A DNA stretch of 64,000 nucleotides from an uncultured Nitrososphaerales archaeon (GCA_963841565.1 CAWJCY010000006.1:1-64000); one strand, 5' to 3'. Counted from the stretch's first letter, positions 1 through 64,000 are shown. The notes: generated by a model from the letters alone, not told the origin. Made by a program: numbers and translations.

Positions 1-941
1 TTCAGGGAATATGGTCTCGAATACCGAGGCAGATCCCGGTGGTACCCACCATGTTTCGTCGTTCATTAGTACCGTTCCATAACTATTGGCTTGTTGGTTA
101 AATCCATCTCGTACATCCATCTGTCCAGATATGAAGTGGAATGAAACTCCGTCATTTGGTCCTGGAGTAAGAATGTACCATCTCGTCAATTCACCTGGTT
201 TGGCATAGAACAGAGTAGCGTTTGGATTAACTCGAGCTTTGAGACTTGGCCTACTGCTGGAGCATATTTGTGAGCCATTCCGTTAGTGAGGACTAGATCA
301 GGTTGATCTGTAGCAAACTTAGTGATATCAAATGAACCCACTGTTCCATTGGTTCCTTTGAATAGACCTTGATCAGCGCTGTTGTAGATCTCACCAAATG
401 ACACGTAAAACTCCTTTGCTGGTTCTTCATTCTGTGGGTGAACCACAATCACACCATACATTCCATTGGCGATGTGTTCCCAAACGCCATTCAGAGCATC
501 AGCAGCACAATGATACATGAATGCTCCTCCGTTCATACCCGGAAGACTCCAGGTATGAGATTGGCCAGGTTCAACAGGGCCAGAGTTGACATGAGTATCT
601 CCTATTCCGGCATGGAAGTCTACGCTGTGAATCAGCTTGCCATCATTCTGAAGAGTGATAGTAAGGTTATCACCCTGGTCAATAGCAACTGCTGGGCCAG
701 GAATAGTTCCATTAAAGGTATATGCGTTGTATTCGATTCCTCCAGGATGCAACGCGTTATCAGGGGCTACTTGCACAACAGTTTCGTTTGTCACGAGTGT
801 CACTTGTTTATTTACACCGCTAGGTGTGAATTCTACGTTCATAGCTTTTGCAGATTGCGAACTTCCCACAAGAAGGGGATAGAAAACGAATCCGGCAACC
901 AGAATGCTAGCAAAAATTCCGGCTAGAATTGTCTGCTTCAT
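1..941 (-). CDS. nirK: Copper-containing nitrite reductase (AOA-type NirK), 3'-truncated by window edge, one frameshift near 228
   Basis: Signal anchor MKQTILAGIF; cupredoxin motifs FNGTIPGP, HSVDFH, YHCAAD...HIANGMYG; the other frame continues NPNATLFYAKPGELTRWYILTPGPNDGVSFHFISGQ to base 1. Confidence 0.85.
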
Positions 942-963
942 TTTCACTCTTATAGTATTTTGA

Positions 964-973
964 TATATAAAAG
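964..973 (-). promoter_or_regulatory. Archaeal TATA box upstream of nirK
   Basis: TTTTATATA on the minus strand ~25-30 nt upstream of the ATG at 941. Confidence 0.55.
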
Positions 974-1193
974 TATTACCGCAAGTTCCTGGCACTGGGA
1001 ATTCTATTCGGGTGTTCCTCATGGCTGGGTCGTTTAAGGTCAAGAATCTATTTTTTGCTTTGCACTAACCAAGAAGAGAATTACTGATACGATTGGGACC
1101 GCTTTGACGAGGTGGAATAAATGAAATCTTTGGCCATAGAATGAATCCGATGTATTTAATACATATAATGATAATAAAATCGGATCTATAGTC

Positions 1194-1685
1194 TTGTCTG
1201 TTAATAATGGCGATAAGGGGAAGCATCCAACAGAATCTGAAGCAGAGATGATTGTAATGATGTCGCCTTCTCACGCTAATCCTAAAGGGAATGTCTTTGG
1301 GGGAGTGATACTAAAACATGTGGACCTTATTGCGGGTTTAGTAGCCAAAAGGCATTCGGGAAGGGCGAATGTCGTCACCGCAAGTATTGACAGAATGGTA
1401 TTCCTGAAGCCAGTCTTTATAGGAAACGCACTCATTATTTCTGCTAAAATAACATACGTTCGTAGGTCCTCCATGGAAATCGAGGTAAATGTCGAGGCTG
1501 AGGACCTAGACGACAACACCAAAGTGCATGCGGCTACTGCATTCGTAACAATGGTAGCCTTGGACAAGTATGGGAAGCCTTCGAAGGTTCCCCATTTAAT
1601 TTTGGAGGATGATAATGCCAAAAAGAGGTATAGCGAGGGTGAGTTAAGGATGAAATCCAGACTTAAGGATGCAGGAAAGATATAA
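1194..1685 (+). CDS. Acyl-CoA thioesterase (hotdog fold, YciA-like)
   Basis: HANPKGNVFGGVILKHVD, VVTASID, FVTMVALD..GKP motifs. Confidence 0.85.
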   Translation: MSVNNGDKGKHPTESEAEMIVMMSPSHANPKGNVFGGVILKHVDLIAGLVAKRHSGRANVVTASIDRMVFLKPVFIGNALIISAKITYVRRSSMEIEVNVEAEDLDDNTKVHAATAFVTMVALDKYGKPSKVPHLILEDDNAKKRYSEGELRMKSRLKDAGKI

Positions 1686-1799
1686 GGGAACTGCGATAAA
1701 CGGTATCATTTCGTGCTCATCGGTGCTAGATGTGCTAACAGCTTTGAATTACGCTAGCTTAGATGTACCAGGAATTCACCGTAAAGATGTCTTGGCATT

Positions 1800-2435
1800 C
1801 TACCATTTGGAAACTTTGATAACTTCAAATGCTTCTGCGTATTTTGCATTCATTTGATACCCCCTGTAAGAACATCTTCCTTCTAGCGAATCTATCCACA
1901 AAGGCCCACATCGGATTTTTTGAGAATCAAAACAGTCAAGCGCGTTTCTTTTGATTTCTAAGGTTTCAGTGACGTCAACATAGAGTTGAGGTCTAAATGC
2001 ATGTTCACTAATACCTCCTGGAATAGTGGTTTCGTACATAAATACATCGTTAGAATCGCGAGCTGCCGCTACAACTGCTCTTGTTAAAGATTGATGGTCC
2101 TGATGTGTGTCACCGATCCACTGAGTAAATATAGCCTCAGGATTTAGTTCTTGGATTATCTTACTGATTTGAGTAACAAACTTTCTGTTGAATACGATTT
2201 CTTCAGGACTAAGATCGAGAAATTCTGGCGTTTTACAACCCATAACTTTTGCGGACATAATAGATTCTTGCTTGCGCTCCTCTTTAGTATCAGTCTTTAC
2301 AAAGTTTGGAAGAGTAGCAATAACCAGTCTCACGTCATAACCCATTCCGGCCAATTTCGCTACTGTTCCTCCCATCCCGATTTCTATATCATCAGGGTGT
2401 GCCCCAAATGCGATCATTAGTCGATTTTTTGTCAT
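1800..2435 (-). CDS. PIG-L/LmbE family N-acetylsugar deacetylase
   Basis: GAHPDDIE and DTHQDH metal-binding motifs; YAEAF C-terminal motif. Confidence 0.9.
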   Translation of the reverse strand: MTKNRLMIAFGAHPDDIEIGMGGTVAKLAGMGYDVRLVIATLPNFVKTDTKEERKQESIMSAKVMGCKTPEFLDLSPEEIVFNRKFVTQISKIIQELNPEAIFTQWIGDTHQDHQSLTRAVVAAARDSNDVFMYETTIPGGISEHAFRPQLYVDVTETLEIKRNALDCFDSQKIRCGPLWIDSLEGRCSYRGYQMNAKYAEAFEVIKVSKW

Positions 2436-2819
2436 ATCAAACCACCTAGTATACCATGAATTTTTGTGTACTTTTCGGAAAACTCAAAGGTGCAAAAAAT
2501 AGCTGAACTCCTCTTAATATACGTTTACATAGGACAATTCAAGTTTTATCTCCTTAGATAACACAGAACTAGACTCAACTCCAACAATTGCGGACGTTAT
2601 TTGTCGGGAATATTATATTTTCACGGTATTGCCAATACAAACCTGATTACAATCGTTGGGGGGGTTGCGTCAGAAGGGCTGCCGATGGACTTATGTTAGT
2701 TTTACGATTTGTCAGTGAAGTTCTTCCCTCCCTAGTGGAGCTTGTTCGCATATAGATTCTTCGGTATCTAGGCAATCGAAGTAATAAGGGAAGACACCTC
2801 TCATTTTTCATAATTTCCT

Positions 2820-3911
2820 TCCACTTGTCACACTTCGAATTGAAATAAAGATAATAATTTCTTCATACAAAACACGTTTAAGGCAATTCATGATTATGTA
2901 AACACAAATTGATTTAAACTAGTCCACTTGTATATATTTACATTCCAATATGGAGCTGATCTTTCGCCGATCTAAGCATTTTCTACATTCAATAGTAGAT
3001 ACAAGTGAGAATGAAAGTCAAACCCCCATCTCTACTCTTAGAGTATTGCACCAACCACTAATAGTTCGGAATGTAAGCATAGCAAATAGGATTCAGAATA
3101 TCCATAGAATTAAAGTACCTTCCAAATGCAGTACCACTTTGAAATTACTTCAAGATAATTTTTCAGCAATTGATGTGGAGGAATATGAAGTTGATGAGGA
3201 TGAGGATAAGGAAGATATCAAATCTAATGATAGCAATTCATCTAATGACGTCGAAAATAATAGTACTGCTGCTCGTAGTCATAACATACCAATTAAAGAG
3301 AATATGGATTATTTAGAAATACCACTAAATTCAGCCATACGGTATCAACAATCAGAAAAAGAAAAAAAGATCTTAATAAATCCAATCAAGTATCCTTGGG
3401 ACCTTCATTATGTAATTCAAAAGATTTTGCAAGAGGAAGTGACGCAAGTATCAATATCACCAAATGCATCAATATCCAAATCGACTGTTATTGATGGTCC
3501 ATGCATAATTGAAGATGACGTTACAATCGATGACTTTTGCAAAATAAAAGGACCCACGTATATTAGTAAAGGTAGTTTCATCGGGATGAGCTCGCTTATT
3601 AGAAACTGCATGATGGGTGATAAAACACGGATAGGATTCAACTGTGAAATCGCTAGGTCCTATCTGTTAGGTGGTGATAAAATTTCACATCAGAATGCTA
3701 TACTCGATAGCATAATAGGAGAAAACGTATGGTTTGGCGCGTATGCAGCGACTGTGAATGTTTTATCTAATAGACAAAAAATATCATACGAAATTGAGAA
3801 AGGCAAATCAATAGATACTGGAATAGACCGCTTTGGAGCCCTTGTCGGAAACAATTGTACTATTAGCACATCTGTCATAATCATGCCAGGAAGACATATT
3901 CAGGCTGATAC
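2820..3911 (+). repeat. 1.09-kb direct repeat, copy 1 (promoter region plus LbH acyltransferase gene)
   Basis: Near-identical to 7553-8644 at a constant offset of 4733 nt. Confidence 0.95.
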
Positions 3912-3960
3912 TATGATTCAAGCTTTATGGAAAACGTATGAAGTAAGCAGTAAGAGCTAG
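2950..3960 (+). CDS. GlmU-like left-handed beta-helix (hexapeptide) acyltransferase, copy 1; degenerate N-terminal nucleotidyltransferase remnant
   Basis: IKYPWDL linker, hexapeptide repeats, KISHQN..DSIIGENVWFGA and DTG.DRFGALVG as in the archaeal GlmU acetyltransferase domain; no LAAGxGxR motif. Confidence 0.75.
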   Translation: MELIFRRSKHFLHSIVDTSENESQTPISTLRVLHQPLIVRNVSIANRIQNIHRIKVPSKCSTTLKLLQDNFSAIDVEEYEVDEDEDKEDIKSNDSNSSNDVENNSTAARSHNIPIKENMDYLEIPLNSAIRYQQSEKEKKILINPIKYPWDLHYVIQKILQEEVTQVSISPNASISKSTVIDGPCIIEDDVTIDDFCKIKGPTYISKGSFIGMSSLIRNCMMGDKTRIGFNCEIARSYLLGGDKISHQNAILDSIIGENVWFGAYAATVNVLSNRQKISYEIEKGKSIDTGIDRFGALVGNNCTISTSVIIMPGRHIQADTMIQALWKTYEVSSKS

Positions 3961-4049
3961 CGTCAAACGACAGATGAACTAAAATACAGGCTATAGACTT
4001 CGAAAATATGTTATATGTATCATTCACAATATCTTGACAGCACCAGCCT

Positions 4050-4406
4050 ATGACAATTGGAGGTATGAATGTTGGAACAGACGTAATAGAAGTCAAACGA
4101 TTTCGGAGCAAACCACTAAATGACAGAAATACAGGATTCTATCATTCAGTTTTCACAAAATCTGAAATGATATATTGTGCTAAATTTTCTGACCCGTATC
4201 CTCATCTTGCTGGAATATTTGCTGCAAAAGAATCAATAATAAAGTGTTTGAACAAACCCACAAAAATGATTGATATAGAAATCATTCACGGACAATACGG
4301 AAAACCCTCTGCTGTTATTCATCGGAAAAGGAAGAACACCATTTCAACACGGATATCAATTTCACATACCAGATCACTTGCTATAGCAGTTGCAATAACT
4401 GACTAG
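4050..4406 (+). CDS. acpS: Holo-[ACP] synthase (4'-phosphopantetheinyl transferase)
   Basis: VGTDVIEVKRF, LAGIFAAKESIIK, GKP, ISISHT motifs. Confidence 0.88.
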   Translation: MTIGGMNVGTDVIEVKRFRSKPLNDRNTGFYHSVFTKSEMIYCAKFSDPYPHLAGIFAAKESIIKCLNKPTKMIDIEIIHGQYGKPSAVIHRKRKNTISTRISISHTRSLAIAVAITD

Positions 4407-4631
4407 ACCTTAACTTATGTTCATCTCCTAGCATCCGCAATGCAGTAAATATGAGGACCACAGTCAAATGGGTTTGAAGACATTGATAAAGTGTTAACAT
4501 TTCACACAACAAACTACGACCAATAGGTTCAGGCGGCGGCCATCTTCATATAGAAATTTTGTTTATTCATCAAATAGTGGACAAAGAATAACTACACTTT
4601 CCTTCAAAACAAAGAAGTGCATTTACAGTGA

Positions 4632-5024
4632 TTATCTCCCTGCCCCAGGTAAACCTAACACCTTTGTTGGTGACCTGTAATCTCCTTGGATATGTAATCC
4701 TTCGTTTGTAGTAACGCTAATCTTAGCAGGACTAGTATCGGGCTTGGGATAAAAAAAATATGATTGACCGGGCTTAAGTGATGACAAATTCTGAAGGTCA
4801 TCTTCTCCCAAATTCACTAGTATTCCGGTCACTTCACTTTGACCGATATTTGTAAGTCTGATTCTGTATTGCGTCCCAGAGATATCTGTAGTGTCCTTAG
4901 TCGGATCTAATTCAAGCGCGAACATCGGTCTATTAATATAACTATTGTAAAAATACAAAACGGTACCTCCTATTAGTATTGCAGCTATAATATAGTAGTA
5001 TCGTTGTTTGATCATTCTGACCAC
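4632..5024 (-). CDS. Hypothetical membrane-anchored protein with small beta-sandwich-like domain
   Basis: N-terminal TM helix followed by beta-rich IRLTNIG..L.PGQSY pattern. Confidence 0.6.
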   Translation of the reverse strand: MVRMIKQRYYYIIAAILIGGTVLYFYNSYINRPMFALELDPTKDTTDISGTQYRIRLTNIGQSEVTGILVNLGEDDLQNLSSLKPGQSYFFYPKPDTSPAKISVTTNEGLHIQGDYRSPTKVLGLPGAGR

Positions 5025-5818
5025 AATACACTTACATAAATCGATTATATAATAAGTTCCTTAGACGAGTTGCATTTAGATCGTCTCCGAGACTATGATA
5101 AGTAATCTCACCATCAAGTACAGAGATTCTTATGCTAGAAGGTCATACATATTCTATAATCTGATGTGATACTCACTGTACCATAGGCAATGCTGAATAT
5201 ATATTTACATTTTAAAAATTATGCCACAATGGGGAAAGGATTGTGGACAAATAACAGTCAGGGTGCCACTTATTACCGGCTTACGATTATGGAATAATCC
5301 AACTGAAATCTCAATGGGAAGATATAGCAATTATTATGAATCAGGGAGTTAGCACCTAATGTAGTCAGTCACTCTTCAAATGCTGTCCTATAAACTGCTA
5401 GTGGTATAGGTTTAACATATACTAGAGTACTCTTTGGTATTCAATGGTGTATTTACTAAGATTCTTATTTTTGAATTCGCATCAGCAAACATTCCTTTGA
5501 GAAAGACATAACCGAGATTTCGCTGGTGATGTGGGTAGCAATAATTTCAATTGCACTGCTGGATATACTTTGGGGATTTGTTTTCTAAGGATAGTTTAGC
5601 GGCTTTACCTCTAGCATGCGTCGAATTAGCAATACTATTTAAGGGGGTAATGAATAGTGGCCAAAACGGAATCTTTTGGTATCGAGGCGAAGATAGCTAC
5701 TTATGAGGCTCGTAAATAGATGCATTTTCGATAGATAATATTTCACTGAAGTAACGATAAGTGCATTCTATCCTAACTCACTTAAATCCGTTAGGCAATT
5801 ATTGGGAAGACAATAGGC

Positions 5819-6127
5819 ATGGATGATTCAAAACTGTTTTTTGTGACCAAAGTGACAGGGATTTTTGCTGTTCTGATGGTAGTTGGTGCATTCGCACTAT
5901 CTCAAACCTCGACAGTAGGCATTGTTTTTGGTGAGGCAGTACCGCTTATCCCAATCAATACAGGTAATTCTGTCCTAAACAATGAGCTTCCATTATTTTA
6001 CGACTGTATCGAAGAGGCTGTAGACAATAGTTTGTCGAGCACCGAGCCCAATTACTTTAAGAAAGAACCTACAAGAGCAGAAGTAAGAGGGTGTTATGAA
6101 GATACCATAGAAAATAATGGAAAGTAA
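5819..6127 (+). CDS. Small secreted two-Cys hypothetical protein
   Basis: Hydrophobic N-terminus; FYDC...TRAEVRGCY. Confidence 0.6.
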   Translation: MDDSKLFFVTKVTGIFAVLMVVGAFALSQTSTVGIVFGEAVPLIPINTGNSVLNNELPLFYDCIEEAVDNSLSSTEPNYFKKEPTRAEVRGCYEDTIENNGK

Positions 6128-6315
6128 TCAGGTGTCTTCGGGTACCTTATTGCGCATATAAAATTTGCAGAGCACAGAATCGATATAACTAATCTACAAT
6201 AGTGAAGTCCACGTAAACCAAGTAAATTAGGCGCCTCCTAACATTGTGACTAAGGCTCGCATTCGGTTCCTAAAGACTAGTGTAGTTCAATAAAGAATGT
6301 GGAACGGTTCTTAGA

Positions 6316-6450
6316 TCAATGGTCGTAGCCACAATCGATGCGTCGATGGTCTTGATGCTGCTCCGAACATGAAGGAAATAGAGGAGCTTCGTTCTGAACC
6401 ATGAACGATGTTCCGCATGAAGTACATTTTACTTTTTGAATTTCTTCCAT
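6316..6450 (-). CDS. 44-aa Cys/His-rich microprotein (zinc-ribbon-like), below ORF-track cutoff
   Basis: Manual translation MEEIQKVKCTSCGTSFMVQNEAPLFPSCSEQHQDHRRIDCGYDH*. Confidence 0.5.
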   Translation of the reverse strand: MEEIQKVKCTSCGTSFMVQNEAPLFPSCSEQHQDHRRIDCGYDH

Positions 6451-6723
6451 TTCTTCTGTCCATCATAAAATAGAGTCATTAAAGCGTTCAGCATATTCAA
6501 TGAATTGTGAAGAACAAAAAGTGAGAACTCTCATTTTTTCTATCGTTCCTATTATATAGAATACTAGTATGTTAGTTGGCCATTAGATCAGCACAACCGA
6601 ATAGAAGAATATTGACAAAGATATTGTTTGGAACGACGTTAAACCCTTCAGCACCGATTTGGTCACCTGAATGAATCAATGAAATTTGCTATCTGACAAG
6701 TTAGCAAATAACAATTAATTCTA

Positions 6724-6834
6724 TCAGAATTGTGTACCGCATTCCTTGCACTCTAGCCTATTCTTATTCTCAGGGCTTGGTGCAACATAAAGACTATTAC
6801 ATTGTGGACATCTTATCTCTGTTGCTGCTGACAT
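6724..6834 (-). CDS. 36-aa C(P)xCG-type zinc-finger microprotein, below ORF-track cutoff
   Basis: Manual translation MSAATEIRCPQCNSLYVAPSPENKNRLECKECGTQF*; two CxxC knuckles. Confidence 0.7.
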   Translation of the reverse strand: MSAATEIRCPQCNSLYVAPSPENKNRLECKECGTQF

Positions 6835-7552
6835 TTTAATAGCGTAATAGGCTTCCGCCTTTTTAATGTTTTCAAGCCAAATGAATCGATTTTGGAGGAT
6901 GCTGGTATTCAGTTTTGAATTGAATCAGTCAATCCAAAATTCGATATTTTAGTGTCCTGATGTGAAATAAGCGAACATAATTTATTCATGTGACAATACG
7001 GGTTCCCATGAATGTCTGTATTACTCTCGTCTGAGGTAATCGATGATCTAATTGTTAAATGGTAAAAATAGTCCCTTCCCAGTATTTCCAAACACCATGT
7101 ATCTTGGTGATCGTCATTACCTTAAGTTTGAGACATCTATCAATTCTGAAAATTCAGCTCCTACGACTGATCTTGATTAAATTTTTTAAGCTAAAGGCAC
7201 ATTGATTATGATCTTTTATGGTATTTGCTAGCGTACCAAGAGGTGTTGGAAAGACCAGAGAGCATTTTGCAGATTCTAATTTGAAGTAGGATCTAGATAT
7301 ACAGTATGCCGTATTAATTTTTGATAAGGAATTATAATGATACATAATAATTAAATAGAAAGAATAGACTTCGATATTTCATAAGAAGACTACCGCGAAC
7401 TCTCAGATTGAGGTGATAGTCTGAAAATAACGTCAAATATTCCATCCTTATAGGGAATATATCAAAAAATATGTGAATACAGATTCATTAAAGATACGGA
7501 TTTATAACAATTTCCGGTACTAACTTCGATCAGTATTTACCAAGCTCTTATC

Positions 7553-8644
7553 TCCACTTGTCACACTTCGAATTGAAATAAAGATAATAATTTCTTTATA
7601 CAAAACACGTGTAAGGCAATTCATGATTATGTAAACACAAATTGATTTAAACTAGTCCACTTGTATATATTTACATTCCAATATGGAGCTGATCTTTCGC
7701 CGATCTAAGCATTTTCTACATTCAATAGTAGATACAAGTGAGAATGAAAGTCAAACCCCCATCTCTACTCTTAAAGTATTGCACCAACCACTAATAGTTC
7801 GGAATGTAAGCATAGCAAATAGGATTCAGAATATCCATAGAATTAAAGTACCTTCCAAATGCAGTACCACTTTGAAATTACTTCAAGATAATTTTTCAGC
7901 AATTGATGTGGAGGAATATGAAGTTGATGAGGATGAGGATAAGGAAGATATCAAATCTAATGATAGCAATTCATCTAATGACGTCGAAAATAATCGTACT
8001 GCTCCTCGTAGTCATAACATACCAATTAAAGAGAATATGGATTATTTAGAAATACCACTAAATTCAGCCATACGGTATCAACAATCAGAAAAAGAAAAAA
8101 AGATCTTAATAAATCCAATCAAGTATCCTTGGGACCTTCATTATGTAATTCAAAAGATTTTGCAAGAGGAAGTGACGCAAGTATCAATATCACCAAATGC
8201 ATCAATATCCAAATCGACTGTTATTGATGGTCCATGCATAATTGAAGATGACGTTACAATCGATGACTTTTGCAAAATAAAAGGACCCACGTATATTAGT
8301 AAAGGTAGTTTCATCGGGATGAGCTCGCTTATTAGAAACTGCATGATGGGTGATAAAACACGGATAGGATTCAACTGTGAAATCGCTAGGTCCTATCTGT
8401 TAGGTGGTGATAAAATTTCACAACAGAACATATTGGTGGATAGCATAATAGGAGAAAACGTATGGTTTGGCGCTTATGCGGCGACCTTGAATGCTCTATC
8501 TACTAAACAAAAAATATCATACGAAATTGAGAAAGGCAAATCAATAGATACTGGAATAGACCGCTTTGGAGCCCTTGTCGGAAACAATTGTACTATTAGC
8601 ACATCTGTCATAATCATGCCAGGAAGACATATTCAAGCTGATAC
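7553..8644 (+). repeat. 1.09-kb direct repeat, copy 2
   Basis: Near-identical to 2820-3911. Confidence 0.95.
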
Positions 8645-8690
8645 ATTCGTGAAACCTGAAACAACCGTTGCCAAGAGCATAGGTCATTAA
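7683..8690 (+). CDS. GlmU-like LbH acyltransferase, copy 2 (His to Gln at the predicted catalytic position)
   Basis: Paralog of 2950-3960; KISQQN instead of KISHQN; different C-terminal tail. Confidence 0.75.
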   Translation: MELIFRRSKHFLHSIVDTSENESQTPISTLKVLHQPLIVRNVSIANRIQNIHRIKVPSKCSTTLKLLQDNFSAIDVEEYEVDEDEDKEDIKSNDSNSSNDVENNRTAPRSHNIPIKENMDYLEIPLNSAIRYQQSEKEKKILINPIKYPWDLHYVIQKILQEEVTQVSISPNASISKSTVIDGPCIIEDDVTIDDFCKIKGPTYISKGSFIGMSSLIRNCMMGDKTRIGFNCEIARSYLLGGDKISQQNILVDSIIGENVWFGAYAATLNALSTKQKISYEIEKGKSIDTGIDRFGALVGNNCTISTSVIIMPGRHIQADTFVKPETTVAKSIGH

Positions 8691-8999
8691 TTGTCAAGCA
8701 GAGTAGGTTGGTTACTGACACGATTCACAATTCGGCGAAATTGTTTCGATGGACTAACCGTTTGGGTTTAATTGGAAAGAACTTGCAGGGTGAACGAGAC
8801 CACGACTAAGGTCACAGATCATTTTCAATATGGTTCAACTTGACATCTGCATAAAAGCTTTCAGTAATTCAATTATGCACGATTGGGAACATACTCTCCA
8901 CGTTAATGTTCTGAATAAGGCAATATCGACATAGATCCAATCTCCTAGTCAATTATTCCGGAATCTATATAAGAATTCGACGCAAAGCAATCTAAGTCA

Positions 9000-10763
9000 A
9001 TGCAGTCGCAGGTGGAACCTAACCTATCGTACTTCATAGCGAAAGCACGATCTATAGAGGGCCGAATTTTCCAAAAGAAAATCAAAATAGCTATTCTTAG
9101 CAGCTTTACAATCAATGGATTAGAAGAAGCCCTTCGAGTTAAATGTGCAGAAAGAGACATAACCTGCGTGACTTATATTTGCGGATATGGTCAGTACAAT
9201 CAAGATATTCTCGATCAATCAAGTAAATTGTATGAATTCTCTCCTGATATTACTTTCATCCTTATCGACACCAGGACAGTCATGTCTACTTTTTTCTATA
9301 CCCCTTATACTGTACCCGTCCACGACAGGAGAAGTTACATAGACAAGCGCGTCGCAGATTTCGTGAATTTGGTCCGAACCTTCAAAAATAGAACGGACTC
9401 AAAATTGGTCTTGACTAATTGCAGTATCCCGACCTATTCACCTTACGGGATCTGTGAAGGAAGGTCTGAGTATGGTCTTAGGGAAATGGTTTATGATTTC
9501 AACGCCAAATTGTCTGATGCGTTCAGAAGTGACCCCCAAGTGTTCTTGTTCGATTTCAATTCTTTTGTGTCCAAATATGGCGAGCTCAATGTTTTAGATT
9601 ATCGGCAGTTTCTTGTCGGTGATATCAAGGTCTCCTTGAACCATATTCCTCACCTAGCTGAGGAATTAATGGGATATATCAAAGCGAACTTAGGAGTAAA
9701 TCGGAAGTGTATAGTACTTGACTTAGATAACACATTATGGGGTGGTATAATTGGAGAGGATGGGTTTGATCGAATTGACCTTTCATTAAAACCACCTGGT
9801 ATGGCTTTTGTGGAATTTCAGCGCGTACTTCTAGCACTATACCAAAGAGGTATAATTCTTGCAATTAACAGCAGAAACAACGAAGATGAGGCTTTAAGGG
9901 CTATTAGAGAACATCCATACATGGTTCTTCGAGAAGAAAATTTTGCAACTATGAAAATAAACTGGAGCGACAAAATTTCTAATATGAAAGAAATAGCAGA
10001 GGTATTAAATATTGGATTAGATAGCATTGTCTATTTTGATGATGATCCCATAAATAGGGAATTAATGTTAAAGGCCATACCACAGGTTATGACGGTCAAC
10101 TTGCCAGATGATCCATCTTTGTATGCTTCAACCTTGATGAGAATTAATGATTTTAACACCCTCTCCGTGACTAGTGAAGATAGAAATAGAGGTGCGATGT
10201 ACAAACAGGAACAGAAAAGAAATGAATTAAAGAATTCTGCTTCGAATTTGGAAGATTTTCTTAAGCAACTGGAAATCAGAGTGACGATGAAGAAAGCAAA
10301 TGATTTCACGATTCCGAGAATAGCTCAGCTCACGCTCAAAACAAATCAATTCAATCTTACCACGCGTCGTTATCAAGAAGAAGATGTTCAGATGTTTGCT
10401 CATGATCAAACCAAATTGATCGGGTGTGCACAAACCAAGGACAAATTCGGCGATAATGGTATTACCGGCGTATATATTGTTAACAAGAATCACACAGATA
10501 AAGAATGGTTCATAGATACTTTTCTGTTAAGTTGTAGAGTAATGGGGAGAGGCATAGAGGACGTGATGCTTGGATATATCTTGAATAAAGCGAAGGAGGA
10601 AGGGGTCGTAAAAGTCAAAGCTGAATTCATACCAACGAAAAAAAACAAACCATGCGAACAACTCCTGCCTAACTTTGGGTTCAAAAAGGAAGGAGAACAA
10701 TGGGTGTATACTTGTCAAGTACCCATTAAGCAGACAAGTCATATTGAACTAAATGAAGATTAA
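9000..10763 (+). CDS. FkbH-like HAD-IIIC glyceryl-ACP synthase with N-terminal extension and C-terminal GNAT-like domain
   Basis: VLDLDNTLWGG, YFDDDP, RIAQLTLKTNQFNLT, DKFGDNG, LLSCRVMGRGIE signatures. Confidence 0.92.
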   Translation: MQSQVEPNLSYFIAKARSIEGRIFQKKIKIAILSSFTINGLEEALRVKCAERDITCVTYICGYGQYNQDILDQSSKLYEFSPDITFILIDTRTVMSTFFYTPYTVPVHDRRSYIDKRVADFVNLVRTFKNRTDSKLVLTNCSIPTYSPYGICEGRSEYGLREMVYDFNAKLSDAFRSDPQVFLFDFNSFVSKYGELNVLDYRQFLVGDIKVSLNHIPHLAEELMGYIKANLGVNRKCIVLDLDNTLWGGIIGEDGFDRIDLSLKPPGMAFVEFQRVLLALYQRGIILAINSRNNEDEALRAIREHPYMVLREENFATMKINWSDKISNMKEIAEVLNIGLDSIVYFDDDPINRELMLKAIPQVMTVNLPDDPSLYASTLMRINDFNTLSVTSEDRNRGAMYKQEQKRNELKNSASNLEDFLKQLEIRVTMKKANDFTIPRIAQLTLKTNQFNLTTRRYQEEDVQMFAHDQTKLIGCAQTKDKFGDNGITGVYIVNKNHTDKEWFIDTFLLSCRVMGRGIEDVMLGYILNKAKEEGVVKVKAEFIPTKKNKPCEQLLPNFGFKKEGEQWVYTCQVPIKQTSHIELNED

Positions 10764-11002
10764 TGTCTGACAATCTTTTGGATATTATTGCTAATGTTAT
10801 GGAAGTACAGGTTTCTCAGATTGATGATGAGTCGGGACCCGAAACAATCGAAAATTGGGATTCATTCCGTGGATTGATATTATTTGAGGAACTTGAATCG
10901 AAATTTAATGTGAAATTTACTCTTAATGAATTACTAAACATCAAGAAAATAAAGGACATAAAAAATATCCTATCAGTACGCGGTGCATCGTTAAATGAAT
11001 GA
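10763..11002 (+). CDS. Acyl carrier protein
   Basis: 79 aa, acidic, NWDSF phosphopantetheine-Ser motif, ELESKFNVKF; start overlaps the FkbH stop. Confidence 0.85.
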   Translation: MSDNLLDIIANVMEVQVSQIDDESGPETIENWDSFRGLILFEELESKFNVKFTLNELLNIKKIKDIKNILSVRGASLNE

Positions 11003-11426
11003 TATCGCTATATCACAGTACACTCTGAATGATATTAAGGAGGGTCTTAAAAAATCGTTCAAAGTTAGTGTTACTGAATCAATGGTCAACGATTTTGCAA
11101 AAATTACTGGGGATTACGCACCAATGCACATGGACGAGGAGCACGCTAGCAAGACAGAATTCAAGCACAGAATATGCCATGGTATGCTTATTGGATCTTT
11201 CTTTTCGCGTTTAGTGGGAATGCATTTGCCTGGAGAGAATGGCCTGCTGCTTTCCTATACTAGCAAGCATCTTTCGCCTTGTTATCTGAACCAAGACGTC
11301 ATCGTCGACGGTGTAATCACAGGTAAGAGCGAATCTACAAGAATTATAACTATCAAGGCAACCGTAAGGGACGGGTTTGGAAAACTCTTAGTTGACGGGC
11401 TGCTGAAAGTGTTGGTTTTAAAATGA
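10995..11426 (+). CDS. MaoC-family (R-specific) dehydratase
   Basis: FAKITGDYAPMHMD...ICHGML hydratase-2 motif, LPG; overlaps the ACP stop. Confidence 0.88.
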   Translation: MNDIAISQYTLNDIKEGLKKSFKVSVTESMVNDFAKITGDYAPMHMDEEHASKTEFKHRICHGMLIGSFFSRLVGMHLPGENGLLLSYTSKHLSPCYLNQDVIVDGVITGKSESTRIITIKATVRDGFGKLLVDGLLKVLVLK

Positions 11427-11792
11427 ACTTGTATATGACCATTGAATGTCTTGCTGCAATCTTATCTGTCTATACTGATGCTACTAGTGTAAGCAGTCAA
11501 ATAGATTTGAGTCTGATGGTAACGAATTCAATCTTTCAGTTACAGAACTCCAGCAAATGAAAAGAGGAATAAGTGTTCCCTGTGCCTCAAAGAGGGTGGA
11601 ATGACCTAATCACCCTTGTCTAGCGACTAGAACACAACAGCCTGCGCAACAGATGGCAATATACTCAGTGAGATCATACAAGAGCAACAACAAGACTAAA
11701 GGGAACAATCTTCATTATGGATTCGATTCTCCATACAACTGTCCGAATTCCAGATAAATGGTACGTTTGTGTGAGCATATTTTTATCTCATT

Positions 11793-12660
11793 TTATTCTT
11801 GCTGATCAAAAGGCAGGCCTGCACGCTTGTTATTTCTTTTAGAATTTGGCAAAATCCCCCGTTTGACAAATATGTCCCGGATAACACTTTCATTACGACC
11901 CTGATTTAAATTCTTGTCTGCGGTAATCAATGCATTTGCTGCATTCTCAAATGTTGCGAATCTATTAAGGAAAAAGTGATGAGCTACCACTAATCTATCT
12001 GCTGCATTACGACCTAATGCCGCCCTTAATTCCCACAAGCAAGTTGACCAGATCTCTCCGTCAGCATGAACTCATTTACAATATCCTTTGGATATCTTTT
12101 ATTACTATCGAGTCTTCTCAAACACTGCGGCCCGTCACCACTATAGACAACTGCATCCCAGTTGCCGATCGTGGGTCTTAAAATACTAGGTTTGATCTCT
12201 GCAAAGAAACTTGCTGCCAAATAGTCACCAAAAGCTTCCCCCATAGACCCAGCTTCATGGCTTTCACCCCAGCCTGGGACTTGATCGTCTTGGATGGCAT
12301 GACCATATTCATGAGCTATTATTTCAGCATCCTCGGCATCATCTACCCTCTCCAGTACCAAAAGTTAGATCTTTACCCGCTGGACTGTAATGAGAATTGT
12401 CATCAGTTCTTCCATCTATATTTACAGTAATTTGGTGGTTGAGAACATTGTTAAAACCAATCTGCTGGAGATAGCGTTGTATCCTGTCGATATGATAATA
12501 GACCATAACTTCCTTGAACCCACGATCGTTTCTGCTCAAAATGAATTGGTGGTTGGATCTTTCTGTTGGAGGTAGTTCTGGTACTGACAAAGACTCCATC
12601 AAGCGTACCAGAATCATCTAGATTTTCTAGAGTTACTTCCGATCCTTCTTGGTTCTATTT
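11793..12660 (-). pseudogene. M36/M4-like (fungalysin/thermolysin-type) zinc metallopeptidase, multiply frameshifted and 5'-truncated
   Basis: EVMVYYHID, DNSHYSP, IIAHEYGHAIQD...MGEAFGDY spread over three or more frames; no propeptide seen. Confidence 0.7.
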
Positions 12661-12880
12661 CGGAGGACTTCGCCGATCTTATATTATATATTCTCCTAGG
12701 AACTTTGTAAATAGGATGATTCTCAATTTCTGCCTTTATGCTCTTCATTTTATTCAAATGAATCTCATTTTACTTAGTTAAGGATTTAGTAAAACTTTTC
12801 CTTCTGCTACGATGAACACGAGCTTATGCAGACAGGCGCTTTGTTAAAAGTATTTTAATAACACATAAAGATAGATCATT

Positions 12881-13858
12881 ATGTGCAAGGATGCAAAAAT
12901 GTATCCCCCGCCAGATAAAAGAAGAAATCGCTCTAAGGCACAGCTTTCAGTAAGCAAAACAGAAAAACAGATAGACAAACTAGATAGCCGAATTATAGAG
13001 ATTATAGAAAAAGTATCAAAAGACAGGATTCGGGCTAATTTACATAAACTATCGAGTTTTCATACAAGACATACGAAATCCACCTACATCAATGAGGCAG
13101 CAGAATGGCTATTAAACGAATTCAGGAATCTGGGATATGATGATGTCATATATTATACGCCTAGAGAACGTTTAGACGATCTAGAGTTTCAACTAAAGAA
13201 TATCATATGTAAGAAGAAAGGTAGTACGGATAAGACAATCATTATTTGTGCACATTATGATAGTAGAATGGAAAACTTAAATGATTCTGTCTCGAGAGCA
13301 CCAGGCGCAAATGATAATGCAAGTGGTGTATGCGCAATTTTGGAAATGGCCAAAGTATTAGCTAGCCAGATCCTAGGACTTTCGTTACAGTTTGTTCTCT
13401 TTTCAGGGGAAGAACAAGGACTATTAGGTTCTAAGAATTATGCCAAATCCGTAAGAGAAGGCAATATTGATCTATATAGATTAGTAAATCTTGATATGAT
13501 TGGCTATCCGCAATTGAATCCTGGAATAATTATAATAGAGAGAGATAATAATCCTGATCCTCTGCATAATGAGGTCGTAGAAAATGACCAACCGTCAATA
13601 GAATTCGGAGAAATTATGAAGGAGATGTCAGCCTATACAGACCTTCAGTTTCATTTGGATTCAATTTATGATAGCGATTATGAACCATTTGAGGCTGAAG
13701 GCTATGTTGTGATAGGAGCTTACGATGGTTCAGCAGACGCAACCAATCCACATTATCACAGCTCATCTGACGTGCCGTCATTAATAAATTGGGATTACTT
13801 GACATCGGTCACAAAAATGGTATTGGCCACTATTCTCATGGTAGCTAAAAAATTCTAG
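12881..13858 (+). CDS. M28 family zinc aminopeptidase
   Basis: ICAHYDS, PGANDNASG, SGEEQGLLGS, NLDMIG, SDY.PF, HYHSSSD motifs. Confidence 0.9.
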   Translation: MCKDAKMYPPPDKRRNRSKAQLSVSKTEKQIDKLDSRIIEIIEKVSKDRIRANLHKLSSFHTRHTKSTYINEAAEWLLNEFRNLGYDDVIYYTPRERLDDLEFQLKNIICKKKGSTDKTIIICAHYDSRMENLNDSVSRAPGANDNASGVCAILEMAKVLASQILGLSLQFVLFSGEEQGLLGSKNYAKSVREGNIDLYRLVNLDMIGYPQLNPGIIIIERDNNPDPLHNEVVENDQPSIEFGEIMKEMSAYTDLQFHLDSIYDSDYEPFEAEGYVVIGAYDGSADATNPHYHSSSDVPSLINWDYLTSVTKMVLATILMVAKKF

Positions 13859-14050
13859 TTCGTACGTAAGTAAAATTGAATGGGCTGTGCGTGTCATTTG
13901 TTGGCAGCTACGGTTTGCTCATTTTGTATCCTCCCTCACCTCGGTTTGCTTTTGGCAAGTTTTACAAATGAATCGGGGTCCATCTTTATGTTCTTTAAGA
14001 AATGAAAGCAATCGTCTTTCGTAAGGGTCTCGTGTCCGGGGGGTTACGAA

Positions 14051-14300
14051 TTGCTGACCGAAATAATTCTATTGCTTCGCCCTGTAGCAGTGATCTGTGT
14101 ACTCTTTTCTTACTCGTTCTGGTGCCAAGGATGGGGTCTACTTCATAAGGCATGGATTGGGTTCAAGGGCGCGAACAATCCCCGAAATGGAGAGTCATTT
14201 CAAGACAAATTACGGTGGACGATTCGAGTACAGGACATACAAACAGATCTAGGGTTACGTAGAACATCCTTTCCGAATTTGGGATTACTTGGCACTTCAA
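14051..14300 (+). pseudogene. Fragment of a small hypothetical protein
   Basis: Protein-like segment LHKAWIGFK...IQTDLGLRRTSFPNLGL with no convincing start or end. Confidence 0.35.
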
Positions 14301-14512
14301 TCTCGAAACCTATATTCCAGAACAACCCCATCCATTACTTGAACGGTAGAGGGAAATCTTGTTTTGTTAGAAATTCTATGAATGTATTTACTCACATCTC
14401 TTAATGACAGATGAGCCAACGTGGCAATTTTTCGATAGGAGAATCCCTCGTGGTATAGTTCTGGGACTTTCAGTTCCTTCGTTTTCCTCATGTTAGAACG
14501 TGTCTCTGGCAT
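14297..14512 (-). pseudogene. HTH protein fragment
   Basis: ELYHEGFSYRKIATLAHLSLRDVSKYI helix-turn-helix pattern; truncated. Confidence 0.5.
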
Positions 14513-14736
14513 ATTTTCTTGTATATCCTATATTTCTACTCGCAGAAGTATATTCATTTCATTGGAGACTAAAAAAACCTTAAGCGATACTTCCGAATCC
14601 GGGGCATATATTGTTACTATAAGAGATCAATGGAGTGAATTTGTATTCCTTTCCAAAGCGGGAGAGATCACTGATAAGAAGCTTATTCAGCGTTATATTA
14701 GCGTATTCAAAGAAGATTTGCAGAGGGCATGAAATA

Positions 14737-15591
14737 ATGGTGTTGTTACCATCCCCTGGTCGGACGTCTGTTCCGTTGCTTGCTCTAACAGAAGATTTTG
14801 AGGAAAAGCTCACAGACACACTTTCACATTTGGAAGAGGTTCTTGTATATAACCATCTATTTTCTGGCTCTATTGAAGAGAAAAGAAGGGTCTTCGAGGG
14901 TGGAAAGGTTTATGAAGCAAAATGGATCTTTGAGAATGAATCCTTTAATAGGCCATTCATAATAACGACAACTCAAAGGCTGCTATATACAATCTTTTCA
15001 AATAATCACGGAGACAAGTTAAAGTTAGCATCATTTAGAAACTCCCTTCTAATTATTGATGAGGTTCAAACTATTCCAAAATACATACTAGGGATTTTGG
15101 TCAAAATCTTGGAGAGTATGCACAGATTCCTCGGAACCAAAACAATTCTTGTTAGCGCTACGATTCCATATGAATTACAATCAGTTCCTGTAACGCAGCC
15201 TTCTGAATATACAGAGAAATCGTATTTAGAATTGACTAAAAAACAAATAGACTTTCAACAATGGTTAAGTTTAGATCATGATTCACTAAAGAATGGCAGA
15301 ACATTAGTGATGGCCAATAGTAGAAGAAAAGCCGCTAACATCTATAATACAATAGTCAGGTGCTCAAACTGCCGCCATAACCATAATGAAAATAATTCTA
15401 GCGAAAAAAAGTTAAGGTGTCCTGATAAAAATTGTGGATGTGATGAATATTTGCCTGATACGCTATATCTTTCCTCAGGTGTTAGAAAGAGAGACAAGCT
15501 CAAAATTCTGAAGAGAATACATGCAAAAGAACGTTCTAAAGAAGAATACATACTTGTTTCAACGCAAGTGGTAGAAGCGGGAGTAATATGA
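14737..15591 (+). pseudogene. cas3: Cas3 helicase relic (HD domain, motif I and C-terminus missing)
   Basis: PLLALTEDF, IITTTQRLL, LIIDEVQ, LVSATIP, LVMANS, LSS, ILVSTQVVEAGV then stop; no Walker A or HD. Confidence 0.75.
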
Positions 15592-15673
15592 TAAATGGTT
15601 GCTCGGTCAAAATTAAGTAATATGGGCAAAGTATCTAAAGCTGCAATGAGTGATGTATCTGAGCACTCTGCAA

Positions 15674-16201
15674 TTATGTTATACTTGAATATCTTGGGCT
15701 GGTGTACTCAAAGTGACCTGTATGATGCCCCTCCTCTATCCATTTCCACTCAAAAAACATGCCCTCTTGTTTTAGAGATCGTGTTAGTTCTTTGACTTTC
15801 GATAATGACCACATAGATTCTTCATACCCCAGCCAATCACCGTAGGAAATCCATCCTTGATTTCTGTAAATTCGTTCAGGTTTGTGTGGAATATCGCTAG
15901 GTTTCTTCCCTAATTTGCAGTACATATTCCATTCTATCTGGCTCTTCAATTTCAACGCACGTGCAAAAGCCCCAGCATCTTCAAAAGATCGAAATGTTAA
16001 ATTTCGTGTGGCAGTTCTTGCCGTGCCAAGCCAATCGTCAAATGAGATCCAGCCTCGACCCTTATACTTCTTATCAGGATTAGAAGGAATATTTGTAGGC
16101 TTCCTATCAGACTTGCAATATTTCATCCACTCTGATATGCTCTTTAATTTTAGTGATCTTACGTAAACTCGTGCTTGCATGAATGGTAAGAATTTTAACA
16201 T
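15674..16201 (-). CDS. Protein with two integrase-repeat-unit-like (INT_rpt) repeats; probably a fragment
   Basis: Two ~63-aa repeats F..AR.Y/F.R.LKLKS..EW..YCK...KP..IP..P...Y...GWIS..DWLG. Confidence 0.65.
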   Translation of the reverse strand: MLKFLPFMQARVYVRSLKLKSISEWMKYCKSDRKPTNIPSNPDKKYKGRGWISFDDWLGTARTATRNLTFRSFEDAGAFARALKLKSQIEWNMYCKLGKKPSDIPHKPERIYRNQGWISYGDWLGYEESMWSLSKVKELTRSLKQEGMFFEWKWIEEGHHTGHFEYTSPRYSSIT

Positions 16202-17062
16202 TTATTTAAGCATGCCAATTACTATGATTTAAGTCGGCGAGATTTAATATCTTATACTTCGACTATAAACAATATGTACAATATGAAAGACTATTCAAGG
16301 GTTTCCTTCATTTCAGGTGTCCAATATTTTTTTGGTAATCCCACGCAGTTTAGTAAACTTGTGTGCTCCTGTCAGTGGGAAGTTCGATATTAATAAGTGT
16401 GATTAAGTCAATGCCATAACATTAAAGATAATCTGAATGCATCAAAGGAGTCATCAGGGAAAGTTTGATACTTTCTAACTAGTAACGTCTTATCTCTATC
16501 GTCGATTCACAGGATGACATCGACATTCGCATGCAATGTCTTACAATGAAGAGAGAGCTAGTGGATGTCGTGATGCTGGAGGAGGCGATTACAAAGGAGG
16601 GTACGAATTTGGTTGTCAAAGACTCTATGCAGAGAGTGAATGTACGTTGAGAATTGAAGGAGAGAAAAATTATTGTCCTTGGCAATATCATTATCGTATT
16701 CATATATCGTATATGTTATATCGCTAACCCGCTTTTTATTTTGGATGTCCACAAAAATGATTAATAGTTATAATATATTACACAGTAGCACACAGGTAAT
16801 GAACCATCAGAATATAAATTACTATTACGATGTATTAGGTAACCTTAAACTTTCTGTGCAGTGTTCACCGCCGGTATTTATTTAGTGTCTAGAGAGATTT
16901 CATGAACTAATGACAGAATAAATTTAATGGAGAATGTAATACTAAGGAACTACATCAATAGAACTTGATCGCATCGATAGATAACTGAATCAGGTCTTGA
17001 ACAGAATTTCAGTGGGTTTAATTGAGGAAATGACTAAATTAGTATACTAGCCGCTTATGTAC

Positions 17063-17585
17063 TCAAATAGAATCGGTTTGATCATGATTTCGCTTATCGT
17101 TTAATATTTTCGTCTGGTACATCTCCTGCAATACCTCATTTACATAAGCCCTCACATTAGATGGCTCTGACGCAGATGTAAAGAGTCTATTATGATCTAT
17201 CTCATCATATATAATCAAACAATGGTCACTAGAATGGAATGTGATGGTCCGTTTCAATCCCTCTCCTCTTTAGGATCAGCGTTTACTTGAAATGCGATAT
17301 TATCAACAGCTAGATTAGCATAAGACAACTCTCCAGTATCAAAAATTTTATGATTGCCTCTTCCTTCTGGGTTCAGATTGGCATTGTCTGTGTTATCTTC
17401 ATGAAGTCCTAGGGGACACTCATTTAGCCTAAACTCTTGGAATCCAACCTTTTTGACCTCCAATTCATAAATAGATACATTGGCCTCATCTTTTCAATTC
17501 AATATTTCGATCAACGAATTGTTGATAGATTCGAGCTGTATTGCTTAATTCAGCTTTCCAAGAACTTAATTCAGACTTTGTATAC
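17063..17585 (-). pseudogene. Decayed coiled-coil protein paralog
   Basis: 17480-17580 is a degenerate copy of 17990-18090; several broken ORFs. Confidence 0.45.
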
Positions 17586-17946
17586 CCTCGTATAGATGAG
17601 ATATATCATAGTATTGGACAATACCCTCGCTATTTTGAAGTGGCAGTGCCTGTGATCTAACGACGCTCATGTAGAATAATAGGAACACTACTATAATGCG
17701 TATAAATATTTTGAGTCAACATCACCATTGACAGGATTTACTTTTCTTTTTACTTCTACCCTTTGTAGCCGGTCAGATAATTTATCTGTGGATTTGATTT
17801 TCCCCCATCCCTTCTAGAATCTTCAGTCTATCCTCCAATGTCTTCATATTTAAAACGGCAGGGCCCTCTGACAGTAGTCTAAACCTTGTTTCAAGATATA
17901 CCATCTTCAATATGAGGTACTTGTAATGTCTGAGATGATGACTCAT

Positions 17947-18300
17947 TTAATTCCGCCTCTTTGGCTTCCAATTGGTTAATAGACAGTTGGAGCTCATCTT
18001 CTTTTTTAATTCGATATTTCGATCGACGAATCGCTGATATGTTCGAGCTATATTGTTTAATTCAGTTCTCCATGAATTTATTTCAGCTTGCAGAGAACTT
18101 TTTTCCTCTTTAAGCCTATCATATTCTAATCTAACCCGAGGAAGATATCCATTTGCGATCTTGAGTAGCTCCACTACCTCACCATCACCCATTCTCGAAT
18201 TTTGAGTTAGTTTGACAAGGTTCACGTACACCCACGGGTTATCCTTGATCTGGAGGTAAACCTTAGTGAATTCGGTACATCCTAGAAGCATGAAGTATTC
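17947..18300 (-). pseudogene. Fragment of a coiled-coil hypothetical protein
   Basis: VELLKIANGYLPRVRLEYDRLKEEK heptad-rich segment with no proper start. Confidence 0.5.
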
Positions 18301-18309
18301 TTGAATACA

Positions 18310-18660
18310 AATCTAAATGATGATGTTAGAATAAATACATATCAATACGGAGATAGAGTCTTCACACATGATGCTGTTATTCATTCAGGTTCAAATGAAG
18401 TTACATTGCAATATCCAAATGGTCTAATTGATACGGGTGAATTTCGTATCTGTGTAAGATCAAATAATTATGATTAATTAGCATGTGGTACTGGCTACAA
18501 CTCCGAAGCTAAACAACCCGAACGTGTGTTCATTAACTTATTTGTAGAAGAAAACAGAAATTCACCAAGTGTTGATGTTGATAGCCAAGCGCAGAGCCAG
18601 AGCCAAAACAACAATCAGGAACAAACTACAACGATCATAAACCGTCCTCATGATTCAAGG
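18310..18660 (+). pseudogene. Decayed secreted-type hypothetical protein
   Basis: Frame VTLQYPNGLIDTGEFRICVRSNNYD*LACGTGYNSEAKQPERVFINLF has an in-frame stop. Confidence 0.45.
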
Positions 18661-18803
18661 TGTGTGATAGAGCAATCACTTTTAGCCATCATTTCTATGT
18701 TGGTGATAGCCACAACAGCTAACGTGTACGTTAGTGGACCTAGACTTGATTCTGGCGATGATATGTGCTATAATTATTAACAGGATTCATATTGTTTTCG
18801 GTA

Positions 18804-18878
18804 TGGGCCCAGAGGGATTCGAACCCTCGACCAACTGCTCCGCAGGCAGCCATTCTATCCAAGCTGAACTATGAGCCC
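18804..18878 (-). tRNA. tRNA-Arg(GCG), intronless, CCA not encoded
   Basis: Reverse complement GGGCTCATAGTTCAGCTTGGATAGAATGGCTGCCTGCGGAGCAGTTGGTCGAGGGTTCGAATCCCTCTGGGCCCA forms a cloverleaf; anticodon loop CTGCGGA. Confidence 0.96.
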
Positions 18879-19045
18879 GACAATGCTAGTGATGATGTTA
18901 TTAGCACCAAATATGAACTAACTCCAGCTTAGTTATTGTTGTTCGATGTTCAATATTACGTGCTAATATCTAATGATTCCAAATACTTACAAGATATTGA
19001 ATGCAAAGGTATTAATTTTTAATAAGGCAATGTCTCGAATATATC

Positions 19046-20005
19046 ATGCCTCTATCACTTATCGAAGCCATCCGAGACCACATCATGCTTTTTGATGGTG
19101 CGATGGGTACTGAGATTCAAAAACTTGATCCGCAGCCCCAGGACTTCCCTAGAAATAAGGACGGATTTAATGATGGACTCAATATGACCAAACCCGAGTG
19201 GATTAAGAAAATTCATCGGGAATACCTTAAAGCAGGTGCAGACTGTATCGAAACAAATTCATTTGGTTCTAATTTGTTCAAGCTCAAAGAATACGGCTTT
19301 GGAGATAAAACAGTAGATATTAACCGAGGAGCTGCCGAATTGGCAAGAGAGGTATGTAATGAATTTGAGGATCGATACCGCTATGTCATTGGTTCCGTAG
19401 GGCCTACAGGATTTTTGCCAAGTTCAGAGGATCAGGACCTGGGAAAAGTCTCCCCGCAACAAATTATTGAAGGATTTATACCGCAATTCGAAGGTTTACT
19501 CTTGGGGGGAGTTGACTCTCTACTGATAGAGACTAGCCAAGATATACTTGAAGTCAAGTTGGCAATTGAGGCCTGTCATAAAGCAATGCAGAACGTAGGC
19601 AAAAGAGTCCCTCTCATTGGAAACGTTACTCTGGATCGGTACGGCAATATGCTTTTGGGGACGGACGTGCAAGCAGCATATACGACAGTTTCTGACATGG
19701 GCATAGACATCTTTGGGCTCAACTGTTCCACCGGCCCCGAGGAAATGCTTTCAAGTATAAGATGGTTGGACGAACAAAACGGTTTGCCTATCCTAGTAGT
19801 TCCTAACGCGGGAATGCCACAAAATGTCGGCGGAAAGGCAGTATACAAGATGACCCCTGAAGACATGGCCCTAAAAATGCGCGAATTCATCAGGCAATTT
19901 AGTAGAATCAGGATTATAGGGGGTTGTTGCGGCACGACTCCTTTACATATTAACAAACTAAGAGAAATGTTGAAGGATAAAGGATTTACTGCCCCCAATA
20001 ACTAA
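19046..20005 (+). CDS. metH: B12-dependent methionine synthase, homocysteine-binding module
   Basis: LFDGAMGT, AGADCIETNSFG, GLNCSTGP, PNAGMP, IIGGCCGTTP. Confidence 0.93.
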   Translation: MPLSLIEAIRDHIMLFDGAMGTEIQKLDPQPQDFPRNKDGFNDGLNMTKPEWIKKIHREYLKAGADCIETNSFGSNLFKLKEYGFGDKTVDINRGAAELAREVCNEFEDRYRYVIGSVGPTGFLPSSEDQDLGKVSPQQIIEGFIPQFEGLLLGGVDSLLIETSQDILEVKLAIEACHKAMQNVGKRVPLIGNVTLDRYGNMLLGTDVQAAYTTVSDMGIDIFGLNCSTGPEEMLSSIRWLDEQNGLPILVVPNAGMPQNVGGKAVYKMTPEDMALKMREFIRQFSRIRIIGGCCGTTPLHINKLREMLKDKGFTAPNN

Positions 20006-20080
20006 ACCTACATGATATGCTAGTTATCTTCTGTTTTTTTTGTTTATGAAAATTAAATTTTGATTGATGGTTTGAATGAA

Positions 20081-22610
20081 ATGTCGATAACGCCGCGAGT
20101 GAGTTCAGCATTGAAGGCTGTGGATATCGTGCAGATCCCACCACCATTAATTATAGGAGAAAGACTCAACACTCAAGGCTCAAAGAAAGCCAAGGAACTA
20201 GTCCTTAGTAACGACTTTGATGGACTCCTTAAGTTGGCTAGAACTCAGGTTGAAGACGGAGCTCATTGCCTAGATGTTTGTGTTGCTACAACTGAACGCT
20301 CAGACGAAATGGAATTCATGACAATACTGGTCAAGAAGCTTAGCATCGAAATTGGGGCTCCCTTGGTCATAGATTCCACTGATCCGCTCGTTATTGAATC
20401 CGCACTAAGACAAATTCCTGGGAAACCCATAATAAACTCCATAAATCTAGAAGGAGATGGAAATCGATTTCATAAACTACTCCTCTAATGAGGAAATTTG
20501 GCGTTCCAGCAGTAGCTATGTGTATCGGTCCCCAAGGCATGGCGAAGACTGCGGAAGAAAAAGTTAAGACTGCTGAGCTGCTCTTCAATTCAGGCAATAA
20601 ATATGATTTAAAGCCCTGGCAGTATCTATTTGATGTATTAACTTTCACTTTAGCAACAGGGGAGACCGAATTTGTAAATTCAGCAAAAGAAACGCTGGAT
20701 GGGATACGACTAGTAAAGAAGAGATTTCCGGAAAGCTTCACAACTCTAGGGCTAAGCAATGTGAGCTTTGGTCTAGCTCATAATGCTAGGAAGATCCTTA
20801 ATTCGGTCTTCCTTTACCATGCATTACAATATGGTTTAGATACTGTCATCATAAATGCGAAGGATGTAATACCGTACGCTTCTATTAGCTCGCACGAGAA
20901 AAAACTTGCCGAAGATCTGATTTTTAATCGAAATAGTAATTCGCTAAGTGAATTTATTTCTTATTTCGAACGATCTACGACTACAGATAAGTATAGCAAA
21001 TCAACTAACAGACTAGAAGTAGATCCTTCGTGGGACGCCAGCCAGCGATGTTACTTCCGCATTGTAAATAGACTAAAAGAAGGAATTGAAAATGACGTCG
21101 TTGCTGCTATCGCCGAAAGATGTGACAAGAATGATGCAGTACTGGAGGAAAAGATTGATGAATTTGGCGTTTCTCACAAGGTTCTGCATAGCTCTAGTAG
21201 GGTTGCACACGAATCGGCTGTCAGAACCTTAAATGAAGTTCTGCTTCCTGCAATGAAAGAGGTTGGCGATAAATTTGGTGCAGGTGAAATCATCCTGCCG
21301 TTTGTTCTCAAATCTGCAGAGTGTATGAAGGCAGCAGTTGCAGAATTGGAGAAGTATCTGATCAAGCAGGAAGGGGTTACCAAGGGAAAATTGGTACCTG
21401 TACTGTGTATGGAGATGTTCATGACATCGGAAAAAATCTTGTTAAAACCATCGTGACCAATAATGGGTATACCGTTTATGACCTTGGTAAACAAGTAGGA
21501 CTTCAGACTTTAGTAGATAAAATAAAGGAGGTGAAACCTGATGCCGTGGGATTGTCTGCATTGCTAGTTTCAACTTCGAAGCAGATGCAATATTTTGTTG
21601 AATATGCCAGGACAAATGACATCAAGATTCCTATTCTATGTGGAGGTGCCGCAATAAATAGCAATTACATAAATCGGATAGCAAAGGATGGAGGAATTTA
21701 TGATACAGGGGTTTTCTATTGTAAGACAGCGTTCGATGGATTAAAAGTAATGAATAGTTTAACGTCAGATCAAAGAGAATCGTTCTTATCTGACTGGAAG
21801 CAAAAATTGAGTAAATGGAAAGATAATATTTCATATTCTAAAAAGGCTGACGTGTTACCTCATAGCAAGATAGTCCCAGTCACACCACCAAACCCTCCTC
21901 ACATTAACAAGATTATAAGAATCAATCAGAAAGATATTGATCTTTACGAGGTATGGAAGTTACTAAATAAAAAATCGCTATTTGTATTGTCATGGGGAAT
22001 CCGGGGTAAATCCATCAACAAGATAGAGTCAGATCCCGAAGCTCTGCTAATAGAATGGCAAGACAGAGTTGTGAAGCAGAAATTGTTTACGTGTAGCGTC
22101 GTTTATGGATATTTCAAATGCCACAATAGAAACAACGTCCTTCAGGTAGAGATTCCCGACGGTGCTGGAGACGTAAGTTTCGACTTTCCGAGATCATCAT
22201 TAGAGAAACACCTGTGCATTACAGATTACTTTGGTAAAAACGACATAGTTGCATTCCAAGTGGTTACTGTAGGAAAAAGAGCCAGTTCTGTTATTGAGGA
22301 ATGGAATCAGGAAAATAGATACACTGACGCTTACTATCTACATGGCCTTGCTGTAGAAACAGCTGAAGCGTTAGCAGAATGGGTTAATCACAGAATTAGA
22401 TTTGACTTGAATATCGTTCCGCCAAGGGGATTGAGATATAGTTGGGGGTATCCAAGCTGTCCAGATGTTTCTCAACATCACCTAGTTTGGAAACTTCTGG
22501 ATCCGTCTAAATCAGACATATTCCTTACGGAAGCCGGGCAGATAATTCCTGACCAATCAACTGCGGCAATAGTAGTCCACCATCCTGAGGCTGAGTATTT
22601 CGTCATCTGA
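20081..22610 (+). CDS. metH: B12-dependent methionine synthase, pterin/cap/cobalamin/activation modules; frameshifts near 20480 and 21398
   Basis: IIGERLNTQGSK, GLSNVSFG, GDVHDIGKNLV, RYSWGYPSCPD across three frames. Confidence 0.9.
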
Positions 22611-22714
22611 ATCGATATTATTTGTTAACGAGCGGCAATTCTTCCGTAAAATATCGCAGAACATCTAGAGATCTGTTTTTATATATAGTATATGATTGCA
22701 AACTTTACTGACTA

Positions 22715-23038
22715 TTGCCAATAAATGATTTCGCCCTCGCGTGTGCTATCGATAATTCCCCTGCTTACTTCACATATGAGGGAACCACGATGGTAATTAT
22801 CACATCGCAGGAAACGTCTAGGAGAGGCTCAAGCGATTTCGATGAGATAGAGCCTTACATGGATTCCTTAATTGCTCACGAATCAATTCATGTAGTGATT
22901 GGTCAAATTGAGAGTTCAGAAATATCTGATTCCCTTGACGATATAGAAGTTATAGTTGAAAGAAACGGGCACAAATTTCAAGTTACCATAAATAATATCT
23001 TGTTTGCCACAGATTCTTCCGGAATTGTGACGCCATAA
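22715..23038 (+). CDS. Small hypothetical protein with HExxH motif
   Basis: LIAHESIHVVI; TATA-like TTTTATATATA ~30 nt upstream. Confidence 0.6.
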   Translation: MPINDFALACAIDNSPAYFTYEGTTMVIITSQETSRRGSSDFDEIEPYMDSLIAHESIHVVIGQIESSEISDSLDDIEVIVERNGHKFQVTINNILFATDSSGIVTP

Positions 23039-23154
23039 ATTAACCTATATTATATCTTGGCATCATTTACTAATTCATTTGACATGCCCTCCCTTTTTTA
23101 TTGGACATGTAATTTATGATATTTACCACAACACAAAGTAACATAAACCAGCGA

Positions 23155-24024
23155 TCATGCATAATCAGTAATTTTTCGATTGATGCTATCTCTTACAATT
23201 TTTTTTATCTGCTTCTTCTCATGAAAATTCGGATTTTTGTTGAGTCCAGATAAAAATTCTATCTCTTCCTGTAAGAGGTCAATCTTTTCTTCAAATATTT
23301 GGTTGAAGAGCATTTTTTGATAGATCCTCTGGATCATGCCTATGTGCGAATAAATAGCTGTAAGATTATCAATCAAACCGTTGTCACTAAGTATTTTCGC
23401 AAACGTAGATTTTTGAGGCTTGACCAAAGATTCCCCAACGATACGTTTATCCGATGAAATCACCTTAAACCTACTTTCATTCGAATATCCAATTATGGAA
23501 GCAGGCAATAATCTGAATAATCCGTATTTTTGAATTCTCGCGGTGTGTTTCTTGTCAAAAACCACAACCGATCGTCCGAACGCCAATATCGCATTGATAA
23601 CCTGTCTAGGGAGTCTTTCATCAAGTGAATCATTGTCGGATTTAAATTCTACAGGAATGAGATCAACCAGATCAGCTCGGCAATTCTCTTCTCTAGCAAA
23701 GGCAAGTAATTCTGAAGTACGCATTGTTAGGTTGTGGTATCTATCATACATGTCGATTGATTCAATCTTTATCCTCGTTGGCAAATTTCTTTGCAAGCTG
23801 ATGACACCTATCACAAGATCAAAATATCTGAAGTAAGCTTCTCTTTTTATTCTCACTATCTTTTCTGCTTTCTGAGGTGATGGTATCTCAATTATTTCGT
23901 CTATTCCTTGGATTTTACCAGAAAGAAGTGATTCAATAAACAGTTTCTGGAGGTCTTGCTCATTCATTTTTATTTCGACGATGAGAGACTTTCCTGAAGT
24001 ACTGATCGGCATATCCGTTGCCAA
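23155..24024 (-). CDS. Hypothetical protein, possible PD-(D/E)XK nuclease fold
   Basis: YFDLVIG...PVEFKSDNDSLDERLPRQ pattern; long clean ORF downstream of trpA. Confidence 0.55.
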   Translation of the reverse strand: MATDMPISTSGKSLIVEIKMNEQDLQKLFIESLLSGKIQGIDEIIEIPSPQKAEKIVRIKREAYFRYFDLVIGVISLQRNLPTRIKIESIDMYDRYHNLTMRTSELLAFAREENCRADLVDLIPVEFKSDNDSLDERLPRQVINAILAFGRSVVVFDKKHTARIQKYGLFRLLPASIIGYSNESRFKVISSDKRIVGESLVKPQKSTFAKILSDNGLIDNLTAIYSHIGMIQRIYQKMLFNQIFEEKIDLLQEEIEFLSGLNKNPNFHEKKQIKKIVRDSINRKITDYA

Positions 24025-24042
24025 CGGTACCTGAGAAGATTA

Positions 24043-24873
24043 CTAATGGCGACATGCATCCTTCATAATGCGAACAAAATCGTAGAGGTCATTTAACATA
24101 TTTGGATTATGCTCGGATGTTTTTATAATATTGACAAGGGCGCTCCCAATAATTATTGCGTCGGCACCAGCTGAAACCATCATGGAAACATGATCGGGTT
24201 TTTGCACTCCAAAGCCTACGGCTACCGGAAGGTAGGAATTTGAATTTTGTCGAAGTTCAACTATCCTTTTTATGGAACGGTCATAAAGCATATTTCTGAC
24301 ACCGGTGACACCATAAACTGAAACGGCGTACAAGAAGCCTGTAGAAGCCTTCATAATTCTACGTATACGATTCTCTTCTGTATTTGGAGAAACTATGAAA
24401 ATGGATGCTAACCCAAGCTCGTGAGAAATTTTGGTGTATTCCTCTGATTCCTCAATCGACATATCAGGTAAAATAAAACCATCAATACCTGAAACTCTTG
24501 CTTTAGCCATAAAGTACTCAAATCCTGCACGATATAAGATATTGCTATAGGTCATAAATATGAGTGGTAAGTCAGGAAATATCCGCCTGGTAGTCTTAAC
24601 TAATGTAACGCATTGTTGAGGCCTAACTCCATGGGTTAAGGCATGGTGAGAGGCTTCCTGAATAACTGGGCCATCGGCAATAGGATCGGAAAAAGGGATT
24701 CCTATTTCAATCATGTCTGCTCCCGCTTTAACCAATGTTTCAATAACAGGCGCATTCGTTTTTAAATCGGGGAATCCTGCTACCATATAGCAGATCAAAG
24801 CTGCCTGCTTTCTTTCTCTTAATTCACTAAATTTTTTTCCAATTCGATCGTCCATCTTTTTGACAGCTATCAT
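24043..24873 (-). CDS. trpA: Tryptophan synthase alpha chain
   Basis: [29 protein letters not shown]. Confidence 0.96.
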
Positions 24874-26081
24874 TTTGATTTCATTTCATATCCTGAAAAT
24901 TCATTACGTTCCAAAAGAATATTGATGTCTTTGTCACCTCGACCAGATAGAGTAACGACTACATTTTTACTTCGTCCTATTTTTTTAGCCAGCTTCATAG
25001 CATAAGCCAATGCATGAGATGATTCCAGAGCTGGAATGATCCCTTCATATTTGCACAGTGTCATAAAGGCGTTGATTGCATCACGATCTGTACAACTTAC
25101 ATACGTTGCTCTCCGAGTATCTTTAAGATACGCATGTTCTGGTCCGACTCCCGGATAGTCGAGGCCCGCTGAAATGCTATGGGTATCGAGTACCTGACCA
25201 AACTTGTCCTGCAAAAGGTAACTCCTCATTCCGTGTAAAACCCCGACGGTTCCGGCATTTAGACTAGCGGAGTGCTTTCGCGTGCTTAGCCCTTTTCCCC
25301 CGGCTTCGACTCCGTAGAGAGAAACCTCTCGCTCATTAAGGAGGGGGTAGAAGCTTCCGATAGCGTTGCTGCCTCCTCCAACACAAGCAACTACAGCGTC
25401 GGGAAGTTGTCCAAATTTTTCTTTTGCCTGGTTTTTAATCTCACTTCCTATCACACTCTGGAAATCCCGAACTATTGTTGGATAGGGATGTGGTCCCACT
25501 ACAGATCCAATCAAATAGTATGTATCTTCAACATTTGATATCCAATCCCTTAATGCTTCATTAATGGCATCTTTCAAGGTTTGACTTCCAGAACTAACTT
25601 CATGAACTTTGGCGCCGAGTAGCTGCATCCTAAGTACGTTCTGGCTTTGCCTCTGAGTGTCTTTGAGACCCATGTAAACCTCTGCGTTCAGATTTAGGGT
25701 TGCACACGCAATGGATGTCGCAACTCCATGTTGTCCCGCACCTGTTTCTGCAATAATCCTTTTTTTTCCCATCCTTTTGGCCAATAATCCCTGGCCTAAA
25801 GTATTGTTAATTTTATGAGCACCTCCGTGTAGCAGGTCTTCTCTCTTTAGGTAGATCTTGGCACCGCCTGTGTATTCCGTTAGATTTTTTGCATAGTAGA
25901 GCGGTGTTGGCCGTCCTGCATATTCATTTAGATAATAGCGTAGTTGACTTTTAAACAGAGGATCTTTCTTGCATTTAGCATATGCCCTCTCTAGTTCCTG
26001 GATAGGTGGAACCAGCGTTTCAGGTATAAAGCTTCCCCCGTATCTTCCAAATCTTCCCTCGCTAAGATGATCTTTGGACAT
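24870..26081 (-). CDS. trpB: Tryptophan synthase beta chain
   Basis: [38 protein letters not shown]. Confidence 0.97.
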
Positions 26082-26359
26082 TTTATAGCGATGCTCTAGA
26101 ATTGAATTATCATGCTATTAAGACGTTATCTTCTTCAACTAAATCTCAAGACCTGGAATGTTTTCCCAACTAGAAAGATATTGTATGGACTTTGAGTGTC
26201 ATAGTAACGTTGTTAGCAAATTTATTATTTCTTACTATCGTTAGTTTGGACATGATATAACTGGAATATAGCTTGAACATCTGAATGAAAAATGGTCCGA
26301 ACCTGCGTCCTAGAATCGCTTATATACTTCAATGTGATTCATATTATTACTGCTACGAA

Positions 26360-26869
26360 TTGAGTAGTACAGCTAGTGGGTTTATCAAGACTATTGAATC
26401 AGGATCAAAACATCTTTTGATCAAGAGGTTTACCTTTAGATATCCAGAGGAGAAGTTGAAATTTGTTGGCGATGGATATCAGTTTGATCCAAAGCGTGGT
26501 GTAGGGATAGCTGGATATAGAGGAAGACATATTCTCTTTCATGACAAATGTACAGGATGTCAGTTATGTGCCATTGCATGCGAAGGTATAGCAGAAGCCA
26601 TTGGAATGGTCAAAGTTGATGAACAGTGGAAGCAAAACAAGAAAGCAATAATGCCACAAATCGATTATGGAAAATGCGTCTTTTGTGGATTATGCGTTGA
26701 TGCCTGCCCATTCTATGCATTGTACATGACAGATGATTATGAATTATCAGCCTTCACAAAAGAGCACTTGATATATACACCTGCCCAATTAGCAGTAAAA
26801 CCAAAGTACGATGGAGAAGTGGAAATTAAGATAGATAGGATGGGTGCTAATCATCGTCCTCGTGAGTAA
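26360..26869 (+). CDS. nuoI: Complex I subunit I (NuoI-like 2[4Fe-4S] protein), stand-alone
   Basis: TFRYPEEK, GYRGRH, CTGCQLCAIAC and CVFCGLCVDACP; TTG start at 26360 preferred. Confidence 0.85.
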   Translation: MSSTASGFIKTIESGSKHLLIKRFTFRYPEEKLKFVGDGYQFDPKRGVGIAGYRGRHILFHDKCTGCQLCAIACEGIAEAIGMVKVDEQWKQNKKAIMPQIDYGKCVFCGLCVDACPFYALYMTDDYELSAFTKEHLIYTPAQLAVKPKYDGEVEIKIDRMGANHRPRE

Positions 26870-26911
26870 AAAATGAAACTAATTATGATAAACCATGCCG
26901 ATTTTTGGGAC

Positions 26912-27379
26912 TCACTTTACAACCAATACTGGGCAGTGCGCGTACATCACGGTATCAGAGGCAACACTTCCTAAAAGAAGCCTCTTGAAACCAGACCTCC
27001 CGCGTGTGCCAATTACTATGAGGTCTGCTTTAGCATCTTCGGAGAAGTTGACGATAATTCCAGAAACTTTCACTGAACTCAGTATTATCTTCGTCTGAAA
27101 ATTGATCAAACTTTCATTGTCTATTGCATTCCTAATTCTCTTAAACCATGGTTCAGATTCTATTTTTGCTTCATTCATGATTTTCTTAATTTGATCTGGC
27201 ATTTTTTCTTCAGTCATATCTGAATCAAATTCGTTATGGACCCGAGCAGATACCACATATAAGGCCGTTAATTGAGAATTGTACAATTCAGCAAGGCTAA
27301 TTGCGTAATCAGCTGCATCAAATGACGGTTCAGAACCATCAATTGCGACAACAATTTTCAAAAAATTTGGCTCGCTCAA
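26912..27379 (-). CDS. Universal stress protein (UspA family)
   Basis: KIVVAIDGSEPS, IVIGTRGRSGFKRLLLGSVA, CPVLVVK. Confidence 0.93.
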   Translation of the reverse strand: MSEPNFLKIVVAIDGSEPSFDAADYAISLAELYNSQLTALYVVSARVHNEFDSDMTEEKMPDQIKKIMNEAKIESEPWFKRIRNAIDNESLINFQTKIILSSVKVSGIIVNFSEDAKADLIVIGTRGRSGFKRLLLGSVASDTVMYAHCPVLVVK

Positions 27380-27510
27380 TCGAAGAACTTAATTGTTAAC
27401 ATGGACGTTTAAACCTTTATTTCTCATAATATCACAAACACATGCTTGCTCATGCAAACGAAAGGATGGAATACAGAAATGGCTAAATCCTTGCGAACGG
27501 AAGGAAACCT

Positions 27511-27835
27511 ATGGAATACCTCACCGATCTGGTCACCACGGTTCCCGGAGGAACTAGCCCAGTCAAAGTCGATGAATTGAAGGCGAGCGGAGGCAGTGCG
27601 CGCCGCTGAGCTAGCCAAAGCAGGCCATTTGGTCAGGCTCTGGCGCCCGCCGCTCGAGCCAGGCGAATGGCGCAGCATTGGGCTGTTCCGAGCCGCCGAC
27701 GAGGCAGAGCTTCAGCAGGTCCTCGACTCGTTACCCCTTCATATCTGGATGAAGGTCACCATTACGCCGCTGACTCCGCATCCCAATGATCCAGAATATA
27801 TCGCCCGTCAAGCCGTGGATCACCCGCAGGCTTAG
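27511..27835 (+). CDS. Muconolactone delta-isomerase family protein, GC-rich, one frameshift near 27586
   Basis: MEYLTDLVTTVP...EAVRAAELAKAGHLVRLWR...LDSLPLHIWMKVTITPLTPHPNDP; AAGGAAA upstream of ATG. Confidence 0.75.
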
Positions 27836-28395
27836 CGGCTGGCGATCTCGTACATTATGTAACACATGATATAGAAGACCACTAATGATCATAAGAACGC
27901 ATCAGAAAGCTACAATGAAGAACTCAAAGAGATTACGGAAAGACATAGGAAGTGAGTGATTGAATAGAGTTACTAACTACTGAATCCTTTTTTATTAGCA
28001 AGGGACGGAATCCGTCACCCCCATCAAACCAAATTCAGAAGGAGTAGAGGCTGCTTTGGTACCATTGGTCTCTTGTTCTTGTATGATAAATGCAGTCAAC
28101 CATGACGATTCAAGTTTCCTTAACCCTTTCGATGAAACTAGTAGTAGTTTAGCGCCGTCTAAAGGATTTGAAACCTTTATTTTGATTTCGCCTTTCGAGG
28201 GACCGTTACCGTCTCATAAGGATGACATGATATGCATATCGTATCGCGAGTACCTGAGTATCTTTGAATTTATTAAGATGATTTAATAGGGAGCAGAAAA
28301 TAGTTATTGTCAAAGGCACCTCGATATTCGTTGATGTTTTACTCATATAACCTGTCTACATATTTCTTATAAACAAATAAAATCAGCTCATCAAT

Positions 28396-28641
28396 ATGGG
28401 CCTCGCAAGAAAATCCACACTACTGGCAATAATGTCAGTCGCGTTCGTATGCACCGTAGTCATCAGCACCATAGCACCCGCATTCGCCCTGACCAAGTAC
28501 TTTAATTGTACTACTAGGGCTGCCAACAAGCATGCAGATCTTACCTTGGAAGATGTAAACGAGTGCTATTACAAGATATTTGTGGGTGCAAGAGAATATT
28601 ACCTGAATGAAACTTCGGTGTTGAATGTGCCGACTAAGTAA
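28396..28641 (+). CDS. Small secreted two-Cys hypothetical protein
   Basis: Signal peptide ending PAFA; YFNC...TLEDVNECY; TATA-like CTTATAAA upstream. Confidence 0.65.
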   Translation: MGLARKSTLLAIMSVAFVCTVVISTIAPAFALTKYFNCTTRAANKHADLTLEDVNECYYKIFVGAREYYLNETSVLNVPTK

Positions 28642-28862
28642 TATCTGCTTTGTTCTAAAAACGAAGCACTTACTAGTGTGCATATTCTAAGTTCACCCAA
28701 ATTTTTTCAAGGGAAAACCCTAGTGTTCACTGCACGGGGTTAGTACATGATAGCTGATCTCTTTCAATTTCATTTGCCTCAATTTTTTGAGGATGGGTTA
28801 CAGATTTTGTTTTTATCGAAGTTAAATTTAATACCCAGTACCTGACTAACATAACTAGATAA

Positions 28863-28927
28863 ACGTGGCGCCTGACGGGCGAACTGACCTTTAATAGGGA
28901 TGAAGATTTCCGCCACGTAATTGATGA
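28863..28927 (+). other. GC-rich stem-loop with box D/C-like motifs upstream of cdc6 (possible ncRNA)
   Basis: ACGTGGCG (28863-70) pairs with CGCCACGT (28911-18); internal CTGA-cct-ttaat-agg-GATGA; TTGATGA follows. Confidence 0.35.
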
Positions 28928-29055
28928 GGAGTTTGCGGATATGGAAGCATTTTTATCATAAATAGATTGTTAAATAGTTGAATTTTGATAAAAGTCTGTA
29001 ATTAATACGGCAAGTAATATTATATCAGAGTTATGGGTATTCTGGATAATCCACC

Positions 29056-30221
29056 ATGTCAGAGAGCAAAATATTCAAAGATAGATCAAAGCTATCGCCA
29101 AGATATATTCCAACAGAGCTCCCTCATAGAGAAAGAGAGATAAACAGGATAAGAGATGTGTTTAAAGAGTCATACACAAACCCGGAAAAATTCCCTCTTT
29201 CCATAATACAGCTGATTGGTCCTGCCGGACTTGGAAAAACATCTAGTGTTCTCAAGGCTTCCAAAACTATAGCCGAGGAATTTGCTAATCACGGACATTC
29301 ACTCAATGTAGCCTATGTAAATTTGAAGCTCCAGGGCGGCAACAAGTATGGCATTTACAGATTTTTATTAGAAAAATTTGCACCTGATTTACCATCGCAG
29401 GGGCTCAGTGCTGAGGAGATGCTTAGATATCTTTTACATCATCTTCACCTGAAGAGGAAGTACGGTCTAATTGTATTAGATGAGATTGACTATTTAATCA
29501 AGACTACAAAGGATACTGGAATAATCTATGATTTGACAAGACTCAATGAATTTGAACCTGACAGTTCATGTGATGTGAAAGGAGTAATATTCATTGCCAG
29601 AAGTAAAGAATTCCACGGTAAACTGGACCAAGCTGAAATAGTACACTTGGTCGATTTCCAATGGAATTTTTTCCATACACTCTAGAACAGGTTACCGATA
29701 TATTGGTCAAGAGATGCTCTGAAGCATTTAATGACACAGCTATCGGATCGGACATGATCGATGAAATAGCAAAGATGACGATAATGCCGCACAACAATAG
29801 TGACATACGGTTTGCGCTAGATTTACTTCTCTATTCGGGAAATCTTGCCGAGGCACGAGCTATGGACAGAATAACACTTGACCAAATACGGGAAGTGTAT
29901 GGCAGAATAAGGCCCTCTATGACCCCTGATGACTTTAACGATCTATCAATGAATCAGACATATACGCTACTGGCCCTCGTTAGAACTTTGCGAATGAAAA
30001 AGAGGCAATATGCAGAACTTAAGGAGATACGACTATCTTCAATGGAACTGATGCAAGAATACAAATTAAAGAAGCTGGACATAGAAGACCACTTGCATGA
30101 TCTTCACACTAGAAAAATTATTGAAGTGAACTCATTGAGGGATATAGGAATACCATCTCAATCATTGGAAGAGCTTGAGTCAATGATTCAAAGAAAAGTA
30201 AAGCTAACACGACGACATTAA
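29056..30221 (+). CDS. cdc6: Orc1/Cdc6 replication initiator; frameshift near 29640
   Basis: LSPRYIP..LPHRE, GPAGLGKT Walker A, IVLDEID Walker B, FFPYT..Q..DIL..R, DIRFALDLL, wHTH tail. Confidence 0.9.
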
Positions 30222-30235
30222 ATTAACGAGCACAT

Positions 30236-30526
30236 ATGAACCCCGCAGAGACTGTGGAAGTTGGGTTAGGAAGTATTGGAAGGGTGAAGATATTGAAAGC
30301 CTTAACAGAGGAACCTAGGATGCTCACGATTTATGCACTGCAGAAAAAGACTCACCTGAAAAGAGAAGATATCAAGAAGAATCTCCGGGATCTCAAATCC
30401 ATAGGTTGGGTAAATGAAAGTAGACTTGCTAACTCCGTCTACAGCCTAAATAGAGATAACGAGTATATACGCCATCTAACTACATTTTTTCTGAATGTAG
30501 GATATGTAGAGGAGCACGTTTATTAA
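30236..30526 (+). CDS. Winged-helix DNA-binding protein
   Basis: LGSIGRVKILKAL...TIYALQKKTHLKREDIKKNLRDLKSIGWV. Confidence 0.75.
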   Translation: MNPAETVEVGLGSIGRVKILKALTEEPRMLTIYALQKKTHLKREDIKKNLRDLKSIGWVNESRLANSVYSLNRDNEYIRHLTTFFLNVGYVEEHVY

Positions 30527-30631
30527 TCCTGTACCCTCCCGCAGCTGTCCTCCAATGATAAGCACGGACTAAACCAGTGGATACATCTGCAACAAAAAAA
30601 GGAATAATAATAAGATTTGTAAAACCTGGAT

Positions 30632-32262
30632 GTGCGGTCTAAAAAGGATAATACGGATTGTAAATTTATTTTCATTACCGGCGGAGTTATGTCTGGCTTA
30701 GGTAAGGGAGTAATTACAGCCTCAGTAGCAAAGCTCTTGCACTATGTGGCTATAACGTTTCCTGCGTAAAGATAGATCCATACATTAACTATGACGCTGG
30801 AACAATGAATCCAACTGCTCACGGTGAAGTATTTGTCACCGAAGATGGGGGGGAATGCGATATGGACCTAGGAACCTATGAGCGTTTTCTTAATATCTCA
30901 ATTTCGAAAGATCATAACATAACAACTGGAAGGATATATTCTGATGTCATTCAAGCAGAGAGAGGTGGAAAATATCTTGGCCAGTGTGTGCAGATAATTC
31001 CGCACATCACGGATACTATAAAGGGAAGACTAAGAGAGGTATCAGGTGAAAATAACCTAGAAATTCTCGTTGTTGAGTGTGGAGGCACAGTCGGAGACAT
31101 TGAAAGCTTGCCATTTCTGGAGGCATTGAGACAATTAGAATTGGAAGTTGGAGATTCCAATACGCTTGTAATTCACGTTACCCTTGCACCAGTTTTGGAT
31201 GTAGTCGGAGAACAGAAAACCAAGCCTACGCAGCACAGCGTACAGGAGCTAAGGAGAATTGGTATACAACCGGACATACTAGCAGTTAGGTGTACCACAC
31301 CCTTAACCTCAGAAGTTAGGCACAAGATTTCACTCTTTGCAAGCGTACCAGAACAAAATGTGATTTCATGTCATGATGCTCCTTCGATCTATAATGTTCC
31401 GGAGATGCTCCAAGAACAGCGCATAGTTAATGCCATAGGTAACAAGATACTGCTTAAACGCCGAAAGCCTCTTTTGGGTGATTGGAAATCAGTTACAAGA
31501 GGTTTTTACAATCACAAGGGGTCAGTTGTAATTGCTGTCGTAGGCAAGTATGTTTCTCTTCCAGACAGCTATGTCAGTGTCTATCATGCACTATCACACT
31601 CAGCAGCACAGATTAGAAAGAAACTGCATGTAGAATGGATCGAATCTGAAAGATTTGAACAGATTGACAAACCTCATAGCATCGAATATTTAAACAAATT
31701 TGATGGGATCGTCGTTCCGGGAGGTTTCGGCAGGAGAGGAAGCGAGGGAATTATTAGGACTGCAGATTACGCAAGGATTAGTAACATTCCTTACTTGGGA
31801 ATCTGCTTTGGATTTCAACTTGCTTTGGTTGCGTTTGCAAGGCACGCTTGTGGAATTAGCGAGGCTAGCTCGGCTGAGATAGATCCGAAAGTCAGAGATC
31901 CGATTGTGGAATTTATGCCTGAGCAGCGGGATACTATTAAGCTAGGAGGTTCGATGAGATTAGGAAGTCATAAGATCACTATCAGAACGAACACTATGGC
32001 TGAGGATATATACAATACAAACACTATTTATGGAAGACACCGACACCGATATGAACTCAACCAAAAATATCTAGGAATCTTGGAAAAAGGGGGATTGGTA
32101 TTATCTGGTTTTTCAGACGGGGCCAAACGCACTGAAATATTGGAGATACCAAAGCACAAATTTTACTTCGCAACACAATACCATTCTGAATTTAGTAGTA
32201 GGCTGGGAAAGCCGGAAAAGAGCTTTTTGGCTTTTGTAGAATCCGCTTCAGCTAGAGCTTGA
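30632..32262 (+). CDS. pyrG: CTP synthase; frameshift near 30741
   Basis: KFIFITGGVMSGLGKG upstream of the listed ORF, then KIDPYIN.DAGTMNP.HGEVFV, GICFG, RHRHRYE, QYHSEF. Confidence 0.95.
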
Positions 32263-33256
32263 GCATATAGATTCGTTGCCTAGCGTCACGAAGGGAAGTC
32301 TTTTTTTTCACATATCCGCGGGTGAGTAGATGCCTTAACGCTAACCTCACAGTTCGTTCTGGCAGCATTGTCCGAGTTGATAAATCTCTCTGACTCAGAG
32401 CACCTTCATACTCTAAAGTCTTGAGAAGCAACTTAGCACTTGGTGGCATACTCAACAAATCCTCAGCAAGTCTTACTTTTTTGGCAATTAGCGAAAGTAT
32501 AGACGAATTTCCTGAGAGCCTAACTAGCTTAGCTGGAACCTGATGCTTGGAGCACTGAAGCGATTTCTTAATTCCCATCCTAGTGCCTCCATCAAGAACA
32601 ATTTCACAATGATATCTGCTTACTATATCAGCTACCTCTACTGTGGTATCATTTGGGATTATCAAAGGTCGTCTTGTGTTGTCCAACGAATTAACAGATA
32701 CCACAATGAAGACCTGAGATTTCTGTAAAACCATGGGACCACCAGCGGACATTGAATAAGCAGTGGAACCAGTTGGGGTAGACAGGATCAGGCCATCACT
32801 ATTGTCACGCCAGACAGTTTTCTCATCTATTCTCAAAACATGCTCCATTAGAGTTGCACTTTTGCTTGGGAATACAGCCACATCATTGAGTACTGGTTCT
32901 ACTTCCCTGCCATCTACCTTCACCGCAATCCGAAATACCTGGTCGATCTCGAAGTTTCCTTTGTCTATTCGATTTAAAGATGCTTCCAGATCACGAACAT
33001 CGAGTTGTGCAAGGAATCCTGTCGAATCAGATTCGTAAATTCCCAGAACAGGGGCAGAATCTGTAACCACTTTATGAAAGTAATCTAGAATCCCTCGATC
33101 GCCCCCTGCGGAAATTATGAGATCGACATCCCTTGCGGCACGATAGTCACCATCTCTCATTAGTTGAACACTGAAACCACCGTAATCTAGAACTTTCTTG
33201 ATCTGATGAAGTAGTATCGAATCTCTCGCTTGATTCACAGAAATAGCGACCTTCAT
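32252..33256 (-). CDS. NAD kinase-family protein fused to a C-terminal MarR-like wHTH
   Basis: GGD, VLNDV, DGLILSTPTGSTAYSMSAGGP; C-terminal PPSAKLLLKTLEYEGALSQRDL...DARQRIY. Confidence 0.85.
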   Translation of the reverse strand: MKVAISVNQARDSILLHQIKKVLDYGGFSVQLMRDGDYRAARDVDLIISAGGDRGILDYFHKVVTDSAPVLGIYESDSTGFLAQLDVRDLEASLNRIDKGNFEIDQVFRIAVKVDGREVEPVLNDVAVFPSKSATLMEHVLRIDEKTVWRDNSDGLILSTPTGSTAYSMSAGGPMVLQKSQVFIVVSVNSLDNTRRPLIIPNDTTVEVADIVSRYHCEIVLDGGTRMGIKKSLQCSKHQVPAKLVRLSGNSSILSLIAKKVRLAEDLLSMPPSAKLLLKTLEYEGALSQRDLSTRTMLPERTVRLALRHLLTRGYVKKKTSLRDARQRIYMLKL

Positions 33257-33810
33257 GAGGACTAGTAATTCACATAAGCAAGTCCAATTTAAATATGAAT
33301 CGTACTTGAATTAAAAGAATCCATGCGGATGTGGAATAGAATTGTAATCCCCAAATCTAAGCATTTTGCAAAGGAAAAGCAGCTTTTAGACCTGAGTAAG
33401 TAGATTTCATCGATCAACTAGGAGCGTTATCTTGTTCTGTACGAGCTCAAATGTATCAATGGGGGTTGAAAATATTGCATATTAGGCATTTTCATGAGAC
33501 ACGCAATTCGTCTCACTTGTTGTAGAGTACCTAATCTGATTTCTTTAGGTATCAGAACTCGAAATATACGTTCATTGATTTTCAGTGGTTTGTATGAATG
33601 CGCTTAACACTGTGGTGCAACGTAAATTGAATACTTCCTCTAACTTCTGGTATCCGTGCGTCATATGGGGCCTCTTCAAAGTGTTTCTTTTTCTATCTAA
33701 CCTATAATCCGCCTATATAGTCTCGCCTGAATCATACAATTGAATACTTTAGTCTTTGGGATTAAGATATGATAAGATTTAAAGGATAGCTCCTTTGTAG
33801 CAACTATTGG

Positions 33811-34098
33811 ATGCCAAAGAAAAGGGCGAGTAGGGGCAGAACAAAGGGAGGAAAAGGAAGTTCAGGTACGGTGCATTGTAGTCAGTGCGGGGCAATGGTT
33901 CCTAGGGATAAGGCAAAGAAGGTAACCGGTCGGGTAACTCTTGTAGAACCTACTCTCGCAAAGGAGTTAAAAGCCCAGGGTGCTTATATTGCTCCTTCAT
34001 CAGATGTTAAATTCTATTGTGTCTCATGCGCAGTTCACCGAGGAGTAGTAAAAGTCAGATCCGAAAGTGAAAGAAGAAGTACTGGTAGATTAAGATAA
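33811..34098 (+). CDS. rps26e: 30S ribosomal protein S26e
   Basis: MPKKRASRGR, CSQCGAMVPRDKAKK, YCVSCAVH. Confidence 0.96.
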   Translation: MPKKRASRGRTKGGKGSSGTVHCSQCGAMVPRDKAKKVTGRVTLVEPTLAKELKAQGAYIAPSSDVKFYCVSCAVHRGVVKVRSESERRSTGRLR

Positions 34099-34103
34099 TT
34101 ACT

Positions 34104-34712
34104 TCAACGTGTTGATGATAGTTGCCTGTTTACTTCCAATACTCTCTGAACTAATGTAAAGCCAGCTACTATGGATACGATTATGACTGCCCACTGTGAA
34201 GATCCGTGGAACGGTAGCATTCCAATAATGGCGAGTAACAAAAGCCTTTCTGCTCTCTCACCGATACCTATTCCTTGTAGTGAGACTCCAAGCGATTCTG
34301 AACGCGCCCGAACATAGCTCACTAAAAGTGAGAGCGATATTGCGATCATGCACGTTATTGGATTTGCAAGGGTTCCCACTGCAATTCCGATGTAAACAAT
34401 CGATTCTGACATTTTATCATACGTTGAATCAAGGAAAGATCCCCTCTTGGACATTTTTTTGGTTAAGCGAGCAACAACTCCATCCACCAGGTCAAAGAAC
34501 CCCGAAATGATTAGAAATATCCCGCCGCCAAGCGAAAAATAATAAGAATTTTGATGGTCAAGCACAATTGCACTCCCATATATTGCTGCTGCAATAACAG
34601 AAGTGATCAAACTCAATCCCGTCCAGAAGTTAGGGGAGGGGTTTATTTTCGAGAATTCCTTCCCAATACGGAGTAAAAGAGGTTGGATCTGACCCCTCAA
34701 TCGGTTGAGCAA
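34104..34712 (-). CDS. CDP-alcohol phosphatidyltransferase (archaetidylinositol-phosphate synthase-like)
   Basis: DLVDGVVAR...GSFLDSTYD motif; SYVRARSE, GIGERAER. Confidence 0.88.
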   Translation of the reverse strand: MLNRLRGQIQPLLLRIGKEFSKINPSPNFWTGLSLITSVIAAAIYGSAIVLDHQNSYYFSLGGGIFLIISGFFDLVDGVVARLTKKMSKRGSFLDSTYDKMSESIVYIGIAVGTLANPITCMIAISLSLLVSYVRARSESLGVSLQGIGIGERAERLLLLAIIGMLPFHGSSQWAVIIVSIVAGFTLVQRVLEVNRQLSSTR

Positions 34713-34904
34713 ACTGCAGCTAGTTCTTAGGGTTGCCGACTGTATAAATTTTCTTGGAATTGTACGCTCTCACCTAAATTGGTGTTGTTCCTCGTCTCCG
34801 TTTTCGTCCAAATATATGAATAAAAGGTAAGTTTTGACAATGATTAAATTTACTTCTAATGTTTCTTAATTCTTTAATAATCATAGGCAGTTGAGTAGTC
34901 TGAT

Positions 34905-36065
34905 ATGTTGGTCGCAGAAGATGACCTGAGAGCGAATGCTCATACTCATACTTTAGCCGACAAGGTTCTTATAATAGGTTTGGGCCAGCTTGGCCTTCCG
35001 GTGGCAAAATATGTGAAGGAGAAAGGATTTGATGTATACGGATATGATATTAGTCAGAAAGCAATACAGCGTGCAGAAAAGATAGCTGCAATAAAGAAAG
35101 CTGATAATTTCAGTGAATTTGATGTATACATTATTTGTATCTCTACACACATGCCAGACGATATGTTTACACCTCAGATAGATGGTTTGTTGTCCATTGT
35201 ACAAGAGAAAATTGCAAAGGAAGCCAAAAATGGTGCACTTGTCTCAATAGAGAGTACTATTCCAAGGGGAACATCTAAGAAGGTATTTGAGATGCTAAAC
35301 CATAGATTACATGTTGCACACATACCTCATAGATGGTATGCTTTAGAAGAAAAAGAGCATGGAGTTAACCAGTTACGTGTAGTTGGAGGAGTGTGTGATT
35401 GTTGTCTTAATGCAGCTGTACAGTTCTATGGTCAAATTAATGTTAGCAACAACATAAACAACAACAACGACAGCAACAACAAAATCAATATTGATAATGG
35501 TAATGGCAATTCAAATGGCAATGGCAATGCAAATGGTAAAAACAGCATCCTCATGGGCGATACCGGCATCGAAATCGCGCCTTCAACTATGGACGATGCT
35601 ATTGCTACTTCTTCTTCTTCCACAACTGGCAAAAAAAATAATGACTTCAATTACACTCCTAATCTAGAAATACCATTACATCCTGTTTCTGATGTAGAAA
35701 TTGCTGAAATAACAAAGATAGCTGAAAATGCGCATAGATATCTTCAAATAGCTTTTGCAGAGGATATCTACCTTTACTGTCAATCCAATAGCATAAACTT
35801 CCCAGAATTGCGTGAAGCCCTAAATACCAAATGGAATGTAGAGATACTCGAGCCCAGAGACGGCATAGGAGGACATTGTCTGCCAAAAGACACCAAAATG
35901 TTTCTACAATCGTCAAAATCAGTTGCTACGAGGAGCCGGATATTAACAGCATCAATGGAAGTAGATGAAGAATACAAGAGATACAGATTATCACGAGCAT
36001 CACAAACCGCAAACATACAGACCAGTCGTAGGACTGGAAGAACTAGTTCTATCCAATACGATTAG
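34905..36065 (+). CDS. UDP-sugar (UDP-ManNAc/UDP-Glc) dehydrogenase-like protein lacking the C-terminal domain, with Asn/Gly-rich insert
   Basis: IGLGQLGLP, IESTIPRGT, KIAENAHRYLQIAFA, GIGGHCLPKD. Confidence 0.75.
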   Translation: MLVAEDDLRANAHTHTLADKVLIIGLGQLGLPVAKYVKEKGFDVYGYDISQKAIQRAEKIAAIKKADNFSEFDVYIICISTHMPDDMFTPQIDGLLSIVQEKIAKEAKNGALVSIESTIPRGTSKKVFEMLNHRLHVAHIPHRWYALEEKEHGVNQLRVVGGVCDCCLNAAVQFYGQINVSNNINNNNDSNNKINIDNGNGNSNGNGNANGKNSILMGDTGIEIAPSTMDDAIATSSSSTTGKKNNDFNYTPNLEIPLHPVSDVEIAEITKIAENAHRYLQIAFAEDIYLYCQSNSINFPELREALNTKWNVEILEPRDGIGGHCLPKDTKMFLQSSKSVATRSRILTASMEVDEEYKRYRLSRASQTANIQTSRRTGRTSSIQYD

Positions 36066-36266
36066 CCACGGTAAGGACAAATACTATAAGTACAGCAGTT
36101 TTGTTTTTTCTTACTGCTGGGATCAAATTAGATGCATTAGATGCTGCACTTAATTTGTTTGTGTCAGTCGTATTCTTGATTAGAGATGGTCAAAACAATA
36201 ATCAATTCGAATATCACCGATTCGATTGGCTAAGATATAAGTAAGAATGCGAGAATTATAATTTGA

Positions 36267-37133
36267 TTGGCCGCAATAGATCTGCAACGCTGCATTGAGG
36301 AATGGAAAAACGCCGTAGCAATTCCTATACGAGAGACAGAGGATAGCAATAGATTAGCTGAATTTTCGTTGCACGTATCAAGGATTTTGGCCTATCCGGA
36401 ATTGAACATCGAATCCACTTCACAGCAAATAGACGACTTGGGTTATAAATTGTTTCAAAAAGTCAAGGACCCTAAGCGGCTACGACCCACCCAACTCATC
36501 GAAGTGATAAATGATTTTTTCTTCAATGAGGTAAAGTTCAAGCCTAATGCACATGACTATTACAACCCTGCCAATAATTACCTCAACATAGTCCTTGAGA
36601 GGAAAACGGGGATACCGATAACTCTGTCTATCCTGTATATGAGGATAGCATCTAAGTTAGATTTCACACTGTTTCCTATAAATTTTCCAGCTCACTTTCT
36701 GGTCAAATATATTCTTGACGATCAGTCTGCGGAGATTGTTATCGATCCATTCAATATGGGTCGAATAATGGATGATTATTCTCTAAAAGAGTTATTGGAA
36801 CGATCTTATCCTCGCCAAAATATGGCACTAACTAGGGCGTTACTTAGTAACGCGACTGCTTCACAGGTAGTGGTTAGACTCCTAAATAATCTCAAGAATA
36901 GCTTTTATGAGTCAAACGACCTAGAAAGAGCCGAACTCGCAAACGAAATGATAATCAGCATAGATGAGACTAACCCATTTTCAATAAGAGATAAGGGGAT
37001 GATTTTCTTAAAGAGGGGGCAAAAATCAGAGGCGCTTGCTACGCTTAGTAAGTATTTGGAGATTCATCCTGAGACAAATGACGCTGATACGATCTTGGAA
37101 TTGATTCGACAAATTCGCTCCCAGAGCAAATAG
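36267..37133 (+). CDS. SirB1/transglutaminase-like (Transglut_core2) protein with C-terminal TPR
   Basis: YYNPANNYLNIVLERKTGIPITLSILY, INFPAHFLV, IDPFN. Confidence 0.88.
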   Translation: MAAIDLQRCIEEWKNAVAIPIRETEDSNRLAEFSLHVSRILAYPELNIESTSQQIDDLGYKLFQKVKDPKRLRPTQLIEVINDFFFNEVKFKPNAHDYYNPANNYLNIVLERKTGIPITLSILYMRIASKLDFTLFPINFPAHFLVKYILDDQSAEIVIDPFNMGRIMDDYSLKELLERSYPRQNMALTRALLSNATASQVVVRLLNNLKNSFYESNDLERAELANEMIISIDETNPFSIRDKGMIFLKRGQKSEALATLSKYLEIHPETNDADTILELIRQIRSQSK

Positions 37134-37243
37134 AGCCCTTTGAACAAACCAAATTTTCGACAGAAACACATTGGCTGACTTCAACCCTTTCTTAGGGAGC
37201 AGCATCTAGTGACTTACTATGTTTAACTTTAGATAATCAATTC

Positions 37244-37774
37244 TTATTCTTTATTGTGGCTGTGTCCATCCCCCACAGTTGACAGCCATCGTTCTAATTC
37301 AAACCTGTCTATTCTTGCTACGCTAACTTTAGCATTTGCCAAAAGAACTGACCCATCTTCAGGGTAAGAGGCTAGCGATATCACCTTGGCTATTCCTACA
37401 CTTACTGCCATCTTGCTACATTCCAGACAAGGGGCATAAGTTGAATACAACGTGGAACCCCTAGTACTGCCTGTATTACCAAAAACAGCACATTGAAGCA
37501 TAGCATTAGCCTCTGCATGCATACACAGACATCTTTCAAGATCTGCTCCTGACTCAATTTTACCATTCGCACGATCCAAACATCTCAAACATCCTCCTTC
37601 GAAACAGTTCTTAATCCCTGAAGGCGTACCATTGTACCCGGTTGCGATCTGTCTATTCTCACGAACTATGACACAGCCCACTTGTCTTGTTATACAATTT
37701 GAGCGGAGTTTAGCTATTTCCGCTTGCAGCATAAAATATACGTCCCAGTCTGGCCTGCTCTCCTTACTTACCAT
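37244..37774 (-). CDS. dCMP deaminase family protein
   Basis: RPDWDVYFM, TGYNGTP, HAEANA, PCLEC. Confidence 0.92.
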   Translation of the reverse strand: MVSKESRPDWDVYFMLQAEIAKLRSNCITRQVGCVIVRENRQIATGYNGTPSGIKNCFEGGCLRCLDRANGKIESGADLERCLCMHAEANAMLQCAVFGNTGSTRGSTLYSTYAPCLECSKMAVSVGIAKVISLASYPEDGSVLLANAKVSVARIDRFELERWLSTVGDGHSHNKE

Positions 37775-38054
37775 CTGTCCTTGTCTATGGAATCGTTCCT
37801 CAATAACTATAAGAGTTTTTTCAGGTTATCCTGTTCCATACTTTGTAACTATCTGACTAACATGTTAATTGCAAAATTCAGTCAAATGCTTGGCATCGTT
37901 CCGTCTGAATATTTGTATGAACTCCATACCTAAGGTTATTGGAGTTTTAATAGTCAGAATTCGATTTAGGGTCAATGGAATCTCCGTTAAAGCAACAGGG
38001 ACGGTAAAATATAGATTATATAAAGCGTTATATATTATCAAAGACTGTCACAAG

Positions 38055-38609
38055 ATGCAGAACCCAAGTCTCAAAAAGGATGAATTGAGAGCAAGGAAGA
38101 TTTATCTTTATACCTTTTACTTCTGCGCTGCGACCATGTTAATCATCTTTATTTATGCACTGGTTCTGAGCGTCGCTGAATATTTGAGCACGGGGAGAAT
38201 TGTTATCGGAGAGGTGTTGGTGAATACTGAATTTCCAATGACTGGTTTGGCGAAATTGGTTACCTATCTAATGATAGTTACCGTTGTAGGTTGGTATTGT
38301 GTCACAAAGATTGGTGGAACTCAGGCAAAAAAACTACCAAAGTCATGGAAAGCTCTTTTTCAGCTCATTATACTTGCCATTGCGATTACAGCATTTTACG
38401 AATTCATCTACAACTTTGTCGTTTGGAATTCATTTATTACAATTGATATGACCAATGGATTGCTAAGGCTAGATGACATCAATGTACCATACCCCAATCC
38501 GGAGACTCCTTGGAATCTGGTTTTTGCGACCAAGATGTCTTTTGCTGCATTTCTAATCTCAGCCCATGGGTTTTATGTAATTTCCAAATCAGAAGAAAAA
38601 AGCGACTAG
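38055..38609 (+). CDS. Hypothetical membrane protein (about 4 TM)
   Basis: Hydrophobic segments; ATG at 38055 follows TTATATA-type box. Confidence 0.7.
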   Translation: MQNPSLKKDELRARKIYLYTFYFCAATMLIIFIYALVLSVAEYLSTGRIVIGEVLVNTEFPMTGLAKLVTYLMIVTVVGWYCVTKIGGTQAKKLPKSWKALFQLIILAIAITAFYEFIYNFVVWNSFITIDMTNGLLRLDDINVPYPNPETPWNLVFATKMSFAAFLISAHGFYVISKSEEKSD

Positions 38610-38804
38610 CCATATTGTCGTAAAGCTGTTTGAACTAGTTGACAAGACAGAATCTTTCGGTCTTATAGTTGTACGATGGTAAAAGTCAGGATTGTTAGGT
38701 TAGTGCTTAAATCATGAAGCTAAATAATGGGTCTATTTGCCAATCAATACCATCTACTGCCAAGCTATATATATCAGATATGGCACAATGAGATTAGTTG
38801 CAAA

Positions 38805-39287
38805 ATGGTAGATAAAGAATCAGCAAGTGGTAATGTAAAGACGACAGAAGTGAACACAGCTTACGAAACGGTTCGAGACAGTTTTATGAGAGCTATCGAC
38901 GAAGTTGCTAAGGCCCAACCCCAATATTCACAGTCAATATCAAACCTTCAGCTTGATTATATCCAGACGGTGAAAAATGTAATACATACTACTTTTGCTG
39001 TTCAAAAGCAGTATGTAGGTGAAACCTGGAACACTTTTCCAAGCTCTGCAGTCGTATCAGATCAAATGGCTAGACAGACATCTGACTTCACAAACAATGC
39101 AATAAAAGCGATAGATATTAACAATCAATTGACCATAAATGCCATTGATGCCGCAAGAGAGAACCTTAAGGTATACAATAGGACTGTAGATACGATAACT
39201 GAATATAATACGAATATCGCGAAGGCTTGGAATACATATTATAATGTATCCCAACAACAGCAAAGACAATTCTTTACCACACACTAG
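38805..39287 (+). CDS. Helical Gln/Asn/Thr-rich hypothetical protein (phasin-like?)
   Basis: Amphipathic helical composition, no Cys; TATATATA box upstream. Confidence 0.65.
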   Translation: MVDKESASGNVKTTEVNTAYETVRDSFMRAIDEVAKAQPQYSQSISNLQLDYIQTVKNVIHTTFAVQKQYVGETWNTFPSSAVVSDQMARQTSDFTNNAIKAIDINNQLTINAIDAARENLKVYNRTVDTITEYNTNIAKAWNTYYNVSQQQQRQFFTTH

Positions 39288-39545
39288 CGGAGTTTGGGAA
39301 TACTAAACTCTAGAATTTTTATCCTACCTTTTTTAAACGTTTTTCATCGCAATAGCCTATTTTCATTCCTTAGATTGACTGACCACTACCATTATCCACA
39401 TTTTCCACATTTCTCTTTGTATCTTATTGTAGGATTCTTTTTTGGAACCGAGTGGTTTACCGTACTAGAAACAAGAGGCTAGCTTAGAGAAGAAGCATTA
39501 AAGGAAAGATAAAATACCAAGAAGTATTCTAACTTTCTATTAAAT

Positions 39546-39887
39546 ATGTCAGAAAGTGATCATAACGATGCAGTATATCTCAAATACAAGTCTTTGGAAG
39601 ACATGTTGAAAGTAATAGTTTATTCATCTCAGTCTGCACTGGGTTTGACCCCTATGTTATATCATTTACAACACGATAATAGAGAAATTTTATTTATTCA
39701 AACTGGGGCGGTTGGTACTTCTATAATACACTATGTTGTACAGTCCAGCAAACCAGAAAGGAAATTCATTGAACTAAAAAGACTGACAGGTGAATTTGTT
39801 TACGTTGACTCTCTAGGGACCGATACTCTTTCCTTGTATGTTCCGATCCTAGAATTGGAAAAGGTAACTTTTACATTTCCTTTTTGA
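39546..39887 (+). CDS. Hypothetical protein
   Basis: Clean 113-aa ORF with globular composition. Confidence 0.65.
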   Translation: MSESDHNDAVYLKYKSLEDMLKVIVYSSQSALGLTPMLYHLQHDNREILFIQTGAVGTSIIHYVVQSSKPERKFIELKRLTGEFVYVDSLGTDTLSLYVPILELEKVTFTFPF

Positions 39888-40121
39888 ATTTAATTATTAA
39901 CAAGCTGATCTAACAATGACTCTAAGCTTGTAGTATGTCTCACCACCCAGAACAAAAACCTAATCGTCAATGATCATCAGGCCGATTCCTAAAAGTCGAA
40001 TCATATATTTCCCCAAGATTTCTAATTATATGGGATTCGCTATCATGGATCCTCTAATAATGCAACAGATTCTCTAACAGATATTAATAAGATACTTATA
40101 TCATCTGCTTGAAGGAGTGAA

Positions 40122-40856
40122 TTGGCTAAAGTAACGAGAATATTCCGACCTGTGGCATCCCAGATAGGGACTCTCAAGCTTAGTGAAATATTCTATTCAT
40201 TACAGGGAGAGGGGATTGATGTTGGAAAGCCAGCAGTTTTCATACGAACTGCATTATGCAATCTATCATGCGTATGGTGTGACACGAAATACACATGGGA
40301 TTGGAGTCATTATGATTATAATAGGGAGGTTTCAGAAATGACAATACCTGAAATTCAGCAACAAATATCAGGGTTCGATACCAAACATTGTGTAATCACC
40401 GGCGGCGAACCTCTCATACAACAGATGGAGCTTATTCCCTTACTCTCCAACCTGAAGAGCAAGGACTATTTCGTTGAGGTTGAAACGAATGGTACTATTC
40501 TTCCTTTAGAAATGGTAGAAAGGTTTGTAGACCGATGGAATGTTTCTCCAAAACTTCAGAACTCGTCGATTTCGAAACAACGCAGAGAAGTCCAGAGCTC
40601 TTTGGATTATTTTGCGAAGAATTCTAAGGCGTACATGAAATTTGTCATTTGCAATCATTCTGACATAGCAGAGGTGAAAACTCTGATCGGAAAATATAAG
40701 CTGAAGAGTCAAAGAATGATTTTGATGCCTGAGGGAAATTCTGCCGCGGAAATCATGAAGAAATCTAAATGGCTGGCAGATATTTGTCTAAAGAATGGGT
40801 ACAGATTGTCAATTAGGCTCCATACGCTCGTTTGGTCTGGAATTAGGGCCAAATAG
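40122..40856 (+). CDS. queE: 7-carboxy-7-deazaguanine synthase (radical SAM)
   Basis: EIFYSLQGEG, CNLSCVWCDT, ITGGEP, VETNGT, VSPKL. Confidence 0.92.
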   Translation: MAKVTRIFRPVASQIGTLKLSEIFYSLQGEGIDVGKPAVFIRTALCNLSCVWCDTKYTWDWSHYDYNREVSEMTIPEIQQQISGFDTKHCVITGGEPLIQQMELIPLLSNLKSKDYFVEVETNGTILPLEMVERFVDRWNVSPKLQNSSISKQRREVQSSLDYFAKNSKAYMKFVICNHSDIAEVKTLIGKYKLKSQRMILMPEGNSAAEIMKKSKWLADICLKNGYRLSIRLHTLVWSGIRAK

Positions 40857-41071
40857 TCTCAGGTCTCGTTTGCAACTTAATGGCGGATCTCTAAAATTCT
40901 GTAACCAATAATACTAAACCACACAATGCAAAGAAAGTGAATCCATTTCGCTCCTCCCTCTCCCGTTCGAATTATGCATATTAGCTTTGATTGCAAAGAA
41001 TTGAATCTGTAAAAACATTCACCTCTTCGCTTCTAATACAATTATAAGGCATTGGGACATATTCTCGGTAT

Positions 41072-42349
41072 TTGATATCTATGTGGAAAGCAAAGTACAA
41101 GATATTTTTGCTAACTTTAGGCTTTGTATTATCTTTCATCAGTCTGATCTGCCCTATAACTCATTCTTCGGACCTGAGAGCTTCCTTCGATGGAGGATCA
41201 GAAGTAACAGATCTCATGAATCAGAGTCTTCTAATAGAGTTCGATAATATTAAGAATATTTCGAATAATACTGAAGATTCAGTATATGGCCAAGTAAGAA
41301 GTTCAGACGATAGTATTTATGTCGTATGGCAAGAATCAGTACCTGGGAATACAGATAGGAACTATGAAATTTTTTTCAAAAAGAGCAGTGATGAGGGAAA
41401 TTCTTTTGGCGAAAAAATTCGATTAAGCGACAATATTGGTTTTTCTGAACATCCTCAAATGGCCTCAGAAAATAAGAACGTTTACGTAGTATGGGCAGAT
41501 AATACAAATGTCAATAAGCAAATTTATTTTAAGAAGAGCAACGATGGAGGAGATTCTTTTGGAGAGCAGATGTTACTGAGCGACGGTAATTCGAATGCAT
41601 TCAACCAGGAGATTTCAAGCTTTGGAGATAATGTGTATATTGTCTGGTTGGAAAAGGTTCCTTATGGTCCCTATCGCATAATGCTAGCCTCCAGCAACGA
41701 TGGCGGAGATACTTTTCACAAACCAATAAAGTTAAGTGAGAATGCAATGGCTCAAACGTATCCAAAAATATCTTCTTTTGATAACAATGTTTATGTCGCC
41801 TGGAATGTCGAGGATCGGCTGGACACGAAAAGCGGGGTTTACTTTATTTCTAGCTTAGATAATGGCATGACATTTGGTAACACATCGAAATTAAATACAG
41901 AAGAAAAAGACTTTGGTGAGCCTCAGGTTGCTAGTTATGGGAACCAGGTTTATGTGATTTGGGGGGGATCAGATACAAACAGACTAAGGAACTTAAGTCT
42001 TATTAAGAGTGATGACTATGGACAAACATTTTCTGAAATCAACAAGATAAGTGAAACTGTTTACGGCAAACTAAGTGAACCTTCGAATGTCGAAATTATG
42101 GCTGATCAGAATAACAGAGTATTCATAGCGTGGCAAGATAAAATGAATCCCTCAGATAAAGATGAGATTTTCTTTGCATCAAGTACCGACCGTGGTGAGT
42201 CATTTAGTGGTGTTACGAATCTGAGTAACAATGCAGATATTTCGGAATGTCCTTCAATTATTGCAGTAAAAGATATGGTATTTGCAACTTGGGAAGATCT
42301 TACTCCTGGGAACCATGAGGTACTTTTTGCCAGAGGTACAATTCTTTGA
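41072..42349 (+). CDS. Secreted BNR/Asp-box repeat (sialidase-like beta-propeller) protein
   Basis: Signal peptide; repeated VYVVW...S.D.G.SF Asp-box units. Confidence 0.85.
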   Translation: MISMWKAKYKIFLLTLGFVLSFISLICPITHSSDLRASFDGGSEVTDLMNQSLLIEFDNIKNISNNTEDSVYGQVRSSDDSIYVVWQESVPGNTDRNYEIFFKKSSDEGNSFGEKIRLSDNIGFSEHPQMASENKNVYVVWADNTNVNKQIYFKKSNDGGDSFGEQMLLSDGNSNAFNQEISSFGDNVYIVWLEKVPYGPYRIMLASSNDGGDTFHKPIKLSENAMAQTYPKISSFDNNVYVAWNVEDRLDTKSGVYFISSLDNGMTFGNTSKLNTEEKDFGEPQVASYGNQVYVIWGGSDTNRLRNLSLIKSDDYGQTFSEINKISETVYGKLSEPSNVEIMADQNNRVFIAWQDKMNPSDKDEIFFASSTDRGESFSGVTNLSNNADISECPSIIAVKDMVFATWEDLTPGNHEVLFARGTIL

Positions 42350-42479
42350 AGATTTCCCGGGGTATGCTCCATTTGGTTTTGCATGAAATTGAAATAATGT
42401 ATATCAGCAGCAGGTTAGGTTTTATAAGTAATGAGGAGGAGGCTGAGCAAGAATTGGCTACTAGAGATAGGCGAACGGA

Positions 42480-43217
42480 TTGAGTGGCAATACTCGTGAA
42501 TCGTATGTAGAGAAAGCTCTTCAAGAATTGAGTAGGAGATGGAAGGTAGAGCCTCCTGTGTATGATTTGCATCTAGGGAAAAGGGATGACGTTAAGGACA
42601 CCGTGATTCAAATAAATGACGTCGTATTCCACATTCCATTTTTGGAACGTGACTCCTTGTATTTGCTTTGGAAATGTCTATGGCCTGATTGCCACAATTG
42701 CTGCGAACATCAAGCTAGCCTACCACTGACTAAGGATGACATTATTCATATTTCCTCGAAACTAGGTTATGATAGGACCTCTGACTTTGTGAATCATGAA
42801 ACGATAATCTCAACCCGTGATGACAATTCTATGGGAGGCTTGATTACAACGATTACAATGCTATCGCTGAAAAGAAAGGATCAGGAAAATGAATCTGACA
42901 CTGGGCAGCCATGTCGGTGCAGATTTCTTTCTGAGACCGGTTCTTGTTCTTTGCATCCAGACAAACCAGGCGTTTGTTGGCTATACCCATTTTCGTCATG
43001 GATTCAAATCTATGAAGGTAGACCACAGGTCCATGCGTCATTTCAATTAACGGGGGACTGTCCAGGCTTCTATACCTCCAGGAGCTTAGAATCAATCAAA
43101 GAAGTGTTAGAAAATTACTCAAAGACAATCTTTGATTATAACATGTCGATGATTCGAACAACTCGAGAGAGTCTTGGTGCATCAAACTGGGTAGAGGCCG
43201 AAAGCGCGAATCTATAA
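42480..43217 (+). CDS. YkgJ/UPF0153 family Cys-cluster protein
   Basis: CLWPDCHNCC, CRFL...CSLHPDKPGVCWLYPF, CPGF. Confidence 0.85.
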   Translation: MSGNTRESYVEKALQELSRRWKVEPPVYDLHLGKRDDVKDTVIQINDVVFHIPFLERDSLYLLWKCLWPDCHNCCEHQASLPLTKDDIIHISSKLGYDRTSDFVNHETIISTRDDNSMGGLITTITMLSLKRKDQENESDTGQPCRCRFLSETGSCSLHPDKPGVCWLYPFSSWIQIYEGRPQVHASFQLTGDCPGFYTSRSLESIKEVLENYSKTIFDYNMSMIRTTRESLGASNWVEAESANL

Positions 43218-43282
43218 TAAGTTTCAGATTCACATTAAATGCCGTTATCTTTAAGCTAAACACAAATTCGCAAATTATGGTG

Positions 43283-43471
43283 CTAGATTATGTGCAGTCT
43301 TCGTGCGCAATCAATATGGTAATAACTACGAGGAATCCCCGTGCTAACCAGCACGTCGTCACTAAGGATTTTTTGTTCACAAAAGCAACACATGCCATTC
43401 TGTCTCGTATTTATTATACTTAAGATCCTATTAGAAATATTATCTTTCGTGATTATCACTCTACGTGCCAA
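43283..43471 (-). CDS. Small zinc-finger-like protein
   Basis: CCFC...YYHIDCA (CxxC/HxxC). Confidence 0.6.
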   Translation of the reverse strand: MARRVIITKDNISNRILSIINTRQNGMCCFCEQKILSDDVLVSTGIPRSYYHIDCARRLHII

Positions 43472-43907
43472 TCTTGATCTAGGCGTACATCTATGTGTGC
43501 TTTAAGCGATTTGAGTCTTTTTTATGATAGAAAATTTCTACAATTAAGATGCTGGTAATTCTGATGCTACAAGGAATATTCGCTACTTTCACCGTGATAC
43601 AATGTAGCAGCAAATACTTGGTTTTATAACTAGTATCGACGTAATTATGATTTTTATCAATCTATCAATAGAAATGAATGGAACCAGTGCACCTTCATCT
43701 TCATTATATTCAGATTGCGATCTACCGTTCAACCTCCCCTTTGTCAAGGCTAGTTTGATGATATCCAACGTCATTATGATAGTTTGGAAAAAGAAAATCT
43801 AGTTCTGTCAGACCATTACAACCGGAGCCCGGATATTCGGCCATTAGTCCTCACGGGACATGTGACTGAATCTTACATCAGCAGTTCCTTTGTCTAATTA
43901 CCAATTT

Positions 43908-43968
43908 ACTCATGAATAACACAAGTGTGATTCATGAGTTACTCATGAGTAACTCATGAGTAACTCAT
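43908..43968. repeat. Hairpin plus tandem 11-bp palindromic repeat array
   Basis: ACTCATGAAT-aacacaagtgtg-ATTCATGAGT-t-ACTCATGAGT-a-ACTCATGAGT-a-ACTCAT. Confidence 0.85.
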
Positions 43969-44146
43969 TGACAGCTCGTCAAGCTTCAAATTTGAGCTTC
44001 GTGATGCTTAACATACGCGAGGTGCAATAGTTTTGACGGCCTTTGAAGGATCAGTCTACCTATACTTGGGAAAGATAGTTTACTAATATTCAACTTCAAG
44101 AAGTATGCATGAACCTGAAATCTTATCTACCATTTGCCAGTTCACT

Positions 44147-44509
44147 TTACCTGCCAATCCTTTTCTTTTTTAACCAGCGAACCAGTTCCTTATTAAGGTC
44201 GTTGTTACTTACATCTATAAGAGGAATTCTTGCCTTGTTTGTAGATTCCAAGACATCTTTGAAAGAATTCATTTCTGCATATGAAAGCCATGCCCAATGA
44301 ACTATACCGTTCATCTGGTCTTTCACCACGTCTGCAGTAGATGGGAGCGAAACGTGTGCAAAAACTATCCCGTCGCACCATTTGACCAAGCTTGCTGTGC
44401 CTTCTGGTGCAACACCAAGGGTCATATGCTTCACAAAATCTGAGAGTGAGTATTCGACCATCTCATGTATTATTATTTGCTCAATAGGAGAATGTGTAAT
44501 TGTAATCAA
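44147..44509 (-). CDS. Hypothetical protein
   Basis: Clean 120-aa ORF (KWCDGIVF, IPLIDVS); TTTATAA upstream on the minus strand. Confidence 0.7.
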   Translation of the reverse strand: MITITHSPIEQIIIHEMVEYSLSDFVKHMTLGVAPEGTASLVKWCDGIVFAHVSLPSTADVVKDQMNGIVHWAWLSYAEMNSFKDVLESTNKARIPLIDVSNNDLNKELVRWLKKKRIGR

Positions 44510-44759
44510 CGTACGGGATAATGCTCATCACGTGTTATAAAGATTAGAATTTACGATATGGATTCCAATTGATGACGCGGAATAATAGAAAATTCGCTTG
44601 GCAAGGATGTAAAATTACCAATTGCAACTCCAGGTTGAACTATAGTATTTGAGCCAAAGTTTCGGATTATAACCTCAAAATTACTAAACAGCTTCAAAAA
44701 ATGAGCGTGTATTTTAATAAGTGAAACAAAAAAAGGGAAGAAAGACTATTCGTATTTCT

Positions 44760-47537
<2,778 letters not shown>

Positions 47538-47559
47538 GGGTACTGTGCCAGAGCAATAC

Positions 47560-47567
47560 TTTATAAA
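47560..47567 (-). promoter_or_regulatory. TATA box of the poly-Ala gene
   Basis: TTTATAAA ~25 nt upstream of GTG 47537, with A-rich BRE-like flank. Confidence 0.55.
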
Positions 47568-47785
47568 TATTTTTACGTGTAATATACAATAAGATTCTAC
47601 AGTGAGATATTGCATGAATGACGGGGACAACGTAAGAATATAGGGGGACGTTATGGCTATTATGGCTACAATTTCATTAGATGCTTTTTGTTTGTTAACG
47701 AAATATCGTTACAAGCATTTCTCTCAGACCCTGAATTCTTAAGTCTTCACCCTTTGAAAAATTCAGCGCAGTCTTCTAGTTTCCG

Positions 47786-48055
47786 ATGAGACCTCTATGG
47801 GGGAATAACTACTTCTATTATGGCATATTTTTTTTAGCAGTCTTTTCGGTCGTGGCATCGGACTTGAATTCGGAGGGTTTCAGATGCCTGTCAATTCTTA
47901 GTCAGGAGGACGCGCCGATAATGGATCCTTCTCTAAGATCGCTAGAATGGAATTGTTTTATCGTCACCAACTCTTATGTGTATTCTCTATTTGGAATAGC
48001 AATTGGAGGAATACTGATCTTCATTTGGTATCGGAAGAGTTTCAACCAAGGCTAA
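47786..48055 (+). CDS. Small two-TM hypothetical protein
   Basis: Two hydrophobic segments with a Cys pair in the loop. Confidence 0.5.
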   Translation: MRPLWGNNYFYYGIFFLAVFSVVASDLNSEGFRCLSILSQEDAPIMDPSLRSLEWNCFIVTNSYVYSLFGIAIGGILIFIWYRKSFNQG

Positions 48056-48648
48056 TGAATCCGTGATAGGTCGTGAGACTACCCCGTGTATGGTTCAAAC
48101 CTTAGAATGCTAAATAGAGAAACAACAATATGTAACTCTGGTTCTGGCCTATTACCCTTCACTGATAATGTGAACAGCCTTCAAGTTTATTGCAGATCAT
48201 CAATTCGGTCGAGGGTCCTCCCTTGACTATACTAGTGAGATTCAATTCTAGAGAATAAAGCATATAGCCGATGACATTCGATGCAAATATCCCTTACTTT
48301 GTGGTAGATATAATCAATTTCGAAGTTGTTGCAAGCATATTATTATTTGTATACACTAATTCGTTCATAATTATAAACATGGGAATCCTATCGAATTTTT
48401 TAAATGCGGCCTCCTGAGGAATCTTTGCGATTGAAACAAAAATGCTTATTTTATTTGGGAATGTCGTTCAATTGACCCCTAAGATGAAACCTATTCAAGA
48501 CAGGCACAATTGCTTGACTAAATAATTTGTGAGATTAACCCTACCTTACTCTAAGGTTGTTATGATAGAAGTGAAAGTATCGTACCACTGTTGCAAAGCT
48601 CAACAGTTACATTAATAATCGACTCTAGTTGTTCTAAGTAACATAGAT

Positions 48649-48960
48649 TTGAATGCTAGGACCTCTGATCGCACCGATTCTCGTCTGACAAAGTGGCATA
48701 TCCAGATACTTAGATGCGTTAAGGGTAGCTCCAAATCAGAGAGCAAAATTTCGAGTCAAACCGAACTTAATCCAATGATTGTTGCTCAATTGATAACCGA
48801 CCTTATGGAATATGGTCTGGTAGAAAGGACATTAAAGCGGAAAATGCGCATGTATTACAGAGAATACTTTTCTGCTACTTTGGATGGAGTTGCACTACTG
48901 GAAACAACTAGGCCCCACGAAAATGATCTGGTAGGAAGAATCATTTCCTTTCTGAGCTAA
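48649..48960 (+). CDS. Winged-helix domain protein
   Basis: LTKWHIQILR...ISSQTELNPMIVAQLITDLMEYGLVER...TLDG. Confidence 0.65.
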   Translation: MNARTSDRTDSRLTKWHIQILRCVKGSSKSESKISSQTELNPMIVAQLITDLMEYGLVERTLKRKMRMYYREYFSATLDGVALLETTRPHENDLVGRIISFLS

Positions 48961-49002
48961 TCGGATCACTTCTAATTCCCAATCGTGTTAGTATTTGCTA
49001 AA

Positions 49003-49758
49003 CTAGGTAGGTTTGAGCACTGGTACTGCTGAACCAGTTATCGCGCGAGAGTCATCAGAGCATAGGAACGCAATAATTTTCACTAGCTCGTCAATAGTAA
49101 CCCATTTCTTGAAATTGGCATCAGGCATCATTTTTCTGTTTGACTTTGTATCGATGATTGAAGGTAATACACAGTTGACGGTTAGATCATAATCCTTTAC
49201 TTCTTTTGAAACGGATTCCACAAATCTTATCAGGCCGGCTTTCGATGAGGCATAAGCTGAATCCAAACCCTGAGCAGATATCCCCGTGTACGAAGAAATA
49301 TGAACTATCCTACCATAACCAGATTGAAGCATTAGCGGGACAACATGCTTGGTAATTAGGAAGGCCGAAAGTAGATTTATGCCAATCATCTTGTTCCATT
49401 CTTCCTCTTCAAGTTGAACTACACTCTTGCCACCAAGATATCCTCCTACAGTATTCACTAGAATATCTATTCGACCTTGTTTCTTAGCAATTGTATTAAC
49501 AAGAGAAACCACTTCGGCATGCTCCATAGAATTACATCGAATAAGGTCGATCTTTTCAGATTTTGAACGAGTAATATTGATACTCATTTCATCTCGGTAA
49601 GTTCCAATGGTCGTAGCACCGTGGGACGTGAAAAAGTCCAATAACCGACTCCCAATTGCACCTGTGCTTCCCGTGATCAGAACTATTTTACCGGAGAAAT
49701 CATGCCTTATCAAATTGCGCCACCATTTGCCATTGCCCATCTGAACTCCCCACTGCAA
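49003..49758 (-). CDS. Short-chain dehydrogenase/reductase
   Basis: ITGSTGAIG, DILVN, YASSK catalytic motif. Confidence 0.9.
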   Translation of the reverse strand: MQWGVQMGNGKWWRNLIRHDFSGKIVLITGSTGAIGSRLLDFFTSHGATTIGTYRDEMSINITRSKSEKIDLIRCNSMEHAEVVSLVNTIAKKQGRIDILVNTVGGYLGGKSVVQLEEEEWNKMIGINLLSAFLITKHVVPLMLQSGYGRIVHISSYTGISAQGLDSAYASSKAGLIRFVESVSKEVKDYDLTVNCVLPSIIDTKSNRKMMPDANFKKWVTIDELVKIIAFLCSDDSRAITGSAVPVLKPT

Positions 49759-49904
49759 TATTTAACCCTTGCATATCTAGAATCTATTTGGGATAGGATT
49801 AGAGTGCCACAAGAGTTATTTGCATTCTCAACTCAAGGCCATGCACGACGTCGACTTAAAAGACATATATTCTCTTCTTGCAAGTAAATATTCAAAACAA
49901 CTAC

Positions 49905-50429
49905 ATGACTAAAATTGGCAATACGTATCGTTGGTTTCATGGACGATTTGCAAATCGACCAACGAATTTTAGCTGGGTGATAGAGAAAAAATTGGCGGGT
50001 AGCGGTATGCCAGTCAATCTGCCACAACTTTTGTGGGTTGCAAAGAACGGCATTAAGAGCGTAATCACAGTTAGAGAAAGTCCGCTTCCTACTTCATGGT
50101 TAGTCAATACTAGTCAGAAACTGGAGTACTTGCACCTGAAGGTTGATGACTTCTGTGCTCCATCGCTTGAAAGTTTAGAATCAACGGTCCGGTATATAGG
50201 CCAACACATTAGCGAAGAGAAACCAGTATTGGTGCATTGCGCAGCTGGAAAAGGAAGAACCGGAACCATTCTCGCGGCATATATCATGAAACAAAACCCC
50301 AAACTATCGTCTCTAGAAGCCATCAATAAGATCAGAGTTTTGAGACCAGGTTCGGTTCAATCTGAGGAACAGATATCAGCCCTTCAAAGATTCGAAAAGC
50401 ATCTAAAAAAGACGACCGGAATAATCTAG
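49905..50429 (+). CDS. Dual-specificity protein phosphatase
   Basis: VHCAAGKGRTG CX5R loop; NFSWV, RPGSVQ. Confidence 0.9.
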   Translation: MTKIGNTYRWFHGRFANRPTNFSWVIEKKLAGSGMPVNLPQLLWVAKNGIKSVITVRESPLPTSWLVNTSQKLEYLHLKVDDFCAPSLESLESTVRYIGQHISEEKPVLVHCAAGKGRTGTILAAYIMKQNPKLSSLEAINKIRVLRPGSVQSEEQISALQRFEKHLKKTTGII

Positions 50430-50696
50430 GTGCGTCCTCATTGTATGATATCGCGAGAGATTAAATTAAGAACTCTTTTTGTGTAGGATGTTCATATCTA
50501 GGAACGATTTGGATGAAACTCTCACGCTTTACGCATTTCAAATCTAACCTCAATAGCATTTTGAGGGGGATAGACGGATATATATGCGGATGGATTTGTG
50601 GGCGAGATTTAGAATTTCCCAAATACATTGAAGTGAATAGCAGAACCTGTTTGCTATTGGAACAGGGCTTAGCTTATATGTCAGGCAGAGGGATAT

Positions 50697-51038
50697 ATGA
50701 TGGATCTTTTGACTCAAAATAGCTTTCCTATGAAGGATTGGCATATTCAACATATGGAAAAGACAATTGTAAAGTATTTAACGGGAATATCGGAAACGGC
50801 CTCGACATGGGAGAAGCGACAGCATCGGAGATACGGGACCATAGCAAATTGCATAAAACAGATAGAATATGACATTAAACATGGGGTTACGATTGATGAA
50901 GTGAGCGGGGTCTTGAAGAAAATTAAGACAGATTCCTCTTTTGAAAACCTTCGTCGTACCGATAGTTTTTATGAACGCTTTGATGAGATTGAAAGACACT
51001 TTGCTCCTCTTAAGGAACGTCTCGCCCTTTGGAATTAG
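50697..51038 (+). CDS. Hypothetical protein
   Basis: Clean 113-aa helical ORF. Confidence 0.6.
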   Translation: MMDLLTQNSFPMKDWHIQHMEKTIVKYLTGISETASTWEKRQHRRYGTIANCIKQIEYDIKHGVTIDEVSGVLKKIKTDSSFENLRRTDSFYERFDEIERHFAPLKERLALWN

Positions 51039-51388
51039 ACCTGGATGAAATAACTAATTTTGTCTCAATTCCTTAAAAGTAAAAATGTAGATACAAATTA
51101 ATTCGATTGGCGACTCTAGTTCGTTACATTTGTAACTTCCGGCGGATGTTATATTTGATTGAAAGTTGTAATTTGTCCATCCCCTTCTATGTATATAAGA
51201 TTTGTTTGAATTGCCCGTTAATGCTGGTCACGCGGGCAGAGAAGAGTCTGTTTATACATATTAGATGCGCACTTAACAATTGCATTATACTACAATATCT
51301 GAAATTTTGAAAAGCCCTCAACAGCATGACGAAAAATCCTCTGCGATTGTCTTCTTGATTAATAAAGGGTTTTCTCATTTTAGATCTC

Positions 51389-51727
51389 ATGAGTGAATTC
51401 GGTTTCGTCAATAATAAAGCTGGTATGCAATTTGAAGATCATCTAACAAGTTTAAGAGGCGATATCAAAGAAATCCTTTTAGAGCTTAGACGGTTCGTAA
51501 AGTCGCTTGGCGACATGGTTATAGAGGAAGTGCGTCCACATCGAATTGTTTACTCGAAGACGCTGAACTTTAGGGCATTCCTTGATGTTCAACCAAAAGA
51601 CAACGGACTCTCTATAATAGTAAAACATGGTAGGGGTAAACCAGAAAATGCCTTTCTTATTTCTAGCGATAAGGACCTGGAAGCGGCGAAATTGCAAATT
51701 TCACAGGCTTTCCAAGATATTAGGTAA
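51389..51727 (+). CDS. DUF5655-like hypothetical protein
   Basis: ELRRFVKSLG..V.EEVRPHRIVYSK...FLDVQP pattern. Confidence 0.6.
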   Translation: MSEFGFVNNKAGMQFEDHLTSLRGDIKEILLELRRFVKSLGDMVIEEVRPHRIVYSKTLNFRAFLDVQPKDNGLSIIVKHGRGKPENAFLISSDKDLEAAKLQISQAFQDIR

Positions 51728-51982
51728 AAAGGTGACTCGTACTGCCTTATCGTAAAATTAGAATAATTTAAGGCGAAATAAGCGAACTTGAGAGCTTGTT
51801 TAATCAGGCCGAGAAAGAGAATGACAATGTAGGCAACGCGTTAGCAATCAAAGAAAATTAGTGTGCCAGCATTATCGGTATCTCGATACTTGGTAAATTT
51901 CACCCAATGAGATCGAATTTAAGGCAAGCCGCTGGATTGGTAGGCGAGTCGTAAGCCTATAACTCTTCAATTCGCCTCAATC

Positions 51983-52228
51983 CTAATGATTCCCCTGACC
52001 CTCTATAACTATCAATGTTAAAGTCGACTTTATTTTGTCTATTTTTCTAATGTGCCATGTGATTGTCTCCTTTAGCTTGTCCATCGAATCCGAGCTTATT
52101 TTCACAATCATGTCGTAGACCCCATAACATCCTTCGACATCATTGACTCCTGGTAGCTTTTTCAGATCGTTAATAATATCTGCTTCATGGCCGAGTTCAC
52201 AGTTGAGTAATACGTATGCTACTGGCAT
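51983..52228 (-). CDS. Stand-alone Lrp/AsnC ligand-binding (RAM) domain protein
   Basis: AYVLLNCELG, GVYDMIVKI, IRKIDKIKSTLTLIV. Confidence 0.9.
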   Translation of the reverse strand: MPVAYVLLNCELGHEADIINDLKKLPGVNDVEGCYGVYDMIVKISSDSMDKLKETITWHIRKIDKIKSTLTLIVIEGQGNH

Positions 52229-52340
52229 AGCCCCTATAACTAGCCAGTAGTATTAAACTTGTGTATTTTGAAAAAGATGTGCCAACCCCTTAGGAATGGC
52301 TCAAACAAAATATAGATTGAACCCGCAAATATCATCAACA

Positions 52341-52868
52341 TTACCCTAGAACTGGTCGTATGTTAAGTCCAAGCGCAGAAGATTTAATCGAAAAAGTAAA
52401 GATCGAAAAATTATGTGCTAAATCGCTGCCAGTAAAAAGAATAGAAATAAGAAAAAGAATAATGACAAAAACTGCAATAACTACAACTAGGATAAGTATT
52501 CTTGTCCTGAGATCCTTTAGACTAGAAGTTCTTGCAGACTTGCTTGCAGTTGTAATTCTCTCTGACACTCCAGCCGCTCGCGGTTTTGGTTCTCCACGGG
52601 ATATTCTTTTCTTTACCTTTGCGCTATTCAGAATTGGGATTTTTTTTGGTTGAGCAGAAGGATCGGCAATGGGCGTCCGTATTTCGTAAAGAACTACCTC
52701 TTTTCCCGAACTAGATAGTTCATTAAACAAACTTAAGGCCTGAGGGTAGTCAGTCTCTTTTTCTGTGTTGACAACGTGACTATTTTTGTCATTCCATTCA
52801 ATAGTCCAAGTACTTGTAAACGGAGACCGTTCCTCTTTAGGCTCTACTCCGTTGTCAGACATCGTCAA
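52341..52868 (-). CDS. Hypothetical protein with C-terminal TM helix
   Basis: Long hydrophobic run ILILVVVIAVFVIILFLISILF. Confidence 0.6.
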   Translation of the reverse strand: MTMSDNGVEPKEERSPFTSTWTIEWNDKNSHVVNTEKETDYPQALSLFNELSSSGKEVVLYEIRTPIADPSAQPKKIPILNSAKVKKRISRGEPKPRAAGVSERITTASKSARTSSLKDLRTRILILVVVIAVFVIILFLISILFTGSDLAHNFSIFTFSIKSSALGLNIRPVLG

Positions 52869-53169
52869 TATTATCTCTATTTTGTTATTATATACGTTAT
52901 TGTTGTCAGAGCCAGATTCTATTTATAGGTATCATCAAAATTTTGTGCTGAAAAGTGCAGCTTATTCAAGTTTATACAAGGGCGCCCACGAATCTTGGGA
53001 TATTCCATTCTCCTTGTTCAAAGAATGATTTTTGGGTTGTACAGTCCCTAAGTTTCAGTCAGTAATTTTCAACCTGAGATCAACAGTTCCTCTGTTAAGG
53101 CTCAGAAATAACCATTTACCAGTGGAGACTCTGTACTTTTTTACTGGTTTACAGGAGATCTTGCAAACT

Positions 53170-53838
53170 CTAGACCTTGAAAGCTCTACTAATCATGATC
53201 AACTCTGGTCCACTCGTCAAACTACCAACGATAACGGATTTGCTGTTAGCGAGCAATCCCGATGACAGGAATGGCATACCGCTGTTAACCGTGACTGGCT
53301 CAGTCTCGACCTTTAGAGTCTCTGCGATAATCGCCAATTCTTCTTCTGATGCCTTGGGGTGAACAGCTGCACCCGTATCAGTTGCAACAATCATTGAACC
53401 GATCTGGTAATATCCTGCGATAGTACAAGAAATAACGGGTACACCAAGAACATCCTGGACCTGCTTGTCAACTTCACCTTTGAATATAGGAGAAACCAAT
53501 GCACCATTATCATTGGCCAAAACTAGGTTCCCCACGGCAGTAAACCTACTAGATAGTCTTTCTACGTTAAGCCCGGTCAATCGCCTCATAACTTCAATCT
53601 CCTCGTCCGACGAAAAAGACGACAACAAGATCCCTTTGTTGTTCATGACAGCCATTGCCCCAATGAGCCTGGTTCCTCCAACCGAAGTAAAAATTACATT
53701 TTCGACCTCTAGATAACTCCTCAATTTAATCATTTTAGTTTCGGCAAAACCAAAAGGTAGGATGAGAGTGCTATTGTTCGCACGACTGAACAACCCTAGA
53801 TTCGGACTCTTGTAAATATCGTACTTGTAAATTCCCAA
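53170..53838 (-). CDS. eif6: Translation initiation factor 6 (aIF6)
   Basis: SPNLGLF, AVGNLVLANDNGALVSP, VHP, TVNSG, TSGPEL. Confidence 0.93.
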   Translation of the reverse strand: MGIYKYDIYKSPNLGLFSRANNSTLILPFGFAETKMIKLRSYLEVENVIFTSVGGTRLIGAMAVMNNKGILLSSFSSDEEIEVMRRLTGLNVERLSSRFTAVGNLVLANDNGALVSPIFKGEVDKQVQDVLGVPVISCTIAGYYQIGSMIVATDTGAAVHPKASEEELAIIAETLKVETEPVTVNSGMPFLSSGLLANSKSVIVGSLTSGPELIMISRAFKV

Positions 53839-54014
53839 CTAATAGGAATTCGATGAGACATTTCTTCATATGAACCTATTGGGAACCGGAATCAAATCCA
53901 TATCATAAAGAAGCCTCAGCGAGAACTACTATCAGTACAGACATAGACCTTGAAGGCGAACCATTCGAAATGATAAATATACAGTATTAGAATATCTGAT
54001 CAAGATTTACGAAG

Positions 54015-54953
54015 TTGGCCACAAATCATTATTTTGGTAGGGATGTTGTTTCAATTAGAGATTTTACTCGGGATGAATTAGAATTTCTTTTCAATTTCAC
54101 AGACAAGATATCTAATCTATCGAGGATTGAAAGAAGCGAACTGGGTAAAGGACGAACCCTTGGTTCAATTTACTATGAACCAAGCACAAGAACAAGGATG
54201 AGCTTTGAAGCCGCAATCTCTTCTATCGGAGGTAGCTCAATTGGTATAACAGATCCTAAGTCTTCATCTATTGAAAAGGGTGAGAGTTTGTCAGATACAA
54301 TTCGAATTATGGATTTGTATTCTGATGTACTCGTATTGAGACATCCTTTAGATGGTTCAGGTAGGTTTGCTAGCGAACTGTCAAAGAATCCTGTTATCAA
54401 CGCAGGGAGCGGAAGCGAGGAACATCCGACTCAGGCTATGCTCGATTTATATACAATTTATAAAGAGAAAAAAAGAATTGACGGCCTTCGAATAGGAATT
54501 ATTGGTGACCTAAAATATGGTAGAACGATATATTCATTGGTATATGGACTAGCTAACTACGACGTAGATATTCGACTGATATCACCCCCTACCCTCAGCA
54601 TACGAAAGGAGTCAATATACGGCGTGGAAAATAAGTTAAAGATTCATGAGTACACTGACATACCTGAGGACATTTTGTCAACGCTAGATGTAATATATGT
54701 AACTAGGATTCAGAAAGAACGATTCCCTGACATACAAGAGTATGAAAAAGTAAAGGGTACCTATACTATTGATCAAACCACAATCGACAAGTCAAAAACT
54801 GATGTTTCAATTATGCATCCATTGCCCAGGTTAGATGAGATCTCGCATTCAATAGACAATACCAACAATGCCGCTTACTTCAGACAAGCAGCAAATGGGA
54901 AAGAGATCAGAGCAGCACTTCTAGCACTGATCACCAATGAAGACCCTGCATAG
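54015..54953 (+). CDS. pyrB: Aspartate carbamoyltransferase catalytic subunit
   Basis: EPSTRTRMSF, HPTQAMLD, GDLKYGRT, RIQKER, MHPLPR. Confidence 0.96.
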   Translation: MATNHYFGRDVVSIRDFTRDELEFLFNFTDKISNLSRIERSELGKGRTLGSIYYEPSTRTRMSFEAAISSIGGSSIGITDPKSSSIEKGESLSDTIRIMDLYSDVLVLRHPLDGSGRFASELSKNPVINAGSGSEEHPTQAMLDLYTIYKEKKRIDGLRIGIIGDLKYGRTIYSLVYGLANYDVDIRLISPPTLSIRKESIYGVENKLKIHEYTDIPEDILSTLDVIYVTRIQKERFPDIQEYEKVKGTYTIDQTTIDKSKTDVSIMHPLPRLDEISHSIDNTNNAAYFRQAANGKEIRAALLALITNEDPA

Positions 54954-55116
54954 TTAATTCATGTTCTGACGATCTTTGTCATGCATTGAAGTGGGTCTTA
55001 GGCATTAAAGCTACTATAACCCCCCAGAATACATTAAATCTAATAACAATATTTTTGTCGAATTGTTTAATACGATTTAAAAATCAGTAGCGGAAATAAC
55101 GTGACAGATTAAGTAG

Positions 55117-55776
55117 ATGCATGTGATAGATTTGTCCCTCGAAATAAATGCAGATTTGCAAGTGTTTCCAGGTTCTCCTCAACCTCTATTCATGAAGTGG
55201 ACAAAATATGAGGTGCATTCTTATGATTCAGAAATCATGATGATGAGTACTCATACTGGAACCCATATGGATGCTCCTTCCCATTTCGTAGTAAATACTG
55301 CGAGTATAGATATGATCGGAGTAGACCGGCTTGTAAGTCCTGCCCTACTGTTGCACCTGCCTAAAGGCGCAAACGAACTGATCACCCTTGACGACTTGCG
55401 TGATATCAATGAAATAGATCGAGGCATTTCGATCGTGTTTAGAACTGGCTGGCAGAAAATGATAGCTGACAAAGATTACATGATAAGCAATCCTGGTTTA
55501 TCAGAGTCTGCTGCTGCGTTCTTGGCAGAGAAGAAAATAAACGCCGTAGGAATAGATGGTCCCAGTATCGATATTGGATCAGATGAACATTTCTCTACTC
55601 ACAAAATGTTGCTAGCCAAAGGCATTTTGATAGTAGAGAATTTATGCAATCTTGAGAGTCTAGAACATAAAGACACATTCACTTTGCTAATCAATCCGCT
55701 TAAGCTAAAGGGAGCCTCTGGTTCTCCGGTTAGAGCACTCGCAATAATAGCCAATCAAAGTTCTGCGAGGCCCTGA
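55117..55776 (+). CDS. Cyclase/kynurenine formamidase family metal hydrolase
   Basis: HTGTHMDAPSH, GIDGPSID, IVENL, GASGSPVRA. Confidence 0.9.
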   Translation: MHVIDLSLEINADLQVFPGSPQPLFMKWTKYEVHSYDSEIMMMSTHTGTHMDAPSHFVVNTASIDMIGVDRLVSPALLLHLPKGANELITLDDLRDINEIDRGISIVFRTGWQKMIADKDYMISNPGLSESAAAFLAEKKINAVGIDGPSIDIGSDEHFSTHKMLLAKGILIVENLCNLESLEHKDTFTLLINPLKLKGASGSPVRALAIIANQSSARP

Positions 55777-55857
55777 TCACATCAATTACGGCTTATCATC
55801 GGGGTGAGCGTGGCTAAAAAGACATTTATAAATAGTCAATCTCTAGTTGACAATAAA

Positions 55858-56193
55858 ATGCCAATGAGTTCAAATAAGGTGATTTTGGTTGCATCGTCTA
55901 TTTATCTTGTCTTTTTCTTTGCGCTAGGATCAGGCTTGTTTAATTCTATTCTTGAAGGGTCTGGAAGGTTATCAGGCTCTTTCATAATTCCATCAAGATC
56001 TATTCAGACAGTTGCTGAAACAGTGGTCATGATCATTATCTTTCTACTTGGGACGAGCGGAGTTTACTTACTCTATAAGGGTGGAATTTCTCAAGCGCCA
56101 ATTAAGAATCAAGGTGCATTAATAGCAGCTGGATTTGTAATAATAGGAATCGCGTTGGTCCTAGGATTTAGGATCATTGATATCAAGCTTTGA
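55858..56193 (+). CDS. Three-TM membrane protein resembling OST3/OST6/DC2 oligosaccharyltransferase accessory subunits
   Basis: SGLFNSI...FIIPSRSIQTVAETVV..TM pattern. Confidence 0.55.
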   Translation: MPMSSNKVILVASSIYLVFFFALGSGLFNSILEGSGRLSGSFIIPSRSIQTVAETVVMIIIFLLGTSGVYLLYKGGISQAPIKNQGALIAAGFVIIGIALVLGFRIIDIKL

Positions 56194-56295
56194 AGGAATG
56201 ACGCTCAGAACATCCAGGCCTGACGTAACAGATTATGTAAATAGCTGGAAAACACTACTGAATGAAAGGCTTTTTTTAAACATCTCGCACAGTAG

Positions 56296-56559
56296 TTATG
56301 GCTGAGACCTTAACTTATCTCCTTGTCCTTCAATCACTATCATTGTAAGAGTCGATCTAACCTTATCAATTCTTCTCACGTGCCAAGTTATGGTTTCTCT
56401 CAGTTTATCCATAGAATCGGCTCTTATCTTCACAATTATGTCATAAACACCGTATACTCCGCTTAATTCAACAACCTCATTTAATCTCCTCAGCTCCTTT
56501 AGAATTTCCTCCTCTGAGCCAAGGTCGCAATTTATAAGCACATAAGCTGTTGGCATCAA
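56296..56559 (-). CDS. Stand-alone Lrp/AsnC ligand-binding (RAM) domain protein
   Basis: AYVLINCDLG, GVYDIIVKI, VRRIDKVRSTLTMIV. Confidence 0.9.
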   Translation of the reverse strand: MMPTAYVLINCDLGSEEEILKELRRLNEVVELSGVYGVYDIIVKIRADSMDKLRETITWHVRRIDKVRSTLTMIVIEGQGDKLRSQP

Positions 56560-56817
56560 TAATTTAAGTCATGATCGGTGTATTAATCCTTTTAGGTCAC
56601 GCACCGCTGACAACAATCTTTTTCGAATAACTTTCGATAACAGGAGATGATCAATAAATCTCTTCCGACAACTGGGCAAAATCTTTCATATATATACGAA
56701 GTGTCAGCAAGATGACCTGTAGTCTAATATGCTCAATGCATGAAACATTTTGGAATGACCTGACTTTTAGGTACCAGTCCGAATGGATGTCTTCTAAAGC
56801 GAGAATCTCAATTTCCC

Positions 56818-57105
56818 TTAAACTTGAGGTTTGTAAATCTCTGAATCCAGTTTGTGCTTTCTAGCGACTACGAGAAGGAGTATCCCAAATAATAGAAGAA
56901 CTATTGCAATACCTTGTGCGTTTCCGTTCGGAACCAAGATGAAGTATGAAATGGAAAATGCAAAGCTAGTTAATGATTGAAGAGAGTACTTCAAGAAATC
57001 TGTTAAGGCGAGCTTCTTTCCTAGGTAGCCCACCACGAAGAAGGCCACAGTGGGGTAAATCGCAAGAAGTAGGAACTGATCAATGTCAACCCCATTGTGC
57101 GTCAT
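56818..57105 (-). CDS. Small membrane protein (3 TM)
   Basis: Hydrophobic 95-aa ORF downstream of GINS. Confidence 0.65.
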   Translation of the reverse strand: MTHNGVDIDQFLLLAIYPTVAFFVVGYLGKKLALTDFLKYSLQSLTSFAFSISYFILVPNGNAQGIAIVLLLFGILLLVVARKHKLDSEIYKPQV

Positions 57106-57179
57106 TTTTGATTGCCTTAGTTAAGGCCCATGAAGAATATTTGCGTTACTCAAGACCATCTCTTTGGCATGGATCGCAA

Positions 57180-57806
57180 CTATGGAGCCAGGATTTGGAT
57201 CTCCTCAACAAAGCCATTCCGTGTTAATGCTCTAGCATTCTCCGATGGCAGTAATGCAATGTCTTCTTCGACATAAGGCCCATATGCAACCATATCTATT
57301 CCCATGAATCGGTCAATCGGCTTGATAAACCTGACAGGTACGCGTTTATGACTCAGCATATTTGATATTTTGTCCAAAACTACCGGTCTTCCTGCTAGGA
57401 TAGCCGACAAGATCATCTCGATTCTATTCTGTGTTTCCAAGCTCCCATCCAGCACAAATTTCTCTTCCCTAGTCATATTGGAATAATCAATCATTTCTAA
57501 CTCATTTTTTTGCCCCTCACGAAAGTCCGCCTTTCGGCTTGCCTCGATCTTGGCATATCTGGTTTCAAAAAGCAATCTTATGGCATTGAATAGGAGTTCT
57601 ATCTGCGCCTTTGCGATTTGTTCTTCTTCCGCAAATTCCTTTGAAGACCCTCGTAGCGTTTCAATGCGTGCAGTAACTTCATGATAGATATTCACTGGGA
57701 GATTCTGTAGCGAATCGGTGTTAATTTCCTTTATCAACAATGTACACAGATACTTAAGTGAGATCGGTGCGTCATCTTTATGTACCGGGCGTCCAGTCGG
57801 TTCCAT
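57180..57806 (-). CDS. GINS complex subunit (Gins51/Gins15 type)
   Basis: Helical A-domain (LQNLPVNIY, RYAKI) plus C-terminal B-domain VRFIKPIDRFMGIDMVAYGPY..EDIALLP.ENA. Confidence 0.85.
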   Translation of the reverse strand: MEPTGRPVHKDDAPISLKYLCTLLIKEINTDSLQNLPVNIYHEVTARIETLRGSSKEFAEEEQIAKAQIELLFNAIRLLFETRYAKIEASRKADFREGQKNELEMIDYSNMTREEKFVLDGSLETQNRIEMILSAILAGRPVVLDKISNMLSHKRVPVRFIKPIDRFMGIDMVAYGPYVEEDIALLPSENARALTRNGFVEEIQILAP

Positions 57807-57952
57807 CTTAACCTATGTCTTTGCTGGAGGCCCTTTTACTTATTGTTTATTGGATGATGAACTAATTGCGAGATCGAGCAAAAGGATAGTCATTATCTTC
57901 AGCCAACAAGGGAAAATGCTTTTAAAACCACAAAGGTACTACTCTGATTATC

Positions 57953-58237
57953 ATGTCAAGTCATCCGGATGAGAAATCATCGACAGGGTATGGAAATCTC
58001 ATCCCAGTAGCGTGGTCCATTTTGGTAATGGGTATATCACTAGCAATAGTCATTGTGCTGTATGTTTGGTTCGGATATCTAGGACCTACGTTTTCAGAAG
58101 ACGTTCTTATAGAGCAACAGACTGATCTGAGAGAGCGATATGATCTTCCACCTCAAGAAGTCATTACGGATCCTGAAGTTCTACTAACTCCTCCTTCATT
58201 GCGGGGTGTGAGCGGGGAGAATAACAGCGCAACCTAA
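57953..58237 (+). CDS. Small single-TM hypothetical protein
   Basis: TM helix then acidic/Pro-rich tail; TTTTAAA box upstream. Confidence 0.65.
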   Translation: MSSHPDEKSSTGYGNLIPVAWSILVMGISLAIVIVLYVWFGYLGPTFSEDVLIEQQTDLRERYDLPPQEVITDPEVLLTPPSLRGVSGENNSAT

Positions 58238-58357
58238 GGCAAAACCGCATTATTGAGACGTTATACGAGTTTCGTACAATCCTAAAACCGGAGATTAGAA
58301 TGTTCAAATATTCTGTAGCCTCTAAGTGGATTAATACATGCCCAGTCTTTGTCAATA

Positions 58358-58789
58358 TCACTGTTTTTGAATTTTCTTGGGATAGTTCCTGAGTTTATCT
58401 AGTAGATCAAAATACATTCCAATCAGTTCAATCCGTTGCCTCTCATTATTTAGGTCACTGGACTCACTCTTCATGAGCTTGAATTGTTCAGCTATCCGTT
58501 CCTCGATCTCTTCTACAAAAGTATGAGCCAAAAAAGAGTGATTATCGTGAAATTGGTCCTCTACTTTACTGACTTGCTGCTCAGACGCGGCCTTTGCTGC
58601 GATTTCGTCTGCAGGCTGTTGTTTTCCGCAATTTATGCAGATTATCTCATTCTTGTACTTGATTTGAACGCCTTTACATATCGCACAGGGCGCGCTCAAT
58701 AAAGAGCCACCTTTTAGAAGAAACGAAACTGCGTCTTTCATATCGGACTTTCCTTCTGTTCCTACGTCCCTTGATCTACTAGAATCCAT
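58358..58789 (-). CDS. UPF0148/autoantigen-p27 family zinc-ribbon protein
   Basis: LLKGGSLLSAPCAIC...IICINC then helical tail. Confidence 0.8.
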   Translation of the reverse strand: MDSSRSRDVGTEGKSDMKDAVSFLLKGGSLLSAPCAICKGVQIKYKNEIICINCGKQQPADEIAAKAASEQQVSKVEDQFHDNHSFLAHTFVEEIEERIAEQFKLMKSESSDLNNERQRIELIGMYFDLLDKLRNYPKKIQKQ

Positions 58790-59001
58790 ACATTATTACC
58801 ATATTTTGTTTCAATTCCTTGAAGACTTTTCAAAAAAGCCTCACTGGGAAATGGGTGCACCTAATAAGACGAACGGATATATAAATAACATAGGATAGAA
58901 CAAAATTCGAAAAATTCCAATATTCGAATTTGCCCTAAAAAATCAGCCAATTAGATGAAAATAACCAATATAAGCATTAGCGGTGGTCTCGTAGAGGAAA
59001 T

Positions 59002-59166
59002 ATGACTGATAAAGAGTTCGAAAGGATCATATCTTTTATTGTGAATGAAAACGTGGTACGACGTCTTCTCAACTCAGTCGATCAATCTAATAAACCGAAT
59101 GGACATGTTGGAGCCCATATCAAAGTTGATACACAAAATAACAACCTCATAAAATTTCTTAATTGA
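59002..59166 (+). CDS. Possible 54-aa small protein, below ORF-track cutoff
   Basis: MTDKEFERIISFIVNENVVRRLLNSVDQSNKPNGHVGAHIKVDTQNNNLIKFLN*; GAGG and AT-rich box upstream. Confidence 0.4.
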   Translation: MTDKEFERIISFIVNENVVRRLLNSVDQSNKPNGHVGAHIKVDTQNNNLIKFLN

Positions 59167-59293
59167 AAAGTACTGAATAAGCTTTTAAACTTAAATATGT
59201 TATTGTAACCAATCCAAATAACAACCGTGAGGCCCTTTAGTACAGAATAGAACGCTTTTTAATCTTAAGGAGAGTACTTAATCATAACGAGCA

Positions 59294-60007
59294 ATGGAAG
59301 TAAATCAAATCAGAGAACCTGAAGTGAATAGACCCATAATGATAGCAGCGATGCAGGATATGGGGAATGTAGGAAGTATTGCGATAGATTTTTTGAAGAA
59401 AAGTCTTAAAGCGATCCCATTTCGCTTCGTGTGTTCGAATTATCCGAACTATGTCATGGATAGAGGAGGTTACATTGAATTTAACCCAGAAAGATGGGAT
59501 TATTGCTATGGAGAGAATATGATCCTTTTTGGCGGCGGTTACGGACAACCTCAGAGTAACGAAGAATTGACCTATCTGTGTAATGATGTGATCAATGTTG
59601 CTAAGAAGTATTCTGCTCAGATAATCTATACGTGCGGGGCCTTTCATTCTGACTCGAATTTTGGGAAAAGTCCAAGGACCTATGCGACTACAAACTCACA
59701 AGCCTTAACAGAGCAGATTACGCGTCTTGGGATATCTAAGACGGAAAGACCCTCATATATCACAGGATTTAATGGATCAATTCTTGGATTTTCGAAAGTA
59801 AATGGGATCAAGGCAATTGGGCTTTATGCAGAGATCCAAGAGCCCCAAATCCCTCAATATAGATCGGCTAAGAGCATAATCCACCTTCTAGAAAAGTTGA
59901 CATATCATAAAATAGATGGAATTAACGAACTAGATGTGATGGGAGAAGCTGTCGACAAAGAAATGGAAAGAATAAAAAGACAAGAAACTGAAAATAGCAC
60001 TTCATAG
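59294..60007 (+). CDS. PAC2/proteasome assembly chaperone family protein
   Basis: MIAAMQDMGNVGSIA, GYGQP, IYTCGA, ITGFNG, PQYRSAK. Confidence 0.85.
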   Translation: MEVNQIREPEVNRPIMIAAMQDMGNVGSIAIDFLKKSLKAIPFRFVCSNYPNYVMDRGGYIEFNPERWDYCYGENMILFGGGYGQPQSNEELTYLCNDVINVAKKYSAQIIYTCGAFHSDSNFGKSPRTYATTNSQALTEQITRLGISKTERPSYITGFNGSILGFSKVNGIKAIGLYAEIQEPQIPQYRSAKSIIHLLEKLTYHKIDGINELDVMGEAVDKEMERIKRQETENSTS

Positions 60008-60079
60008 AAACAAGAATTGGTCAAGTTTTAAACATTACATGACCGTCAACGAAATTTAGTCCAAGTTAGACGTGTTCTA

Positions 60080-61153
60080 TTATCGTTCCCTTTTCCCTTC
60101 AACGAATTCTAGAAACTTCTCTTTAGCATCTAGGTAATGCATCTGAACTGGTGGATGTTTAAAACAATATGCGGACACACTCTCTAACGGACCGGTAATA
60201 TTCCTATCCATTGCTAGCTTTACCCCTCTAATTGCGTCTACCATCACCCCCGCGCTGTTGTACGCATCCACAACTTTTAGCTTCAAGTCCAGCTCAACTG
60301 GGATTTTGCCAAAGTACTTGCCTCTAATCGATAAGTAACAAATCTTGTCATTGTTAAGAAATCCAACATAATCTGAAGGGCCGATTCGTGTTGGAATAGG
60401 ATAAGGTGACATTGCTTGAACTGCAGAAGTCTTGCTAATTCTCTTATCTTCTAACCTATCTTCATCAAGCATGTTATAGAAGTCCATATCTCCGCCTACA
60501 TTTAGCTGATAAGTATCATCAATTTTGACCCCTCTATCAACGAACAACTTTACCAGGCTTTTGTGTACGACAGTTGCACCAAGTTGGCTCATTACATCAT
60601 CACCTGCGCAAACGAGCCCCCTACCTTCAAAAGACTGCTGCCATTTAGGTGCCGAGGCGATAAAAACAGGGATAGCATTTATGAACGAAACCTTTCGAGT
60701 CTCCAGACATTGCTCAGCGTAGAATTGCGTAGCGAGTCTGCTTCCGACTGGAAGATAGTTCAAGAGTATTTCAGCTCCGCTGTCCTTTAGTATGCCTGCT
60801 ACATTAGAATCAGGGACCTCTGAAGCCCTTACTTTTTCTAGGTAATGCTTACCAAGACCGTCCAGCACGGAGCCTTTCTCGACTCTAACATCTAGCTTGT
60901 CTAGTCCATTAATTATATTCGGTGTATTATTGGGTTCTGCATATATCGCCTCCGAAAGATCCTTCCCCACTTTACCCTCAGTGACATCAAATGCTGCAAC
61001 AAATTCGATATCACCAGGATCAATTCCACCAAGCGAGTATTCGGTTAGGCCAATTGCGTCAGACCTATTCGCACTATAGTAGTGAATTCCTTGAATAAGG
61101 GCGGAAGCACAATTCCCGATCCCGGCAATAGCAACACGAACTTTTCTTGACAT
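60080..61153 (-). CDS. ino1: Myo-inositol-1-phosphate synthase
   Basis: AIAGIGNCASALIQG, NYLPVGS, GDD..SQLGAT, QLNVGGDMDF, NSAGV. Confidence 0.93.
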   Translation of the reverse strand: MSRKVRVAIAGIGNCASALIQGIHYYSANRSDAIGLTEYSLGGIDPGDIEFVAAFDVTEGKVGKDLSEAIYAEPNNTPNIINGLDKLDVRVEKGSVLDGLGKHYLEKVRASEVPDSNVAGILKDSGAEILLNYLPVGSRLATQFYAEQCLETRKVSFINAIPVFIASAPKWQQSFEGRGLVCAGDDVMSQLGATVVHKSLVKLFVDRGVKIDDTYQLNVGGDMDFYNMLDEDRLEDKRISKTSAVQAMSPYPIPTRIGPSDYVGFLNNDKICYLSIRGKYFGKIPVELDLKLKVVDAYNSAGVMVDAIRGVKLAMDRNITGPLESVSAYCFKHPPVQMHYLDAKEKFLEFVEGKRER

Positions 61154-61301
61154 AGAATATACCGGATCTGAAAGTATTGGCTCACATATAAATCAGAGAA
61201 AGAAAATGAAAACGACTATGACGATTCCGTGGATTCTATATCCTATCAAATCGGAGTATCGAAGATCAAATATATTCTCCGAGATGATCTAAATTGCGAG
61301 A

Positions 61302-61752
61302 TTGAAAAAACCTCCACAATGTTCTTCTTTTCGCCTAACAGTACAAACACATATTCACCTGACTGAATCTGCAGATAAGCTAGAAGCGGCACTTAAAAAA
61401 GTAATTCCAGTATCTACAACAAATGTAGAGAGGAAAATTATTTTGGTGGGAACGTCCAATCAAGTTGAATCTCTTTCGATCATATACGAACAAGTTAAGT
61501 CGCGGAGAACCGTCTCGGGTACTAAGAAGAATGCTGATTAACAACCTGGATGGGAACACTACTTCCTTTATTTTAAACAAGCAGGCAGCGGCCGCAGGAG
61601 TGGTAGCCTTGATAGACAGAGAGAGCGAATCACCCCTTGGTGGGCTTAGAATACAGATTCAATGTCAGCCAATACAACAAGTAATCGATTGGCTGACTTA
61701 CGCTTTAGATGCAGACAAACATCAAAAATATAGTGAGTTATATGAGCGCTGA
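61302..61752 (+). CDS. UPF0201/DUF54 RNA-binding protein; frameshift near 61520
   Basis: IHLTES.DKL..ALKKV in one frame; LNKQAAAAGVV...ESPLGGL in the next. Confidence 0.75.
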
Positions 61753-61828
61753 TCGGATGAATGCGGTGCAGTGAGATCTACTAATTTCCTCTATAGGCTA
61801 TTAAGGCGAGTATCCTCTTCACATGGCA

Positions 61829-62704
61829 TTATTCTGCAGATAGATCCCAATAGTTAGCGTCCTTGAATTCTGCCTTTGGCTTGCCTAATGCCTTCCATTC
61901 CTTAAATGATTTTGCATACAATCTTACATTTTTCAGGCCAGCAAGTTTGAGTCCATAGTAAACTAAACCCGATAGTGTGCCAACGCTGCCACAGTAAGTT
62001 ACTAGTTCTGAATTTTCATGTATGCCTCTATTTTGCAACAAACGTCTAATATCGTCGCTTTTGCTCAGAACCTTCCCATCTGCTCTAAGCATAGTATACG
62101 GAAGATTCACTGCTTCTGGAATATGTTCAGAAAGAAAATTAAGTCGTTCTCTAGAATCAATTAACACCTTATTTGATGCCGCTTCTTCAACATAGGCGAG
62201 GTCAGCATATATCGATTGATTAATTCTCAGAGGATGAGGTTGCCACTTGTAACTGTTTAACTTTTTTTCAGTGCGAAATCCCATACTTTTCCACTGAGCG
62301 AACGTGACTTCTAATATGGATGAATGTTGATGACCTACATATTGAAATGTCCACGCAACTCGTGCAGCCAACGCTCCGAATGTATCATCATAGGTAACCA
62401 CAGGTAAGTCCTCATTTACTCCAATGTCTTGTAACAATTCGATGCATCGAGCTGGGCTTTCTTTCTCCAAGATCTTTGCTAACGGCAGGGAAACTGCCCC
62501 TGGTATGTGTTCTCTGACATATTCCTCTTCCTTCCGTACATCGACCACTCTTACATTCTTCTTTCTTATCAGAATAGACAGGGTATTGACATCGCAGACA
62601 GTATCGGGAATCGAATAATACTTAGATTCTAGACCACTACCTCTGCCTCGGTGTGTCTTGTCCTGTTTTTGACTACCCATGGGCAAAGCCTTTTTCGACG
62701 TCAT
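61829..62704 (-). CDS. Two-domain rhodanese/thiosulfate sulfurtransferase
   Basis: VVDVR...HIPGAV, AARVAW, HIPEAVN, TYCGSVG, SFKEW. Confidence 0.9.
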   Translation of the reverse strand: MTSKKALPMGSQKQDKTHRGRGSGLESKYYSIPDTVCDVNTLSILIRKKNVRVVDVRKEEEYVREHIPGAVSLPLAKILEKESPARCIELLQDIGVNEDLPVVTYDDTFGALAARVAWTFQYVGHQHSSILEVTFAQWKSMGFRTEKKLNSYKWQPHPLRINQSIYADLAYVEEAASNKVLIDSRERLNFLSEHIPEAVNLPYTMLRADGKVLSKSDDIRRLLQNRGIHENSELVTYCGSVGTLSGLVYYGLKLAGLKNVRLYAKSFKEWKALGKPKAEFKDANYWDLSAE

Positions 62705-62710
62705 ATCAAA

Positions 62711-64000
62711 CTAAGCGGCACATTCGCCTCTAGCTGTTTTTGCACTAAATCTTGTATCGCTCCCGTAATCCTGGTACGCTTCAGGGTGCTGATCTACTGA
62801 TGGAAGCTGCACAACATCTGCTAAGGCTCTCTTAATATCTTCGATGTCGTGGACAGAGCCGATCGCTTCACCTTTCAATACTTTGTCTACCCAGTGGCGA
62901 AGTGTTTCACCTTCACTATGCTCATTCCTATAGATTTCTATTATTTTGAGAACTGTATCAATCACTCGCTTTGCAGGAACACGCATTATGACCCGCCCTA
63001 ATTCTCCTCTTTCTCCTGCCGAGCCTCCAAACATCATAGTGTAAGTCGGGGCCATTACATTGCCTATCCTAGATGCCCCGCCAAAGAAGCCTATAGTCGC
63101 TATTTCGTGCTGTCCACATGAGTTTGGACATCCACTAATTTTGATTGTACTATCAAGGAGCATATCATCTGTATCTAGGCCTAATTCTAGGAACTTGTAT
63201 TGGATCTCTTTGGCCATACGATGCGAGTTTGTTATGGCTAAATTACAGGAAGTAGTCCCAGAACAGCCGACTGCAGATGTAATGGTCAAAGCCCCCGGGT
63301 TTGACAATCCCACTGATGCCAATCGGTTGTAAAATTCAGGTAAATCATTGGCATTAACGTATCTGATAGCGAAGTTCTGTTGTGGAGTATTTCTAGCTCC
63401 ACCTTCCATCGATAGTTCGCGGATAGTTCCGGCCAATACTCGCAACTGGTTTGCGGTAATGTCACCAGCACCGAGTGTGACAAATACCGTATAATATCCA
63501 GCCTGTTTCTGAGCGATCACATTGGAGTGAACCCATCTCTCGTATGCACTAGTGTTAGACGTATCTCGTTCACTATACATACGCAGTTTAGTCCCGTTAC
63601 GAATTTCCTTGGGCAAGAATTGATCGTCTTCTTCGGCGGCTAAACTGAACATACTTTCCGTGCTGTGAGCAGTTGTCATCATGACTATAGACCTTTCTTT
63701 GAGCGCCATCTTTTGGAATTTTTCCCATCCCATTTCATTCACCAGATACCGCATTCTATTCCTGGCCATATTTTCTCTATTCCCATTCCTGTCAAAGAGT
63801 CTAATGACTGCCATACACGTAGCCAAGAGCTTGTCTTCAGACGTGAACTCCTCTAGCAAATGACCTATAAAGGAAGCAGCACCTAAACCTCCTCCAAGAT
63901 AGATCCTAAAGCCTCGTGAGCCATCTTTTGTCATCGGGACAAGACCGATATCTGCAATTCTAACCAGTCCATGCTTCTCACAGCACGCGAAGTTGATCTT
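62711..64000 (-). CDS. Ferredoxin-dependent sulfite/nitrite reductase (siroheme), 5' part outside window
   Basis: CSGTTSCNLA and ISGCPNSCGQH siroheme/Fe-S motifs; RNRMRYLV; adjacent sulfurtransferase suggests a sulfite role. Confidence 0.9.
   Translation of the reverse strand, partial: KINFACCEKHGLVRIADIGLVPMTKDGSRGFRIYLGGGLGAASFIGHLLEEFTSEDKLLATCMAVIRLFDRNGNRENMARNRMRYLVNEMGWEKFQKMALKERSIVMMTTAHSTESMFSLAAEEDDQFLPKEIRNGTKLRMYSERDTSNTSAYERWVHSNVIAQKQAGYYTVFVTLGAGDITANQLRVLAGTIRELSMEGGARNTPQQNFAIRYVNANDLPEFYNRLASVGLSNPGALTITSAVGCSGTTSCNLAITNSHRMAKEIQYKFLELGLDTDDMLLDSTIKISGCPNSCGQHEIATIGFFGGASRIGNVMAPTYTMMFGGSAGERGELGRVIMRVPAKRVIDTVLKIIEIYRNEHSEGETLRHWVDKVLKGEAIGSVHDIEDIKRALADVVQLPSVDQHPEAYQDYGSDTRFSAKTARGECAA

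Follow-up and report, generated by a model that had tools for sequence, protein, structure and literature searches.

Within a 64,000-nucleotide stretch of DNA from an uncultured Nitrososphaerales archaeon (GCA_963841565.1, CAWJCY010000006.1:1-64000; this whole stretch is referred to as the window), we identified six genes that we read, with a probability a little above one half (about 0.55), as a self-contained ACP-dependent cassette for glycerate-derived C3 acylation of an amino sugar. They form two units, LbH-A-AcpS and LbH-B-FkbH-ACP-MaoC, with identical leaders. Computation established which genes are present, the conservation of their catalytic positions and of their order, the genomic surroundings, and how the LbH pair arose.

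Gene content of the locus

ORF calls and Pfam and NCBIfam searches of this soil ammonia-oxidising archaeon (Nitrososphaeraceae) revealed a PIG-L protein, two LbH proteins, AcpS, FkbH, ACP and MaoC. Every gene named in an earlier reading, made without database searches (the sequence-only reading), was found where that reading had placed it. The features are as follows.

1800-2435, minus strand: PIG-L (PF02585, E 6.6e-21)
2820..2949, plus strand: upstream region of LbH-A, duplicated 130-bp leader copy A (99-100% identical to 7553-7682)
2950..3960, plus strand: LbH-A, truncated-GlmU-type left-handed beta-helix acyltransferase, type A (Pfam Hexapep, NCBIfam)
4050..4406, plus strand: AcpS, holo-ACP synthase (4'-phosphopantetheinyl transferase; PF01648 9.2e-14, TIGR00556)
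4632..5024, minus strand: orf130, small predicted membrane protein between the two units, membership uncertain (no Pfam family)
5819..6127, plus strand: orf102, small predicted membrane protein, membership uncertain (no Pfam family)
7553..7682, plus strand: upstream region of LbH-B, duplicated leader copy B (by sequence comparison with copy A)
7683..8690, plus strand: LbH-B, paralogue of LbH-A, type B (Pfam Hexapep, NCBIfam)
9000..10763, plus strand: long-form FkbH, predicted glyceryl loader of ACP (TIGR01686 4.9e-94, 315 bits)
10763..11002, plus strand: dedicated acyl carrier protein, 79 aa, WDS motif (profile of 37 orthologues)
10995..11426, plus strand: MaoC-type hotdog (R)-hydratase/dehydratase (PF01575, 3.7e-17)

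The ACP gene shares 1 nt with FkbH and 8 nt with MaoC. The 3.3 kb separating AcpS from LbH-B, which the sequence-only reading passed over, hold small ORFs only; orf130 and orf102 have counterparts in the same place in a related genome, G003 (90% and 88% identical, respectively). A 4HBT thioesterase at 1194-1685 was likewise absent from that reading. RNA-library contigs from three studies map to AcpS, orf130, LbH, FkbH and ACP, which is weak evidence because such libraries can contain DNA.

FkbH, the carrier protein and their partner enzymes

The 587-aa FkbH comprises an FkbH_N domain, a HAD-IIIC phosphatase domain and, at the C-terminus, a domain in which a Cys is conserved. It scored well above the family cut-offs (TIGR01686, 315.1 bits against 146.65; TIGR01681, 70.5 against 35.75), and its residues 22-391 match PDB entry 3slr (3e-49). 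D241 and D243 were present in 71/71 sequences and C512 in 70 of the 71; this conservation, taken with the mechanism described in the review PMC9057759, suggests that C512 is the thioester site. AcpS (118 aa) is an AcpS-type PPTase by both of its profiles (PF01648, 51.9 bits against 25; TIGR00556, 57 against 45.35). The ACP fell below the Pfam cut-off (PF00550, 17.7 against 20.8 bits), and a genome-wide PF00550 search for carrier proteins gave nothing at E ≤ 0.01. A profile built from 37 orthologues matched 65 solved chains, and the 60 listed were acyl carrier proteins or an ACP-type subunit; the best among the matches listed was 2lml (5e-12), with E. coli ACP at 8e-4. W32 and S34, the latter the conserved Ser of the attachment site, were invariant in 37/37 orthologues. 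MaoC matched the hydratase 2 family at 62.5 bits against a cut-off of 27, and G39, D40 and H45 were found in 46/46 orthologues; the Asp and the His are the catalytic residues of the hydratase-2 motif.

The sequence-only reading is supported by the catalytic positions of FkbH, ACP and MaoC, which vary little or not at all among orthologues. The description of the system as self-contained also stands, in that the assembly contains a single PPTase (PF01648) match, AcpS, and a single FkbH match, and yielded no clear ketosynthase. Across the genus the cassette orthologues share 78-93% identity and the same gene order.

The LbH pair

LbH-A and LbH-B proved to be 95-96% identical paralogues lying in a 1.09-kb direct repeat (2820-3912 and 7553-8645), which the sequence-only reading had missed. 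Within each genome the 5' three-quarters of the two genes plus 130 bp upstream are ∼99% identical, and the 3' quarters are type-specific. The leader of copy A has an A/T-rich TATA-like stretch ∼20 nt before the ATG, and we read the duplicated leader as a putative promoter. At 7553 the A-type flank appears as a loose end in a contig of DNA run X1. LbH-A has His at the catalytic position and ends in ...IQALWKTYEVS; LbH-B has Gln in place of this His and ends in ...FVKPETTVAKSIGH. The B copy of G003 shares both the Gln and the tail, and the His is retained in the B copy of genome G006 and in the B-position copy of locus L023. Type A stays adjacent to AcpS in G003 and G023, and the arrangement of type A beside AcpS and type B beside FkbH is kept in at least two genera despite an inversion. 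These comparisons indicate that the pair are old duplicates, one duplicated gene under gene conversion and derived from the native LbH family. The earlier description of two LbH acyltransferases is corrected accordingly.

In NCBIfam both proteins best match archaeal GlmU in its C-terminal half (TIGR03992 positions 213-393, ∼100 bits against a cut-off of 292). Neither gave a Pfam NTP_transferase match, and the N-terminus is without the Gly-rich loop of bifunctional archaeal GlmU, in agreement with the earlier observation that an intact nucleotidyltransferase motif is missing. No fused archaeal GlmU was found in 6/6 Nitrososphaeraceae genomes searched, each of which has NT-only proteins and separate LbH proteins. 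The Nitrososphaeraceae LbH family resembles a GlmU that has been split, of which it would be the acetyltransferase half, and this points to a hexosamine-1-phosphate as acceptor. Lone LbHs occur in 18/31 family genomes, mostly without the cassette, and at 15 lone LbH loci neither AcpS nor FkbH lies within 1.5 kb. Among the lone LbHs the cassette proteins group as a clade of their own (SH-aLRT 100) and differ in the pocket (FGAYAAT as against FGGYSGT); on this tree they are a separate branch of the family. G003 and genome G010 retain a third, lone LbH copy. In the assembly studied here (G000, 88% complete), nothing but A and B matched the LbH half of archaeal GlmU, so the housekeeping acetyltransferase could simply be one of these two.

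Distribution and genomic context

Ammonia-oxidising archaea, DPANN archaea and many bacteria share FkbH-ACP-(MaoC or glyoxalase-fold protein)-AcpS as a conserved core. Of 407 loci the best 80 were fetched, and the counts below are for the 52 whose flanks reach 800 bp or more upstream and 1500 bp or more downstream; these loci are related to one another and the counts are not independent. ACP followed FkbH in 52/52, MaoC or a glyoxalase-fold protein came next in 47 (the latter in place of MaoC in 15), AcpS was present in 40, and some LbH lay within 3 kb in 30 of the 52, in line with an acyltransferase partner travelling with the core. Within the archaeal order, FkbH matches were found in 13/41 relatives' genomes. 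The cassette is no archaeal one-off: it occurs widely among ammonia oxidisers.

G003 has LbH-AcpS/FkbH-ACP-MaoC in the same order as here, and G023 has it in rearranged form. Across genomes, PIG-L does not track the cassette. It is present in 27/31 family genomes, most of them without the cassette, and searches did not find it in two genomes that do have the cassette, G023 (87% complete) and G011 (97% complete). It adjoins the cassette in G000 and G003, where in G003 it is frameshifted, and a PIG-L...MetH...TrpBA block that encloses the cassette is conserved without it. Both PIG-L and the thioesterase next to it belong to the housekeeping genes of the family and are not dedicated cassette parts, and the sequence-only reading's inclusion of PIG-L in the pathway is dropped. 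The deacetylation step assigned to it would also be unneeded if the acceptor is GlcN-1-P, because the amine of GlcN-1-P is already free.

In marine and freshwater relatives the cassette lies inside amino-sugar and glycan clusters. RmlA-like, 4,6-dehydratase and glycosyltransferase genes surround it in 6/6 Nitrosopumilaceae loci examined, with FdtA in 4/6 and DegT in 2/6, and FkbH is adjoined by a small LbH (∼178 aa) and a NodB/DUF3473 deacetylase, a NodB-type deacetylase being present in 6/6. The amino-sugar link proposed earlier is strengthened by these six loci. In the window there is no glycosyltransferase near the cassette, and no RmlB, FdtA or DegT gene nearby.

Comparison with known systems

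The cassette resembles FkbH/OzmB-type glyceryl-ACP loading in its HAD-IIIC and FkbH domains, in its invariant DxD and Cys residues and in the small dedicated ACP encoded alongside. OzmB, according to PMC9057759, is a 366-aa protein that takes 1,3-bisphosphoglycerate (1,3-BPG) through phosphoglyceryl-S-enzyme and glyceryl-S-enzyme to glyceryl-ACP. The cassette FkbH differs in being 587 aa long, with an extra FkbH_N domain as in B. fragilis BF1531 (PDB 3slr), and because of this long form its substrate could differ from that of OzmB. Unlike OzmB-type pathways, the cassette has neither a PKS or NRPS nor an FkbI/K/G-type set for oxidation and methylation; what accompanies FkbH and ACP here is MaoC, AcpS and an LbH transferase.

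LbH-A and LbH-B align with the LbH domain of Sulfolobus tokodaii ST0452 (E 1.5e-20) and retain the Asn at 331, and ST0452 was the best fold match of the predicted LbH-A model, over its whole length. The LbH-A His aligns with the essential His308 of ST0452, whereas copy B has Gln. The pair further differ from ST0452 in lacking an NTP_transferase match, in the replacement of the nucleotidyltransferase Gly-rich loop, in an acidic low-complexity insert at about residues 78-108 and in their presumed donor, acyl-ACP instead of acetyl-CoA. LbH-A matches QdtC (3fs8) weakly; QdtC and FdtC, N-acetyltransferases of dTDP-3-amino-3,6-dideoxyhexoses, find their likeness in the ∼178-aa LbH beside FkbH in the Nitrosopumilaceae RmlA/RmlB set, whereas the window's LbHs are GlmU-type. 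LpxA and LpxD are LbH acyltransferases that move a hydroxyacyl group from ACP onto a glucosamine derivative. The LbH pair match them weakly in NCBIfam (E 1e-6 to 1e-10, far below the cut-offs), but the acyl groups that LpxA and LpxD transfer are long-chain ones destined for lipid A, which archaea are not known to have.

The flagellin-glycosylation locus of Campylobacter jejuni contains ACP genes and is tied to glyceric-acid-derived groups on pseudaminic acid. As described in PMC7099621, this surface-glycan modification locus resembles the present one in having an FkbH-domain gene, cj1302. It differs in being bacterial and in that the sugar is a nonulosonic acid; no enzymology of cj1302 was found in the literature searched.

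Alternative explanations

One possibility, which we regard as rather unlikely yet to be taken seriously, is that LbH-A, LbH-B or both are acetyl-CoA-dependent hexosamine-1-phosphate acetyltransferases, paralogues of split GlmU, and that the acyl group of the C3-acyl-ACP goes to a different acceptor via another transferase. Characterised GlmU and ST0452 use acetyl-CoA as donor, and both the 18/31 family genomes with lone LbHs and the lack of any other LbH-half match in G000 fit this explanation. It accounts poorly for the persistence of A beside AcpS and B beside FkbH in at least two genera, for the separate clade and altered pocket of the cassette LbHs, for the third copy available for housekeeping in G003 and G010, and for the acyltransferases that other lineages place near FkbH (LbH within 3 kb in 30/52 loci from the best 80 of 407). 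We consider it improbable that the acceptor is instead a lipid or small molecule such as glucosaminyl-archaetidylinositol freed by PIG-L, in which case the N-acyl swap of the sequence-only reading would take place on a lipid head group. PIG-L does adjoin the cassette in G000 and G003, genes for inositol-1-phosphate synthase and a CDP-alcohol phosphatidyltransferase also lie in the window, and a NodB-type deacetylase is linked to the cassette in the 6/6 Nitrosopumilaceae loci. However, PIG-L occurs irrespective of the cassette, was not found in two carriers, is frameshifted in G003 and owes its position to the conserved block, and the nearest LbH relatives use sugar-1-phosphates.

The FkbH/ACP pairs known to be characterised serve a PKS or NRPS (PMC9057759 and published abstracts), yet it is very unlikely that the present cassette feeds polyketide or non-ribosomal synthesis with an extender or starter unit (methoxymalonyl-ACP, tetronate or lactyl starter). 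As the sequence-only reading had noted of ketosynthases and NRPS, no KS, AT, C or A domain was found among the window ORFs, nor were partner dehydrogenases, an O-methyltransferase, a FabH-like ketosynthase or a PKS; Pfam and NCBIfam searches found no FkbI, FkbK or FkbG-type partners of the methoxymalonyl route among the cassette genes. Genome-wide, PF00109 gave a single weak match (16.7 bits, in a 392-aa frame) and no clear ketosynthase, and the sister loci lie within glycan clusters. We give hardly any weight to the idea that the cassette is decaying cargo without present function: several genes in the assembly are split (MetH, Cdc6 and an M36 peptidase) and LbH-B has lost its His, but 6/6 cassette frames are open with catalytic positions invariant, the orthologues keep their identity and order across the genus, and RNA-library contigs cover cassette genes.

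Proposed pathway

For the preferred reading, C3 acylation of an amino sugar, we infer every chemical step, including the glyceryl and then dehydrated C3 chemistry, as well as the acceptor and the final product. AcpS would convert the dedicated 79-aa ACP to its holo form. The long-form FkbH would take 1,3-bisphosphoglycerate, form a glyceryl thioester on the conserved Cys once dephosphorylation has taken place, and pass the D-glyceryl group to ACP. MaoC would then strip the C2 proton and C3 hydroxyl, giving 2-hydroxyacryloyl-ACP, which would tautomerise to pyruvoyl-ACP; in sister cassettes a glyoxalase-fold, epimerase-like protein may act on the same C2 proton instead. With no ketoreductase beside the cassette, a lactyl product would have to draw on an enzyme encoded elsewhere. 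N-pyruvoyl sugars are unusual.

The absence of the catalytic His from LbH-B in G000 and G003 counts against the proposed pathway. The GlmU-type LbH enzymes characterised to date are acyl-CoA users, and none is known to use acyl-ACP. The LbH pair would be neofunctionalised duplicates of the lineage's stand-alone GlmU-type acetyltransferase, acylating the amino group of a hexosamine-1-phosphate (GlcN-1-P or GalN-1-P) with the C3 unit, and a separate nucleotidyltransferase would activate the acylated product for a surface glycan.

Composition of the cassette

The window belongs to a genome of the Nitrososphaeraceae and carries archaeal markers such as eIF-6, Gins51, Cdc6 and S26e. Gene order between 1.2 and 11.4 kb was taken from the open reading frame (ORF) list and family scans.

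Genes between 1.2 and 11.4 kb of the window (ORF list and family scan; for ACP, ORF list and orthologue profile)
1194-1685, + strand, 4HBT thioesterase
1800-2435, - strand, PIG-L deacetylase
2950-3960, + strand, LbH-A (left-handed beta-helix acyltransferase)
4050-4406, + strand, AcpS
AcpS to LbH-B, a 3.3-kb stretch with small ORFs only: orf130 (-), orf102 (+) and two zinc-ribbon-like mini-ORFs
7683-8690, + strand, LbH-B
9000-10763, + strand, FkbH
10763-11002, + strand, ACP, 79 aa
10995-11426, + strand, MaoC

These results bore out the genes noticed in the sequence-only reading, which had proposed an ACP-dependent pathway of C3-acyl transfer. The cassette, comprising LbH-A, AcpS, LbH-B, FkbH, ACP and MaoC, is a real and conserved feature; its function we infer. 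The coding regions overlap by 1 nt between FkbH and ACP and by 8 nt between ACP and MaoC. In the Pfam scan the ACP fell under the cut-off (17.7 versus 20.8 bits). A profile of 37 ACP orthologues, in which Trp32 and Ser34 are invariant, hit 65 chains of solved structure, the best at 5e-12; each of the 60 listed is named as an acyl carrier protein or an ACP-type subunit.

The stretch from AcpS to LbH-B holds orf130 (4632-5024) and orf102 (5819-6127), small predicted membrane proteins without a Pfam family that are kept in the related genome G003 at 88-90% identity. The mini-ORFs (6316-6450 and 6724-6834) gave sub-threshold zinc-ribbon matches only, and an Rfam scan of the window returned a single tRNA and nothing within 4406-7683. 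RNA-library contigs from three studies matched AcpS, orf130, LbH, FkbH and ACP at 90-99% identity, a weak hint of expression. The intervals 5200-6450 and 6950-7450 were bare of such contigs and were covered by a DNA run, a pattern that is unusable for ranking or delimiting transcripts.

We searched the whole assembly (2.05 Mb, 88% complete) for other components of ACP-based metabolism. The cassette AcpS and FkbH were the only matches to PF01648 and TIGR01686, respectively; PF00550 had no match at E <= 0.01, and PF00109 had one weak match (16.7 bits, in a 392-aa frame). Because of these results the AcpS and ACP appear to have no partner but each other, in agreement with the self-contained system proposed from the sequence.

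Several other features of the window were recorded. Just downstream of the cassette are a fragment of a DEAD/Cas3-like helicase and a protein bearing integrase-repeat-like units (14635-15591 and 15674-16201), which may be the remnant of a mobile or defence element. Apparently split genes at 12026-12617, 19046-22610 and 29056-30221 (fragments of an M36 peptidase, a methionine synthase broken into three, and Cdc6/Orc1 as two frames that overlap) could be pseudogenes or assembly indel errors. A GC-rich island at 44800-47630 (52-62% GC against about 39% elsewhere) contains, over ~2 kb, a low-complexity array of (GCT)n type, as well as 9 copies of a 21-nt repeat; its minus strand has a 627-aa poly-Ala/Gly frame with AGGEAPP repeats and no Pfam match.

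Distribution and phylogeny of the core genes

FkbH was matched in 13 of 41 genomes of the order, the window's own counted. These included 9 of 13 genomes of the same genus (the unpublished G013 among them), one further Nitrososphaeraceae genus (63% identity) and one genome of another family (56% identity), together with one fragment. A scan of species-representative genomes yielded 407 relatives, of which the best 80 were fetched, and 52 of these had at least 800 bp upstream and at least 1500 bp downstream of FkbH. In these 52 loci from the best 80 of 407, an ACP followed FkbH in every case (52/52), then came MaoC in 32 and, in 15, a protein of glyoxalase fold (Glyoxalase_4), and AcpS and some LbH were found within 3 kb in 40 and 30, respectively; as the loci are interrelated and were chosen by similarity, the counts describe the family and are not independent trials. 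Co-occurrence in other genomes, a check named in the sequence-only reading, was found for the core genes.

In 13 Nitrosopumilaceae loci a Glyoxalase_4 (VOC-fold) protein of ~133 aa replaces MaoC and lies between ACP and AcpS. This was seen in L025, L027, L030, L032, L035, L037, L047, L053, L055, L056, L059, L061 and L062, with the gene at about 9.0-9.4 kb in most of these 13 fetched loci. In the relative G010 (L003/L016, 3234-3470) a second ACP-like gene lies downstream of MaoC and on the other strand, with 80% identity to the ACP of the cassette; no counterpart was seen in the window.

A quick tree of FkbH placed the Nitrososphaerota sequences in a single clade (SH-aLRT 99), which takes in two bacteria-binned contigs with Nitrosopumilaceae gene order. 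The 12 Nitrososphaeraceae rows formed a subclade (SH-aLRT 100), and DPANN and bacterial sequences were intermixed in the rest of the tree. From this distribution and these clades, the cassette seems to be of long standing in the ammonia-oxidiser gene pool, where it has been kept patchily, and not to have entered this genome recently from bacteria.

Two LbH types and partial gene conversion

LbH-A and LbH-B lie within a 1.09-kb direct repeat (2820-3912 and 7553-8645) that takes in 130 bp upstream of each ATG. Since the leaders are identical, the LbH-A-AcpS and LbH-B-FkbH-ACP-MaoC units may well be co-regulated. Over residues 1-244 the two types are 98.8% identical within the window's genome and 99.6% within G003, and identity between genomes is 87-88% for any pairing of types. 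From residue 245 to the end the pattern reverses, with 94.6% for A against A, 98.9% for B against B and 74-77% for A against B. This reversal argues for gene conversion that homogenises the 5' part and leader genome by genome but leaves the two 3' types distinct. The pair is not a fresh copy, because both types also occur in G003 and in L023, a locus from another genus.

Contig ends in the short-read assemblies of relatives fall inside the LbH gene, which lends the pair independent support. A recent assembly artefact behind the duplication was also considered. We rejected it because the A and B tails are separated in contigs of DNA run X1, which may be the source sample (one joins the B tail to FkbH, another the A tail to the AcpS side), and because G003 and L023 carry both types. 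The type-specific part contains the residue aligned to His308 of ST0452, a GlmU-type enzyme of Sulfolobus tokodaii in which we take this residue to be essential. It is His in LbH-A; in LbH-B it is Gln in the window's genome and G003, and His in G006 (a further relative) and L023. The LbH pair illustrates clearly, in a natural setting, how partial gene conversion keeps two catalytic variants apart.

Origin of the transferase

The LbH protein is a reduced ST0452-like enzyme. The ST0452 sequence match spans the LbH domain (E 1.5e-20), and a predicted structure of moderate confidence (pLDDT 66) had ST0452 as its best match, over both domains; there was no NTP_transferase match, and the N-terminal Gly-rich loop is missing. 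Of 31 family genomes, 18 have homologues of equal length, spread over 12 of 18 genera; 15 of these loci are lone ones, without AcpS or FkbH within 1.5 kb. The neighbourhoods of lone copies in G014, G042 and G010 had no informative context in common. Fused archaeal GlmU was found in none of the six Nitrososphaeraceae genomes searched (the window's own, G003, G010, G014, G042 and G023), each of which has ~240-aa proteins with the nucleotidyltransferase (NT) part only and separate LbH proteins. GlmU thus seems to be split in the Nitrososphaeraceae, and the lone LbH would be its GlcN-1-P acetyltransferase half.

Among the lone LbHs the cassette LbHs group in a clade by themselves (SH-aLRT 100), to which the lone copies from the same genus (G003, G010) do not belong; the root of this tree is unsure owing to very long outgroup branches. 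A pocket motif reads FGAYAAT in the cassette LbHs versus FGGYSGT in the lone ones. Our reading of these sequences is that a native acetyltransferase was probably duplicated and recruited to the cassette, replacing the small LbH of Nitrosopumilaceae type. Such a derivation points to a hexosamine-1-phosphate acceptor. A complex prediction of three LbH-A domains with ACP, run without controls, scored 0.00, a value that bears on binding in neither direction.

Deacetylases and sugar genes

The sequence-only reading had included the PIG-L deacetylase in the pathway; the distribution of the gene does not support it as a dedicated member. Of 31 family genomes, 27 have PIG-L (identity 55-75%) and 22 have the thioesterase; among the 24 of high quality, PIG-L is present in 23. 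Searches for PIG-L came up empty in G023 (87% complete) and G011 (97% complete), both of which carry the cassette, and the cassette-less G014 has it in the same TrpBA...PIG-L...MetH block. In G003 its frame is broken (L011 17006-17639, two frames meeting at residue 125) by a frameshift or sequencing error. Both genes adjoin an insertion site and are not dedicated to the cassette; with GlcN-1-P as acceptor, no deacetylase would be needed.

Six Nitrosopumilaceae loci were inspected (L014, L053, L031, L044, L026 and L048). All six have an LbH of ~178 aa divergent from FkbH, an adjoining NodB-type deacetylase with DUF3473, an RmlA-like nucleotidyltransferase, a 4,6-dehydratase and GT2 glycosyltransferases; GT4 is present in most, FdtA 3,4-ketoisomerase in four, methyltransferases in four and DegT aminotransferase in two. 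These are the genes of a dTDP-3-amino-3,6-dideoxyhexose pathway, with a putative N-acyltransferase beside the carrier system, and this context in other genomes points to amino sugars as the target. A deacetylate-then-reacylate route remains open in these loci because the NodB-type deacetylase is tightly linked. None of these sugar genes is near the cassette in the window, so that for this genome the amino-sugar assignment rests on the LbH genes.

Proposed mechanism and significance

The steps of the mechanism we infer as follows. The HAD Asp pair of FkbH is present in 71 of 71 sequences and the Cys in 70 of 71; for OzmB, a published passage describes conversion of 1,3-BPG via enzyme thioesters to glyceryl-ACP (PMC9057759). 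MaoC, with the hydratase-motif Asp and His in 46 of 46 sequences, would remove water from glyceryl-ACP to give 2-hydroxyacryloyl-ACP, which would tautomerise to pyruvoyl-ACP. The glyoxalase-fold protein in the MaoC slot, which we take to resemble methylmalonyl-CoA epimerase, would target the same C2 proton and might epimerise the glyceryl group. An SDR is present in a bacterial version of the cassette (locus L071). No ketoreductase adjoins the cassette in the window, and a lactyl product is therefore less likely here than in the SDR-carrying bacterial versions.

We tentatively propose, with a probability of about 0.3, that ammonia-oxidising archaea widely use a route of ACP, AcpS and long-form FkbH to put a glycerate-derived C3 acyl group on surface amino sugars, and that the transferase of the soil Nitrososphaeraceae arose within the lineage, from a duplicated acetyltransferase half of a split GlmU. 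The A and B types would be donor- or acceptor-specific, distinct only in the catalytic 3' quarter with the rest homogenised by gene conversion, and would yield two different N-acyl hexosamine-1-phosphates or, with B as a non-catalytic subunit, assemble into a heterotrimer.

Literature searches returned nothing relevant on archaeal FkbH, co-mentions of FkbH and archaea being, as judged by title, natural products; in titles, abstracts and cited passages on the FkbH cassette in glycan or archaeal settings there was no enzymology and no archaeal report. New here are the ammonia-oxidiser setting, the GlmU-type transferase pair with its partial gene conversion, the split GlmU of the Nitrososphaeraceae and the finding that PIG-L is only a neighbour. 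The ammonia oxidisers rank with the most abundant archaea. A passage of a 2012 review places ACP machinery in only a few unrelated archaea, gained by transfer from bacteria (PMC3533463); the dedicated ACP/AcpS pair described here belongs to one well-supported ammonia-oxidiser clade and is tied to glycan genes. An FkbH-domain gene, cj1302, is described in the flagellar glycosylation locus of C. jejuni (PMC7099621). N-glyceroyl pseudaminic acid is a known compound; how N-glyceroyl sugar decorations are genetically encoded was called unresolved and a major challenge in 2017 (PMC5378307), a problem for which the cassette is a small, directly testable candidate.
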